Shown here: piece after piece, positions 1-64,000 of the stretch
Layout: each line of letters begins with the position of its first letter
Position numbering within the stretch: the first letter of the stretch is position 1
Made by a program: the position numbers and the translations under genes
The notes under the pieces: generated by a model
What the model was told of the DNA's origin: nothing
Databases searched by the model: none
The model's input: the letters and a program-made list of their open reading frames with translations, nothing else
DNA from: Octopus sinensis
Lineage: Eukaryota
NCBI RefSeq assembly: GCF_006345805.1
Contig: NC_043000.1
Location: 868,001-932,000 of the forward strand
Reading direction: 5' to 3'
DNA: 64,000 nucleotides

Positions 1-1160
1 GTATAGGAGTATGTAAGTATGTGTGTGTGTATGTGTATGGGTGTATGTATGTATGTATGTATGTGTGTGTGTGCATGTGTGTAAGTATATGTGTGTGTGC
101 GTATGTATGTGTATGTGTGTGTGTTTATGTATGTGTGTATGTATGTGTGTAGGCGTGTGTGTATAGGTGTATGTATGTATGGGTGTGTGTCTGTGTGTGT
201 GTAGGTATGTGTGTATGTATGAGTGAAGGTATGGCTGTGTAGGTGTGTGTGTGTATGAATGTATGTGTGTGTACAAGTGTAATGTATGTATGTAGGTGTG
301 TGTGTGTGTGTGTGTGTATGTGTGCGTGTGCGTGTATATGTGTGTGTGTGTATGCGTGTGAGTGTGAGTGTATGGGTGTATGTCTGTGTGTGTGTATGTC
401 TGAAATAGGTATGTGTGTGTATGTATGTATGTGTGTGCGGGTATGTGTGTGTGTGTATGTGTGTGTGTATGTGTGTGTGTGAGTAGGTGTGCGTGTATGT
501 ATGTGGGTAGGGATGCATGCGTGTGTGTGGGTATGTATGCATACATACGCACGCACACACACGAAACACGCCCACACACACGAAGCACGCTCACACACAC
601 AACACACAAACAATACAACGCAAGCCCATGGGGCCGACCAACCCCAGCACGCGCCAGGGCGCGCGCGCGCGCGGGCCCCCGAACAACCCGCTCCACGGGA
701 ACCGAGGATCCATCAACCAAAACCAGAAGGCAGAAATGAGGAGTGGGCTGCCTGGATGCAAATGGGTGTATGTCTGTGTGCATTCGTGTCAAGGTGTGCA
801 TGTGTAGGTATGTATGTATGTATGTGTGTGTGTGCATACATGTATGTGTGCATGTGTGTGTGTGTATGTAAGTATAGGTGTGTGAAGTATGTATGTGCGA
901 TGTGTGTGTGTGTGTGTATGTATGTGCGTATGTATGTGTGTATGTATGTATGTATGTCTGTGTGTGTGTGTGTGTGTAAGTATGTATGTGTGTGTGCATG
1001 TATGTATGTGTGTATGTATGTGCATGTTGGTTTGTATGTTAGTGTGTGCATGTATGTCTATAAGTATGTGTGATTAAATGTGTGAATGTACGTAGATGTG
1101 TATACGTATGTGTGTGTGTGAACAGGCGTGTGGGAGGTAGGTAGGCGTGTGTGTGGGGGG
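1..1160. repeat. Compound (TG)n/(TATG)n microsatellite array with an internal inverted CA-rich and GC-rich block (~540-720)
   Basis: Direct reading; the long VC/HT-rich ORFs here are translation artefacts. Confidence 0.95.
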
Positions 1161-1182
1161 GGGTTATCCAAAAAAAAAAACC

Positions 1183-2510
1183 TTAAGAGGAGGGGGCTGT
1201 GTTAAGTCCGTGTGGGGTAGTGGTTTGTAGGGTGAAGATGTAGCGTTCCTCCAAGTGGAGCCTAGAAAGTGGACAACCATTGTGGGGGGTGAGACCAAAC
1301 ACTGAGATGTCATCTAGGGAATGGCTGGCCGAGCGGAAGTGGCGTGCGACGGGAGAAAAAGAGTGTAGGCGAACGTCACTCAAATGTTCTGTGAATCGGT
1401 CGGACAACCGGCGTCCCGTCTGTCCTACATACAGCATCCCGCATAGGTTGCATTTAATGCAGTATATGAGTCCAGACGAGGTGCACGTAAAAGAGTGCCT
1501 AATACGTACAGTTCGCCGGTTGGAGCCGGTGACAGCAGTGGTGTTGGTGATGAAGGGGCAAGTGTTGCAGCGGGATCTGGAGCAAGGGAATGATTCGTGT
1601 GGGGCTGAGGGGGAAGGCGAGAGGGTGCAGTAGACCAGGAGGTCACGTAGATTCCGGGCTCGTTTGAAGGAGGACAGGGGTGGGTTAGGGAAAATGGGGC
1701 GGGTTGTGGGATCAAGCTGGAGGCGACGGAAGGCACGTAGTATCTTGCGACGAAGGGGTAGAGTAGAGGGGTGGAAAAGGAGGGGGAAGGGGTGCGGTTG
1801 GGGGTGGGGGGTTGAAGGAGACAGGGCAGTGGTGCGGTCGATGCGACGGGCGCGGGTGAGGGCATTAGAGATGAGTATGGGTGGGTAACCTCGGAGTCTG
1901 AACAGGCGGGCCAGGTATTGAGATTGTGTCTCGAAATCCTGGTCGCGGCTGCACAAACGTCGGAGGCGGAGGAACTGGGAGTAGGGGATGGCTCGTTTGG
2001 TGTGGAAGGGGTGGGAGGAGGAGAAGTTGAGATAGAGGTGGGAATCCGTAGGTTTAAAGAAGGCGGTGGTGGTGAGAGAGTTGGAGGGGCGGTCGATTCG
2101 GAGAGAGATGTCAGGAAGTTACAGAGGTGTTGGAGATGGTTGAGGTGAATTGTAGAGAGGGTGAAGTTGGAAAGGAAAGAGATGAATTGGCAGAGAAGTT
2201 CACGGAAAGGGAGGTGGCACCTATGTAGTCGTCTATATAGCGACCGTATAGTTCGGGGGTCGGCCCAGAGAACTGGGAGAATACTTGGGCCTCAATGTAG
2301 CCAAGAAAGAGATTGGCGAAATTGGGGCCCATCCTAGTTCCCATCGCGACCCCGGACACCTGTTGGTACGTTTCCCCGGCGAACGTGAAACAGTTGAGGG
2401 TGAGGACGAGCTCAGCCAGGCGGAGAAGGGTGGGGTGCTAGGGGTGGGGTCAGGACGACGGTCGAGGAAGTATTGGAGGGCTAGGAGACCGTCATTGTGG
2501 GGAATCACTG
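1183..2510 (-). mobile_element. 5'-truncated Penelope-like retroelement (RT core, thumb and C-terminal GIY-YIG endonuclease), frameshifted
   Basis: RT motifs GVAMGTRMGPNFANLF and RYIDD (ORF 2111-2359); EN CxxC...LIYCIKC..C...YVGQTGRRL..RF.EH (ORF 1183-1956); GC-rich relative to flanks. Confidence 0.92.
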
Positions 2511-2569
2511 TATATATATATATATATAAGTATCTGAAAGAATGGAGTTGAACGACTAGTTATCAAATA

Positions 2570-2637
2570 TCCTTTATTCTCGACATATGTTTCGAAGGCT
2601 GCATATTATGCAGATTTCTCTTCAGGAAAATCAAGGA
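2570..2637 (-). ncRNA. Type I hammerhead ribozyme motif (left arm)
   Basis: Minus strand: tccttgattttc CTGAAGA g..ctgcat-aat-atgcag..c GAAA catat GTC gagaataaagga; stem I pairs at 11 of 12 positions; palindromic stem III ACATATGT. Confidence 0.88.
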
Positions 2638-3195
2638 AACTTAAGTCGACATCAAAATGCACAAAAAACTTTTAGCTGACCGCTCTCAAGGAGCCCATGG
2701 CGATAATGAGTGTCTCTTTATAATGAGTGACGTCAGAGTGGCTGAATGTAGAAGAATCTAGAAGTTTCTAAAGGTTCAAGAGTTCAAACGAAGTAGGAGG
2801 AGGGAGGCATAAGAATAGTAAGATGAGAGAGTGCAGGTCAAAAGAATGGTGGGTTTAAATGATTTCTTTTGTGAATGAGTGCCTGTGTGTGTGACTGTAT
2901 ATAATTGTCTTAATGTGTGTATGTGTGTGTCTGAATGCGTAATTGTGTTTGTGGATGGGTAGAAGTCAGAAAACTGACAGCTGTGAGTTGAAAGGTCTGT
3001 ATCTGTGTGTTCGATTATGTTTACTGTAGGGAAAGGAAAGTAGATAGCGAAAGAGAGAAATAATCGAGCGAGGTGAGAGGCAACGCAAGAATGGATAGTA
3101 GTAATTGGGAATATAAGAAAATCTTTTTTGACTATTGGGGTGAAATATAGCAAAAAAAAATTTGGGGGAATTCGAGGGGTTATCTATATTAGTCA

Positions 3196-3687
3196 CTATT
3201 TATATGAATGAAAGGTGTGTCTTTTCCAGTGTAAGCACCTGTAGGATCTTTCGACGATTGTGTTTATTAAAGGGCCTTTGGCGAACAAAATATGAAAAAG
3301 TTCGGAATTACAGATGCCACAAAATTTTCTGCCTTTATCAAACGGGAAGGACACCGACAAAATGGACCATTCGAGCTTGAACGTAGTGTTATTGTTCTTC
3401 AGACGCCATACTAATTTGCTTAGCCCCGTGCTGTGTTGCTTTCTCTTATCTCTGAAATTGGAATAATGGTTGGAGACTTTTTGGGCTAATTTAGAAGAGG
3501 TTGCGCCAATATAGAAGTAGACATCGGTTCCAGAAGAGATTTTGCATTGGTAAGTGGTGTTTCTAATTTTGGAATTTTTGGATAAGAACTTTAATCTGTT
3601 GGGGTTGGTTTCCGATACTAACACAGAGTTTTTATTATTGTGATAGGTGTAAAAATTGTTGCTGGTTTTGGCTACGATACTATTCAT
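3196..3687 (-). CDS. PLE-type GIY-YIG endonuclease domain ORF (163 aa)
   Basis: TTYQC..YIG..NH..F..STGLSKLVWRLK..W.I..CGICNSE..LIN..CLH pattern. Confidence 0.8.
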   Translation of the reverse strand: MNSIVAKTSNNFYTYHNNKNSVLVSETNPNRLKFLSKNSKIRNTTYQCKISSGTDVYFYIGATSSKLAQKVSNHYSNFRDKRKQHSTGLSKLVWRLKNNNTTFKLEWSILSVSFPFDKGRKFCGICNSELFHILFAKGPLINTIVERSYRCLHWKRHTFHSYK

Positions 3688-3689
3688 CT

Positions 3690-4358
3690 TTAGTAATTAT
3701 CATTACTATTAGTTATAATAGCGTCGGCAAATTCCCTGGCTATAGGAATGCTGCGATTGTTATCATCAATAATATAACTGTTATTAAGAATGCTGGTACT
3801 ATTACCACTAACACCACCACTGTTAATAATCTGGCTAATGTTATTATCATTATAACTATTGCTAACGCTAATGCTGCTATGAATGTTGCTAATGCCCATA
3901 CTATTTCTATTATTATTATTATTGTATGTTACGTTGGAATGGGTAAGGGCGGTGTCGCTACTCATGGGTGGAGAGACCCTATTTAACAGCTTATTATTGT
4001 GGGAAGCTATTATCTGCGAAAGATTTTTAGTATTTGAGAATGCTATTCTTACTTTATGCGAATTTATAGTGGAGTAGTATCTAGAATTCCTAGGAAAATT
4101 CTTAGTAACGGCTTCACGGAATTGTAAAGGGAGATTAGACCTGATTTTTCTCCCGAAAGGAATCACAAACCAGATATAGTTTTTTTTGTTCTTGGAATGG
4201 CTGAGAGTGTTGACATTTACATTAAAGGGTATCTTTCTGTGTTGTAGAATGGGTTTTGGTTTACGCTGGCCTCCCCTGGTCCGTAAGTTATTATTGTAAA
4301 ATATATTTGTGTCGACGTTGCTAGAGCTGAAATCACTATTTATGTTATCATATATCAT
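3690..4358 (-). CDS. Asn-rich ORF (222 aa) containing the PLE RT-to-EN linker segment; no RT catalytic core
   Basis: KKNYIWFVIPF...KNFP...INSHKVRIAFSNTKNLSQIIASHNNKLL matches the RKR.IWFNPPF...NRNTVKVSYS.M.N...II..HN.KIL linker as I recall it. Confidence 0.7.
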   Translation of the reverse strand: MIYDNINSDFSSSNVDTNIFYNNNLRTRGGQRKPKPILQHRKIPFNVNVNTLSHSKNKKNYIWFVIPFGRKIRSNLPLQFREAVTKNFPRNSRYYSTINSHKVRIAFSNTKNLSQIIASHNNKLLNRVSPPMSSDTALTHSNVTYNNNNNRNSMGISNIHSSISVSNSYNDNNISQIINSGGVSGNSTSILNNSYIIDDNNRSIPIAREFADAIITNSNDNY

Positions 4359-4825
4359 ATATCGATCCGGCCCATCCTAAACTAATATCTGCCCATCAAG
4401 ATAAGATAACTTCTAATAATAATATAAATAACATAAATAGTGATTTCAGCTCTAGCAACAGATACAGACCTTTCAACTCACAGCTATCAGTTTTCTGACT
4501 TCTACCCATCCACAAACACAATCACGCATTCAGACACACACATACACACGTTAAGACAGTTATATACAGTCACACACACAGGCACTCATTCACAAAAGAA
4601 ATCATTTAAACCCACCATTCTTTTGACCTGCACTCTCTCACTTACTATTCTTATGCCTCCCTCCTCCTACTTCGTTTGAACTCTTGAACCTTTAGAAACT
4701 TCTAGATTCTTCTACATTCAGCCACTCTGACGTCACTCATTATAAAGAGACACTCATTATCGCCATGGGCTCCTTGAGAGCGGTCAGCTAAAAGTTTTTT
4801 GTGCATTTTGATGTCGACTTAAGTT

Positions 4826-4922
4826 TCCTTGATTTTCCTGAAGAGAAATCTGCATAATGTACTCCTTATTCCTTCGGAATTAGGAATATGCAGCCTTCGA
4901 AACATATGTCGAGAATAAAGGA
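4826..4922 (+). ncRNA. Type I hammerhead ribozyme motif (right arm), predicted cleavage after C4910
   Basis: CTGAAGA 4838-4844, GAAA 4899-4902, GTC 4908-4910, stem I 4826-4837/4911-4922; stem II extended by a 29-nt hairpin. Confidence 0.9.
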
Positions 4923-5400
4923 TATTTGTTAACTAGTCGTTCAACTCCATTCTTTCAGATATTTATAATTTCAAAATAAACATACAAATTTCCGCACGAA
5001 GACGCGTAGTCTATGCCCTAGCGACGTAGCTTCAACCGTGTTCTTTCTGATGTGAATTTGCTACCCAGGTATCGGTTATCTTTCGAATTATCCTTAATAA
5101 GATAATTCATTCATTACTCAAATATATATATATATATATATATAATGTGTGTATGTTCATGGGGAGGATGTTTATTCCTTTCCGTTGCAGCGATTTTCAG
5201 AATCGTTAGCGTACTGGACAAACACACTCTATCCCTTTATACACAGACAGACAGATAGATAAATAAATAGATAGATCTATAGATAGATAGATAGATAGAT
5301 ACATACATACATACATACATACATACATACATACATACATACATACATACATACATACATACATAGGCAGACAGGCAAGCAGGCAGGCAGATAGACGGAC

Positions 5401-5497
<97 letters not shown>

Positions 5498-5498
5498 T

Positions 5499-5781
5499 GT
5501 TTCTTTATTAGCCACACAGGGCTGAACACAGACGGGACAAATTACAAAGTAGAGCTTTTCTTTTGGGGGAGAAAGACGAAAAAGTGGGGTAGGTTTTCTA
5601 TCAAAAGGGATCGTAAAAAAAAAGACGATTAATAGGGATCGTGTATCACAGAAATGTCATGATGTAAAGTTTAAAGGAGGAAACAGATAAGGTTTATCCG
5701 TGGAAAGAAAAGCCTACGGTAACCTCGGTCAATAATTTCACATGTTAACACATTTATTTGCAAGTAAGTAACTCTCTGTTT

Positions 5782-5782
<1 letters not shown>
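5499..5782 (-). mobile_element. 3' fragment of a non-LTR retroelement-like family embedded in (GATA)n arrays
   Basis: Fixed end ...CCCTGTGTGGCTAATAAAGAAAC followed by (ATCT)n; homologous copies at 41784, 56160 and 56431; GATA arrays on both sides. Confidence 0.7.
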
Positions 5783-5879
<97 letters not shown>

Positions 5880-6599
5880 TAAGTATATCTATAAATTGAT
5901 ATTACTTGGGTGATATCATAACGTCCTTAACAAAGTTCCTTGACGAGTATTTGCTACATTATTATATAGATACGTTTAGATATATCTATGTATATCTTTA
6001 ATTAGGTTTGTATAAACACAGGAACTTATTAATACGCAGATATGTATACATATGTGTGTGCATATATGTGTGTATGCACACACATGCACACGCAATTACG
6101 CACTAAGAAAAGCATGCATATGAAAGTTGATAAACGTATGTTGTTATGCAATGTCCATTCATCTTCATACAAAACCTTCTTCTATCCATCTATCTTTCCT
6201 TCTTCAAGCGTAGGCTCGAAACGTCAAAAACTCTTCCATTTTTCCTGAGTGTCAAAATAATACACCCTGTTTCTTATTCTCTTACCTGTCCTGTCTTTTG
6301 TCTATTTTGTTTGTTAATTACACGTTCCATGCATTTACGATGACAAGAAGCATCTGTGAAATTCGGGCTGAACAAGCACCATGGGATATTTCAATTCGAA
6401 ATCACCGTTTATCGGTTATATCAATAGTCTGCATCTTTTGCTTTTGACAAAGACGAAAACACTTATGCACACACACTGATAAACACACACGCACACACAG
6501 ACAAACACACACAGACATACACACACAGACACACAGACATACACACACACCCACTTGTATACATATGATTGTGTAGATGCTTTTATATATATATATATA

Positions 6600-6880
6600 T
6601 CACGTGATCACGTGACCGTCCAGACCATCAGATGTTGCTACACATCGCTGGTCACAATGCGCTTCGCATTGTTTTAGCCTTCGAATGACGCCACCCCGCT
6701 GACTAAGCGAGCAGGCCAACAGAAGAAAGAGTGGCGAAAGAGTACAGCAGGGATCACCACACCCTGCTGGAGCCTCGTGGAGCTTTTAGGTGTTTTCGCT
6801 CAATAAACACTCACAACACCCGGTCTGAGAATCGAAACCGCGAGTCCGCTGCCCTAACCATTGGGTCATTGAGCCTCCAC
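6600..6880 (-). mobile_element. tRNA-derived SINE, family B head with an alternative 3' tail
   Basis: Head ggaggctcaatgacccaatggttagggcagcggactcgcggtttcgattc; tail ending gtcacgtgatcacgtg. Confidence 0.85.
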
Positions 6881-7241
6881 ATATATATATATAGAATACA
6901 GTGTACGTACGCCGCTATATATAAATATAATACAAAATGGGATAAGAAAGCAAAACATCCGGACAACTAAATGATACAAAAAGGGACAACAAAACATCCA
7001 GATAGACGATACAAAAACAAAAAAAAACAAGGACGGGTCATTCGAAGCTTTCTATCCTCAGTCAAGAACCGGATCATCCTCGCAATTTCGGCTGACTAAT
7101 CTTGAGATTGCTCCAATCTGGCTAGCCCCAAGGAAAAACTAAGCTAAGAGCATTAGATTCCTTGGAGGAAAGGAGGGAAAACAAGGACGAAAACAAGGAC
7201 GGAAAAACAGACGATGTTACACAAATATAAATACAAAATAC

Positions 7242-7281
<40 letters not shown>

Positions 7282-7750
7282 TGACAAAACAACAGGTGTC
7301 TTTCGACTGGGGACGAATTGAATTCAGTTGACTTTATTTTCTAAAGTCGCGAAAATACATACCATTTATATGCGAGTGATTGATCTAATTAGCTAGACAC
7401 CCTATCTCCACCCTTCATATTTGTTGCGTTTTGTCTGTGTTAGATCTCAAAAATGAATACGAATAAATATAAGTGGGTGTGTTGATGTAAATCTATTTGT
7501 AGAATTTGATGTAAATGAACAGTGGAGAAGTTTGCCTACAACAGCTTTTTTTACAATATAATTGGAATTAAATTGTCATTGGCATTGTTCTCTAAAATTC
7601 AGAGGCGCCATCTGCTAATGGTATGAATTGGTGACTTATGATACTTTTGTCTCGTTTCATAATTATTTCTAATTAGCATTTCTTTAATGCTACCAACATT
7701 AAATGCATAAATAATGTTAGCATAATATTTTAATTTCTAACTTAATAAAT

Positions 7751-7994
7751 GCGCCCTTTTAAAGCCTAGCCAGTCTCATGGGCCCGGTTCCCCGGTTTCA
7801 ATTGCGTATGTGTACCCCAGCTGGACGGGACGCCAGTCCATCACAGTGTTACTCATTTTTGCCAGCTGGGTGGACTGGAGCAACGTGAAATGAAGTGTTT
7901 TGCTCAAGAACACAACGCGACGCCCAGTCCAGGAATCGATACCACAATCTTACGATCATGATACTGACACCCTAACCACTAAGCCACGCGCCTC
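7751..7994 (-). mobile_element. tRNA-derived SINE, family D
   Basis: A/B-box-like head gaggcgcgtggcttagtggttaggg...gtatcgattcc; homologs at 21365, 41045, 42420, 55520. Confidence 0.85.
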
Positions 7995-8519
7995 TACCAA
8001 TTTCTAACTTAATTGCTCGTTTTTCATGTTAATTGCCCTTCTGAACTATTTATTCCCTAATAAGCATTATTTTCCTTCTTCAACAAATCCTATACATTCA
8101 CCTAATAACTATTTCGTCGCTGCTTCGACAATTCCGATAGAGGTTGCACTTTACTGATGAGGTCAGAATAAGAGTGCAATATATCCGAAGTTATCTCACG
8201 TACTTGCCGAAAAATGAAAATGATATATTAGTCACTAATATTTTTTTTATTTCGCTTGTTTCTTTTTTCCCTCATCACATATTTAAAATTAATTAATTTT
8301 TCTTTTAATGTTCGGTGTAATACATTTATTCTTCTATAATTAATGTCATTGCCACTTTGATATGGAAATAAATATATAATGTTATATCAACGATAAATAT
8401 AAAGGCGTTTGTTTCTGAAGAGGGTGGACTAGACTTTTGTGTCTTATGGGGCTAATATAACGCTTCTAACGGTGAAATTTGCTTGTCATCGTTGGTCATT
8501 TTGTTTTTATATTTGTATG

Positions 8520-8603
<84 letters not shown>

Positions 8604-8795
8604 TACTATTAAAAGGGATGTAGCCTTTTTCTCTACAGAAAAAAACTCCAAACTCTATCAGGAATTGTGGCAGTATATTAAAAGAACCTTTACTGTTAAA
8701 ATTATAAATATCTCCAGTTCAACTTTCTGTAGCAAGTAGATTAAACGTGGATTTCAGTATATTGGCTTTAGAAAACTTTCTTTAGCCATTGCTTA

Positions 8796-8849
<54 letters not shown>

Positions 8850-10109
8850 CAAAATATAACATGGAGGTAGGGAATGTGTGTGTGTGTGTGTGTGTGTGTG
8901 TAGCATGTGTAACAAATAATGCCGAACGAAAATTACAAGGCAAGAAATATAATTTACATGATCAAAATTTAAATGTTTCGAAGAAAACCGAAAACAAATA
9001 TTAACAGTCAAAGAACAGTTCCTAACAATACTATTACTATTTATGAATTACTAAACCCAGAGATTTTGGCCTATAATCAACAAGGACCTTATTCTTCTGT
9101 AACAAGTGTAGACTAGGCACCGATAACGACCATCACGCTGACCTGATTGTCTGGATATAGAAGATTGATATTATTTTTTTCCCTTCATAGATTGGCCCTT
9201 GATCGGACGGACCTATAGATGAAAGTCTCTCCATCCGTGTCAATTTCATATATTTTCAATGCAGTATATCTAGTACTACATTATCCAATGCAAACTTATT
9301 TATTTTTAAATGACTAAGTGTGATTTGGGGATATTCTGTTGCTATTTCTAGCAGGTCGAGTTACCTTAAAGGGGCCACCCTTCCCACATTGGTACGGTAA
9401 GAGATTATGGAAGACTGCAAACGCATGGAATTGATTTTCTTTCAGAATTAATCTTTTAATGGAAACATCGACGAAAACCCTCTCAAGGATAATCCACAAC
9501 GGCGCAAGAAGGAAAGATGTTTATTTGTAAACCTATCCTGAAGTGATGCCAGTTTATCTGTGAGTTCAACAACACGGAGTTGTTTTCTTTTGTTCAGTGG
9601 ACTTCTTTCCCAACCGCTTGTTGTTGCCTTCTTGTATTATTCTACGAAGGTGGCATCAAAGGGTCAGGAAAGGGAACCTTATTCTGCAACAAACACAAGA
9701 CCTTATAATGTACAATACATAAAGATTTACCACAAGATTTACTACGAGATTTACAATGATAATTAAAATGGAATTAGCACAGAAGTCTACGAACTGATGT
9801 CCGTCAATATTTATAAAGAGATCACTAGATTATAAATCAGCATGTTATTTTAACAATTCTTTGTAACTTTGATACAAGGCTAGAAATTTTGAGGGGAGGG
9901 GTTCAAATCGAATATATCGTCTCTAGTACTTGGCTGATATTTTATTTTAACGACACCGAAAGTATGGAAGGCAAAGTCTATTTCGGTGATATTTGAACTC
10001 AGAACATAAATCCGGTAGAAATGCCGTTAAGCATTTTCACTGACGTGAAGACGAGTCTGCCAGCTCACCCACATAACATTTTTGTTAATTCTTTTTACTA
10101 TATATACAA

Positions 10110-10850
10110 GGCCCGAAATTTGGGGTGGGGAAGTTTAGTCATTTACATCGGTCCCAGTATTTGACTGGCATTTATTTCATCGACCCCAGGTAAAGGCGAC
10201 CTCAGCGGTATTGAACTCAAAACATAAAGACAGACGAAATACCTATTTCTTTATTACCCACAAGGGGCTAAACACAGAGAGGACAAACAAGGACAGACAA
10301 ACGGATTAAGTCGATTACATCGACCCCAGTGCGTAACTGGTACTTATTTAATCGACCCCGAAATGATGAAAGACAAAGTCGACCTCGGTGGAATTTTAAC
10401 TCAGAACGTAGCGGCAGGCGAAATACCTATTTTTTATTACCCACAAGGGGCTAAACACAGAGAGGACAAACAAGGACAGACAAACGGATTAAGTCGATTA
10501 TATCGACCCCAGTGCGTAACTGGTACTTATTTAATCGACCCCGAAAGGATGAAAGGCAAAGTCGATCTCGGCGGAATTTGAACTCACAACGTAACGGCAG
10601 GCGAAATACCTATTTCTATTTCTTTATTACCCACAAGGGGCTAAACACAGAGCGGACAAACAAGGACAGACATAGGTATTAAGTCGATTACATCGACCCC
10701 AGTGCGTAACTGGTACTTAATTTATCGACCCCGAAAGGATGAAAGGCAAAGTCGACCTCGGCGGAATTTGAACTCACAACGTAACGGCAGGCGAAATACC
10801 GCTAAGCATTTTGTCCTTTTTGCTAGCGATTCGACTAACACGTTGCCTTC
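10110..10850 (-). mobile_element. SINE family A with tandem ~183-bp 3' modules
   Basis: Junction gaaatac|ctattt at 10242, 10426 and 10609. Confidence 0.9.
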
Positions 10851-11079
10851 ATCTTTTTAATAATAAATACATTAGTATTTATGTATGTAAGATATTCTGC
10901 AATAATATCATATCCATAACAGATCTCTTAAATGGTATTTGTAACAAAATTGTTAGAGCGTTGAACAAAATGCCTTGCGATATATAGTTCTGGCTGTTTG
11001 CGTTCAAATACTGCCAAGGTCGGCCTTGTTTTTCCTCAAACAGTTAACTCTTTGCCTTTCTTCTGTATCACATGTGATA

Positions 11080-11405
11080 CACAAGTCGTATTCCCTCTGA
11101 CGCTTACGACGACGAGGGTTCCACTTGATCCGATCAACGGAACAGCTTGTTTGTGAGATAAACGTGCAAGTGGCTGAGTATATTTCAGAGACACGTGTAC
11201 CCCTTCACATGCTTCTCAAGGAGAGTCAGCGTGACACAGAGTGTGACTAGACTGGCCCCTTGAAATACAGGTATTACTCAGTTTTGCCAGCTGATTTCAT
11301 TGGAGCAACGTGAAATAAAGTGTCTTGCTCAAGAACACAATGCGCCGCCGAGAATCGAACTTGCGACCTTACGATCGCGAGCAGAATACACTAACCACTA
11401 AGCCG
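11080..11405 (-). mobile_element. Chimeric SINE (family D-like head, family B tail)
   Basis: Similarity to both families within the window. Confidence 0.7.
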
Positions 11406-11534
11406 CACACACACACACACACACACACACATATGTATATATACGTACATATATATCTATTAGGTTGGCAACTAAGTTCCCGCGGTTTTTTAAATTTAAA
11501 TTTTTTAAAAGGTTTAATAAAAAATAACAACTAA

Positions 11535-12940
11535 TTAATCAATAATGTATTCACCCTTGTTGTTTACAACTTCTTCCCAACGTTCAACAAGATTTTCAAT
11601 ACTTCGTTGGAAGAACTCACTTGATTTCGACTCGAAAAATTGATCCAACCAAGCTCTCAATTCTGCATCAGTATTGAACGAAACTCCGCGCATAGCATTT
11701 GAAAGAGATCGAAAGAGGTGGAAATCCGTTGGTGTCAAATCAGGAGAGTACGGCGGGTGTGACAGCACTTCCCAGCCATTCTTTTGAATGGCTTCCTTGT
11801 CATATTGGCAATATGAGGGCGTGCGTTGTCGTGCAGCAGAAGAACTCCATGCTGACGATTAGGTCTTTTCTCTTGAATAGTCGTGTCGAGTCGTTCTATC
11901 TGTTGAGTGGAGGTGCAATGGCCCAGTGGTTAGGGCAGCGGACTCACGGTCGTAGGATCGCGGTTTCGATTCCCAGACCGGGCGTTGTGAGTGTTGAGCG
12001 AAAACACCTAAAGCTCCACGAGGCTCCGGCATGGATGGTGGTGATCCCTGCTGTACTCTATCACAACTTTCTCTCACTCTTACTTCCTGTTTCTGTTGTA
12101 CCTGTATTTCAAAGGGCCGGCCTTGTCACTCTCTGTGTCACGCTGAATATCCCCGAGAACTACCTTAAGGGTACACGTGTCTGTGGAGTGCTCAGCCACT
12201 TACACGTTAATTTCACGAGCAGGCTGTTCCGTTGGTCGGATCTACCGGAATCCTCATCGTCGTAACCGACGGAGTGCTTCCATCATCTGTTGAGTATATA
12301 GTTCCGCGTTGACCGTTTGGTTCCGTTCAAGCAATTCGTAATGGATAATCCCTTCCCAATCCCACCGTACGCACATCGTTTTACATAGATGAAGAGCTTG
12401 CTTCACGCGCGGTGTCGCTTGTTTACCGTGGCAAAGCCATTCCTTACGCTGCTTCATATTGATGTACAAGCACCATTTTTCTTCGCCATTAACGATTCGG
12501 TGAAGAAATCGTTGCTTGTATCCATGAGTTGAGCGGTGATTGTGGCTCGTTGATTTTTGTTCTTGTCATTAAAGCATGCGGAACTCATGCTCCATACTTC
12601 TGAACCTTTTCTTTCGAGTGAAAATGCTTCTCTATAGCAGTGAGGGAGCATTCCATTCTCTCTGTCAGTTCCCTTGTCGTTTGACGAGAATTTTTGTGCA
12701 AAATTTGGCTTAATCGTTCTTCAAAGAACTCAACTGGACGGCCAGAACGAGGTGCATCTTTGAGGTCAAAATTGCCATTTTTGAACTTGGCATACCAAAC
12801 ACGAGCGCTTCTTTCAGCTATGGCACCCTCTCCATACACAGCACAAATGTCGCGAGCAGCATTTGCGGTCTTAAACCTTGATTAAAAGCAAAAAGAAGGA
12901 GGTGTCGAAAATGCATGGTTTTCTTAACTTGATATTTCAT
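11535..12940 (-). pseudogene. Mariner DD34D transposase pseudogene
   Basis: HFRHLLLF, PRSGRP, EKWCLY, HDNARPH, HPPYSPDLTPTD motifs spread over several frames; stops and frameshifts. Confidence 0.93.
11909..12284 (+). mobile_element. SINE family B inserted in the mariner with an 11-bp TSD
   Basis: TSD atctgttgagt at 11898-11908 and 12285-12295. Confidence 0.92.
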
Positions 12941-13419
12941 TTTAATGATCTGAAATAAACAAAAATTGACTAAAATTAACTAGAAAAAACAAAACAAAAT
13001 AAAACAAAATAGATTCCAAAAGTTAAAAAAAACAGCGGGGACTTAGTTGCCAATCCAATATATGCATATATACATATATCTATGTATCTGTGTGTATGTA
13101 TATATATATATAATATATATATATACATATTTCGTTTTGGGATTTGGTTTACAAGATTCTTTATATGAGTTAGTGTGTTGAAGCATATTCTGTTGTGTCT
13201 GGGGAGAGGCATTTTCTTTACCGGTGAGTGTGTTATATTATAAGGCACAAAAAGAAAATGACTCTCCCCAGACACAACAGTGTATATATATATATATATA
13301 TATATATACACCTACATATATGTATATATATACATATATGTATGTATATATATATGTATTGTGTAAATATATGTATGTATGTATGCGGTATTCAGTTCCC
13401 TATATGTATGTCTTATTAT

Positions 13420-14285
13420 CATTACCACCACTCAGTCGGCGAACAAACAGAATCGATAGCGCGCTGAGAGACATGCTTAGCTGTATTTCGTCCGTCTTCA
13501 TGTTCTGAGTTCTAAGTTCGCCGAGGTCGACTTTGCCTTTCATCCTTTCGGGTTCAATAGAATAAATACTATTTGAGCAGTGGGGTCGATGTAATCGACT
13601 ATTCCCCATCCCCAAAATTTCAAGTCTTGTGTCTATATTAGAAAGGATTTTTTTTTTTTCTACTCTAGGCACAAGGTCTGAAATTTCAAGGGAGGGGTCA
13701 GTCGATCAGGTCGACCCCAGTACGCAAATGGTACTTAATTTATCGACCCCGAAAGGATAAAAGATAAAGTTGACCCCGGCGGAATTTGAACTCAGAACGT
13801 AGCGGCAGATGAAATACCTATTTCTTTATTACCCACAATGGGCTAAACATAGAGGGGACAAACAAGGAAAGACATAGGTATTAAGTCGATTACATCGACC
13901 CCAGTGCGTAACTGGTACTTAATTTATCGACCCCGAAAGGATAAAAGATAAAGTCGGCTCCGGCGGAATTTGAACTCAAAACGTAAAGACAAATGAAATA
14001 CTGCTAAGTATTTCGCGCGGCATGCTAACGATTCAGCCAGCTCGCCACCTTATTTAAAAGGATTATTACCATCACTAATGCGGCGAGCTGACAGAATCGA
14101 TGGCACGCTGGGCAAAAATGCTTAGCAATATTTCATCCTTCTTTACGCTCTGGGTTCAAGTTCCACCCGGATTCGACTTTGCCTCTCATTCTTTCGTGGT
14201 CGATAAAGTAACTACCAGTAGAACATTGAGGTCGATTTATTCGACTTATCCTTCCCCGGAAATTGCTGGCCTTGCGCCAAAATTT
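13420..14285. mobile_element. Cluster of three SINE family A copies (+, - dimeric, +)
   Basis: Shared cctttcatcctttcggggtcgataaa core; dimer junction at 13817. Confidence 0.85.
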
Positions 14286-14526
14286 TAAACCGTTATTACC
14301 ATCACTAGGCGAAGGATTGGTACGATCATTGGACCATCGTAAAAGAATACATTGCATTATTTTTTCTGGCTCTTCACGTCCTGATTTCAAATCTGCAGAG
14401 ATGAACTTTATCTTTTATCCCCAGTCAGGGAATCGAACCCACAATCTAGCGAACGTAAGTGCACCAGCCTAACCACAAGGCCACGTGCCTTCACTATATA
14501 TATATATATATATATATATAGTGCCT

Positions 14527-14567
<41 letters not shown>

Positions 14568-14593
14568 GCATATATATATATATATATACATAC

Positions 14594-14625
<32 letters not shown>

Positions 14626-14727
14626 ATAGATATATATATATATGTATATGTATATCGCAGTATAGCTGTGGTAACGGCAGAAAGATTGAGTATTTCACCC
14701 TTATAAGACGGAAAATGTTGCCAGCAG

Positions 14728-14799
14728 ACAGGCACGGGACTCGAACCTGTACCCCTCATTTTTCCGGCTGAGTACCTACCATTAAGCTAAACTACCTGC
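14728..14799 (-). pseudogene. tRNA-like sequence (tRNA pseudogene or SINE head)
   Basis: A box TAGCTTAATGG, B box GGTTCGAGTCC, acceptor stem GCAGGTA/TGCCTGT; anticodon arm irregular. Confidence 0.6.
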
Positions 14800-15271
14800 T
14801 GACAACAACCTTCGTCAAATTAAACGCTAAATATTACAGCTTTTGGAATGCAACAACATTCATACATATATACATATTAATATGTATATGTGTGTATCGG
14901 TAGCACTTTCTTTCATTGAACTTAGCCTTCTCCCTCTGTCCCACTCTCTCTTTCCTTCTCTCTCTCTCTCTCTCTCTCTCCCTCAGTCATAATGAATTTA
15001 GCTTATTTTTTGTCCATGATTCACACCTCATACTTCAAGTACTATCAAGTATTTCATTATTCAATGTTTTTCTTTACACATTATAAAACAAGAAATTTGG
15101 TTACTATTTCTAGTAGGCCGAGTGACCTCCGGGTTAGCTTGTAATTGTATGGCATTTCATCTCAGGGGTGTAGTGTAACATGTATTAAGTGTGATTGTAT
15201 TAGATTTCAAGTAATGTGGATTTAGTTAATAGCGAACTCAGCAAATTTCATCTATTACAACAGGCGTTATG

Positions 15272-15705
15272 GGATCTTTTCGGTTTGAACGGCAGTTTTT
15301 AACATAATTTCTAGGTAACTAAAAAATTTTAAACTTCGTATACTGGTAGAATGTGTTTATAAAACATCTTTTTCTCTCGGCTTTATTGAGAAAATTCTAT
15401 AGTTTGTAAGATATTTGCGGGTTTTTTTTTTCAATTTCTGCAATTTCAACCAATCAATGACGTCCATTGAGTTAAAAAAACATTCTGTGCCGTATGAATA
15501 TGTCCCTCGTTTAAGAAACAGATTGGGTTCATTTACATTTGTGAAGAAAAAAAGATACCCTTCTCCCCCCCCCTAACCCTAACCCTAACTAACACTAACC
15601 CTAAAACAGATTGAAATGCAATAGATCGATACTAGGGTCATAATTATGGGTGACAATTTCATATGACACCGCTAGAAAAAACTGCCGTTCAAACCGAAAA
15701 GATCC
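15272..15705. mobile_element. MITE with ~29-bp TIRs and 8-bp TSD, internal CCCTAA repeats
   Basis: TIR GGATCTTTTCGGTTTGAACGGCAGTTTTT; TSD gcgttatg. Confidence 0.92.
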
Positions 15706-16331
15706 GCGTTATGTTCTTAAGCTTCTCGCTCTTGCCTCTTACTTTATTACAATATTCATGTTAGACGCCATAACAGTGACACCTTTTGTAAAATAATTAT
15801 GCAAATCGGTTAGAATACGAAAGAGCATTTTGATAGTTTGCTTATTTCTTTTCCCTCCTGATTAGAATTAACTTGGACGCTTCATTTTCCTAATACAATA
15901 TTTAATGTCTGCCTGAAAATAATTCGTAACAGCTAATACTAATTCGGTCGGGGAGAGAATGACCATAATAGAAGTTTGTTTTCTTTCTTTTTTTTCTTTT
16001 TTCTTTTTCGAGAATAAATGTTTAATTAATTAATTCTCTCCGTTTTTAACTTATTTGTATTAGCGCAAAGAGCTAATACCGTAGCAAGTACTGCTTGAAT
16101 ATAAAGCTGGACTCTTGGGATATCTCAGTAAAATGTCGGTTAGTATGACAGCATTGCGGCAAAACTGTAAACTGATAATCACAGCGAACAGAATCTGCGG
16201 TCTAGTTTCGATCACCGATCGTAAATTGCGCTATGAATTTCTTGAGAAATGCATCAACATCACACATTCCTTTCTCCCTTCTCGTAAATAAAATGCCCGT
16301 CTTCTTATATAAGGATCAATGATGATGAAAG

Positions 16332-16748
16332 GGATCTTTTCGGTTTGAACGGCAGTTTTTAAAAATAATTTCCACGTAACTAAACACCTTTAAACTTCGT
16401 ATACTGGTAGAATGTGTTTATACAACATCTTTTTCTCTTGGCTTTATTGAGAAAATTCTATAGTTTGCAAGATACTTGTTGGTTTTTTCTTCAATTTCTG
16501 CAATTTCAACCAATCAATGATGTCTATTGACCTGAAAACATTCTGTGCCGTATGAAAACGTCCTTCGTTTAAGAAACAGATTGGGTTTATTTACATTTGT
16601 GAAGAAAAAAAGATACCCTTCCCCCCCACCCCTAACCCTAACCCTAAAACAGATTGAAATGCAATAGATCGATACTAGGGTCATAATTATGGGTGACAAT
16701 TTCATATGATACCGCTAGAAAAAACTGCCGTTCAAACCGAAAAGATCA
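16332..16748. mobile_element. Second copy of the same MITE
   Basis: Same TIR; TSD gatgaaag (independent insertion). Confidence 0.92.
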
Positions 16749-17624
16749 GATGAAAGTTCTACATAATGGTACCCAGCCGCATAAATGGTGATATATTCGT
16801 TTAAGTTTAAATGAACCTAAGACTACATTATCCTATATATACACGTTTCTTTCCATTTTTTAAAGACGATAAACTGTAAATTACTGAAGACATAGCTTCT
16901 ATTTCTATAGGGCTGAGCGACCTGGGAGAGGCCATTTTTGGGGTAACATACAATGAAGCTTTATTTTTGAGTGATCTTGTGGCTTGCAACAAAGACACCT
17001 TTATCCCTATATTAGTCTAATGGTTTGTTACCTTTTAACTACGTAAGGTTCAGATCTTCCCTTTGATGAAGCCATTCAGATAACTTCTTTAGCCCCCATA
17101 AAATTCGTTTCAGTATCAAATTTTTTACTTGATAATATTGTCTCCCTTGCCTTGTAGCATAGTGTATACTCAGTGAATTAGTGTGCATATGCATGGTGTC
17201 TTTGAGTATGTATATGTCCGTATGTATGTATGTATGTATGTAGTATGTATGTATGTATGTATGTATGTATGTATGTATGTGTACCTTTGCTTGTCTTTGG
17301 TTGCATGTGTGTGTGTGTATCCGTGCGTGTGTGTGTGTGTATGTGGGTGTGTTTGTGATAGTCTTTATTCGATTGTTGAGTGACAACTAGTTATAATATA
17401 GAACAGACGATTGACTATTGAATTGAAGCAGGCTGTAGGACTGCATAAATAATTAAAAGATTTTCTATTTGTTTTAACAATAAGTGTTCCGTCAGCTGAA
17501 CTGTCAACTCATTGTATTATCCTTTAGATGGTTGAGTATTCCAATGACACTTGTACACTCAATGTAATCCTCAGGCAGAATCAATGTGACACACTGTGCG
17601 ACAGGAGCAGCTTTTCAGATTATA

Positions 17625-18500
17625 TATTTCTTTACTACCCACAAGGGGCTAAACACAGAGAGGACAAACAAGGACAGACAAACGGATTAAGTCGATTACA
17701 TCGACCCCAGTGCGTAACTGGTACTTAATTTATCGACCCCGAAAGGATGACAGGCAAAGTCGACCTCGGCGAAACTTGAACCCAGAACGTAACGGCAGAC
17801 GAAATACAGTTACGCATCTCGCCCGGCGTGCTAACGTTTCTACCAGCTCGCCGCCTTTATTTTCAGATTATACTTGAAGTGTCATCGTCAGTTTACGTTT
17901 ACCTTGATTCAAACAGAAGGATTTGGTCAGTCCGCAGCTTCGATAACAGGCTTTTGCATGTGATACCATGTAACGGGATCAAGCGTGAGGTCTCATGAAT
18001 GCAAAGCAAAACTCTTAGCCACTTAGCCAAAACTCTTCCCATGATTATATGGACTGAACGTTTATCATTACCAAAGTGAAAATCGATTTTATCATATTTT
18101 TTTCTTTTAGACCAAATCACATTTGAATCTATATTGACATTCTTCAGTCTGTTGCGCTGAAAATACATACAAATAAATCAGGTTGAGGCAAAGCCATGGT
18201 GTCACATGATCAAATCACATTTGAATCTATATTGATATTCCTCAGTCTGTGGTGATAAATATATATTTCTTTACTACCCACAAGGGGCTAAACATAGAGG
18301 GGACAAACAAGGACAGACAAAGGGATTAAGTCGATTAAATCGACCAAGTGCGAAACTGGTACTTTATTTATCGACCCCGAGAGGATGAAAGGCAAAGTCG
18401 ACCTCGGCAGAATTTTAACTCAGAACGTAACGACAGACGAAATACCGCTAAACATTTCGTCCGGCGCGCTAACGTTTCTGCCAGCTCGCCGCCTCCTGTG

Positions 18501-18541
<41 letters not shown>

Positions 18542-18616
18542 ATAGTAGTGGCGAGCTCTGTTATTGTTATTTGGCGGTATACCTTACAGCTGTTACTTCT
18601 AATGCTGTTGTGGTGG

Positions 18617-18648
<32 letters not shown>

Positions 18649-18890
18649 ATACATATATATATATACTACCCTCAAGGGGCTAAACACAGAGGGGACAAAC
18701 AAGGACTGACAAACGGATTAAGTCGATTACATCGACCCCAGTGCGTAACTGGTACTTAATTTATCGATCCCGAAAGGATGAAAGGTAATGTCGACCTCGG
18801 CAGATTTTGAACTCAGAACGTAATGCCAGACGAATTACGGCTACGCATTTCGCCCGGGATGCTAACGATTCTGCCAGCTCGCCGCCATAA
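17625..18890 (-). mobile_element. Three SINE family A copies (~17625-17835, 18265-18495, 18665-18890)
   Basis: Sequence similarity to other family A copies. Confidence 0.85.
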
Positions 18891-19399
18891 AAACAACAGC
18901 CAAATCAATAAGCAACCGCACCAACAACAAAAGCAGCAACAGAAAAAATACATAAAACACAACTACAGCATAAATACCAAAAGAAGCAACAAAAACAACT
19001 GCAAAACCAACACTACCAACACCATAAACAACCCAAGCGTCTAAGAACCATCGCTCATCAGCTTTACTGTTGTAAAAACGAAAGAAGTATGAGTTGACGA
19101 GATACATTACAAAACATGCAAAAATGAAACAAAGTGGGGCACTTTTATAACCTTATCTTTGAAACTTTACCGAGCAGACTTTTGCTAAAGAGGTCCTCAT
19201 GGATATGTTTCAAAACAGAATGATTAAGAATCTTTTGAAGGGGGCTCTTTCAAAAAAACCCTCAAGCAGGAAAGACAGGATTGTATTCCCTTCTCCAGTA
19301 TTAAGGTAAGTGATATTTTTCACTTCTGTTCTTACGATCAACAACTGTACTCAAAAGAGGATACACGGATCCCCGGGTCAGTTCAGAAGTAAAGTCACT

Positions 19400-20420
19400 T
19401 TCTAGATGGTCTCAGTTCACTGAAATAGATGTAGTAGCCATCAGTGAAACCGCAATTTCCAAAATACACGCACCAGCGTTATCTGAAATCTATGAAACAC
19501 ATCAGCAGAGATCTGGTTCCAAGAACTTGAAGGCGTCGTTCCAATTGTGCAAAGCCTACTGCAATAGGATTGGTGGGTTGGTTAAGCAGTGATAAATGAA
19601 TGTTATTGTTAACCACCAGCGATGGAGTACTCTGAAGATGGAGATTATGGAATTGATAGAATATAATGAAGAACTAGCAACTGAAAAGTGATATTTTTGA
19701 GCCGCTTAGGGAGCGAATTGGAAGCAATGGCAATTCGGAAAATCATGGGATAGGAACTGAATGTTAGATGCAAGAATGATCCTCGACTATTTCTTTAATG
19801 CGAAATTCAAAGATTCTGTAATCAGAGCTCAGTGTAGCGCTCTTAAGTTATTCAGTGACCCCGCACGGAAGGAGCGTGATATAGAAACAGATTTTCAATT
19901 TTCTTTTTAATGGACCAAGGCAAACTCCTGCAACTGACTCCAAACAGGCGTAAATGTGTGTGCAGCTCTCCAGACAATAAATATTGATCTCCTAGTCTTC
20001 GGGTGAACAGTGAACCGAAGGCGTTGGTGGACTTGCGACAATTCAATAGCATGCTATGACTCTCGATGGAAGATGCGAAAAACTGGGAAAAGAAACAGCA
20101 ACTGAGATATGGTTGGTTGTAAGTGACAGATAATTTTGTCTGAATGGTCTGCCGTACGAACTTCGAGTATACATGCCAAATCTGATCGCAAAAACCTCAA
20201 ATGTCTACTGCAACTAGCAGTAGAACGGATAAATAACAAATTCTATTAAGTCGAAAATAGCTGTACGCTGAGGAAGAAGTGAAATATGTTGACATTATTG
20301 ATAATTTCCGTCTCACATCTCTGTTCATAGTAAAGTTTAAGTTGGCCAAAGTGTAAGCAAAGTGGCTGGCCTTTGATGTCTGTAGTTTGATCGGGAAATC
20401 ATATAACAGCAAGATTACGA
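19400..20420 (+). mobile_element. Highly decayed L1/Tx1-like LINE relic (APE endonuclease start to RT domain start)
   Basis: Remnants IDVVAISET and DNFRLTSLFIVKFKLAKV*AKWL (cf. NFRPISLLN.DYKILAKVLA.RL). Confidence 0.6.
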
Positions 20421-20444
20421 GCAGATCTATTCACAGCAACGTCA

Positions 20445-20950
20445 GTGGAGGCGCAATGGCCCAATGGTTAGGGCAGCGGACTCGCGGTTGGAGGATCGCA
20501 GTTTCGATTTCCAGACCGGGCGTTGTGTGTATTTATTGAGCGAAAACACCTAAAGCTTCACGAGGCCCCGGCAGGGGGTGGAGGCGACCCCTGTTGTACT
20601 CTTTCGCTCCAACCTTCTCTCACTCTTTCTTCCTGTTTCTTGTCCCCGACTTCCTACGCAACCGCTGAGCCTGGATGCGCATTCATCCATCCGTCGATGC
20701 TCTCGGTGTCGGGGGTTGACCTGCTTTCTCTTCTGCGGGTCTTACGAATAGCAAAAGGACCACGTTTCGGACTTCTCCCATCTTGCGAGCTCTGGGACGA
20801 AGACCGTTCGCTCAACAGCAACAGCAATTTCAACTTCATCAGATGCTGAATTCCTTCAGAGTGTAATTCTTTCAAGTATAGGTAGAAGGCCTGAAATTTT
20901 ATGGGAAGGTGGACTGTCAATTACAGCGACTGATACATCACGGTAAGGCA
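20445..20950 (+). mobile_element. SINE family B head fused to an unrelated repeat body
   Basis: Family B head to ~20645, then a different GC-richer sequence. Confidence 0.6.
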
Positions 20951-21364
20951 ATGTCAGCCTCAGCAAATTTTGCTGAGGGGTATTTCTTCGGAGCTCATTA
21001 TTAACTTTTGAGTTCAAATCCTTCAGGCGTTAATTTTGCCCTTCATTCCTTCGGATTTGGATAAAATAAAAACCATTTGAATATTATAGTCGATGACATC
21101 TACTAGTCATCTCCCCTAAAATTTCAGGCTTTTTGCCTAAAGTAGAAACAATTATTATAAAAATAGTGAGCGACAAGGTGGTGCCCCAGCATGACCACAG
21201 TCCAATGACTGAAACTAGTAAAGGGACAAAATCATCAGACCGCTAGAAGAACGATTTGTGGTATTTCTTCAACTTCTTTACGTTTTGTGTTCAAATCACG
21301 TCATGATCAAAACGAACATTCATCTCCCTAGGGTCAATGAAATAGATGTTGGTCTAGCATCGGG

Positions 21365-21590
21365 TTCGATAGTGTCCACCAAACCGGTTTCAATGGCGTA
21401 TGTGTTCCCCAGCTGGACGAGACGCCAGTCCATCGCAGTGTTACTCATTTTTGCCAGCTGAGTGAACTGGAGCAACTGAAAATGAAGTGTTTTGCTCAAG
21501 AACACAACGCGTCGCCCGGTCCAGGAATCGAAACCACAATCTTACGATCATAATGCTGACACCCTAACCACTAAGCCACGCGCCTTCACT
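21365..21590 (-). mobile_element. SINE family D
   Basis: Similarity to 7751-7994. Confidence 0.85.
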
Positions 21591-21952
21591 AGTAGTCATT
21601 ACCATCACGCTAATCATTTGTCACCATTCATGTTAATCACTCCTTCGCTTCTTATATTTACTTACATGTACAAGGTGGAGCTGAAAAGTTCCTGGTTTGG
21701 GGTTAAAGAAAATACAAGATGAGCAGCTAATTATGATTTTATTTAATATATTCCCCTCTCAGATTCACATGCTTATTGCAAAGGTCCTTCAGTTTTTCTA
21801 AGCCCTATAAAAGAACTCGAAAGGTTGGGCCTCCAATTGTACCTTTTGTGACACCCGTCAAGCCGGGAAATTTTCATTACCGACTCGTATGTACGTATAT
21901 AGGTGTGCACACATGTGTATTTAACATATACACAAACACATATATATATATA

Positions 21953-22557
21953 TTTATATAGCTATGGTAAGACCTCACCTGGAATTTGCATCACTGGTCT
22001 GGAACCCCTATCTTACCCAGGACATCAATCGTCTGGAAGCTGTTCAGCGACGTACAACCAAAAGAATACCCTCCATCAGGCATTTGCCATATCCTGAACG
22101 CCTTACTTCCCTGGGCATGGACACATTGAAACTCCGACGTCTGGCAGCTGCCTTGGCAGACACCCATAAAATTATCAACCATCGCACAAACAATAACTCT
22201 GAGCACCTCTTCAAACTCCACCCATCTAACACCCGTGGACATATTTACAAAGTAAGAAAACAGCACAGCTCCCATGACTTCAGGAAACATTTTTTCACGC
22301 TGAGAGTTGCTGAAGCATGGAACAAACTGCCGGCATCGGTTGTTAGTTGTCGGAGCACTGCATTCTTCAAAACTTCCATGCTTCCTGAGATTCGCCAACA
22401 CTACACTTGATTTTCTCCCCTCTATACACACACAAGCATGTATCTGACTTATACATTATTCGCTTTCCAGACATTTCTACATTACTGCATGTACTTTATA
22501 TGCACTTTCTGACAAGTTGTGGTGCACCTGAGCACTGTATACAATAATTTCATTATT
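21953..22557 (+). mobile_element. 3' fragment of a CR1-clade LINE (RT C-terminus and 3' UTR) between (TA)n tracts
   Basis: VRPHLEFAS.VWNP...LEAVQRR.TK...Y.ERL..L...L..RR...TRGH..K...R..FF..RV...WN.LP (ORF 21964-22410). Confidence 0.92.
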
Positions 22558-22566
22558 ATATATATA

Positions 22567-22618
<52 letters not shown>

Positions 22619-23136
22619 GTGCGTGTGTGTATTATACACATATATTTACATATATATATGTATATATATGTGTGTGTATATATATATACATATATATACG
22701 CATATATATATATACTTTTTTACTCTTTTACTTGTTTCTGTCATTTGACTGCGGCCATGCAGGAGCACCGCCTTTAATCGAGCAAATCTACTACTCTTTG
22801 CAAAGATTTATTCTTTGCAAGCCTACTACTTATTCTATCGGTCTCTTTTGCCGAACCGCTAGGTTACGGGGACGTAAACACACCACCATCGGTTGTCAAT
22901 CGATGTTGGAGGAACAAACACAGACACACAAACATATACACACACATACATACATATACATGCATGTATATGACGGGCTTCTTTCAGTTTCTGTCTACCA
23001 AATCCACTCATAAGGCTTTGGTCGGCCCGAGGCTATAGTAGAAGACACTTGCCAAAGGTGCCATGCAGTGGGACTGAACCCGGAACCATGTGGTTAGTAA
23101 GCAAGCTACTTACTACACAGCCATATATATAAAGAA

Positions 23137-23195
<59 letters not shown>

Positions 23196-23727
23196 TGTCT
23201 GTTTGCAAAAATATATTAGATAAAGTCAGCAATATTTGAAGAAGAACTTCTTTCTTAGAAGTTATTAACTATTTTTTTTAATCTTAAAAAGCAAAATGTC
23301 ACAAATCTTTTGGAATGAAGTTTTAGTAGAGACACACCTACACAAACACTCAAGTGCACACGCGCAAGCACTCGTGCACATACAGCACACAACACACACA
23401 CACACACACACGCATTTGTGAAAGTAAATGAATGACAAAATCACGCAATGCACTTCATTAGCCTGCAGTTGTTTCTGCTACACCATGCGATACACTCAGA
23501 GCTGAGTGCTTGTGCATCACCTAATAGTTTCCTCAGAGCTTAGAAGAAATGGCTTGGAAGTAATTTAATACAGTTCTTTGCATAATTTAATATTACTTTG
23601 TCATTTATTTAACTTCATATTACGCTCTGTACTCGGCTTACTCTTTATTCTGAAGCGTATGTACTTTGAATACCAATACCAAGTTATTTGTATCGCCGTG
23701 CCTAAGCAAAATTCTAATACACAAACG

Positions 23728-23759
<32 letters not shown>

Positions 23760-23793
23760 CATATATATGAATATATATATACATATAAACATG

Positions 23794-23845
<52 letters not shown>

Positions 23846-24367
23846 TTATGTGCGTGTGTGTATTATACACATATATTTACATATATATATATGTATATAT
23901 ATGTGTGTGTATATATATATACATATATATACGCATATATATATATACTTTTTTACTCTTTTACTTGTTTCTGTCATTTGACTGCGGCCATGCAGGAGCA
24001 CCGCCTTTAATCGAGCAAATCTACTACTCTTTGCAAGATTTATTCTTTGCAAGCCTACTACTTATTCTATCGGTCTCTTTTGCCGAACCGCTAGGTTACG
24101 GGGACGTAAACACACCACCATCGGTTGTCAATCGATGTTGGAGGAACAAACACAGACACACAAACATATACACACACATACATACATATACATGCATGTA
24201 TATGACGGCTTCTTTCAGTTTCTGTCTACCAAATCCACTCATAAGGCTTTGGTCGGCCCGAGGCTATAGTAGAAGACACTTGCCAAAGGTGCCATGCAGT
24301 GGGACTGAACCCGGAACCATGTGGTTAGTAAGCAAGCTACTTACTACACAGCCATATATATAAAGAA

Positions 24368-24429
<62 letters not shown>

Positions 24430-24980
24430 TGTGTGTGTGTCTGTCTGTTTGCAAAAATATATTAGATAAAGTCAGCAATATTTGAAGAACTTCTTTCTTA
24501 GAAGTTATTAACTATTTTTTTTAATCTTAAAAAGCAAAATGTCACAAATCTTTTGGAATGAAGTTTTAGTAGAGACACACCTACACAAACACTCAAGTGC
24601 ACACGCGCAAGCACTCGTGCACATACAGCACACAACACACACACACACGCACGCACACACACACACACATTTGTGAAAGTAAATGAATGACAAAATCACG
24701 CAATGCACTTCATTAGCCTGCAGTTGTTTCTGCTACACCATGCGATACACTCAGAGCTGAGTGCTTGTGCATCACCTAATAGTTTCCTCAGAGCTTAGAA
24801 GAAATGGCTTGGAAGTAATTTAATACAGTTCTTTGCATAATTTAATATTACTTTGTCATTTATTTAACTTCATATTACGCTCTGTACTCGGCTTACTCTT
24901 ATTCTGAAGCGTATGTACTTTGAATACCAATACCAGTTATTTGTATCGCCGTGCCTAAGCAAAATTCTAATACACAAACG

Positions 24981-25012
<32 letters not shown>

Positions 25013-25046
25013 CATATATATGAATATATATATACATATAAACATG

Positions 25047-25085
<39 letters not shown>
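22557..25085. repeat. Near-identical ~1.24-kb tandem duplication, each unit containing a family C SINE (-)
   Basis: Unit starts at ~22612 and ~23843; bounded by (TA)n; differences mostly small indels. Confidence 0.93.
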
Positions 25086-25148
25086 TATATATATATATAT
25101 ACATGTGTATAAATATATATATATTATATATATATATTCATGTATATA

Positions 25149-25186
<38 letters not shown>

Positions 25187-25535
25187 TATATATTTATACG
25201 TATACACGCACATACAAATATGTATATCTATAGATGTATATATAGATGTATTCATAAATGTATATGTGTGTAGGTGTGGGGGTGGGGGTGTGAGTATGTG
25301 TGTGTGCGTGGGTGTGCGCGCGTTTACGTTTAAGTATTTGTTTTGCAAGATTCCTGATGTGAAATCGTATGTTGAAACGGATGCTGAAACAAACGTTTTT
25401 CAAAATAAATACACGCCGTTTTGACGCTTATTTCTAGCAATAGTGGTATTACTTAGTACCTTCTGTCACTTTAGTGACGTCTATAAATTTTCTTTTAGGT
25501 TTTAAATTGCTAATAAGCCACCCATATGATATATC

Positions 25536-25568
<33 letters not shown>

Positions 25569-25858
25569 TATATATATCTATATATATATATATAAAGGAA
25601 GGGTAGTGAGTGGATAGCGAAAGGGGTGCTAAACAAACACACACGCGTATATGTGTGAGCGTACATAAGTATATAATCACACACTATTCCCTAAATACTT
25701 CCCTTTCTTTCTGCTTTTTTCCCCCTTTTCTTCTCTCTGTCTTCCTCTCCTCTCTCTTTCTCTCCTCCTTTCCTTCCTCTTTTCTCCTCCTTTTCTCAAA
25801 CAAAACAAAACAACATCCTCTTTTCGATTTGAATAAACGGCAAAAAAATTTCCAGTAA

Positions 25859-25909
25859 AATCTTACCTGAAGAGTCTCCACCAACAGACGAAAGCGCTTA
25901 TAAAAGATT
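25859..25909 (+). ncRNA. Minimal type I hammerhead-like motif
   Basis: CTGAAGA 25867-73, stem II gtct/agac, GAAA 25890-93, palindromic AGCGCT stem III; stem I imperfect. Confidence 0.65.
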
Positions 25910-25983
25910 ATCCAAAATTCCGATGATCTCCTTTTTCTTAATAAACACACACACACACACACACACATACACACACACACACA

Positions 25984-26047
<64 letters not shown>

Positions 26048-26476
26048 CAAGATAGTAGTGCATTACAGCCGTTTCAGGCGGCTCGATTTAATCGAACAAT
26101 GCAAGCACTACAAGAATTTGAAATGCACAATAACAACAGCATATAATTCTTTCATTTTCTAATTCCCATGAAATATTTGCTAAAAATAATAATGGAGTAT
26201 CCTATATCGTGAAAACCTGTAAGACCTTATACATCCGAAGATGGCCGTGTATTTCAAATTGATGTAATTCTTGCGTTGTTCGGTGAAATGGAGCCTCCTA
26301 AAACGGCCGTAATTCACTAATACTTTGACATCATTGTTACTTATTTGCTTTTTAGTCACCTCGTGCTGTAAGGATAATACTGGATTGACTTGGTGTCTCA
26401 ACTTAAGTGCCTAATTCAACTGAATTTTAATTATTTATATGTATGTATATGTAAATATATATATATATATATATAG

Positions 26477-26507
<31 letters not shown>

Positions 26508-26521
26508 TATATATATATATC

Positions 26522-26612
26522 ATCAAAATAAGCAACAAGGATAACTTCGGTAATTTGGTACGATCGTTTCACGCTACAAATTACCGAAGTTATTCTTGTT
26601 GCTTATTTTGAT
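26522..26612. repeat. Hairpin palindrome, 36-bp arms, 19-nt loop
   Basis: atcaaaataagcaacaaggataacttcggtaatttg and its reverse complement (1 mismatch). Confidence 0.9.
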
Positions 26613-26746
26613 TATAATCACCCCATGGATTTATATGGATAACACCATACAAAATTCTGGTGCATCTAACTTAAGTACCATATTCATTTGAATCTAAATT
26701 TTACATATATATATATATACATAGATACATATATGTATGCATCTAC

Positions 26747-26817
<71 letters not shown>

Positions 26818-26919
26818 TACCAACTAGTTTCATGATCTCAAGTTATACTGTATTGAAAAGCTCAAATAAAGGCGAAATAACGTTATCTATAGCTACTTGG
26901 ACACGATATATGCATACAT

Positions 26920-26950
<31 letters not shown>

Positions 26951-27138
26951 TACTCTAAGTAATTAAGGGTTTAGCAACGAATTGCCTCACCACACACCGA
27001 ATTTAGAAATAGCAGTCAAAGAGTTATAGCCATTCTTTCTACTAAAAGGGAGATCTCAGTAAAAACACAGCACTTGAAAGGCAAACACAGACAGGTAAGA
27101 GAGAATGAAATGACGGCAATCTATCATACAATTTTAAG

Positions 27139-27234
27139 TCACCTACGGACGTACGTTTCGAAATTAAGTTTTAGGAAAGCATAAGAATTAGATAATCATG
27201 TCTTACCCAACTTCTTTTCTCATCAGCGTAGGAC
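27139..27234 (-). ncRNA. Type I hammerhead ribozyme motif (left arm)
   Basis: gtcctacg CTGATGA gaaa...tttc GAAA cgtac GTC cgtaggtgac. Confidence 0.88.
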
Positions 27235-27460
27235 ACTACAATTATGAATAATTGTTACTGATAGCCATATTTCATCCCAGTAAATGACCACAGCATCTTG
27301 TCTTGGCTACACGCGGGTGGGAAGGGGTTGGTGACACAAACTTTCATTCACACTTTGAATTTGGTGATACTGGTAACGGCTTTAGCTCGCTCTGATACTG
27401 AGTTGAGATGATGCCTTCTAGTATCTCGAAATTTAATATACAATTATTCATAATTGTAGT

Positions 27461-27558
27461 GTCCTACGCTGATGAGAGAAGAAGTTGGGTAAGACATGAT
27501 TATCTAATTCTTATGCTTTCTCCTAAAACTTAATTCGAAACGTACGTCCGTAGGTGAC
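27461..27558 (+). ncRNA. Type I hammerhead ribozyme motif (right arm), predicted cleavage after C27548
   Basis: CTGATGA 27469-75, GAAA 27537-40, palindromic ACGTACGT stem III, stem I cctacg/cgtagg. Confidence 0.88.
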
Positions 27559-27942
27559 TTAAAATTGTATGATAGATTGCCGTCATTTCATTCTCTCTTA
27601 CCTGTCTGTGTTTGCCTTTCAAGTGCTGTGTTTTTACTGAGATCTCCCTTTTAGTAGAAAGAATAGCTATAACTCTTTGACTGCTATTTCTAAATTCGGT
27701 GTGTGGTGAGGCAATTCGTTGCTAAACCCTTAATTACTTAGTATTACTTAAACTTTCCTCGAATGAGGCTTTTACATGCCGAGATCTACTTGGTGTAATT
27801 AATGATTATTCCAAATTAATTAATTTCACCCTATATTGTTACTGATAGCCATATATATATATATATATGCCAATATACACATGCACATATATATGTTTAC
27901 TCTTTTTCCTTTTGTTTTTCCTCTTCCTTCTTTCTTCTACAG

Positions 27943-28185
27943 GTAACGGCACCATAGAATTCAACGAGTTTCTCGAAATGATGATGAAGTGTAAATCGGA
28001 AACAAACGAGCGGCAAGAAGTGACAGACGCCTTCAAAGTGTTCGACACGAACAAGGATGGTTTCATTAATGCTTCTGAGTTACGTCACGTCATGATGAAC
28101 TTAGGCGAAAAACTCACCGATAAAGAGGTGGAGGATATGATCAGAGAAGCCGACGCAGACGGTGACGGCCGAATAGACTATGAAG
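27943..28185 (+). CDS. Calmodulin-like EF-hand protein, internal exon (end of EF2, EF3, EF4)
   Basis: [14 protein letters not shown]...[52 protein letters not shown]; polypyrimidine-AG acceptor, GT donor, phase 1/1 at calmodulin intron positions. Confidence 0.93.
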
Positions 28186-28461
28186 GTAAAGCGAGTTCGA
28201 ATTAGGCAGTAGGTAGTGAATGAGATGTTATGGGTATCGCTGTTATTTGTATTGCGTTCTTTTACTTGTTTTAGTCATTAGACTACGGCCATGCTGGGAC
28301 ACCACTTTGAAGAATGTTTTTGTCAAATGCATCGAGTCCAGTACTTCTTTTTTAAGCCTGGTTTATTTTTTAAGCCTGGCATAGGTTTGTGCTTCTAAAA
28401 ATCTTACACACACACACACCTATATATATATATTTAAAAAAGATGTGGAACACAAGTTGTG

Positions 28462-28592
28462 ATATATAAAAAAGGAAATGAAGAAAATGCTGACAAAATA
28501 ATTTAAGTAATTTAAGTAATTACTTAAATTACTTAAATTACTTAAATTACTTAAATTATTTTGTCAGCATTTTCTTCATTTCCTTTTATATA
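28462..28592. repeat. Palindrome with a central 9-bp tandem repeat (atttaagta/ttacttaaa)
   Basis: Direct reading. Confidence 0.9.
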
Positions 28593-28599
28593 TACTATA

Positions 28600-28830
28600 T
28601 ATATATAAATATATATTGTGACCGTGTGTGCACCGTTGGCGATATTTTTCCTCCGTCTTCCCTTCTTTGGATCTTTCCTTTTCCTATGTTTCTGACGAAG
28701 AGCTCCGCTCGAAACATTAAACGCTCCTTCTTTCCTTCTTTCCTGAGTGTCCAATAATACTACACTTGTTCCACGTCCTCGCGTTGTTGTGTTTTCTCTT
28801 TGTGTTTTCATGTTTGGATTAACTTTATAT
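28600..28830 (+). mobile_element. PLE terminal-repeat-like relic with a degenerate hammerhead (28688-28722)
   Basis: gttt CTGACGA a gagc-tcc-gctc GAAA catt aaac. Confidence 0.5.
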
Positions 28831-29438
28831 ATATATATATATATTATTCAAAGGAATTCCAACTCTGTTTTTTATGTTATAAATTATATTCTTTATAATA
28901 TTAATGTAGAATATAGAATATATAGTATAAATAGTATATATAGTAAAATGAAATGAAGTATTGATTGTCTTATTGAATAGATGAAATATTGAATATCAAA
29001 TATTAAGGGACATTAAGGGACTAGTATACTTTCTTGCATTTAAGCAGTCTTCAAGGTCCCAGGTTGTGACAGGAATGTTTCAACTGTATGTATATATTAT
29101 ATATATATATATATAATATATATATATATATACATAGAGAGAGAGAGAGAGAGGGGGGAGACAGACAGACAGACAAGCAGGCAGACAGATAGAGTCAGAG
29201 ACTGAGAGAGAGACAAAAAGAGAGGGAGATAGGGAGAGAGAGGCGTGATGGGGAAAGCTGAGAGCCAAAAAGGGATCCAGAGATATACCAAATTGGTGGA
29301 GAACGGGATGGAGAATGAAAGGATAAGAGATAAATGAGTGAAAGAGAATGGAGAAAGATGAGGAGATACTGATATAAGAAAACCTTTCGGGAAGGTTTAT
29401 TAATTTTATTTTAATGATATTTTTGTCTTTCTTTGCAG

Positions 29439-29467
29439 AATTTATTCGGATCCTGATGGCCAAATAG
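29439..29467 (+). CDS. Calmodulin-like gene, last coding exon (EFIRILMAK*)
   Basis: ttttgtctttctttgcag acceptor; phase 1 fits the previous exon; resembles calmodulin EFVxMMTxK*. Confidence 0.88.
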
Positions 29468-30422
29468 CACCAACGTACCTTAAATATTTTATCTAACAAC
29501 GCACGTATTTTTGCATATTTTTCACCATATTAAAACATATTGTTCACTATAACTTTATATCATTATTCCTCACTATCAATTTACGACATTTTTGAAATTT
29601 TGAAATTCACGAATACAGCACGTCTTTTAAAAAAGAAATGTGGACAAGCACAGAAATATTCATCCTTTTTTAGATCTGATTCTTTACCACAGCAGAAATT
29701 CTTCATATATTTCACGAAAAGGCCTTTTTAACTCATTCTATTTACATTCTATTTTAAATTGATAATGCACAATCTTTTAGCTGAATTATTAAAAACTATA
29801 TTGATTAAATCTTGTTTATTTCTTATTTTCTTCTGTGTAATATCGATTTCAAATTTTGGCACAAGGCCAGCAATTTTGTGAGAGTGAGTAAGTTGATTAC
29901 ATCGACCTCAGTGTTCAACTGGTACTTATTATATCGACCACTGAAAAGATGAAAAGCAAAGTCGATCTCGGTGGAAATTTGAACTTAGAACGTGGAGACG
30001 GACGAAATGCATGCTAACGATTCTGCCAGCTCGCTACCTTGAACTAAACAAATATTAAATAAGTAACGATTGCAAATTTTGATTCTAGAATTGTATTTAA
30101 GCAACCGATCTTCAGAAATTTTAGAGCGTTTTACAGAATATTACTAACGCTTACGTTCTGAAAAAAAAAATCCCAACTCTGTTAACTTTATTTTTAATCC
30201 TTTCAAGGTCGATAAGATAAGGTGCCAGCAAATGTGGAAGCGTTCTCCAGTTGAGTACTGTTCACAGAACCATCATGGTTGACAAGTGGGGGATTAGAAG
30301 GGTTTTGTAAAGGATCGAAAAACATCGGCTGCAGTTTTTGAGGCAATAAAGTTCGAGGTATGTGCGATGAGAAGAGGTATCATTTGCACTTCAGTTAATA
30401 ATCTTGCAGTTGTGGGGTTGGT

Positions 30423-31524
30423 TTACGAACTGGGGTCGAAGTAATCGACTTAATCCGTTTGTCTGTCCTTGTTTGTCCCCTCTATGTTTAGTCCCTTGTG
30501 GGTAATAAAGAAACAGATATCGTTCTATTCAGAGTCTGTGGAAGCAATGGACACAACCTGATCAGCTCTAGACCAAAAAAAAAACAACAACAACAACAAA
30601 AAAGAAAAAAAATACCAAACAAAAGCAGTTTGAGGGGTGGGTAATTTTCCTTATGTGCTGTATATATTCGATGACCTCATAGCATCCAACACCATACTAG
30701 ATAAACCTCCTCCAAAAGAATCCCTTAACATTTCACAGGGATCACCAGCATTGACACATTGGTCACTTCACGCTATCAAGGCCACCGGCTCTAACAATGT
30801 CTCCTCTATGTTCCTCTCACAGCTCGCTCCAGTCCTTGCCCCTGGATGAATCCAGTTATTCAATTGATGTATCTTCACGTTTTCTGTTCATTCTTACTTC
30901 CTTTCTTTCTCTCTATCTATTTTCTGCCTGCCTCTATGTCTATCTCCCACGTCTATCTCTTTCTCTCTATCTCTCTTTCTCTTTCCCTCTACCTCTCTTT
31001 CTCTCTCTCCCTCCATTTCTCTCTCTTTCTCCTACTTTCTCTTCTATCACTACTACAGTAGCCTCTGCTCTTAGGAGCCGTATGATCTCAAGCCACCTCC
31101 ACTGAAGCATTCTCCTCACTCTCACTCTTTTCCTCATTACCTCATACCAATCCCTACGTCCAGTCTCTCCGCACAAGAAGTCAGCCTATCGAATTAAGCT
31201 CCTCCTTTATGCCCATGCATTTTCTGAAGCAATCAACTTGGATGAGTTTCAGCGGGGCTCTAACAGCATCAGACGGCGAGCTGGCAGAACCGTTAGCACG
31301 CCGGGCGAAATGCGTAGCCGTATTTCGTCTGCCGTTATGTTCTGAGTTTAAATTCTGCCGAGGCCGACTTTGACTTTCATCCTTTTGGGGTCGATAAATT
31401 AAGTACCAGTTACGAACTGGGGTCGATGTATTCGACTTAATCCGTTTGTTGTCCTTGTTTGTCCCCTCCATGATTAGCCCCTTGTGGGTAATAAAGAAAC
31501 AGATATCGTTCTATTCGGATATAT

Positions 31525-31593
<69 letters not shown>

Positions 31594-32962
31594 AGCACTC
31601 CGTCGGTTGCGACGATGAGGGTCCCAGCTGATACGATCAACGGAACAGTTTGCTCGTGATATTAACGTGCAAGTGGCTAAGCACTCCACAGACACGTGAC
31701 CCTTAACGTAGTTCTCGAGGAGATTCAGCGTGACACAGATTGTGACAAGGCCGGCCCTTTGAAAAAATACAGGTACAACAGAAACAGGAAGAAAGAGCGA
31801 GAGAAAGTTGTGGTGAAAGAGTACAGCAGGGTTCACCACCATCCCCTGCCGGAGCCTCGTGGAGCTTTAGGTGTTTTCGCTCAATAAACACTCACAATGC
31901 CCGGTCTGAGAATCGAAACCGCGATCCTCCGACCGCGAGTCCGCTGCTCTAACTACTGGGCCTTTGCGCCTCTATTCGGATAGTCTGTGAAAGCAATGGA
32001 CACAACCTGATCTCCTCTAGACCAAAAGAAAACAAGAACAACAACAACAAAGAAAAAAATACCAACAAAAGCAGTTTGAGGGGTGGGTAATTTTCCTTAT
32101 GTGCTGTATATATTCGATGACCTCATAGCATCCAACACCATACTAGATAAACCTCCTCCAAAAGAATCCCTTAACATTTCACAGGGATCACCAGCATTGA
32201 CATATTGGTCACTTCACGCTATCAAGGCCACGGCTCTAACAATGTCTCCTCTATGTTCCTCTCACAGCTCGCTCCAGTCCTTGCCCCTGGATGAATCCAG
32301 TTATTCATTGATGTATCTTCACGTTTTCTGTTCATTCTTACTTCCTTTCTTTCTCTCTATCTATTTTCTGCCTGCCTCTATGTCTATCTCCCACGTCTAT
32401 CTCTTTCTCTCTATCTCTCTTTCTCTTTCCCTCTACCTCTCTTTCTCTCTCTCCCTCCATTTCTCTCTCTTTCTCCTACTTTCTCTTTCTATCACTACTA
32501 CAGTAGCCTCTGCTCTTAGGAGCCGTATGATCTCAAGCCACCTCCACTGAAGCATTCTCCTCACTCTCACTCTTTTCCTCATTACCTCATACCAATCCCT
32601 ACGTCCAGTCTCTTCCGCACAAGAAGTCAGCCTATCGAATTAAGCTCCTCCTTTATGCCCATGCATTTTCTGAAGCAATCAACTTGGATGAGTTTCAGCG
32701 GGGCTCTAACAGCATCAGACGGCGAGCTGGCAGAACCGTTAGCACGCCGGGCGAAATGCGTAGCCGTATTTCGTCTGCCGTTATGTTCTGAGTTTAAATT
32801 CTGCCGAGGCCGACTTTGACTTTCATCCTTTTGGGGTCGATAAATTAAGTACCAGTTACGAACTGGGGTCGATGTATTCGACTTAATCCGTTTGTTTGTC
32901 CTTGTTTGTCCCCTCCATGATTAGCCCCTTGTGGGTAATAAAGAAACAGATATCGTTCTATT

Positions 32963-32998
<36 letters not shown>

Positions 32999-33467
32999 AG
33001 CACTCCGTCGGTTGCGACGATGAGGGTCCCAGCTGATACGATCAACGGAACAGTTTGCTCGTGATATTAACGTGCAAGTGGCTAAGCACTCCACAGACAC
33101 GTGACCCTTAACGTAGTTCTCGAGGAGATTCAGCGTGACACAGATTGTGACAAGGCTGGCCCTTTGAAATACAGGTACAAGAGAAACAGGAAGAAAGAGC
33201 GAGAGAAAGTTGTGGTGAAAGAGTACAGCAGGGTCCACCACCATCCCCTGCCGGAGCCTCGTGGAGCTTTAGGTGTTTTCGCTCAATAAACACTCACAAT
33301 GCCCGGTCTGAGAATCGAAACCGCGATCCTCCGACCGCGAGTCCGCTGCTCTAACTACTGGGCCTTTGCGCCTCTATTCGGATAGTCTGTGAAAGCAATG
33401 GACACAACCTGATCTCCTCTAGACCAAAAGAAAACAAGAACAACAACAACAAAGAAAAAATACCAAA
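30423..33467. repeat. ~1.4-kb tandem duplication (2 units plus partial third) containing SINE A (+) and SINE B (-)
   Basis: Recurring gtctgtg.aagcaatggacacaacctg at ~30534, 31983 and 33385. Confidence 0.93.
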
Positions 33468-33639
33468 CGAAGCATAAAGAGAAAGAAATAAGAAAAATAT
33501 CTGGAATTTTGAGTAACAATAAATGGAAAAGTTATGCAAAGGGAACAGCTAAAGAAAAGCCATCGAAAAATACCGATGTGTTGAAAGCTTCCCATTTCTA
33601 CTAAGCAAACTTTTTTTTTTTAATCATTTTTCCTGTATA

Positions 33640-35205
33640 GGCGCAGGAGTGGCTGTGTGGTAAGTAGCTTGCTAACCAACCACATGGTTCCGGGGTCAGT
33701 CCCACTGTGTGGCATCTTGGGAAAGTGTCTTCTGCTATAGCCCCGGGCCGACCAATGCCTTGTGAGTGGATTTGGTAGACGGAAACTGAAGAAGCCTGTC
33801 GTATATATGTATATATATATATAAGTGTGTGTGTATATGTTTGTGTGTCTGTGTTTGTTCCCCCCACATCACTTGACAACCGATGCTGGTGTGTTTACGT
33901 CCCCGTCACTTAGCGGTTTGGCAAAAGAGACCGATAGAATAAGTACTGGCTTACAAGAATAATCCGGGGTCGATTTGCTCGACTAAAGGCGGTGCTCCAG
34001 CAGGCTGCTGTCAAATGACTGAAACAAGTAAAAGAGTATTTGTATCGGTAATTTGCACTGCCGTTGTGCTTGGTCAACACTTTAAAGGGTTTTAGTTGAA
34101 CAAATCGACCCCGGTATTTTGTTTTTTTTTCTCCTTTTCAAGACTGGTACTTATTCAATTGATCACTTTGACCGAACCGCTAAGTTACTGGGACGTAAAC
34201 AAACCAACACCGGTTGTCAAGCTGTGGCCGTGATGTTAACTAACACAGATACCAAGACTAACACAGTTACACGCGCGCACACACACACAAACATGTATAT
34301 AACATATATGTGTGTATGTGTGTGAGTGTTATAATATATATATATAGGCGTAGGAGTGGCTGTGGGGTAAGTAGCTTGCTTAGCAACCACATGGTTCCGG
34401 GTTCAGTCCCACTGCGTGGCACCTTGGGCAAGTGTTTTCTACTATAGCCTCGGGTCAACCAAAACCTTGTGAGTGGATTTGGTAGACGGAAACTGAAAGA
34501 AGTCTGTCGTATATATATGTATACGTATGTGTATATGTATATGGCTGTGTATATGTATATGGCTGTATATGTTTGTGTGTCTGTGTTTGTCCCCCCCCCA
34601 ACATCGCTTGACAACAGATGCTGGTGTGTTTACGTCCCCGTGACTTAGCGGTTCGGCAAAAGATTCCGATAGAATAAGTACTAGACTTACAAAGAATAAG
34701 TCCTGGGGGTCAATTTGCTCGACTAAAGGCAGTGCTCCAGCATGGCCACAGTCAAATGACTGAAACAAGTAAAAGAGTAAAGAGTAAAAGAGTATATGTT
34801 TGTGTTGTGTTCGTGTATGCATAATATATATACATATAATACATAATAATGACGAGTGGAGGCGCAATGGCCCAGTGATTAGGGCAACGGACTCGCGGTC
34901 ATAGGATCGCGGTTTCGATTCCCAGACCGGGCGTTGTGAGTGTTTATTGAGCGAAAACACCTAAAAGCTCCACAGTGGTGATCCCTGCTGTACTCTTTCA
35001 CCACAACTTTCTCTCACTCTTACTTCCTGTTTCTGTTGTACCTGTATTTCTAAGGGCCGGTCTTGTCACTCTCTGTGTCACGCTGAATATGGGTGCACGT
35101 GTCTGTGGAGTTAATTTCACGAGCAGGCTGTTCCGTTGATTCGGATCAACCGGAACCCTCATCGTCGTAACCGACGGAGTGCTTCCCTATAATTGACGAA
35201 ATTGG
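33640..35205. mobile_element. SINE cluster: family C (+) 33640-34035 and 34345-34795, partial C (-), family B (+) 34855-35205
   Basis: Similarity to other copies; family C has caccttgggcaagtgt after the tRNA head and an internal TA/GT microsatellite. Confidence 0.88.
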
Positions 35206-35983
35206 AGTAATGAGGAGGGAGTACGGTTGGACATTTGTTTATTATTCACTGAAATTGTCTCGACGCAACGTAGTTCTCCAAGAATACAGGTATTTGATTA
35301 TGCAACTGTTTGTTTGCACAATGTGATCTAATTGTGTTACCTCAGGCGCTATAGAAGTGCTGTCTCCATTAGTTTAAAATTACCGACTTCACGAACATCT
35401 CCTCTCTTTGTAGTGGTTTGAATTTAGTTGTAGCTGAAATACTCGTAGTGCAAGGTGTGAGAGCGTGTTTGTCCGACTGCTATGAAAAGCAGTAGATGGT
35501 ACAAGCTAGCCTTTAAGTGGGATAGTCTTTTATTTGGTTGTATTTCAGATTTGTTCTTCATGGTTGGCTTCATGGCTGGAATTTTCTACTCTGACCTTTA
35601 GCATCCATTGATAACTATAATATATAATCAAAATAAACAACAGGATTTCAAGTAGTAATGCAGTACGACCGTTTCAAGCGGATCAATTTAATTGAACAAT
35701 GCAATTATGACGTCAATTTAAATATAGCGCTATCTTCAGCTGCACAAAAATTATGGAACTTCAAAAGGCAAGATACATTAATTTAATTTTAATTAAATAT
35801 TTTAACAGAGCAAGAAAATGAAGAAATTCATGATGTCGCTATTGTAGCAAGAATGGCTAAGAAAACAGACAACAATTTCTTAGAATAGCATGGAGCATAG
35901 TGAGGTCACAGGGTTGTAATTCATTTCCAATTTATTTATCTCTTTATCATCCGCTAAAATCTGAGACTAGAAGACTGTGTACA

Positions 35984-36380
35984 TCTTTATATATAAAAGT
36001 CAAGTTGTGTGTCTGTCTCCTACGATTTAGATTCCTAACTACTCCCACATTTTGCGGTGCAGTGTAACCAAAACCGGGTATCTTATAGTCGTGATTCATA
36101 TCGAGCCCTTCTGGGTATTAGCGCGCGTCTACGATGAATCTACGATTTAAAAAAAAAATTACCATCATTTATTTCCATTTTAATGCATTTTTTCGCTATT
36201 ATATGAGAGAAGTAACTCTCTAAAAATGCCTACGATGAGTCAACGATTTTTTAAAAAATTTACCATCATTTTTTTCCATTTTTAATGCATTTTTTTGCTA
36301 TTTTTTGGCTATAACTCTCTAAAAATGCTTATATAGTTATTTCCCTTACAAACGCGAGCAACGCCGGGCGATACTGCTAG
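35984..36380 (+). mobile_element. Non-autonomous Helitron
   Basis: A|TC 5' end; subterminal hairpin-like gcgagcaacgccgggc; CTAG|T 3' end. Confidence 0.88.
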
Positions 36381-36660
36381 TTTAGAAGAAAGAGCAAAAT
36401 TGAGTTGACAGCTCATGGCTAGCTATTTGTCATAAATATTGTCATAGGTTCCCCTTTACCTACAAGAAAAAAAAAACCAAAACTTTAGAAAGAGTCAATT
36501 AGATAGAAGTATCTGTCTATAAAAAGAGGTAGGGTAGGGCTGACTTTAATTTATGATGATATTACCAGTTAAGGGGTAAAGCACAATGTAAAAATCAAGA
36601 TGCTATAATGAGATGCAGGAACAATATTAGGGGTTCGACGGAAAAAACGTTTATATGCAA

Positions 36661-37057
36661 CTAGCAGTATCGCCCGGCGTTGCTCGGGTTTGTAAGGGAA
36701 ATAACTATATAAGCATTGTTAGAGAGTTATAGCCAAAAAATAGCAAAAAATGTATTAAAAATGGAAAAAAAAATATGGTAAATTTTTTTTTAAATCGTTG
36801 ACTCATCGTAGACATTTATAGAGAGTTACTTCCTTATATAATAGCGAAAAATATGCATTAAAATGGAAACAAATTATGGTAAATTATTTTTAAAATGGTA
36901 GACTCATCGTAGACACGCGCTAATACCCAGACGGGCTCGATATGAATCACGACTATAAGATACCCGGTTTTGGTTAAACTGCACCGCAAAATGTGGGAGT
37001 AGTTAGGAATCTAAATCGTAGGAGACAGACACACAACTTGACTTTTATACATAAAGA
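36661..37057 (-). mobile_element. Non-autonomous Helitron, inverted copy of 35984-36380
   Basis: 5' TC at 37057; cccgagcaacgccggg hairpin; CTAG|T at 36661. Confidence 0.88.
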
Positions 37058-37123
37058 CTAGCTGAAGGTGACCCGCTCTACGCGCGGGTAAGAGTGTGGT
37101 ATATATATATAAATGTATACAAT

Positions 37124-37179
<56 letters not shown>

Positions 37180-38057
37180 CAGATATATGCACTTTGTATA
37201 TATAAAAATTATTATATATACATATTTATATATAGATACACACACACATATATAAATTAACCCAATAAATATCTGATTCATAATATATGTTGTCATGATT
37301 GAGTGGTCGTTGTGGCGATGATAATTCTCTCTATGAATGCAGACAGACGTAGAAAGTGAGAGTGTGTGAAAGCGCTGTGGAAGGCAGGGAGGGGGGATAA
37401 CGGACGCTGTGAAACGACGTTATAAAGAGAAAGTGAATGTAAGGGAGGTAGACGCTGTGAAACGACGTTATAGATAGAAAGTGAAAGGAAGGGAGAAAAG
37501 TGAGTGAGTGATGGAGGAAGACAGATACATAAAAGAATGAGAGTGTTGGATGTTTTGTTTGTTGGACCAATGTATTAAGGTAGTATTGTTTTATTGTTTT
37601 AAAACGAAAGAGGCAATGTGTTTGTTTCAAAAATTAAAAAATCTGTTATAATGAATGAAATTAGAATTCACACCCAGCTTAGTTTTGTAGAAAGAGTATC
37701 ACGATGTGAACTCATGAGTTGGAAGTTTGACTGAGAGAGTTTATATGGTGACACATGCCAGTCCTTTCGACACCACCTAAACAATGGAATAGTGTATAAA
37801 ATGTAATTAACAACTCATTCACTTTATGAATGTCTTATGTTAGCGAAGAAACAATAACTTGACAAAACCGTTTAATGGAGACGTAGAAGGAATTGGAAAA
37901 TGAGGAATAAAGAGAATGAGTTGGATCAAATGTTTGCAAACATCTGAACCCAATGTTCTTTATGAACCATGTTCTTTTTAATGTCTTTATTTTCAAGAAT
38001 GAAGAGATAATGAAGAGGTGCAAAATAAAAAATCAAGCAAAATTCCATGACTTACAA

Positions 38058-39458
38058 TCAGTTTTCTTTTGTCAGAGCCTCCTGATAAACCACGTTCCTT
38101 GTGCGCTCATGATTGCCAAGAATGAAGAGTTTATGTGGATTTCCAACTCGAGAACAGGCTACGTACAATTGACCATGACTGAAAACCGGTTGTGACAGGT
38201 TAATGCCTACAATGTCCAGTGATTGTCCCTGTGACTTGTTGATTGTCATCGCGAAGCATAGTTTTATCGGAAATTGAAAGCGTTTAAACTGAATAGGAAC
38301 ATCAGAGGGTGAAATACTCATTTTATGTATCATTTTGATTGTTCCTACAAATGGTCCACTCAAAATTTCAGCAGTTATAACATGGCATTGAATCCTCCTA
38401 ATAACCATTCGGGTTCCATTGCATATTTCAGGCGTTTCCATATTTCTGAGCACTATGATTGGGGCACCAACTTTCAAACACAAATGATGAGGTGGAAGTC
38501 CCGGAGGTGTTAGCTTGTTGAGTAGCTCGGGTGGATATTTGACTGTATCATTCTCATCTTTATTTGTATCGATGGACATGAAAGAAACTATCTCACCAGG
38601 ATTCATATCAAGTACTTGTTTATTTGTAGCATGAGCTGTTGTATTATGAGGCGATAGAATAGCTCTTGCCCTTAGCCAATCGAGATCCTGGAAGTTGGTT
38701 TCGACGTCAGGTAAAACGGCTCTTATAAGTTCTTCTACATTTGGAACGAAATTCCCAAAAGGCAACCGAATATGCTCATCATCAACGAAAGGCAAAACTC
38801 CATCACCAAGATCTAATAGGTGTTTTGCGAAAGCCTCAGACTCCACATCACTATGTAGGTGGACTCTCATGTTTGTTTGAAGATGGCGACTGATAACACT
38901 GTGCCACACAAAAGAATGCTTTATACATGCATTAACCTCATCGGCTCTAGTGCCTGCTCGGACAACAGGAAGAGTTTGTCGAAAATCTCCTGCCATGAGA
39001 AACGTAGCTCCACCCATTATTTTTGTATTGTGACGCAAATCTTGGAGAGTTCTGTCAAGAGCCTCAAACATGGCCTTATTACTCATTGTAGCCTCATCCC
39101 AAATAAAAAGACTGCATTCACGAAGAAGTCTTGCTCTTGAGGAACTACGATCTATATTACATATAGGATTATCTTTCTTTCCAATGTCCATGGGCAATTT
39201 GAATGCACTATGTGCCGTACGGCCGCCTTGAAGCAGTGTCGCTGCAATACCACTTGAGGCACATGCAATGGCAATTCGACGTTCAGCGCACAGCTTTGCG
39301 AGAATCAAATTGATAACGAAAGTTTTACCAGTACCACCTGGAGCATTCAAAAAGAAAAGCTTTCCTTGGTTCAATCTAACGCTGTCAATAATTTCATTAT
39401 AAATCTCTGTTTGTTCAGGCAAAAGTCTTGGTTCATCTCGCGTAATTGTTTCCGTCAA
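38058..39458 (-). CDS. Helitron PIF1-family helicase domain (466 aa ORF)
   Basis: GGTGKT, IWDEATM, GDFRQTLP, FAMTINKSQGQSL, FSHGQLYVACSRV. Confidence 0.93.
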   Translation of the reverse strand: MTETITRDEPRLLPEQTEIYNEIIDSVRLNQGKLFFLNAPGGTGKTFVINLILAKLCAERRIAIACASSGIAATLLQGGRTAHSAFKLPMDIGKKDNPICNIDRSSSRARLLRECSLFIWDEATMSNKAMFEALDRTLQDLRHNTKIMGGATFLMAGDFRQTLPVVRAGTRADEVNACIKHSFVWHSVISRHLQTNMRVHLHSDVESEAFAKHLLDLGDGVLPFVDDEHIRLPFGNFVPNVEELIRAVLPDVETNFQDLDWLRARAILSPHNTTAHATNKQVLDMNPGEIVSFMSIDTNKDENDTVKYPPELLNKLTPPGLPPHHLCLKVGAPIIVLRNMETPEICNGTRMVIRRIQCHVITAEILSGPFVGTIKMIHKMSISPSDVPIQFKRFQFPIKLCFAMTINKSQGQSLDIVGINLSQPVFSHGQLYVACSRVGNPHKLFILGNHERTRNVVYQEALTKEN

Positions 39459-40540
39459 TTCGGCAATGTTGTAGTTTTTTCTGACATGTATTCAACATCC
39501 AAAGGCGCTTCATGATGGACAGGTGTTGGCAGATGGAATTCACTTAAACCGCGTATAACATAGCGTCTGATGTGTCTGTCCATGTCGATTAATGCCTCAT
39601 TATAAACGTCGTTGCCATCACGTAGCGCTAAATTAGCCTGTATGTCCTTTGATAGGCTCTGTCTGAACGATTCCCAAAGGTTAAGAGGGTTGCTGGGATT
39701 ACAGTGGATTAATATGCTACAAAACAATCGACGCATTTGCCATGGTAGTTTACAATTTGAGGCCTCTGCTAATGTCCTGTGTAAGTGGTCGTCATTGAGA
39801 AGAAGTCCGCGCCTCAAACATGCTTTCCTGTAAGTGGCGCAGATGATACCATCAACCGTGCGAAGATCAGCAAAAGACTTCGGTCCAGTAACTACATGAA
39901 GTAGCATTCTCAAAAAGATTTCCTGTTTGGTAGGATGAATATTATACACACGCCCAATGACGTTCTTCCTAGAAACACCGGGCCAATTGTCAAGTTCTGT
40001 TCCATGTGACCTGCGCAGCCTATTATTGTTGTTGTATGTGTAATATTCCGGTACTTCAGGGTAAATGAGAGTAGCAGCAAACTCATCAACTGAACACAAT
40101 TTTAAAAATGCTGTAAGCGTAGTCCCTTTTGGATTTTCAATGACTTGACGTGCATTTTTCTCTGTGAAGTAAACCAGCTGTCTCTTCTGTAAATGAACAT
40201 TCAGGTGGAAAACTGATGGTGAGCTTAGATGAATCTCGTATCCAAAAATGCGCCACGCTGCATAATTGGAGGATACATACCTACCCAAAACGAATTGTTT
40301 AATTTCGTCATGTCTAAGGTCTTCATCACTGAACACAAACACGGCCATATCATCGCCCTTATTAATGTACTTGCAGAGGTATTGTATGCATCTCACCGAA
40401 CTGCAGTACTCAACATTAATGTGTGCATTAAATGTTTTGGAAAGCAAAGGGTTGAATGGAACGATCCAGGCATTATCAACATCGAATGTTTTTAGCCGTT
40501 GTTTAATTGTAGCTGTGCGGCCACCCAAACCTGGGTCACA
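39455..40540 (-). pseudogene. Helitron Rep C-terminal portion, frameshifted relative to the helicase; HUH catalytic region absent
   Basis: VDNAWIVPFNP..HINVEYC..YLCKYINKG.D..GRYVSS..A.WRIF; frame change near 39480. Confidence 0.85.
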
Positions 40541-40747
40541 TATATGAAAGAGAGGACGGGAAAATGAAATATTTTGCAATGTAAACATGATTTGTTTTAA
40601 GAGAAAGATTGTCATGATTGTGTGTTGGTGGTGGCGATGATAATTATCATTAGGAAAAACACAAGTTGTGGCGATGATAATTCTAGACCCCTTTTCACAT
40701 TTTGATGAAGAGAACCCGATTTCATTCGGGTCTAATGGGGCCACATA

Positions 40748-40779
<32 letters not shown>

Positions 40780-40870
40780 CACTGTAGAAATTAAATTAGA
40801 TATCAAACCACTAATAGGGAAATGAAACAGTAAAAAAACAAAAACATAAAAAATAAAAATATAATATTAG

Positions 40871-40933
<63 letters not shown>

Positions 40934-41004
40934 GACAGGTAGACAATAGAATGCGATGGCGATGGCGATGTCGATGTAATATTTGTTTCTGTCTATGAAC
41001 GCTG

Positions 41005-42632
41005 GTTATCATGGGATAATACATGTAATGCACCATATAACATAACGTGGAAGCGCGTGGCTTAGTGGTTAGGGTGTCAGCATCATGATCGTAATTTTGT
41101 TGTTTCGATTCCTGGACCGGGCGACGCGTTGTGTTATTGCGCAAAACACTTCATTTCACGTTGATCCAGTCGACTCAGCTGGCAAAAATGAATAACGCTG
41201 CGAAGGGCCGTCCAGCTGGGGAACACATACGCCATAGAAACCGGGAAACCGGGCCCATGAGTAAAATGTATGGGAAGCTAAGAGATAAGAGTGAGTGAAA
41301 ATGTTCTTGGAAGAGAGTAAATAGCGAGAGAGTGATTTGAGGAAGACTTTACATTAAATAACCGTAGTGGCTTGTCATATGAAGAGGAGTGAGAGGGTAC
41401 TGGAGGAAATAGGGTGAGTGAGGAAGATGGCCCCTAGCAACCACACCTTTTAAGATAGGGATTTCTAAGGTAGCCCACGAGCATCGTCACCTCATTCTAC
41501 ATGTCCCTGTAAATTTTGGAGCGAATCGGACGGGATGTAGTGGCATTGAAAGCGATCCAAGTGGTAAAAACGCATTTCAGTTTTATATATAGAGATATTA
41601 TTATGTTGAATAAAAATTAAATAATTTTTTTTTAATTCTGGAAAATATATAGTATAAATATTTGACATAAACATAAGTAACTGAAAAATATCAATTTAAG
41701 AACAAGAAAAATATCAATTTATAAATGATAAGAGATTAATAAGGTAAGCATACCAAAATAAGAAAACAAAATAAGAATTTATAAGTTCCTTTATTGGCCA
41801 CACAGGGCTGCACACAGATGGGACAGGTTACAAGGTAGAGCTTTTCTTTTGGGGAATGAAAAAAACCAAAAACAAAAAACAAAAGAAACAAAAAAAAGGT
41901 GGCGTAGGTTTTCGATCAAAAGGAATCGTAAAAGGAAAAAAACCAGCAAAAAAGAAAATTAAAAAAAAGAAAAAAAGGAAAAAAAGGAAAAAGAACAAAA
42001 GAAAAGAGAAATGAAAAAAAAGAAGAATTTATAGAAAAGAAGAAATACATATAAAATACATATAAAGAGACAGGGGATTGAATTTAAAGGCAGGGAAAGA
42101 TAAAGGTAACATTAAAAAGGAAGTTAATAGATATGGAAGTAATGACGGCAGTTAAAGGTATTCCAACCGAATAGGTTTTATAAGTTGTAATATTACAAAT
42201 GTTATTGTATGTATGATTGTATAGTTCCTAGAGGGTATAAGATTTAGTGAAAGAAGACTTGCTATCACAAACTCACAACAAATATACATAATATGGCTAT
42301 TAGGGTAGAAATTCACAGAAGGAAAAAACAGGGTAATCATCAAAATAGGATGAAGTTAAACTAACTAGACATGGAGTTATCATGGGATAATACATGTAAT
42401 GCACCATATAACATAACGTGGAAGCGCGTGGCTTAGTGGTTAGGGTGTCAGCATCATGATCGTAATTTTGTTGTTTCGATTCCTGGACCGGGCGACGCGT
42501 TGTGTTCTTGCGCAAAACACTTCATTTCACGTTGATCCAGTCGACTCAGCTGGCAAAAATGAATAACGCTGCGAAGGGCCGTCCAGCTGGGGAACACATA
42601 CGCCATAGAAACCGGGAAACCGGGCCCATGAG
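41005..42632 (+). repeat. 257-bp direct repeat (41005-41261 and 42376-42632) including a family D SINE and its flank
   Basis: Near-identical text including ~40 bp of non-SINE flank. Confidence 0.9.
41784..42010 (-). mobile_element. Copy of the GATA-associated 3'-end family, here without GATA flanks
   Basis: ctttattggccacacagggctgcacacagatgggac...gagcttttctttt. Confidence 0.75.
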
Positions 42633-42827
42633 CCTGGCTAGGCTTTGAAAGGGTGTATTTTTTTTTATCTTTACATAACATAACACATAGAGTATAACAT
42701 GTGTAATGTAATACATTATACCATATAACATAATATCCTGTATTTTGTACTAGGGGGTAAGTAATAACGGATACGACACTAAAGTTGATTTCCACCATCA
42801 AATTTCAAGTGTGATAACTGTAAATTT

Positions 42828-44934
42828 AATCAAACATTTTCATCAAACATTTTCATCAAACATTTATCATGAAACAATTTCATCAAACATTTTCATCAAA
42901 CATTTTCATCAAAAATTTTCATCAAACATTTTCAAATATTTTCATCAAACATTCGCTTCAAACAATTTCATCAAATATTTTTCATCAAACATTTATCATC
43001 AAACAATTTCATCAAACATTTATCATCAAACATTTTCATCAAATATTTTAATTAAACAATTTCATCAAACATTTTCATCAGACATTTTCATCAAAAATTT
43101 TCATCAAATATTTTCATCAAATATTTTCATCAAACATTTTCAAATATATTCATCAAACATACTCCTCAAACAATTTCATCAAACATTTTTCATCAAAAAT
43201 TTATCATGAAACAATTTCATCAAACATTTTCATCAAACATTTTAATCAAATATTTTCATCAAACATTTTTCCTCAAACATTTATCATGAAACAATTTCAT
43301 CAAACATTTTCATCAAACATTTTCATCAAACATTTTCAAATATTTCCATCAAACATTCTCCTCAAACAATTTCTTCAAGCATTTTTCATCAAACATTTAT
43401 CATCAAACATTTTCATCAAATATTTTAATCAAACATTTTCATCAAACACTTTCATTAACCGATTTCATCAAACATTTTCATCAGACATTTTCATCAAACA
43501 TTTTCATCAAATATTTTCATCAAACATTTTTCATCAAACATTTATCATGAAACAATTTCATGAAAAAATTTCATCAAACATTTTCATCAAACATTTATCA
43601 AACATTTTCATCAAATATTTTCATCAAACATTTTCAAATATTTTCATGAACCATTCTCCTCAAACATTTTCATCAAGCATTTTCAAATATTTCCATCAAA
43701 CATTCTCCTCAAACATTTTCATCAAACATTTTCATCAAACATTTTCATCAGACATTTTCATCAAATAATTTCATCAAGCATATTCATCAATCATTTTCAT
43801 CAATCATTTTCATCAAACATGTTCATCAAACATTTTTTATCGAACATTTTCATCAAACATTTAACATTAAACATTTTCATCAAACATTTTCATCTAACAT
43901 TTTCATCAAACATTTTCAGACATTTTCATCAAACATTTTCATCAACATTTTCATCAAACATTTTCATCAAACATTTTTTCAAACATTTTCATCAGACATT
44001 TTTTATCAAACATTTTATCAAACATTCATCATGAAATATTTTCATGAAACATTTTCATCAAACATTTTTCATCAAACATTTTTATCAAACATTCATCATG
44101 AAACATTTTCATGAATCGTTTTTCATCAAACATTTTCATCAAACATTTTCAGACATTTTCATCAAACATTTTTATCAAACATTTTCATCAGTCATTTTCA
44201 TCAAACATTTTCATCAAACATTTTCATCAAACATTTTTTCAACAGACATTTTCATCAAACATTTTTCATCAGACATTTTTATCAAACATTTATCATGAAA
44301 CATTTTCATCAAAAACTTTCATCAAACATTTTCATCAAACATTTTCAGACATTTTCATCAAGCATTTTAATCAGACATTTTCAGAAATTTTCATCAAACA
44401 TTTATCATGAAACATTTTCATCAAACATTTCCATCAAACATTTTCATCAGACATTTTCATCAGACATTTTTATCAAACATTTTCAGACATTTTCATCAGA
44501 CATTTTCATCAAACATTTTCATCAAACATATTCATCAATCATTTTCATCAAACATTTTTTCACACATTTTCAACCTTTATCATGAAACATTTTTATCAAA
44601 CGTTTTCATCAGACATTATCATCAAACATTTTTATCAAATATTTTCATCAAACATTTTCATCAAACATTTTTCATCAAATATTTTCATCAAACATTTTCA
44701 TCAACTATTTTCATCAAACATTCTCCTGAAACAATTTCATCAAAGTTTTCATCCAACATTTATCAGACATTTTCATGAAACATTTTTCATCAAACATTTT
44801 CATCAAACATTTTCATCAAACATTTTTCATCAAACATTTTCATCAAACATTTTCATCAAATATTTTTATCAAACATTTTTATCAAACATATTCATCAAAC
44901 ATTTTCATCAAGCATTTTCATCAAACATTTTTCA
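42828..44934. repeat. ~2.1-kb degenerate minisatellite, ~13-bp unit TTTTCATCAAACA
   Basis: Direct reading; the many FIKHFHQTFSSN ORFs are artefacts. Confidence 0.97.
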
Positions 44935-45212
44935 GCTGTATTAAACGCGGATGTACAGTACATTAAATCAGCTAATGAAATGGCAAAAGGAGGGTACTGC
45001 AGATCTAATCTCAACCGTCTGGAGAATGATTGTTCCAAGGACCGTCGTCTGTTTCATAGAAACTCATTAACTTTTGGATTTAGCAAATTCTAACATTGTA
45101 CTACGTAGTGATCCTTTTGTTATCCCTCCTAAAATTTGGATGGCGTGTGTCTATGATATTTAATGTAAATTACTGACGAGACAGCAGCATTAACTTTTCA
45201 TAATAAAACTTA

Positions 45213-45579
45213 CTAGCAGTATCGTCCGGCGTTGCTCGGGTTTGTTTCGACCGTTTAGAATTGGAATTTTTGAAAAGTAAAAATTTTGCATTAAGTGAAC
45301 ATTTTTCTGGCTGAAATACACCGAAAAATGGTGACACAGCAGTCAAAAAATCGTAAAAAATAGGGATTTTTATAGAAAAAAAAGCACCTTTTTGATGTAA
45401 ATAATTTTTGGTGTTAACATGGTCCGATTTGAATTTTTCTTCTACGGATGGGAGAGCAAGCCTTCTATCATACTCTCAATTTTGGTCAACTTGCGCGGCA
45501 GGCTCTCGGAGGAGATAGTGTTAGTTGAAGGCTACCAAACCTGACATACGCAGACAACTTCAGCTTATATAGAGAGAGA
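45213..45579 (-). mobile_element. Non-autonomous Helitron (related 3' end, different body)
   Basis: A|TC 5' end; cccgagcaacgccggacgatactgCTAG|T 3' end. Confidence 0.85.
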
Positions 45580-45879
45580 TTATGGTTTATTACCTATTAC
45601 TACGTTCGTAAATTAATTAAATATATTGTTTTAGTTACATAACACAGTTGCAGTCGTCTTTCACATTTACTACATGACCTCACTGAAAAGAGTAACAATT
45701 TATTAATTTTCATCAGCAATTGAATAATCTGTATTTTATAGACACAGTGAAATTGCATTTATAACAACTGTTGTTAAGCTTCCCATATGCGTATCTACTA
45801 AACTGACGTGAATATTAGGTACATTTTCAGTTGTTCTGTATGTAAAGTACCAACGTGTCTGTAGTGTTTGTATTTCGTT

Positions 45880-46345
45880 GTTGTGTGGTAAGTAGCTTGC
45901 TTATGAACCACGTGGTTCCGGGTTCATTTCCACTCCGTAGCACCTTGGGCAAGTGTCTTCTACTATAGCCTCGGGCCGACCAAAGCCTTGTGAGTGGATT
46001 TGGTAGACGGAAACTGAAAGAAGCCCGTCGTATATATGTATATATATATATATAATATTAGTTATCGCCATACTAATATGGCATTCTTATAAAAATAAGA
46101 ATAAAGCTGTCCGCTTATTAGCTCCATGGGGCCATCGCCTTAAGTTAGCTATTTGATACACAAACTGTATCCATATAACCTTTGTATCAAATAGCTAACT
46201 TAAGGCGATGGCTTCATGGAGCTAATAAGCGGACAGCTTTATTCTTATTTTTATAAGAATGCCATATTAGTATGGCGATAACTAATATTTTCCGGGAACG
46301 CTGCCGTTGTTCTCTTTTAGAGAGACTTAGTAATTTTAATATTTC

Positions 46346-46403
<58 letters not shown>

Positions 46404-46424
46404 TGTGTGTGTGTGTGTGGTGTG

Positions 46425-46455
<31 letters not shown>

Positions 46456-46459
46456 TGTG

Positions 46460-46494
<35 letters not shown>

Positions 46495-46695
46495 CTATGT
46501 TTGTTCCCCCAGCATCGCTTGACAACCGATGCTTGTGTGTATACGTCCCGTAACTTAGCGGTTCGGCAAAAGAGACCGATAGAATAAGTACCAGGCTTCC
46601 AAAGAATAAGTCCTGGGGTCGATTTGCTCGACTAAAGGTTGTGCTCCAGCATGGCCGCAGTCAAGTGACTGAAACAAGTAAAAGGGTAAAAGAGT
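45880..46695 (+). mobile_element. Family C SINE interrupted in its internal (TA)n by a palindrome
   Basis: Head 45880-46045; body resumes at ~46490. Confidence 0.85.
46054..46289. repeat. Near-perfect palindrome (~107-bp arms, 22-nt loop) homologous to 58076-58275
   Basis: tagttatcgccatactaatatggcattctt..aagaataaagctgtc shared. Confidence 0.92.
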
Positions 46696-46794
46696 AAAAG
46701 CTAGGGTGGGTGATACCCAAATACTTTTAGTCATTACTGCGTTCATAAAATAATTAGGTAATTATTATTGGAATGCTGATGAAGATTAACAAAT

Positions 46795-46960
46795 AGGCGC
46801 AGGAGTGGCTGTGTGGTAAGTAGCTTGTTTACCAACCACATGGATCCGGGTTCAGTCCCACTGCGTGGCACCTTGGGCAAGTGTCTTCTACTATAGCCTC
46901 GGGCCGACCAAAGCCTTGTGAGTGGATTTGGTAGACGGAAACTGAAAGAAGCCCGTCGTA

Positions 46961-47002
<42 letters not shown>

Positions 47003-47245
47003 TATATATATATATATATATGCGTGTGTGTGTTTGTGTGTCTGTGTTTGTTCCCCTAGCATTGCTTGACAACCGATGCTGGTGTGTTTACGTCCCCGTT
47101 ACTTAGCGGTTCGGCAAAACAGACCGATAGAATAAGTACTGGGCTTACAAAAAAGAATAAGTCCCAGGGTCGAGTTGCTCGATTAAAGGCGGTGCTCCAG
47201 CATGGCCGCAGTGAAATGACTGAAACAAATAAAAGAGTCAAAGAG
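46795..47245 (+). mobile_element. Full family C SINE
   Basis: ggcgcaggagtggctgtgtggtaag head to gactgaaacaaataaaagag tail. Confidence 0.9.
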
Positions 47246-47494
47246 TCAAATGAGTAACACTGTTTGTTTACCGAATGAAAGCACGTGGCCTGGCAGTTAG
47301 GGTGTTATACTCACGATCGCTAGATTGTGGATTCGATTCCCCGACCGGGCGGCGCCTTGTGTTCTTGAGCAAAACACTTGCTCCCCGCTTTTGTAAGTGA
47401 GGGATTGTTGGCCTGCTCGCCTAACCAGCGGTGTGGCTTCATGTGAAGGCTAAAACGATGCAAAGTGCATTGTGACTGGCAATATGTAACAATA

Positions 47495-47790
47495 TGAAGG
47501 CCCACAGCTCTTCAATATCCTCCCGAAGAACCTAAGAGACCTGCATGGGGTGGATGCAGATGTCTTTAAAATGAAACTGGATCCCTTCTTGTCAGGTATC
47601 CCAGATGAACCAACTTCACGGTAGGAGGTGCAGATGAGGGCAGCTGCATCGAACTCTCTCATGCACCAAATGGCAGTTGCTAAAAAGCATTCGTGAAGTA
47701 AAACCATGTAGCAACACCAAATGGCGGTGCCCCAGCATGGCCACAGCTCATGAGCTGAAACTAGAATCAATCAATCAATCAATCAATCAA
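47495..47790 (+). mobile_element. 3' end of a CR1-like LINE with (AATC)n tail
   Basis: GPQLFNILPKNLRDL...FKMKLD.FL..IPDEP...RAAASNSLMHQ; tail ggtgccccagcatggccacagc...ctgaaac. Confidence 0.8.
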
Positions 47791-48231
47791 TCTGATTGTC
47801 TGAGTAGTCATGTGGTTAGGTTATTTAATAAATATGATGGACATCTACAGCTGTCTCAGGTATCTAGTAGAACTTAATTAAATTTATTTAATCAATTTGC
47901 GAGCGCAGTAGTAGTAAAATTCCTAGCGCATACACCATACTAACTATTAGCATGATATTCCAGAAATTCTTTGCATCTACTACATACCCGTGTGTTGCTA
48001 CCTGCATTTCCTACTCAGCTGAATGATAATTGCTCAGAAAAGATTGTAGATATTCGTTTTTCTCAAATTGTGGAATTTTTTCTAAAAGCAAATGATGGGT
48101 TGTTTGAATTAATGCGTTTATGTAAAAAAAAAAAAAAAAGAAATCGAGGCGTTTGGTTAACTGTAAGCCTGGAATCTTTTGTTGTTATCATAAAATGTTA
48201 ACGGTTAATAAATTGACTGTTTTGAGATATC

Positions 48232-48830
48232 TATTTCTTTATTGCCCACAAGGGGCTAAACAGAGGGGGGGGCAAACAAGGACAGACAAACGGATTAAGT
48301 CGATTACATTGACCCTAGTGCGTAACTGGTACTTATTTTCAATCGACCCCGAAAGGATGAAAGGCAAAGTCGACCTCGGCGGAATTTGAACTCAGAACGT
48401 AACGGCAGATGAAATACGGTTACGCATTTCGCCCGGCGTGCTAACGTTTCTGCCAGCTCGCCACCCTCTGTTTTGAGATACCACTTGTTGTTGTTTGTTA
48501 AAGTTCATATCGTTTAACAGATGGACGTAAACTATAGCTTGAGAGATAGTGGTAACTAACTACAAGACGATATAGCACAGAAAAAATAACTGCAGCTCAT
48601 CTGTCTACGCGGTTGAGAGAACAACAGCAACAGGTGGAGGTGCAATGGCCCTGTGGTTAAGGCAACGGACTCGCGGTCGTAAGGACGCGGCTTCGATTCC
48701 CAGACTGGACATTGTGAGTGTTTATTGAGCAAAAACACCTAAGCTCCACGAGGCTCCGGCGGGGGTAGTGGTGAACCACGCTGTATTCTTTCACCACAGC
48801 TTTCTCACTCTTTCTTCCTACTTCTGCTAC
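48232..48830. mobile_element. SINE A (-, 48232-48465) and SINE B head (+, 48635-48830)
   Basis: Similarity to other copies. Confidence 0.85.
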
Positions 48831-49397
48831 AAAGCAGAGGAACCATGGTGTAACCCACTATGGTGTGGTAAACTTTCAGACCCTAGTCTAGATTGCGAAT
48901 CCTCTCTACCCCAGGATGGTTCAGCTCTCCACCCGTTAAAATCCACCGTTTACGGAATGAGGATAACAACGTAGCTTTTGCGCCCGTGCAACCGCCAGTC
49001 TATCGCGTGTGGTGGGTGGATCTTCAAGTTGCCGCACGCATTCTTAGTAGCTTAGTGTAGGCTCGAATTAGAGATTATTCTTTGTGGCTAATAGCGTGAG
49101 TCCTGATTGGAAGAAGAAGAAAACAACAGCAACAATAAAAACAACTTTAACTACAACACGAACAACAACAGTATATTGTTTAACACAGTTGTCAAAACTT
49201 TCAGAGTATATTTTTTTGTGCATAAAAGCAAAATAAATGCATTGTTCATAGTTAAAAATACAGTTAAGTTATAACAATTTATTTCAATATCCAATATTTT
49301 CTGCAAAATCATATGTTATAAGAGTTATTCAGAGAGAAAATAAATCATGTTTCCAAGAGGTTAATGAAGATGGTGTCATGTTATCAGGTTCCAAATT

Positions 49398-49648
49398 TTA
49401 ATTAGCAGAATTAGTTTCTGACTTCTCTTCGGTAAAATATCGTTTCGATTTCAAGCCAATTACAGCTGCTAAAAATTTTAATAAAAAGGCCAAGCTGTTT
49501 AGTCCACATTGTAATAGAAAAAATCGATAACGAAATGTGTCCATATCATATTCCTTACAGGCACCCTTCTGGTCACAGGCAAATTTGGACCATGTTTTAC
49601 ACGAGGAGTCAACGACATAGCCAAATGCTGGTGGCGCTGGAAGCCAAC
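49398..49648 (-). CDS. SLCO: SLCO/OATP organic anion transporter, last coding exon
   Basis: GWLPAPPAFGYVVDSSCKTW...C...GAC..YD...FRY; acceptor ttctatttctag; stop TAA. Confidence 0.9.
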
Positions 49649-49730
49649 CTAGAAATAGAAGAAAACAAATTTTGTGATAAATATTTAAACTTGATTCAAC
49701 CACCATCCCTTTTTCGAAGTCGCTCTAAAC

Positions 49731-49996
49731 CAGTGATTCCACAGTGGGAGGTGGAAAGATCCCGGAGGACTTTGAAGAAGATTGGGGCGATAATGGGGTG
49801 GCCAAAAAGGGGCTCATGTATGCAAAAAAAATCAGCAAGTAATGGGTTAATTAGGTCAAGTTTTATTTGTAAAATACAGTTGTTTTGAATTTGTTGTAGA
49901 AAGGAGTCTATGTTTGTGGTGATGAGTGATGGGGGTGCTAGGAATGTGGCCCTGGTGTCAAGGAGGCAGCAGCTTGAAAACGTTTGGTAACCACTG
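49731..49996. mobile_element. hAT-type MITE
   Basis: CAGTG...CACTG termini; TSD ctctaaac/gtctaaac. Confidence 0.75.
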
Positions 49997-50324
49997 GTCT
50001 AAACTGTGGTTTGGAAGGATCTGAAGATGAGCGTATGGTTCAGAAGTTAGCTTCTCAGCTACATATTTTCCGGTTTGATTTGAGTGGTGACACCTTGGGA
50101 AAGTGTATTTTGTTATAACCCCGTCTCGATCAAAATCTTGCGAATAAAATTTTAGTAGAAACAAGCTACGAGGAAGCCGTCACTCGGGTTGAAACGTCTA
50201 CACGGACCTTGGGTGGCTTTAGCGAAGTCAGCTTAGATGCAAGCATTAGGATCTGATTCTCGGTCTCTTCATTCCTTCATCCCCATCATGATCGAAGATC
50301 CTGAAAAGACTCACTGGAGCTCGT

Positions 50325-50720
50325 TTACTTGTTTCAGTCATTTGACTGAGGCCATGCTGGAGCACCACCTTTAGTAGAGCAAATCGACCCCGGGACTTAT
50401 TCTTTGTAAGCCTAGTACTTATTCTATCGGTCACTTTTGCCGAAACGCTAAGTGACGGGGATATAAACACACCAGCATCGGTTGTCAAGCAAATGCTAGA
50501 GGGACAAACACAGATACACAAACATACACACACATATATATATACATTATATATATATGACGAGCTTCTTCAGTTTCCGTCTTCCAAATCCACTCACAAG
50601 GCTTTGGTCGGCACGACGCTATAGTAGAAGACACTTGCCCAAGATTCCACGCAGTGGGACCGAACCCGGAACCATGTGGTCGGTAAACAAGCTACTTACC
50701 ACACAGTCACTTCTGCGCCT
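50325..50720 (-). mobile_element. Family C SINE
   Basis: Similarity to other copies. Confidence 0.88.
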
Positions 50721-51089
50721 ACTGTTTCTTGTTAGATTAAACTATTGTTTTCTTCGCGGCCTTCGACAAAATAATTCATATAGAAAAAAATAAAACAAAG
50801 AAAAATAGTGACATGGCTTTCGTAAAATCCTCCTGATTCTCCTGGTGCTATCGGTGTCTGTAAAAACATATTCGATTATTCCAACCGATTAATGTTCGGT
50901 TCGAAAGAAAACGTATTGAGTCAGATATAAATAAGTATCAGTAGCCACTTTCTTTGTGTGAAATCGCATGGCTCAGTGGTTAGAGCACCGGCCTTACAAT
51001 CGAGCGGTTGCGAATTCGAATCCCAGACCGGACTGCGCGATATGGTCTTGAGAAAGACACTTTATCTCACGTTACTCCAGTTCATTCAG

Positions 51090-51471
51090 TGGAGGCGCAA
51101 TGGCCCAGTGGTTAGGGCAGCGGACTCGCGGTCATAGGATCGCGGTTTCGATTCCCAGACCGGGCATTGTGAGTGTTTATTGAGCGAAAACACCTAAAAG
51201 CTCCGCGAGGCTCCGGCAGGGGTGGAGGTGAACCCTGCTGTACTCTTTCACCACAACTTTCTCTCGCTCTTTCTTCCTGTTTCTCTTGTACCTGTATTTC
51301 AAAGGGCCAGCCTTGTCACACTGTGTCATGCTGAATCTCCTCGATAACTACGTTAAGGGTACACGTGTCTGTGGAGTGCTCAGCCACTTGCACGTTAATA
51401 TCACGAGCAAGCTGTTCCGTTGATCGTATCAGCTGGGACCCTCATCGTCGCAACCGACGGAGTGCTCCTAC
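51090..51471 (+). mobile_element. Family B SINE nested in an older SINE with a 17-bp TSD
   Basis: TSD tactccagttcattcag at 51073-51089 and 51472-51488. Confidence 0.92.
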
Positions 51472-51851
51472 TACTCCAGTTCATTCAGCTATAGACATCA
51501 GTTGCGACGTTACTGGTGCCAAGTTGTATCTGTCTTTGGTTTTTCCTTGGATAAGATCAGTGGCATGGAGAAGGGAGACTGATTTGCATGAGTGACTGAT
51601 GGTCTTCCATAAACAACTTTGCCCGGACTTGTTCCTCGGAAGGGGACACTCTAGAGCCAATCCCACGGCCATTTGTGACCGAAAAGGGGTGGGGTCTTTA
51701 CCTTTTTAACTTTCAAACATCTCTCTCCCTGACCCTCTTTCTCTCTCTCCCTTCTCTCTGTATATCTATATATATATATATATATATATTTTATATTATA
51801 TTATATATATTATATTATATACACACAAACATACATACATACACATATATA

Positions 51852-51885
<34 letters not shown>

Positions 51886-52256
51886 ATGTTGCATGCATGT
51901 ATGTATGTTTGTGCGTTTGTGTGTATATAATATAATATAATATAATATATATATTTATATATATATATATATACAGAGAGAATATTTATATATGTTTGTA
52001 TGTATGTATGTATGTATGTATGTATGTATGTATGTATGTATGTATGTATATAATGTTATTAATTTATTCTTTTACTTGTTGGGGTACTGCACTGATGGTT
52101 TAATTTAAACAAATCAATCTCAATACTTATGTCCAAGGCTTACGCGGACGTAAACAAACTTACACCGATTGTCAATCAGATACACACACACACATACACG
52201 TGTGTGTGCGTGTGTGTGTGTGTGTGTTCACTCACAAGACAATGGTAGGTACAGAG

Positions 52257-52356
52257 NNNNNNNNNNNNNNNNNNNNNNNNNNNNNNNNNNNNNNNNNNNN
52301 NNNNNNNNNNNNNNNNNNNNNNNNNNNNNNNNNNNNNNNNNNNNNNNNNNNNNNNN
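52257..52356. other. Assembly gap (100 N, true size unknown)
   Basis: Direct reading. Confidence 1.
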
Positions 52357-52469
52357 TTTCTCTTCTCCCCTTTAAACGAACACAAGAAGACTGCTTTCAA
52401 ATTATATATGTCAGCACCATTGGCACCTTCGGTCTAATGGTAACTCTAAATATCCCCATATTGATCTGC

Positions 52470-53419
52470 CCACTATAAACACACAGGTAAAAACACCTAT
52501 CCCCAGAAAACGTGAAATCTTATGGTTAGCTCCGCCGTTCTCCCTAGTGGTCAGATAACTGCTATAATTATTTCTTAAATTTTAAATTCAAACTTTCCAC
52601 CACAGCATAAGTATTGTTCCATGTTCAATAAATCTTCAATAACAATATCTTACTCCACCGGACCAAACCACGGATCTATCATAGCTGCTCTCAATAGTCG
52701 CAAACTCCGAGGCAAATCAATTGAACATATAAATCCTTATATAGCACCCGAAAGGAATCCGGACAATAATAGTACCACAACTACTAACAACTTTCCAATG
52801 CTAAGTACTTCTAAAAGGAAAACAGTATCTCGCAACCCGAATTACCAAATAATGAATACCAGTTCCAACAGAACCAGCCAGTCGAAGTGTGTTATAAACT
52901 CAGACTTAGACCCACACTTACCGACGACAGGTCAACCTAGATTAACGTCACTAGGACGACATTCTCTCATACAGACAACACATTTTGCAATTGACGTGCA
53001 TCCAATTTATGCCCTCTTGAAGGCTTTTGCTTACGCAAAAATGTGATATATAAATGCACTGTGTTGACAACTTGCAACCACCAAGCAATAATATATATTG
53101 GGAACCCAGTAGAGTTTGAGCGTAGATATCGTAAACATATTAATTCTTTTATTAATCCTAAAACCGAATTTTCTATTTCTTTAGCTACACATATCCATAA
53201 TCTCAAAGCGCAAAATATACAATACAATCTATCTTGATCAACAGTAACAGAAGACCCCCTTACAATTCATATATACGTAAATGTAATCTTTCCATTAGGG
53301 AATTCTTAACAATTCTTCGCACGCACAATTACTCAATGTTAAATAGGTTTTCAGACGTCATCTTCTCTTGTAGACACTGGTATTATTCGACCCTTAGACA
53401 TTTGGCTAACTCTTCATAG
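52470..53419 (+). pseudogene. Decayed PLE linker and GIY-YIG region, same subtype as 3196-4358
   Basis: RKREILWLAPPFS...FNKSSITISYS...VIYKC...YIG...RY.KH.NSF...SISLATHIH.LK...KCNL..RE...LN...CRH; stops and frameshifts. Confidence 0.8.
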
Positions 53420-53519
53420 CTACACAATAAATCATTATTCCATTAAATCTGAAATATAAAAGCTTGGTTTATGTCTTCTCCAACCATCCACCTCTAACAT
53501 TAATAATAACTACTTCTTT

Positions 53520-54050
53520 ACTACACACAAGGAGCTAAACACAGAGAGGACAAACAAGGACAGACAAACAGATGAAGTCGATTAAATATCGACCCCGAAA
53601 GGATGAAAGGTAAAGTCGACCCCGGCAGAATTTGAACTCAGAACGTACAGACACATGAAATATCTATTTCTTTACTACCCACAAGGAGCTAAACACAGAT
53701 AGGACAAACAAGGACAGACAAACAGATGAAGTCGATTAAATATCGACCCCGAAAGGATGAAAGGTAAAGTCGACCCCGGCAGAATTTGAACTCAGAACGT
53801 ACAGACACATGAAATATCTATTTCTTTACTACCCACAAGGAGCTAAACACAGAGAGGACAAACAAGGACAGACAAACGGATTAAGTCGATTATATCGATC
53901 TCAGTGAGTTACTGGTACTTATTTAATCGACCCCGAAAGGATGAAAGGCAAAGTCGACCTCAGCGGAATTTGAACTCAGAACGTAGCGGCAGAAGAAATA
54001 CCGCTGAGCATTTCGCCCGGTGTGCTAACGTTTCTGCCAGCTCGCCGCCT
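53520..54050 (-). mobile_element. SINE family A trimer with ~153-bp modules
   Basis: Repeated junction gaaatat|ctatttctttac. Confidence 0.88.
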
Positions 54051-54111
54051 TACATTAATAACATTAATAATAACTTCATCTCAATAGTCATATATCTAAT
54101 ATATCACTTAC

Positions 54112-54336
54112 TAATATATGCATTTGTGTACACAGACTCGGTGTTGTCATCTATATAAGCAGTTGTTAGGGCAGTTCTTGGGGATTTACATACTCCGATG
54201 ACAAATGTTGACATTAGTATTATTCCGAAAGCAATGTTTTTTGAATAGGTCGTTTCATCGACTTCATTTTGTACACAAGTTTCATTGGCATTCATTGAAC
54301 GTTCACAGTAGGACAATTCTTTTTCAACGATTATCA
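54112..54336 (-). CDS. SLCO: SLCO/OATP coding exon 3
   Basis: ...IAFGIILMSTFVIGVCKSPRTALTTAYIDDNT...; acceptor tttacaacag, donor gtaagt; phase 1/1. Confidence 0.88.
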
Positions 54337-55204
54337 CTGTTGTAAATAGAAAAAAGTAAATAATACAATCAAGCAATCGATAGGTTAATTTGTTAATTAG
54401 TCCACTAATTGGCCAATCATAATAATAAAAGGAAACGAAATAGACCTACTGCATGTAATTTTATCAAAAATGTCCCTCATGATTATACAGCAGAATCTGT
54501 CCCGCTGCATGATATTAAAATAGTCATCTTTGTATCATACTTAATGTATATACATCGTTGACAGGCAAGTTATTGAAATTTCCGTCCGAGATTGCAGCTC
54601 ATATGTGCGTACTATGTTTGACAACACAATGTATATTGGAGCAAGGAAACAAATCGTCCATGAAACGGGTTGCGAAAATACCAGATGCATTTCGGCCTTA
54701 CATCGAATGTGTTGCAAAAAATATACCATAACAAATTAGATATTGTACATGCATGTTTTCACCTTTGGGTATTAAATGTTTGCCAAAATACTTAAGGAGC
54801 AAGGAACAAAAATACCAAAAGGTAGGCTTCTTTCAAAGCTGTTTACATAATACATTTATTCAACCTACTCTAACCTCTCAACAATATATCTATGTATACC
54901 TTATATCTTGCCAACGTTGACGGTGACAACCCTAAACTACTACACTTACCATTCAAAAAGACAAGGGTTTCTCGTGGTAACGGTAAAGGGTGAATTATTA
55001 GATGCACGTTTTCAGGCAATAAACGATAGAAGATCAGCTGTAGGGCAAAAGTTTGTTGGCGATAAAGATTTTCTAACACGTTCTCCACACCATTACCGTC
55101 GTACTAGTGTTATTACCGATACTAACACTATTATGATAAAATGTAAGACAGAGATCTTCCACATTATCAACCATTCGATTTCCATTAAAAAAAAAAAAAA
55201 ACGT

Positions 55205-55652
55205 CACCCTTTTCAAGCCTAGCCAGGCTCATGGGCCCGGTTTCGAGGTTTCTGTGGCATATGTGTTCCCCACCCCCAGCTGGACGGGACGCCAGTCCAT
55301 CGCAGCATTACTCAAGAAACAGGAAGAGAGAGTGAGAGAAAGTTGTGGCGAAAGAGTACAACAGGGCTCGCCACCACTCCCTGCCGGAGCCTCGTGGAGC
55401 TTTTGGGTGTTTTTGCTCAATAAACACACATAACGCCCGGTCTGGGAATCGAAACCGCGATCCTCCGACCGCGAGACCACTTCCCTAACCACTAGACCAT
55501 TGCGCGCCTCCACGAATGCACCCTTTTAAAGCCTAGCCAGGCTCATGGGCCCGGTTTCCCGGTTTCAATGGCGTATGTGTTCCCCAGCTGAATCGAAACC
55601 ACAATCTTACGATCATGATGCTGACACCCTAACCACTAAGCCACGCGCCTCC
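55205..55652 (-). mobile_element. Chimeric SINE (B head, D tail) and internally deleted D SINE
   Basis: Similarity to other copies. Confidence 0.8.
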
Positions 55653-55753
55653 ACCGATTTCCATTTTAAGTGAACCAAATACACAGGATTAATTCGTGAT
55701 TCCTGCTCTCATGTCCAAATATGACAAATACATATTTCTTTATTCATGCTTAC

Positions 55754-56060
55754 CTGAAATATTTGATGAAGTTTCGGCATTTGGTTTTGGTGTAACAAAA
55801 TGAGGCAGGGAGCATATCATACAGGCAAGACCAGATAAAACGCCACTGATGCCTAACAGCTTTGGTCTGTGGGTGTCTTTAAGTAGATAAGTTAGAAATA
55901 GAGACGCTACAAGGAAGCCAATATCATTCCCACTCATTAGAAGTCCACTGTCGCTACTTGCTAAGTTGAATTGTTTCTCAATAGTTGTTATCTGAGATCC
56001 TAGGTACGAGCTCACCGAATATATCAGGAGATTAGCAAACCCGACGATCACTGCAAAACT
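55754..56060 (-). CDS. SLCO: SLCO/OATP coding exon 2
   Basis: SFAVIVG...YLGSQITTIEKQFNLASSDSGLLMSGNDIGFL...HRPKLLG...SLPHF; donor gtaagc. Confidence 0.92.
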
Positions 56061-56067
56061 CTAGAAA

Positions 56068-56105
<38 letters not shown>

Positions 56106-56159
56106 TTATAGATAGATAGATAGATAGATATATAGATATAGATAGATAGATAGATATAA

Positions 56160-56498
56160 GTTTCTTTATTGGCCACACAGGGCTGCAAACAGATGGGACA
56201 AGTTACAAGGTAGAGCTTTTCTTTTGGGGGATGAAAAAAAAGGGGGTGGCGTAGGTTTTCGATCAAGATGGATCGTAAAAGGGAAGAAAGAACAAAAAAA
56301 AGAATAAAAAATAAAAAAAGATAAAAGAAAAAAAAGAAAGGAAAGGAACAAAAGAAAAGAGAAATGAAAAAAGAAGAAAAAGGGGAAAAAAGGGGAAGAG
56401 GAAAAAAAAGATAGATAGATAGATAGATATGTTTCTTTATAGCCACACAGGGCTGCACACAGATAGAACAATTACAAGGTAGAGCTTTTCTTTTGAAG

Positions 56499-56531
<33 letters not shown>

Positions 56532-56669
56532 GAAGGGGGAGGTTCGATCAAAAGGGATCGTAAAAGGAGAGAAAGAGGACAAAAATAAGGGGGGTTAAAA
56601 AAAAAAGGGGGGGGGGAGAAGGAAAAAAAAATGATCAATAGGGATCGTTATCACAAAATGTCATATGAA
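56160..56669 (-). mobile_element. Two copies of the GATA-associated 3'-end family (56160-56408, 56431-56669), each bounded by (GATA)n
   Basis: Similarity to 5499-5782. Confidence 0.75.
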
Positions 56670-56724
56670 GATAGATAGATAGAGATATAGATAGATGGAT
56701 GGATGGATGGGGATGGATAGATAC

Positions 56725-56785
<61 letters not shown>

Positions 56786-56983
56786 GATAGACAGATAGAT
56801 AGATAAATGAATAGATAGATAGATAGATACTTGACATCCTTCCACAAGTGGTCATATATAAAATTCACACAAATATAGTAGCACACATACATATACAAAC
56901 AGACACATATACATACATAATATATATGTATGTGTGTGTGTTTGTATGTGTGTGCTGTGCGTGTATATATGTGTGTATGAATG

Positions 56984-57031
<48 letters not shown>

Positions 57032-57032
57032 C

Positions 57033-57960
57033 ATAATTAAGGATAAAATCATTAAAAACTAATGATTTATCACTGGCCAGCATATAACAAAAACCATATA
57101 GGTAAAATCAATATATAAATATATAATTATAAAGATATAATTATAATTAAGGGCACTAAAGGAACAGAACCTATGCTAGAGATAGACGTCAAACGACTAT
57201 AAGCCACTTTGAATTTGCACTGCATACTACACGGCTGAATGCGAGGAAAATGGATAAAAAAGATTTGGTAATACTTTGGTTAACCCTAAATCTTCAGGTT
57301 TCCGGTTTAGTAATAAATATTCTGCCTCCATCAGTAAGGTATATCGACTGTACATAAATTAAAATACATATACATACCCATACAAATACATATATATATA
57401 CATATATTTAAACGTATATACGAAGTGAAATCCAATTATCCATCTCAACCACATGCGTATTTCATCAGAATAATACCGCAGTAAACATATGACCAGGAGT
57501 GAATAAATGTACATGAATGCATTATTAAGGATAAAATCAATAAAAATTAATGATTTTATTAGTGACCAGCATATAATAAAAACCATTAGTGGCCACCATA
57601 TAATAAAAATCTTTATATAAATATATAATTATAAAGATATAATTATAATTACGGGTAGTGGAGGAACATGATAGGCGTTGTTCCGTTAGTGTATTTACAT
57701 GGGTACGTAGATGTATTTTCATTTATGTATGGTTGGTATACCCTACTGATGAAGGTAGAGTATTTATTACTAAGCCAGATATCTAAAGATTTAGGATTAG
57801 CGAAAGTTTTACGAAATCTTTTTTATCCATTTTCCTTACATTCAACCTTGTGCTAAGGGAGTGCAAATTCAAAGTGGTTTATAGTCATTTGACGTCTATA
57901 TCTAGCAAAAGGCGCCGTTCCTCCACTGCCCTTAATAAAAATTATATCTTTATATAATAT
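57033..57960. mobile_element. Older fold-back element (inverted arms ~57120-57395 and ~57690-57960) with degenerate hammerheads; also a direct repeat 57033-57165/57525-57670
   Basis: acccta CTGATGA agg...cc (a)GATA tct aa aga TT tagg on +; mirror copy on - has CTGATGG and GAAA. Confidence 0.7.
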
Positions 57961-57991
57961 ACACACGCACACCACACACACACACACACAC

Positions 57992-58061
<70 letters not shown>

Positions 58062-58075
58062 ATATTATATATTAA

Positions 58076-58275
58076 TAGTTATCGCCATACTAATATGGCA
58101 TTCTTAAAAATAAGAATAAAGCTGTCGCTGATTAGCTCCATGAAGCCATCGCCTCAAGCTAGCTACTTGACACACAAACTGCGTCCGTTATTAAACCTTC
58201 GAACAGGGGAGGTCAGCCGCTTCAACCTGCTAGTCCGACAGCTACAGACATGTTTCAGGGTTGTTGCCCCTTCTC
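58076..58275 (-). mobile_element. PLE terminal-repeat-like fragment with a 5'-truncated hammerhead, between (TA)n tracts
   Basis: Minus strand: (t)gaga aggg-gcaacaa-ccct GAAA cat GTC at 58275-58247. Confidence 0.65.
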
Positions 58276-58301
58276 ATATATATGTACACACAGACACACA
58301 G

Positions 58302-58336
<35 letters not shown>

Positions 58337-58683
58337 CGCAAGATTTAAAATTAAGCTACTATACCTGATTACAACAGTACATAGCTGCTCTCTTTGAAAA
58401 AGTGAGAAAGAATGAGAGGAAAAAAACACATCACAAAATATAGGAAATAAAAAGCATGGAGGAAAGTGAGATAAAGTGGGAATCAAAAGTCCTTAGAGTG
58501 GTTAATCTGATGGAAAAAAGTTAAAATTTGTGACAGTATGCTTAATCCGGAAAGGGTAGTATTTTCCATTTCAATAGTAGAAGCGTATCATGACGCTTGC
58601 ATTTATTAGGAATTTCGGTCCTAGAATTCAGTAGGTCATTGGAGTTTTTACATTAAAGAGGATGTGACTTCTTTCGTTTATAC

Positions 58684-58899
58684 CAGTGGTATAGCCTATG
58701 GACCCCTTTCATTCCTATTTTACTCCACTGGACCTCCATAGCTATTTGATATGTATATAAGAAAAATCCTACTGTATCTTTATAATTAAATATTATAAGG
58801 AATTTCATAAAAAAGATTAAAATATTTTGTGTATAATTTTTGCTATAAAATCTTATATGGACCTTTAAGGTCCGTATGGTTCCCGCTTGAGAATCACTG
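58684..58899. mobile_element. hAT-type MITE
   Basis: CAGTG...CACTG termini; TSD gtttatac/ggttatac. Confidence 0.65.
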
Positions 58900-59544
58900 G
58901 GTTATACAAAACCTACATCTCTTTGGCGCATTAATGCATGGTGTAGATCTTCTACAATACACTACGTTAGCATTCTTTTCGTCTACCTGAGAAAATATAA
59001 CTACAACACAGGAAAATATTACTAACGGCATTTAAGAAAGATCCACCGACTGGATTGCATAGCTTTATTAAGCCAGTCTTTCACCAATGTTCTTTGTCTA
59101 TCCCTTCTACCGCAAGAACTTTCTCTGGTTCTTTAAACCTTTAACCTGTGCATATTCGTTATTAGATCGTAAGTCTACATGTAACACATACTGCCCTTTT
59201 TCCCGAGTTTTAATAAAACAGAACCCAAAGAATCTCAAATGCGAAAAGCCTAATTTCTCGTTATTACATATAAAAACATATAAATAATCAATCTATATAA
59301 AGATGATATAATTACTTGAAAACGACCGATTATATATTCTGTGAACGCTGAAGGGTAAACCATGCAATGAAAATAATGAAACCACGCAAATAAACTAAGA
59401 ACGTCATATGAACCAAGCAAAAATAACCACAAATTCTTTACACTCCACCGACCATCGTGAAAATGGAGAATTATGCTGGATATGGTCCTAAATAAACGAA
59501 AAAATAACGGATGTTATAGTCATGATGAGAACACATCTGATCAC

Positions 59545-59769
59545 AGATGATCACAGATGATGAAGCCTTGATTTCTGAAGTCACGTTGAGGTTGGAGGAC
59601 CAAGCTGGGTTCTTCTACAAAAACGGTCTCCAGAGCCGCATCAAACAATGGGAGAAATGCGTAACTCTGGGTGGTTCCTATGTAGAAAAAGACTAATAAC
59701 TGTGCCAAGTTTCGCTGCTCTACTGCTATGGGAAGTGGGTCAGGGGCATTACTTATTGAACGCCCCTCG
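59545..59769 (+). mobile_element. 3' end of a mariner-family element
   Basis: DEALISEV...FFYKNGLQSRIKQWEKCVTLGGSYVEK*; TIR ttacttattgaacgcccctcg|TA. Confidence 0.8.
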
Positions 59770-60114
59770 TATACTTAACCAGAGCGGTCATGTACCTGAA
59801 CATCAATAAACATCGCATAATAAGCGTCTGAAATTATCTCCGTCACTAAAGTCAATCACCTACTTTGAACAATGCACACTCTATCATGGCTAATTGCACA
59901 TGCAGCAAACATCAAAGCACAAGAAGAATACTAATACTTTATTTGTATTCAATGAGAATTTATATACTAAAAAAGCATAAATAACAAAACAGTTATACGT
60001 AACACCAATACCCTCAAAACTTGTTCTGTTTCTATCCCTGCTGTTTAAGACGGACGCGGATTTTGCTTAAGCTGTTTTATTACACAACAGATTGAAGAAC
60101 AAAAAAAAGCTTAC

Positions 60115-60201
60115 CTTTAGATTAAAGCATTTCTTCTCAGGTTGGGGCGAAATAATTTCTACTTGAAATTGGTTATCGTCTGCTGGATTCGATTCGGTCA
60201 T
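60115..60201 (-). CDS. SLCO: SLCO/OATP first coding exon (MTESNPADDNQFQVEIISPQPEKKCFNLK)
   Basis: ATG, 87 nt, gtaagc donor; phase 0 join gives FNLK|SFAVIV, matching the OATP N-terminal K.F pattern. Confidence 0.7.
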
Positions 60202-60287
60202 GTTTGGAGATAGTTATCTAAACAAAGTAATACATACATACATATACATATGTGTGCGTGCGTAATGTGTGTGTGTGTGCGTGTGTA

Positions 60288-60469
60288 CGAGGGGTGCTGA
60301 CAAGTTCCTGGCTTTCAGGGTCAGTTCTTTTACAGGGCTTAGAAAAACTGAAGGACCGCTGCAATAAGTGCGTGAATCTGTGAGGGGAATATGTTGAGTA
60401 AAACCATAATTAACTGATTCTCCTGTATTTTTTTTTACTCAAAGCCAGGAACTTTTCAGCACACCTTCG
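60288..60469. mobile_element. Tc1/mariner-type MITE
   Basis: TA|CGAGGGGTGCTGACAAGTTCCTGGCTTT...AAAGCCAGGAACTTTTCAGCACACCTTCG|TA. Confidence 0.85.
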
Positions 60470-60479
60470 TATATATATT

Positions 60480-63198
60480 CTTTTATTCTTTTACTTATTT
60501 TGACTGCGGCCATGCTGGAGCACCACCATTTATAGTCGAGCATATCGACGCCCAGGACTTATTCTTTGTAAGCCTAGTACTTATTCTATCGGTCGCTCGG
60601 GCCGAACCTCTAGGTTACAGAGACGTAAACACATCAGCATCGGTTGTCAAGCGATGTTAGGTGGGGGGCAAACACAGACACACAAACGTATATACACACA
60701 TACAAATATAAATATATACGACGGGATTATTTCAGTTTCCGTCTACCAAATCCACTCACAAGGCTTTGGTCGGCCTGAGGCTATAGTAGAAGACACTTGC
60801 CCAAGGTGTCACGCTGTGGGACTGAACACGGAACCAGCCACTCCTACGCCTATACATATATATATATATATATAATATATATATATATATAAGTAAGGAA
60901 AAATTTCAGATTTTAACACTTTATTTATATTATTTTCTAATTATATAAATCTGCATAGACAATTGCATTTCAAATTGTCATATCATTTATAATAAAAATG
61001 ATAGTAATAACAACAATAGTAAAAATGATATTTAAAGAATATAAGTTTTAGCTTGAATGCATGGTATCTTTATATATTTGTGTTAGTCCATCCATGAAGA
61101 GTGAGGTACAAAAAGGAAGTTTGATCAACGAGGAGTTTGCATATTAAGATGTGTTTGGAATTTTTCAATAAAGAGATTCTCCTTGTTAATTCTCTCCTGT
61201 GTGGTGATCCCGTCTTTACATTGGTAGAAGGGGAATATATAGAATTTGGGGTTTAAGTCTTTAGCACATGAGTCTAAGTGGTCACTCAGTGGAATTTGTC
61301 GGTATTCCGGGAGATTTATTTGTTCTTTATGCACCGTTACTCGTTTACGTAACGGGAGACTCGTTTGTCCAACATAATTATGTTGGCAACCAGCGCATGT
61401 GAGAACGTAGATAAGGTTCTCGGAGGAACAGGAGAAGTTAGTCTTGATTTTAAACTTCGTACCTTGTTTGAAGGTAAATTCAGAGCCTTCAAGTAGAAAG
61501 GGGCAGGTACCACAGTTTGAGCGTGCACATTTTTTTACTGTTGGGGGTGGATGTGGTGTGTGGAGTTTGGCATTTGTCAAGAGTTTTTTTAAAGATTTGT
61601 GTTGCCTTTTACATTTGAGGATTTTGTGTGTATTTATGATGTTTTTCATTTTTGGGTCTGTTGACAGTAGACTGAGGTTTTGTATGATTGTGGTGTATGC
61701 TTCGATATTTTTGGGGTTGTGGGTGGAAATGTATGGAAGTATTTTGAGGTGTGTGTGGTGTTAGGTTGGGTGGTTTTCATGTAGTGTTGTCTAGTTCTTT
61801 GGCGCGTTTTATTCCATACTCTATAAGGGTGGAGGGATATATATATATATAATATATATATATATATCTATATATATATATAATATATATATATATAATA
61901 GTGCATGAAACATACACGAAGAGAAAACTACCACGTGGATTTCTTACATGCTAAAAATGGCAGTCGAAGCCTAAAACCACGGAAGAATATTCATACATTA
62001 AAGCACGTTGATTCGTACGTGAGCAAGTCGTTCGAGTGAATAAAATATAGTAGACATCATACTTAAAAGCATAATGCCCATTTTCAGCTCAATCCTAGTC
62101 TCGATTTGGCCACCATTAACCGTCAAAGCAAAATGTGCATACAATTTTTTGTCCAAGGACTGTTTTATGGATATAGATGAATGACGGGAAAATTATTTTC
62201 GCTATAAATCAATAAATAAACAATTATTAGCAGGGATCTGTTCAGTTTGGATCACAGATTTTTAAAATTAATTTTTTAAACTAAACAGGCGCAGGAGTGG
62301 CTGTGTGGTAAGTAGCTTGCTAACCAACCACATGGTTGCGGGTTCAGTCCCACTGCGTGGCATCTTGGGCAAGTGTCTTCTGCTATAGCCCCGGGCCAAC
62401 CAATGCCTTGTGAGTGGATTTGGTAGACGGAAACTGAAAGAAGCCTGTCGTATATATGTATATATATATATATATGTGTGTGTGTGTTTGTGTGTCTGTG
62501 TTTGTCCCCCTAGCATTGCTTGACAACCGATGCTGGTGTGTCTACGTCCCCGCCACTTAGCGGTTCGGCAAAAGAGACCGATAGAATAAGTACTGGGCTT
62601 ACAAAGAATAAGTCCCGGGGTCGATTTGATCGACTAAAGGCGGTGCTCCAGCATGGCCGCAGTCAAATGACTGAAACAAGTAAAAGAGTAAAGAGTAAAG
62701 AGTTTGAAACTTCCTATACTGGTGGAATGACTCACGTAGAACACGGTTTAATATGCAACACAGGCAGTAAACACATTTAGTAGAGATGAACCGGAAGTTG
62801 TTCCTCTTCTATTTCTATTGCAAACAGCAGTAGGTTTCTTCAACTGAATACAAGTCGTTGATTGGTTGAAATTACCCAAATACGGCAACTTTAATACGGC
62901 AAATATATTGGAACGGCTTGTTTTACCAATCTGTTAACAATTGAGCATGTGAATTTATGAACTGGTCAACAAAATGTTAATTTTTTTTTACTCTTTACTC
63001 TTTTACTTGTTTCAGTCATTTGACTGTGGCTATGTTGGAGCACCGCCTTTAGTCGAATCAAATCGATCCCAGGACTTATTCTTTGTAGGCCTAGTACTTA
63101 TTCTATCGGTCACTTTTGCCGAACCGCTAAGTGATGGGGACCTAAACACACCAGCATCGGTTGTCAAGCGATGGTGGGGAACAAACACAGACACACAA

Positions 63199-63272
<74 letters not shown>

Positions 63273-63960
63273 ACATATATACGACGGGCTTCTTCTATTT
63301 TCCGTCTACCATATCTACTCACAAGCTTTGGTCGAACCGAGGCTATAGTAGAAGACACTTGCCCGAGGTGTCACGCAGTGGCACTGAACACGGAACCATG
63401 TGGTTGGTAAGCAAGCTACTTACCACACAGTGCTATTTTGCTTTTAGATAAATATTTTAAGTTCATGCTATCGCAATGTTTGACGTTACAAAAGACCTGC
63501 TGTTTACTCTTTCTTGATAACAAATGCTTTTTGCAGGATGTTGACAAAATCATAGCTTCTAAATTCTGTTTCTTGACTGGGTGAAAATGATCAAACTTTA
63601 AACTTCTATAACTTTTTAAAACATTTTTTCTGAAAAAAGTGAAATAACTGTAGCAATTCACCTTGGAAAAGTATATTAATTTGCCAAATTTAAAAATTTT
63701 GAAATGCTGACAACCAAACCAAATAAATCCCTTCAAGCAATCTGTAGAAAATATAAGAAGCAACTTTCAGGAGCTATAGTGATTTATTGGTGCACATGGT
63801 TGTGAATGTTTCCCATAGGCGCAGGAGTGGCTGTGTGGTAAGTAGCTTGCTTACCAACCACAAGGTTCCGGGTTCAGTCCCACAGCGTGGTATCTTGGGT
63901 AAGTGTCTTCTACCATAGCCTCGGATTTGGTAGACGGAAACTCAAAGAAGCCCGCCGTAT
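60480..63960. mobile_element. Family C SINE copies: 60480-60850 (-), 62287-62700 (+), 62990-63430 (-), 63817-63960 (+, partial)
   Basis: Similarity to other copies. Confidence 0.88.
61125..61835 (-). mobile_element. 5'-truncated PLE fragment: GIY-YIG endonuclease with CxxC
   Basis: KKC..SNCGTC...NLIYVLTCAGCQHNYVGQT...RKR..VHK (ORF 61125-61649). Confidence 0.88.
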
Positions 63961-63966
63961 ATATGT

Positions 63967-64000
<34 letters not shown>

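What the first reader, a model, noticed from the sequence alone, without database searches (positions are those of the whole stretch)
2531..4961. RT-less GIY-YIG cassette bracketed by hammerhead-bearing inverted repeats
Seen: ~480-bp near-identical inverted arms, each with a complete type I hammerhead near its outer end, enclosing two open ORFs (Asn-rich plus PLE linker; GIY-YIG) and no RT. The upstream ORF has its own ATG with an in-frame TAG seven codons upstream, and no RT thumb is recognisable before the IWF motif. Established: PLEs carry hammerheads in their terminal repeats and form inverted, 5'-truncated insertions. Inference: either an ordinary 5'-truncated PLE, or a family of endonuclease-only elements mobilised by another PLE's RT. 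The second would be an undescribed non-autonomous class. The decayed relative at 52470-53419 also shows no RT upstream of the linker.
Basis: partly seen in the sequence, partly recalled or inferred. Interest (0 to 1): 0.8.

Follow-up and report, generated by a model that had tools for sequence, protein, structure and literature searches.

The report
Truncated octopus Penelope-like retrotransposon, head-to-head insertion
This is a dead, shortened copy of a known kind of jumping gene (a Hydra-clade Penelope-like retrotransposon) that landed as two copies facing each other in a TA repeat, so it is ordinary rather than a new endonuclease-only element.

Summary
Inverted arms 2525-3006 and 4458-4967 differ by 6 mismatches and two indels. 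Each arm carries a type I minimal hammerhead, which Rfam misses. Between them lie two minus-strand ORFs, linker plus Asn-rich and GIY-YIG, and no RT.

The novel reading is not supported. Octopus sinensis holds a relative (locus L003) in which the same linker, Asn-rich stretch and endonuclease continue upstream, in frame, into an RT with Hydra-clade hallmarks. Other contigs and about 400 proteins of roughly 700 aa show the same RT-linker-endonuclease order.

The two ORFs are one ORF split by a frameshift. The near-invariant catalytic Arg is Lys.

The insertion really spans about 2525-5122. A 155-nt tail on the right copy reaches a second (TA)n. This matches the published Penelope-like pattern of a head-to-head insertion with a tail at one end. 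A second ORF-less hammerhead pair lies at 26955-27741.

One point is unexplained. Four RT-less 5' ends fall within about 95 nt, just after the RT thumb. A short lineage or a defined RNA 5' end remains possible, at about 15%.

The parts
2511..2528 (.). (TA)9, left remnant of the target microsatellite
   Evidence: Read from the sequence. The 3' end of the element merges into it.
2525..4378 (-). Main copy, 5'-truncated. It holds the linker, the Asn-rich stretch, the GIY-YIG endonuclease and the 3' UTR with the hammerhead. Its 3' end is the short form, without the tail.
   Evidence: Aligns to O. sinensis L001 9866-11676 (68%) and to L003 10323-11583 and its 3' UTR. No significant homology beyond 4378 in this orientation.
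3690..4358 (-). ORF of 222 aa. It holds the RT-to-endonuclease linker (YIWFVIPFG...SHNNKLL) and an Asn/Ser-rich stretch. It is a remnant of the RT-linker-endonuclease ORF.
   Evidence: tblastn to L003 ORF residues 434-643 and to the linkers of 658-806 aa Hydra-type proteins. The residue 131-222 stretch is 23% Asn and 20% Ser.
3196..3687 (-). ORF of 163 aa: a GIY-YIG endonuclease of the Hydra-clade type (CxxC..E..N..CxH). It has Lys at the near-invariant catalytic Arg (residue 70). It is in the -1 frame relative to the linker ORF.
   Evidence: 2098 homologues. Alignments. Two relatives in A5 match Pfam GIY-YIG, best E=7e-7. AlphaFold model mean pLDDT 78.9; four of the five best PDB matches are GIY-YIG nuclease chains: T4 EndoII (two chains), Hpy188I and I-TevI.
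2568..2639 (-). Type I minimal hammerhead of the main copy (core 2625-2582). Helix II is shortened by a 29-nt deletion.
2525..3006 (-). Left inverted arm, which is the last 482 nt of the main copy
4388..4459 (+). 5' piece of the second, inverted copy. Positions 4428-4459 are an exact inverted duplicate of 4317-4348. Positions 4393-4427 resemble the same element region in L004. About 9 nt (4379-4387) lie between the two heads.
   Evidence: I4; p about 0.013 against L004; the reverse orientation gives nothing.
4458..4967 (+). Right inverted arm: the second copy, with an internal deletion, joined to its 5' piece at a 2-nt microhomology
   Evidence: The junction was read from the sequence.
4824..4924 (+). 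Type I minimal hammerhead of the second copy (core 4838-4910). It has the long helix II also seen in the O. sinensis copies.
4968..5122 (+). 3' tail of the second copy.
   Evidence: 82% identical to L004 9551-9687 and 86% to L003 12376-12433.
5123..5144 (.). (TA)n, right remnant of the target microsatellite
   Evidence: Read from the sequence.

Best explanation
The region is one integration event of a Hydra-clade Penelope-like retrotransposon (PLE) into a (TA)n microsatellite, and it is now dead.

Inferred mechanism, following published PLE biochemistry:
- The element's GIY-YIG endonuclease cut both DNA strands.
- Both 3' ends primed reverse transcription on element RNA, so two cDNAs grew toward each other with their 3' termini outward.
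- The minus-strand copy started at an internal UAUA site, so it has no tail. It stopped just after the RT-thumb coding region, at 4378.
- The plus-strand copy started at the distal site, so it carries the 155-nt tail. It copied 482 nt, then skipped to the same 5' region.
- The two heads were joined.

The 'bracketing inverted repeats' are therefore the 3' UTRs of the two copies. The hammerheads are the ordinary ribozymes of PLE terminal repeats. The two ORFs are the C-terminal third of the single RT-linker-endonuclease ORF, split by a later or inherited frameshift. Nothing here can mobilise itself.
For: Shown:
- A full-length relative with RT exists at L003 9053-11056, a 667-aa ORF with DKT, LYRDD, FLDV and SNH motifs followed by the same linker and Asn-rich stretch. 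Its endonuclease ORF is at 11074-11559, and a tandem second copy starts at 12517.
- L004 is 86% identical to L003 and is truncated inside the RT.
- Logan contigs L010/L011 and L012 carry RT-linker-endonuclease on a single contig.
- The endonuclease sits at the C-terminus of 658- and 690-aa proteins. 408 hits of roughly 700 aa lie mostly on 2.3-3.3 kb contigs.
- Window homology to the L003 ORF reaches 4378, past the ATG at 4358. The TAG aligns with a CAG codon in L003.
- The frameshifts between linker and endonuclease lie at different places in the window and in L003. L001 and P0003 are in one frame.
- Lys replaces the conserved Arg.
- dN/dS is equally low against RT-bearing copies (0.08-0.10) and against RT-less L001 (0.07).
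- The window endonuclease is 74% identical to that of RT-bearing L004 and 79% to that of L001.
- A tail is present at one end only, and (TA)n lies on both sides.
- A second head-to-head hammerhead pair without any ORF lies at 26955-27741.

From the literature:
- An inverted 5'-truncated copy and a one-sided tail are typical of PLEs (PMC8557442, section 6).
- A PLE protein cleaves and extends both strands and starts reverse transcription at two internal sites (PMC11167929).
- Opposite-strand hammerhead pairs were attributed to truncated PLEs (PMC4209133).
Against: - Four RT-less 5' ends map to L003 positions of about 10245, 10305, 10323 and 10338. This is a span of about 95 nt in an element of about 3.5 kb, closer than random truncation predicts.
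- The window and L001 share an ATG-containing 5' segment.
- Only a handful of copies could be sampled. No RT-bearing copy from the window's own species was seen.
- The tail is 155 nt, longer than the 30-40 nt described for other PLEs.
Confidence: 0.8

Rival explanations
1. A self-perpetuating RT-less lineage. These would be short elements of about 1.85 kb that encode only the linker plus GIY-YIG endonuclease. They would be copied by the RT of full-length Hydra-clade PLEs and would have a fixed 5' end just after the thumb.
For: - The window main copy, the window second copy and L001 (a different species with non-homologous flanks) start within about 35 nt of each other.
- The window and L001 share the ATG context and are each other's closest sampled relatives in the endonuclease (79%).
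- The ORF is under strong constraint between them (dN/dS 0.20 overall, 0.07 in the endonuclease).
Against: - The ends are not identical. They differ by 16-35 nt.
- No shared 5' UTR, promoter or upstream pLTR was found.
- Window sequence upstream of the ATG is decayed ORF sequence: TAG aligns with CAG, with frame-shifting indels.
- The same constraint is seen against RT-bearing copies.
- dS is saturated (1.7 or more). A shared truncated ancestor would need very long persistence of a lineage whose endonuclease is redundant with that of its helper.
- The window copy has a frameshift and Lys at the catalytic Arg.
Confidence: 0.1
2. Copies of a defined short RNA made by full-length elements. An internal transcription start or RNA processing site just after the thumb region would yield a linker-endonuclease RNA that is sometimes reverse transcribed. 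This would give dead copies that share a 5' end.
For: - The 5' ends cluster.
- Both cDNAs of the window event end at the same place, as expected if each ran off the end of a short template.
- L003 has TATATATA at 10283-10290, which is 15-50 nt upstream of three of the four ends (read). This is inference only.
Against: - There are no transcript data.
- The L005 end lies upstream of that TATA.
- No hammerhead-like motif was found at this site in L003.
- An AT-rich hot zone for 5' junction formation at a (TA)n target would give the same picture.
Confidence: 0.12
3. A host gene: a domesticated GIY-YIG endonuclease kept for a cellular function.
For: Low dN/dS. O. sinensis gene models cover relatives (P0001, P0002).
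Against: - The flanks are not shared between species.
- There is a frameshift, and the catalytic Arg is replaced.
- The region sits inside a typical PLE insertion with hammerheads and (TA)n flanks.
- The gene models are pieces of transposon ORFs.
Confidence: 0.02

Closest known systems
Hydra clade of C-terminal endonuclease-positive Penelope-like elements (Craig, Yushenova, Rodriguez, Arkhipova 2021, PMC8557442)
   Same: [quoted passage not shown]
- Hammerheads are present.
- Insertion is into (TA)n.
- The full-length relative in L003 is short, with an RT-linker ORF of 667 aa followed, after a frameshift, by a 161-aa endonuclease ORF.
- DKT and RW(K)-type RT motifs are seen in the full-length relatives.
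   Different: - The octopus lineage has lost every Cys of the CxCX5C linker knuckle and carries an Asn/Ser-rich stretch there, yet it still sits in (TA)n.
- The window copy lacks the RT through truncation.
- The tail is about 155 nt rather than 30-40 nt.
Head-to-head or inverted 5'-truncated PLE insertions with a one-sided tail (Evgen'ev and Arkhipova 2005; PMC8557442 fig. 2; PMC11167929)
   Same: - Two copies lie with their 3' ends outward.
- Inverted repeats flank the unit.
- A tail is present at one end only.
- Hammerheads lie in the repeated 3' region.
   Different: - Both copies are truncated at nearly the same point.
- The inverted copy carries an internal deletion with a 32-nt snap-back duplicate at the junction.
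Minimal type I hammerheads of metazoan PLEs (Cervera and de la Pena 2014, PMC4209133)
   Same: - The catalytic core is canonical.
- Helix III is 2 bp with a palindromic 4-nt loop (AUAU), as expected for a ribozyme that acts as a dimer.
- Helix II is long.
- Pairs on opposite strands a few hundred bases or more apart were attributed there to truncated PLEs.
   Different: - Helix II is very long (about 53 nt) in one arm and in the O. sinensis copies.
- No Rfam model scores the motif.
Non-autonomous PLE derivatives: animal non-LTR retrozymes (bioRxiv 10.64898/2026.07.22.740005) and non-autonomous Chlamys elements (PMC8557442)
   Same: They carry PLE terminal sequence with hammerheads but no RT.
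   Different: Those are non-coding and amplify as families or tandem arrays. This is a single coding remnant, with no evidence of amplification.

Membership tests
Penelope-like element, Hydra clade | C-terminal GIY-YIG endonuclease without the internal CCHH motif, with CxxC and CxH around the conserved E and N | tested here: met
   The window endonuclease has CGIC-NSE...LINT...RCLH and aligns with 40 Hydra-type proteins. C123, C126, E129, N142, C151 and H153 are invariant.
Penelope-like element, Hydra clade | Linker with a CxCX5C knuckle | tested here: not met
   All Cys of this knuckle are absent in the window, L001, L003 and P0004. They are present in P0152-P0154, P0034 and P0047, and in the decayed relative at 52977-53050. 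This is a lineage-specific loss. The rest of the linker (IWF..PF...SHNNK) is conserved.
Penelope-like element, Hydra clade | RT with DKT in place of DKG, an RWK-type N-terminal motif and YRDD | tested here: inconclusive
   The window has no RT, so the test cannot be applied to this copy. The motifs are present in the full-length relative L003 (SDKTRN, LYRDD; copy 2 has IRWLAFF) and in the family consensus (RWKA, ADKT, GLYRDDGL).
Penelope-like element, Hydra clade | Hammerhead ribozyme in the terminal repeat, and insertion into (TA)n | tested here: met
   Hammerheads. (TA)n lies at 2511-2528 and 5123-5144. (TA)n also lies at the 3' ends of L001, L003 and L004.
GIY-YIG nuclease superfamily | GIY and YIG strands plus the catalytic R, H, E and N on the alpha/beta fold | tested here: inconclusive
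   Y46, Y59-I-G, H74, E129 and N142 are present, but the near-invariant Arg is Lys70 in the window. Pfam GIY-YIG does not score the window ORF itself. It scores two relatives in the same alignment, best E=7e-7. The model's best PDB matches are T4 EndoII, Hpy188I and I-TevI, with weak E-values of 0.018-0.3. The fold and ancestry are supported. Activity of this copy is doubtful.
Type I hammerhead ribozyme | Core CUGANGA...GAAA...UH with helices I-III, helix I open | tested here: met
   The core is invariant in four sequences. 87.5% of cells pair against 34-49% in slid controls, with 2 compensatory pairs. MFE folds recover helices I and II. No Rfam hit. Self-cleavage was not tested.
Non-autonomous (RT-less) PLE family | Many copies with a common 5' end and no RT, forming their own clade | not testable with these tools
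   No octopus genome could be searched as a whole. Of the sampled copies, four are RT-less with clustered ends and at least five carry RT.

The most novel reading that the evidence does not exclude
The thumb-linker boundary of these octopus Hydra-clade PLEs may be a true RNA 5' end. It could belong to a short linker-plus-endonuclease lineage that borrows RT from full-length elements, or to a subgenomic RNA of the full-length element. Either would make RT-less, endonuclease-coding copies a regular product rather than accidents.
Probability: 0.15. Interest if true: 0.6.

Novelty: new member of a known kind. Interest (0 to 1): 0.22.

Why it matters
It mostly removes a false lead. The 'cassette bracketed by ribozyme-bearing inverted repeats' is the normal scar of a Penelope-like insertion, and annotators should expect such RT-less, ORF-bearing remnants in cephalopod genomes.

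Two smaller points may interest transposon specialists:
- An octopus Hydra-clade lineage has lost the cysteine knuckle of the linker but still targets (TA)n. That weakens the proposed link between that knuckle and target choice.
- The 5' ends cluster just after the RT thumb. If a genome-wide census confirms this, it would point to a defined short RNA or a preferred junction site in PLE integration.

Tried and rejected
- Rfam, at gathering score and at E<=10, found no hammerhead. The motif had to be found with a descriptor and checked by conservation.
- Pfam gave nothing for either window ORF or for the L003 RT ORF.
- A sequence-profile search of PDB chains gave only chance hits.
- Exact look-ups of the window ORFs in public assemblies found nothing, so the source assembly could not be mined.
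- DNA similarity within the window found no second copy.
- Word-indexed protein searches with the endonuclease and with the two-copy profile returned only two O. sinensis gene models.
- Homology upstream of 4378 in the minus orientation was tested and rejected (p>0.9). The plus orientation matched instead.
- An orthologous locus in O. sinensis was considered and rejected because the flanks share only dispersed repeats.
- A programmed -1 frameshift between linker and endonuclease was considered, because both the window and L003 have the endonuclease in the -1 frame. It was rejected because the shifts lie at different places and other copies are in one frame.
- Logan contigs L015 and L016 were too short and decayed to be informative.
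Full report
**Observation**

The window is cephalopod-like. Its closest proteins and repeats are from Octopus sinensis.

The arms are real. They lie at 2525-3006 and 4458-4967 and differ by 6 mismatches, a 29-nt indel and a 1-nt indel. That is about 1.2% divergence. On the clock used for O. vulgaris repeats (PMC13282606: JC distance 0.09 is about 25 My), this suggests an insertion within the last few million years. That date is an inference.

Coding is on the minus strand. ORF 4358-3690 encodes 222 aa and ORF 3687-3196 encodes 163 aa. The TAG is the seventh codon before the ATG.

**The hammerheads**

Rfam reports no hammerhead at gathering score or at E<=10. A minimal type I hammerhead is nevertheless present in each arm:
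- Helix I is formed by the flanks.
- The core is CUGAAGA, followed by a long helix II, then CGAAAC-AUAU-GUC. This gives a 2-bp helix III with a palindromic loop.
- The coordinates are 2625-2582 (minus strand) and 4838-4910 (plus strand).

A descriptor gives 2 matches against 0.01 expected. It was written after the fact, and the two arms are copies of each other. The better evidence is conservation. The motif sits at the same place in O. sinensis copies that are only about 68% identical overall. The core is invariant, 87.5% of cells pair against 34-49% for slid partners, and there are two compensatory pairs. This is the architecture described for metazoan PLE hammerheads, which are thought to act as dimers (PMC4209133).

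**What the ORFs are**

The 163-aa ORF has 2098 homologues at E<=0.001. In the long ones (P0034, 658 aa; P0047, 690 aa) the domain is C-terminal to an RT.

Its motifs are YIG, H, CxxC-E, N and CxH, with no CCHH. These are the motifs of the Hydra clade of Penelope-like elements (PMC8557442, section 11).

Pfam GIY-YIG does not score the window ORF. It does score two relatives in the same alignment (best E=7e-7). An AlphaFold model (mean pLDDT 78.9, about 95 in the core) has T4 EndoII, Hpy188I and I-TevI as its best PDB matches, with weak E-values.

The window copy has Lys where at least 90% of the family has the catalytic Arg.

The 222-aa ORF holds the linker (YIWFVIPFG...SHNNKLL), which corresponds to IIWFNPPF...HNKKIL in the family. 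An Asn/Ser-rich stretch follows it. In this octopus lineage the CxCX5C knuckle of the linker has lost all its cysteines.

**Relatives**

- L001 (O. sinensis) holds a copy at about 9845-11676 that is 68% identical. It has unrelated flanks and the whole linker-endonuclease in one frame, with one stop codon.
- L003 (O. sinensis) holds a full-length relative. Its ORF 9053-11056 (667 aa) has RT motifs (SDKT, FDIASFYPS, LYRDD, FLDV, SNH), then the thumb, the same linker and the Asn-rich stretch. Its endonuclease ORF is at 11074-11559. It also has a 3' UTR with the hammerhead, a tail, (TA)n and a second tandem copy from 12517.
- L004 is 86% identical to L003 and is truncated inside the RT.
- Logan contigs L010/L011 and L012 carry RT, linker and endonuclease on a single contig.
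- A search with the L003 ORF returns 408 proteins, typically about 700 aa, mostly on 2.3-3.3 kb contigs.

The family is therefore an RT-bearing PLE.

**The supposed start codon**

Window homology to the L003 ORF does not stop at the ATG (4358). It runs to 4378, and the in-frame TAG aligns with a CAG codon of L003. Small frame-shifting indels lie between them.

The split between the two window ORFs is a frameshift after ...NSNDN. L003 has its own frameshift further upstream. L001 and the gene model P0003 read straight through. The two ORFs are thus a broken remnant of one ORF.

dN/dS is low between the window and L001 (0.20 overall, 0.07 in the endonuclease). It is equally low against RT-bearing L003 and L004 (0.08-0.10; dS is saturated). 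The constraint is therefore that of the active master lineages and is not evidence for a functional RT-less element.

**True extent and origin**

The right copy does not end at 4967. Window 4968-5122 is 82% identical to L004 9551-9687 and 86% identical to L003 12376-12433, and it ends at a (TA)n at 5123-5144. The left end abuts (TA)9 at 2511-2528. The whole unit therefore sits in a split (TA)n, with the tail at one end only.

At the centre, 4428-4459 is an exact inverted duplicate of 4317-4348. On the plus strand, 4393-4427 resembles the same element region in L004 (p about 0.013). The second copy thus consists of a short 5' piece, a deletion with a 2-nt microhomology, the last 482 nt and the tail.

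This fits published PLE behaviour:
- An inverted 5'-truncated copy next to the main copy, and a tail at one end (PMC8557442, section 6 and fig. 2).
- Cleavage and extension of both target strands, and two internal start sites for reverse transcription (PMC11167929).

The step-by-step mechanism in the best explanation is inferred from these papers and was not shown here.

A second, ORF-less head-to-head pair with canonical PLE hammerheads lies at 26955-27741, beside a (TA)n. The architecture is therefore routine in this genome.

**What remains odd**

The RT-less 5' ends cluster. In L003 coordinates they lie at:
- about 10245 (Logan contig L005);
- about 10305 (window second copy);
- 10323 (window main copy);
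- about 10338 (L001).

That is a span of about 95 nt in an element of about 3.5 kb. The window and L001 also share the ATG-containing segment.

Possible causes are an AT-rich hot zone for joining the cDNA to a (TA)n target, a defined RNA 5' end, or a short lineage. The sample is tiny and was found through the endonuclease, and no whole octopus genome could be searched. I put the short-lineage or defined-RNA reading at about 15%.

**Verdict**

This is a new member of a known kind: a young but dead, 5'-truncated, head-to-head insertion of an octopus Hydra-clade Penelope-like element. It is not a new class.

Noticed in passing
window 1183-2508 (minus strand): A fragment of a different, GC-rich PLE: an RT piece with YIDD (ORF 2111-2359) and a GIY-YIG ORF at 1183-1956 (Pfam E=0.0019). 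Its truncated 5' end abuts the same (TA)9 at 2511-2528, so two PLE clades appear to have used one microsatellite.
   Followed up: partly
window 26955-27255 and 27440-27741: A second head-to-head inverted pair, 98-99% complementary. Each arm has a canonical PLE hammerhead (CUGAUGAG...CGAAAC GUAC GUC) at 27226-27152 (minus strand) and 27469-27544 (plus strand). (TA)n lies on the left and no ORF lies between the arms.
   Followed up: partly
window 52258-53395: A decayed Hydra-type linker plus endonuclease lies at 52448-53395 and still shows the CxCX5C knuckle. A 100-N assembly gap at 52258-52356 lies just upstream.
   Followed up: partly
window 4968-5122; L003 12376-12515; L004 9551-9687: The 155-nt tail is 82-86% identical between the window and the O. 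sinensis copies, while the rest of the element is about 66-68% identical. In L003, the last 36 nt or so of the tail are an inverted complement of the start of the next tandem copy, across the (TA)n. This suggests a conserved RNA or DNA structure at the reverse-transcription start region.
   Followed up: partly
window 3540-3630; L001 10480-10560; L003 11074-11150: The octopus lineage has replaced all cysteines of the CxCX5C linker knuckle, yet its copies still sit in (TA)n. This bears on the proposed role of that knuckle in target choice (PMC8557442).
   Followed up: partly
window 61125-61836 (minus strand): Another GIY-YIG ORF (Pfam E=1.9e-4). It is 28% identical to the product of 1183-1956 and is probably a third PLE remnant.
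   Followed up: no
window 38058-40744 (minus strand): A PIF1-like helicase ORF of 466 aa (Pfam E=1.3e-64), directly preceded by a 429-aa ORF with no Pfam match. It may be a Helitron-like element.
   Followed up: no
window about 43000-44600 (minus strand): A satellite of units like CTGATGAAAATGTTTGATGAAAATGTT. It mimics hammerhead core words in pattern scans.
   Followed up: no
window 22819-23155, 33636-33946, 46793-46984, 50411-50721, 62287-62601 and others: A SINE-like repeat occurs in at least ten copies. It is shared with the O. sinensis loci at 70-84% identity over matches of about 110-345 bp.
   Followed up: no
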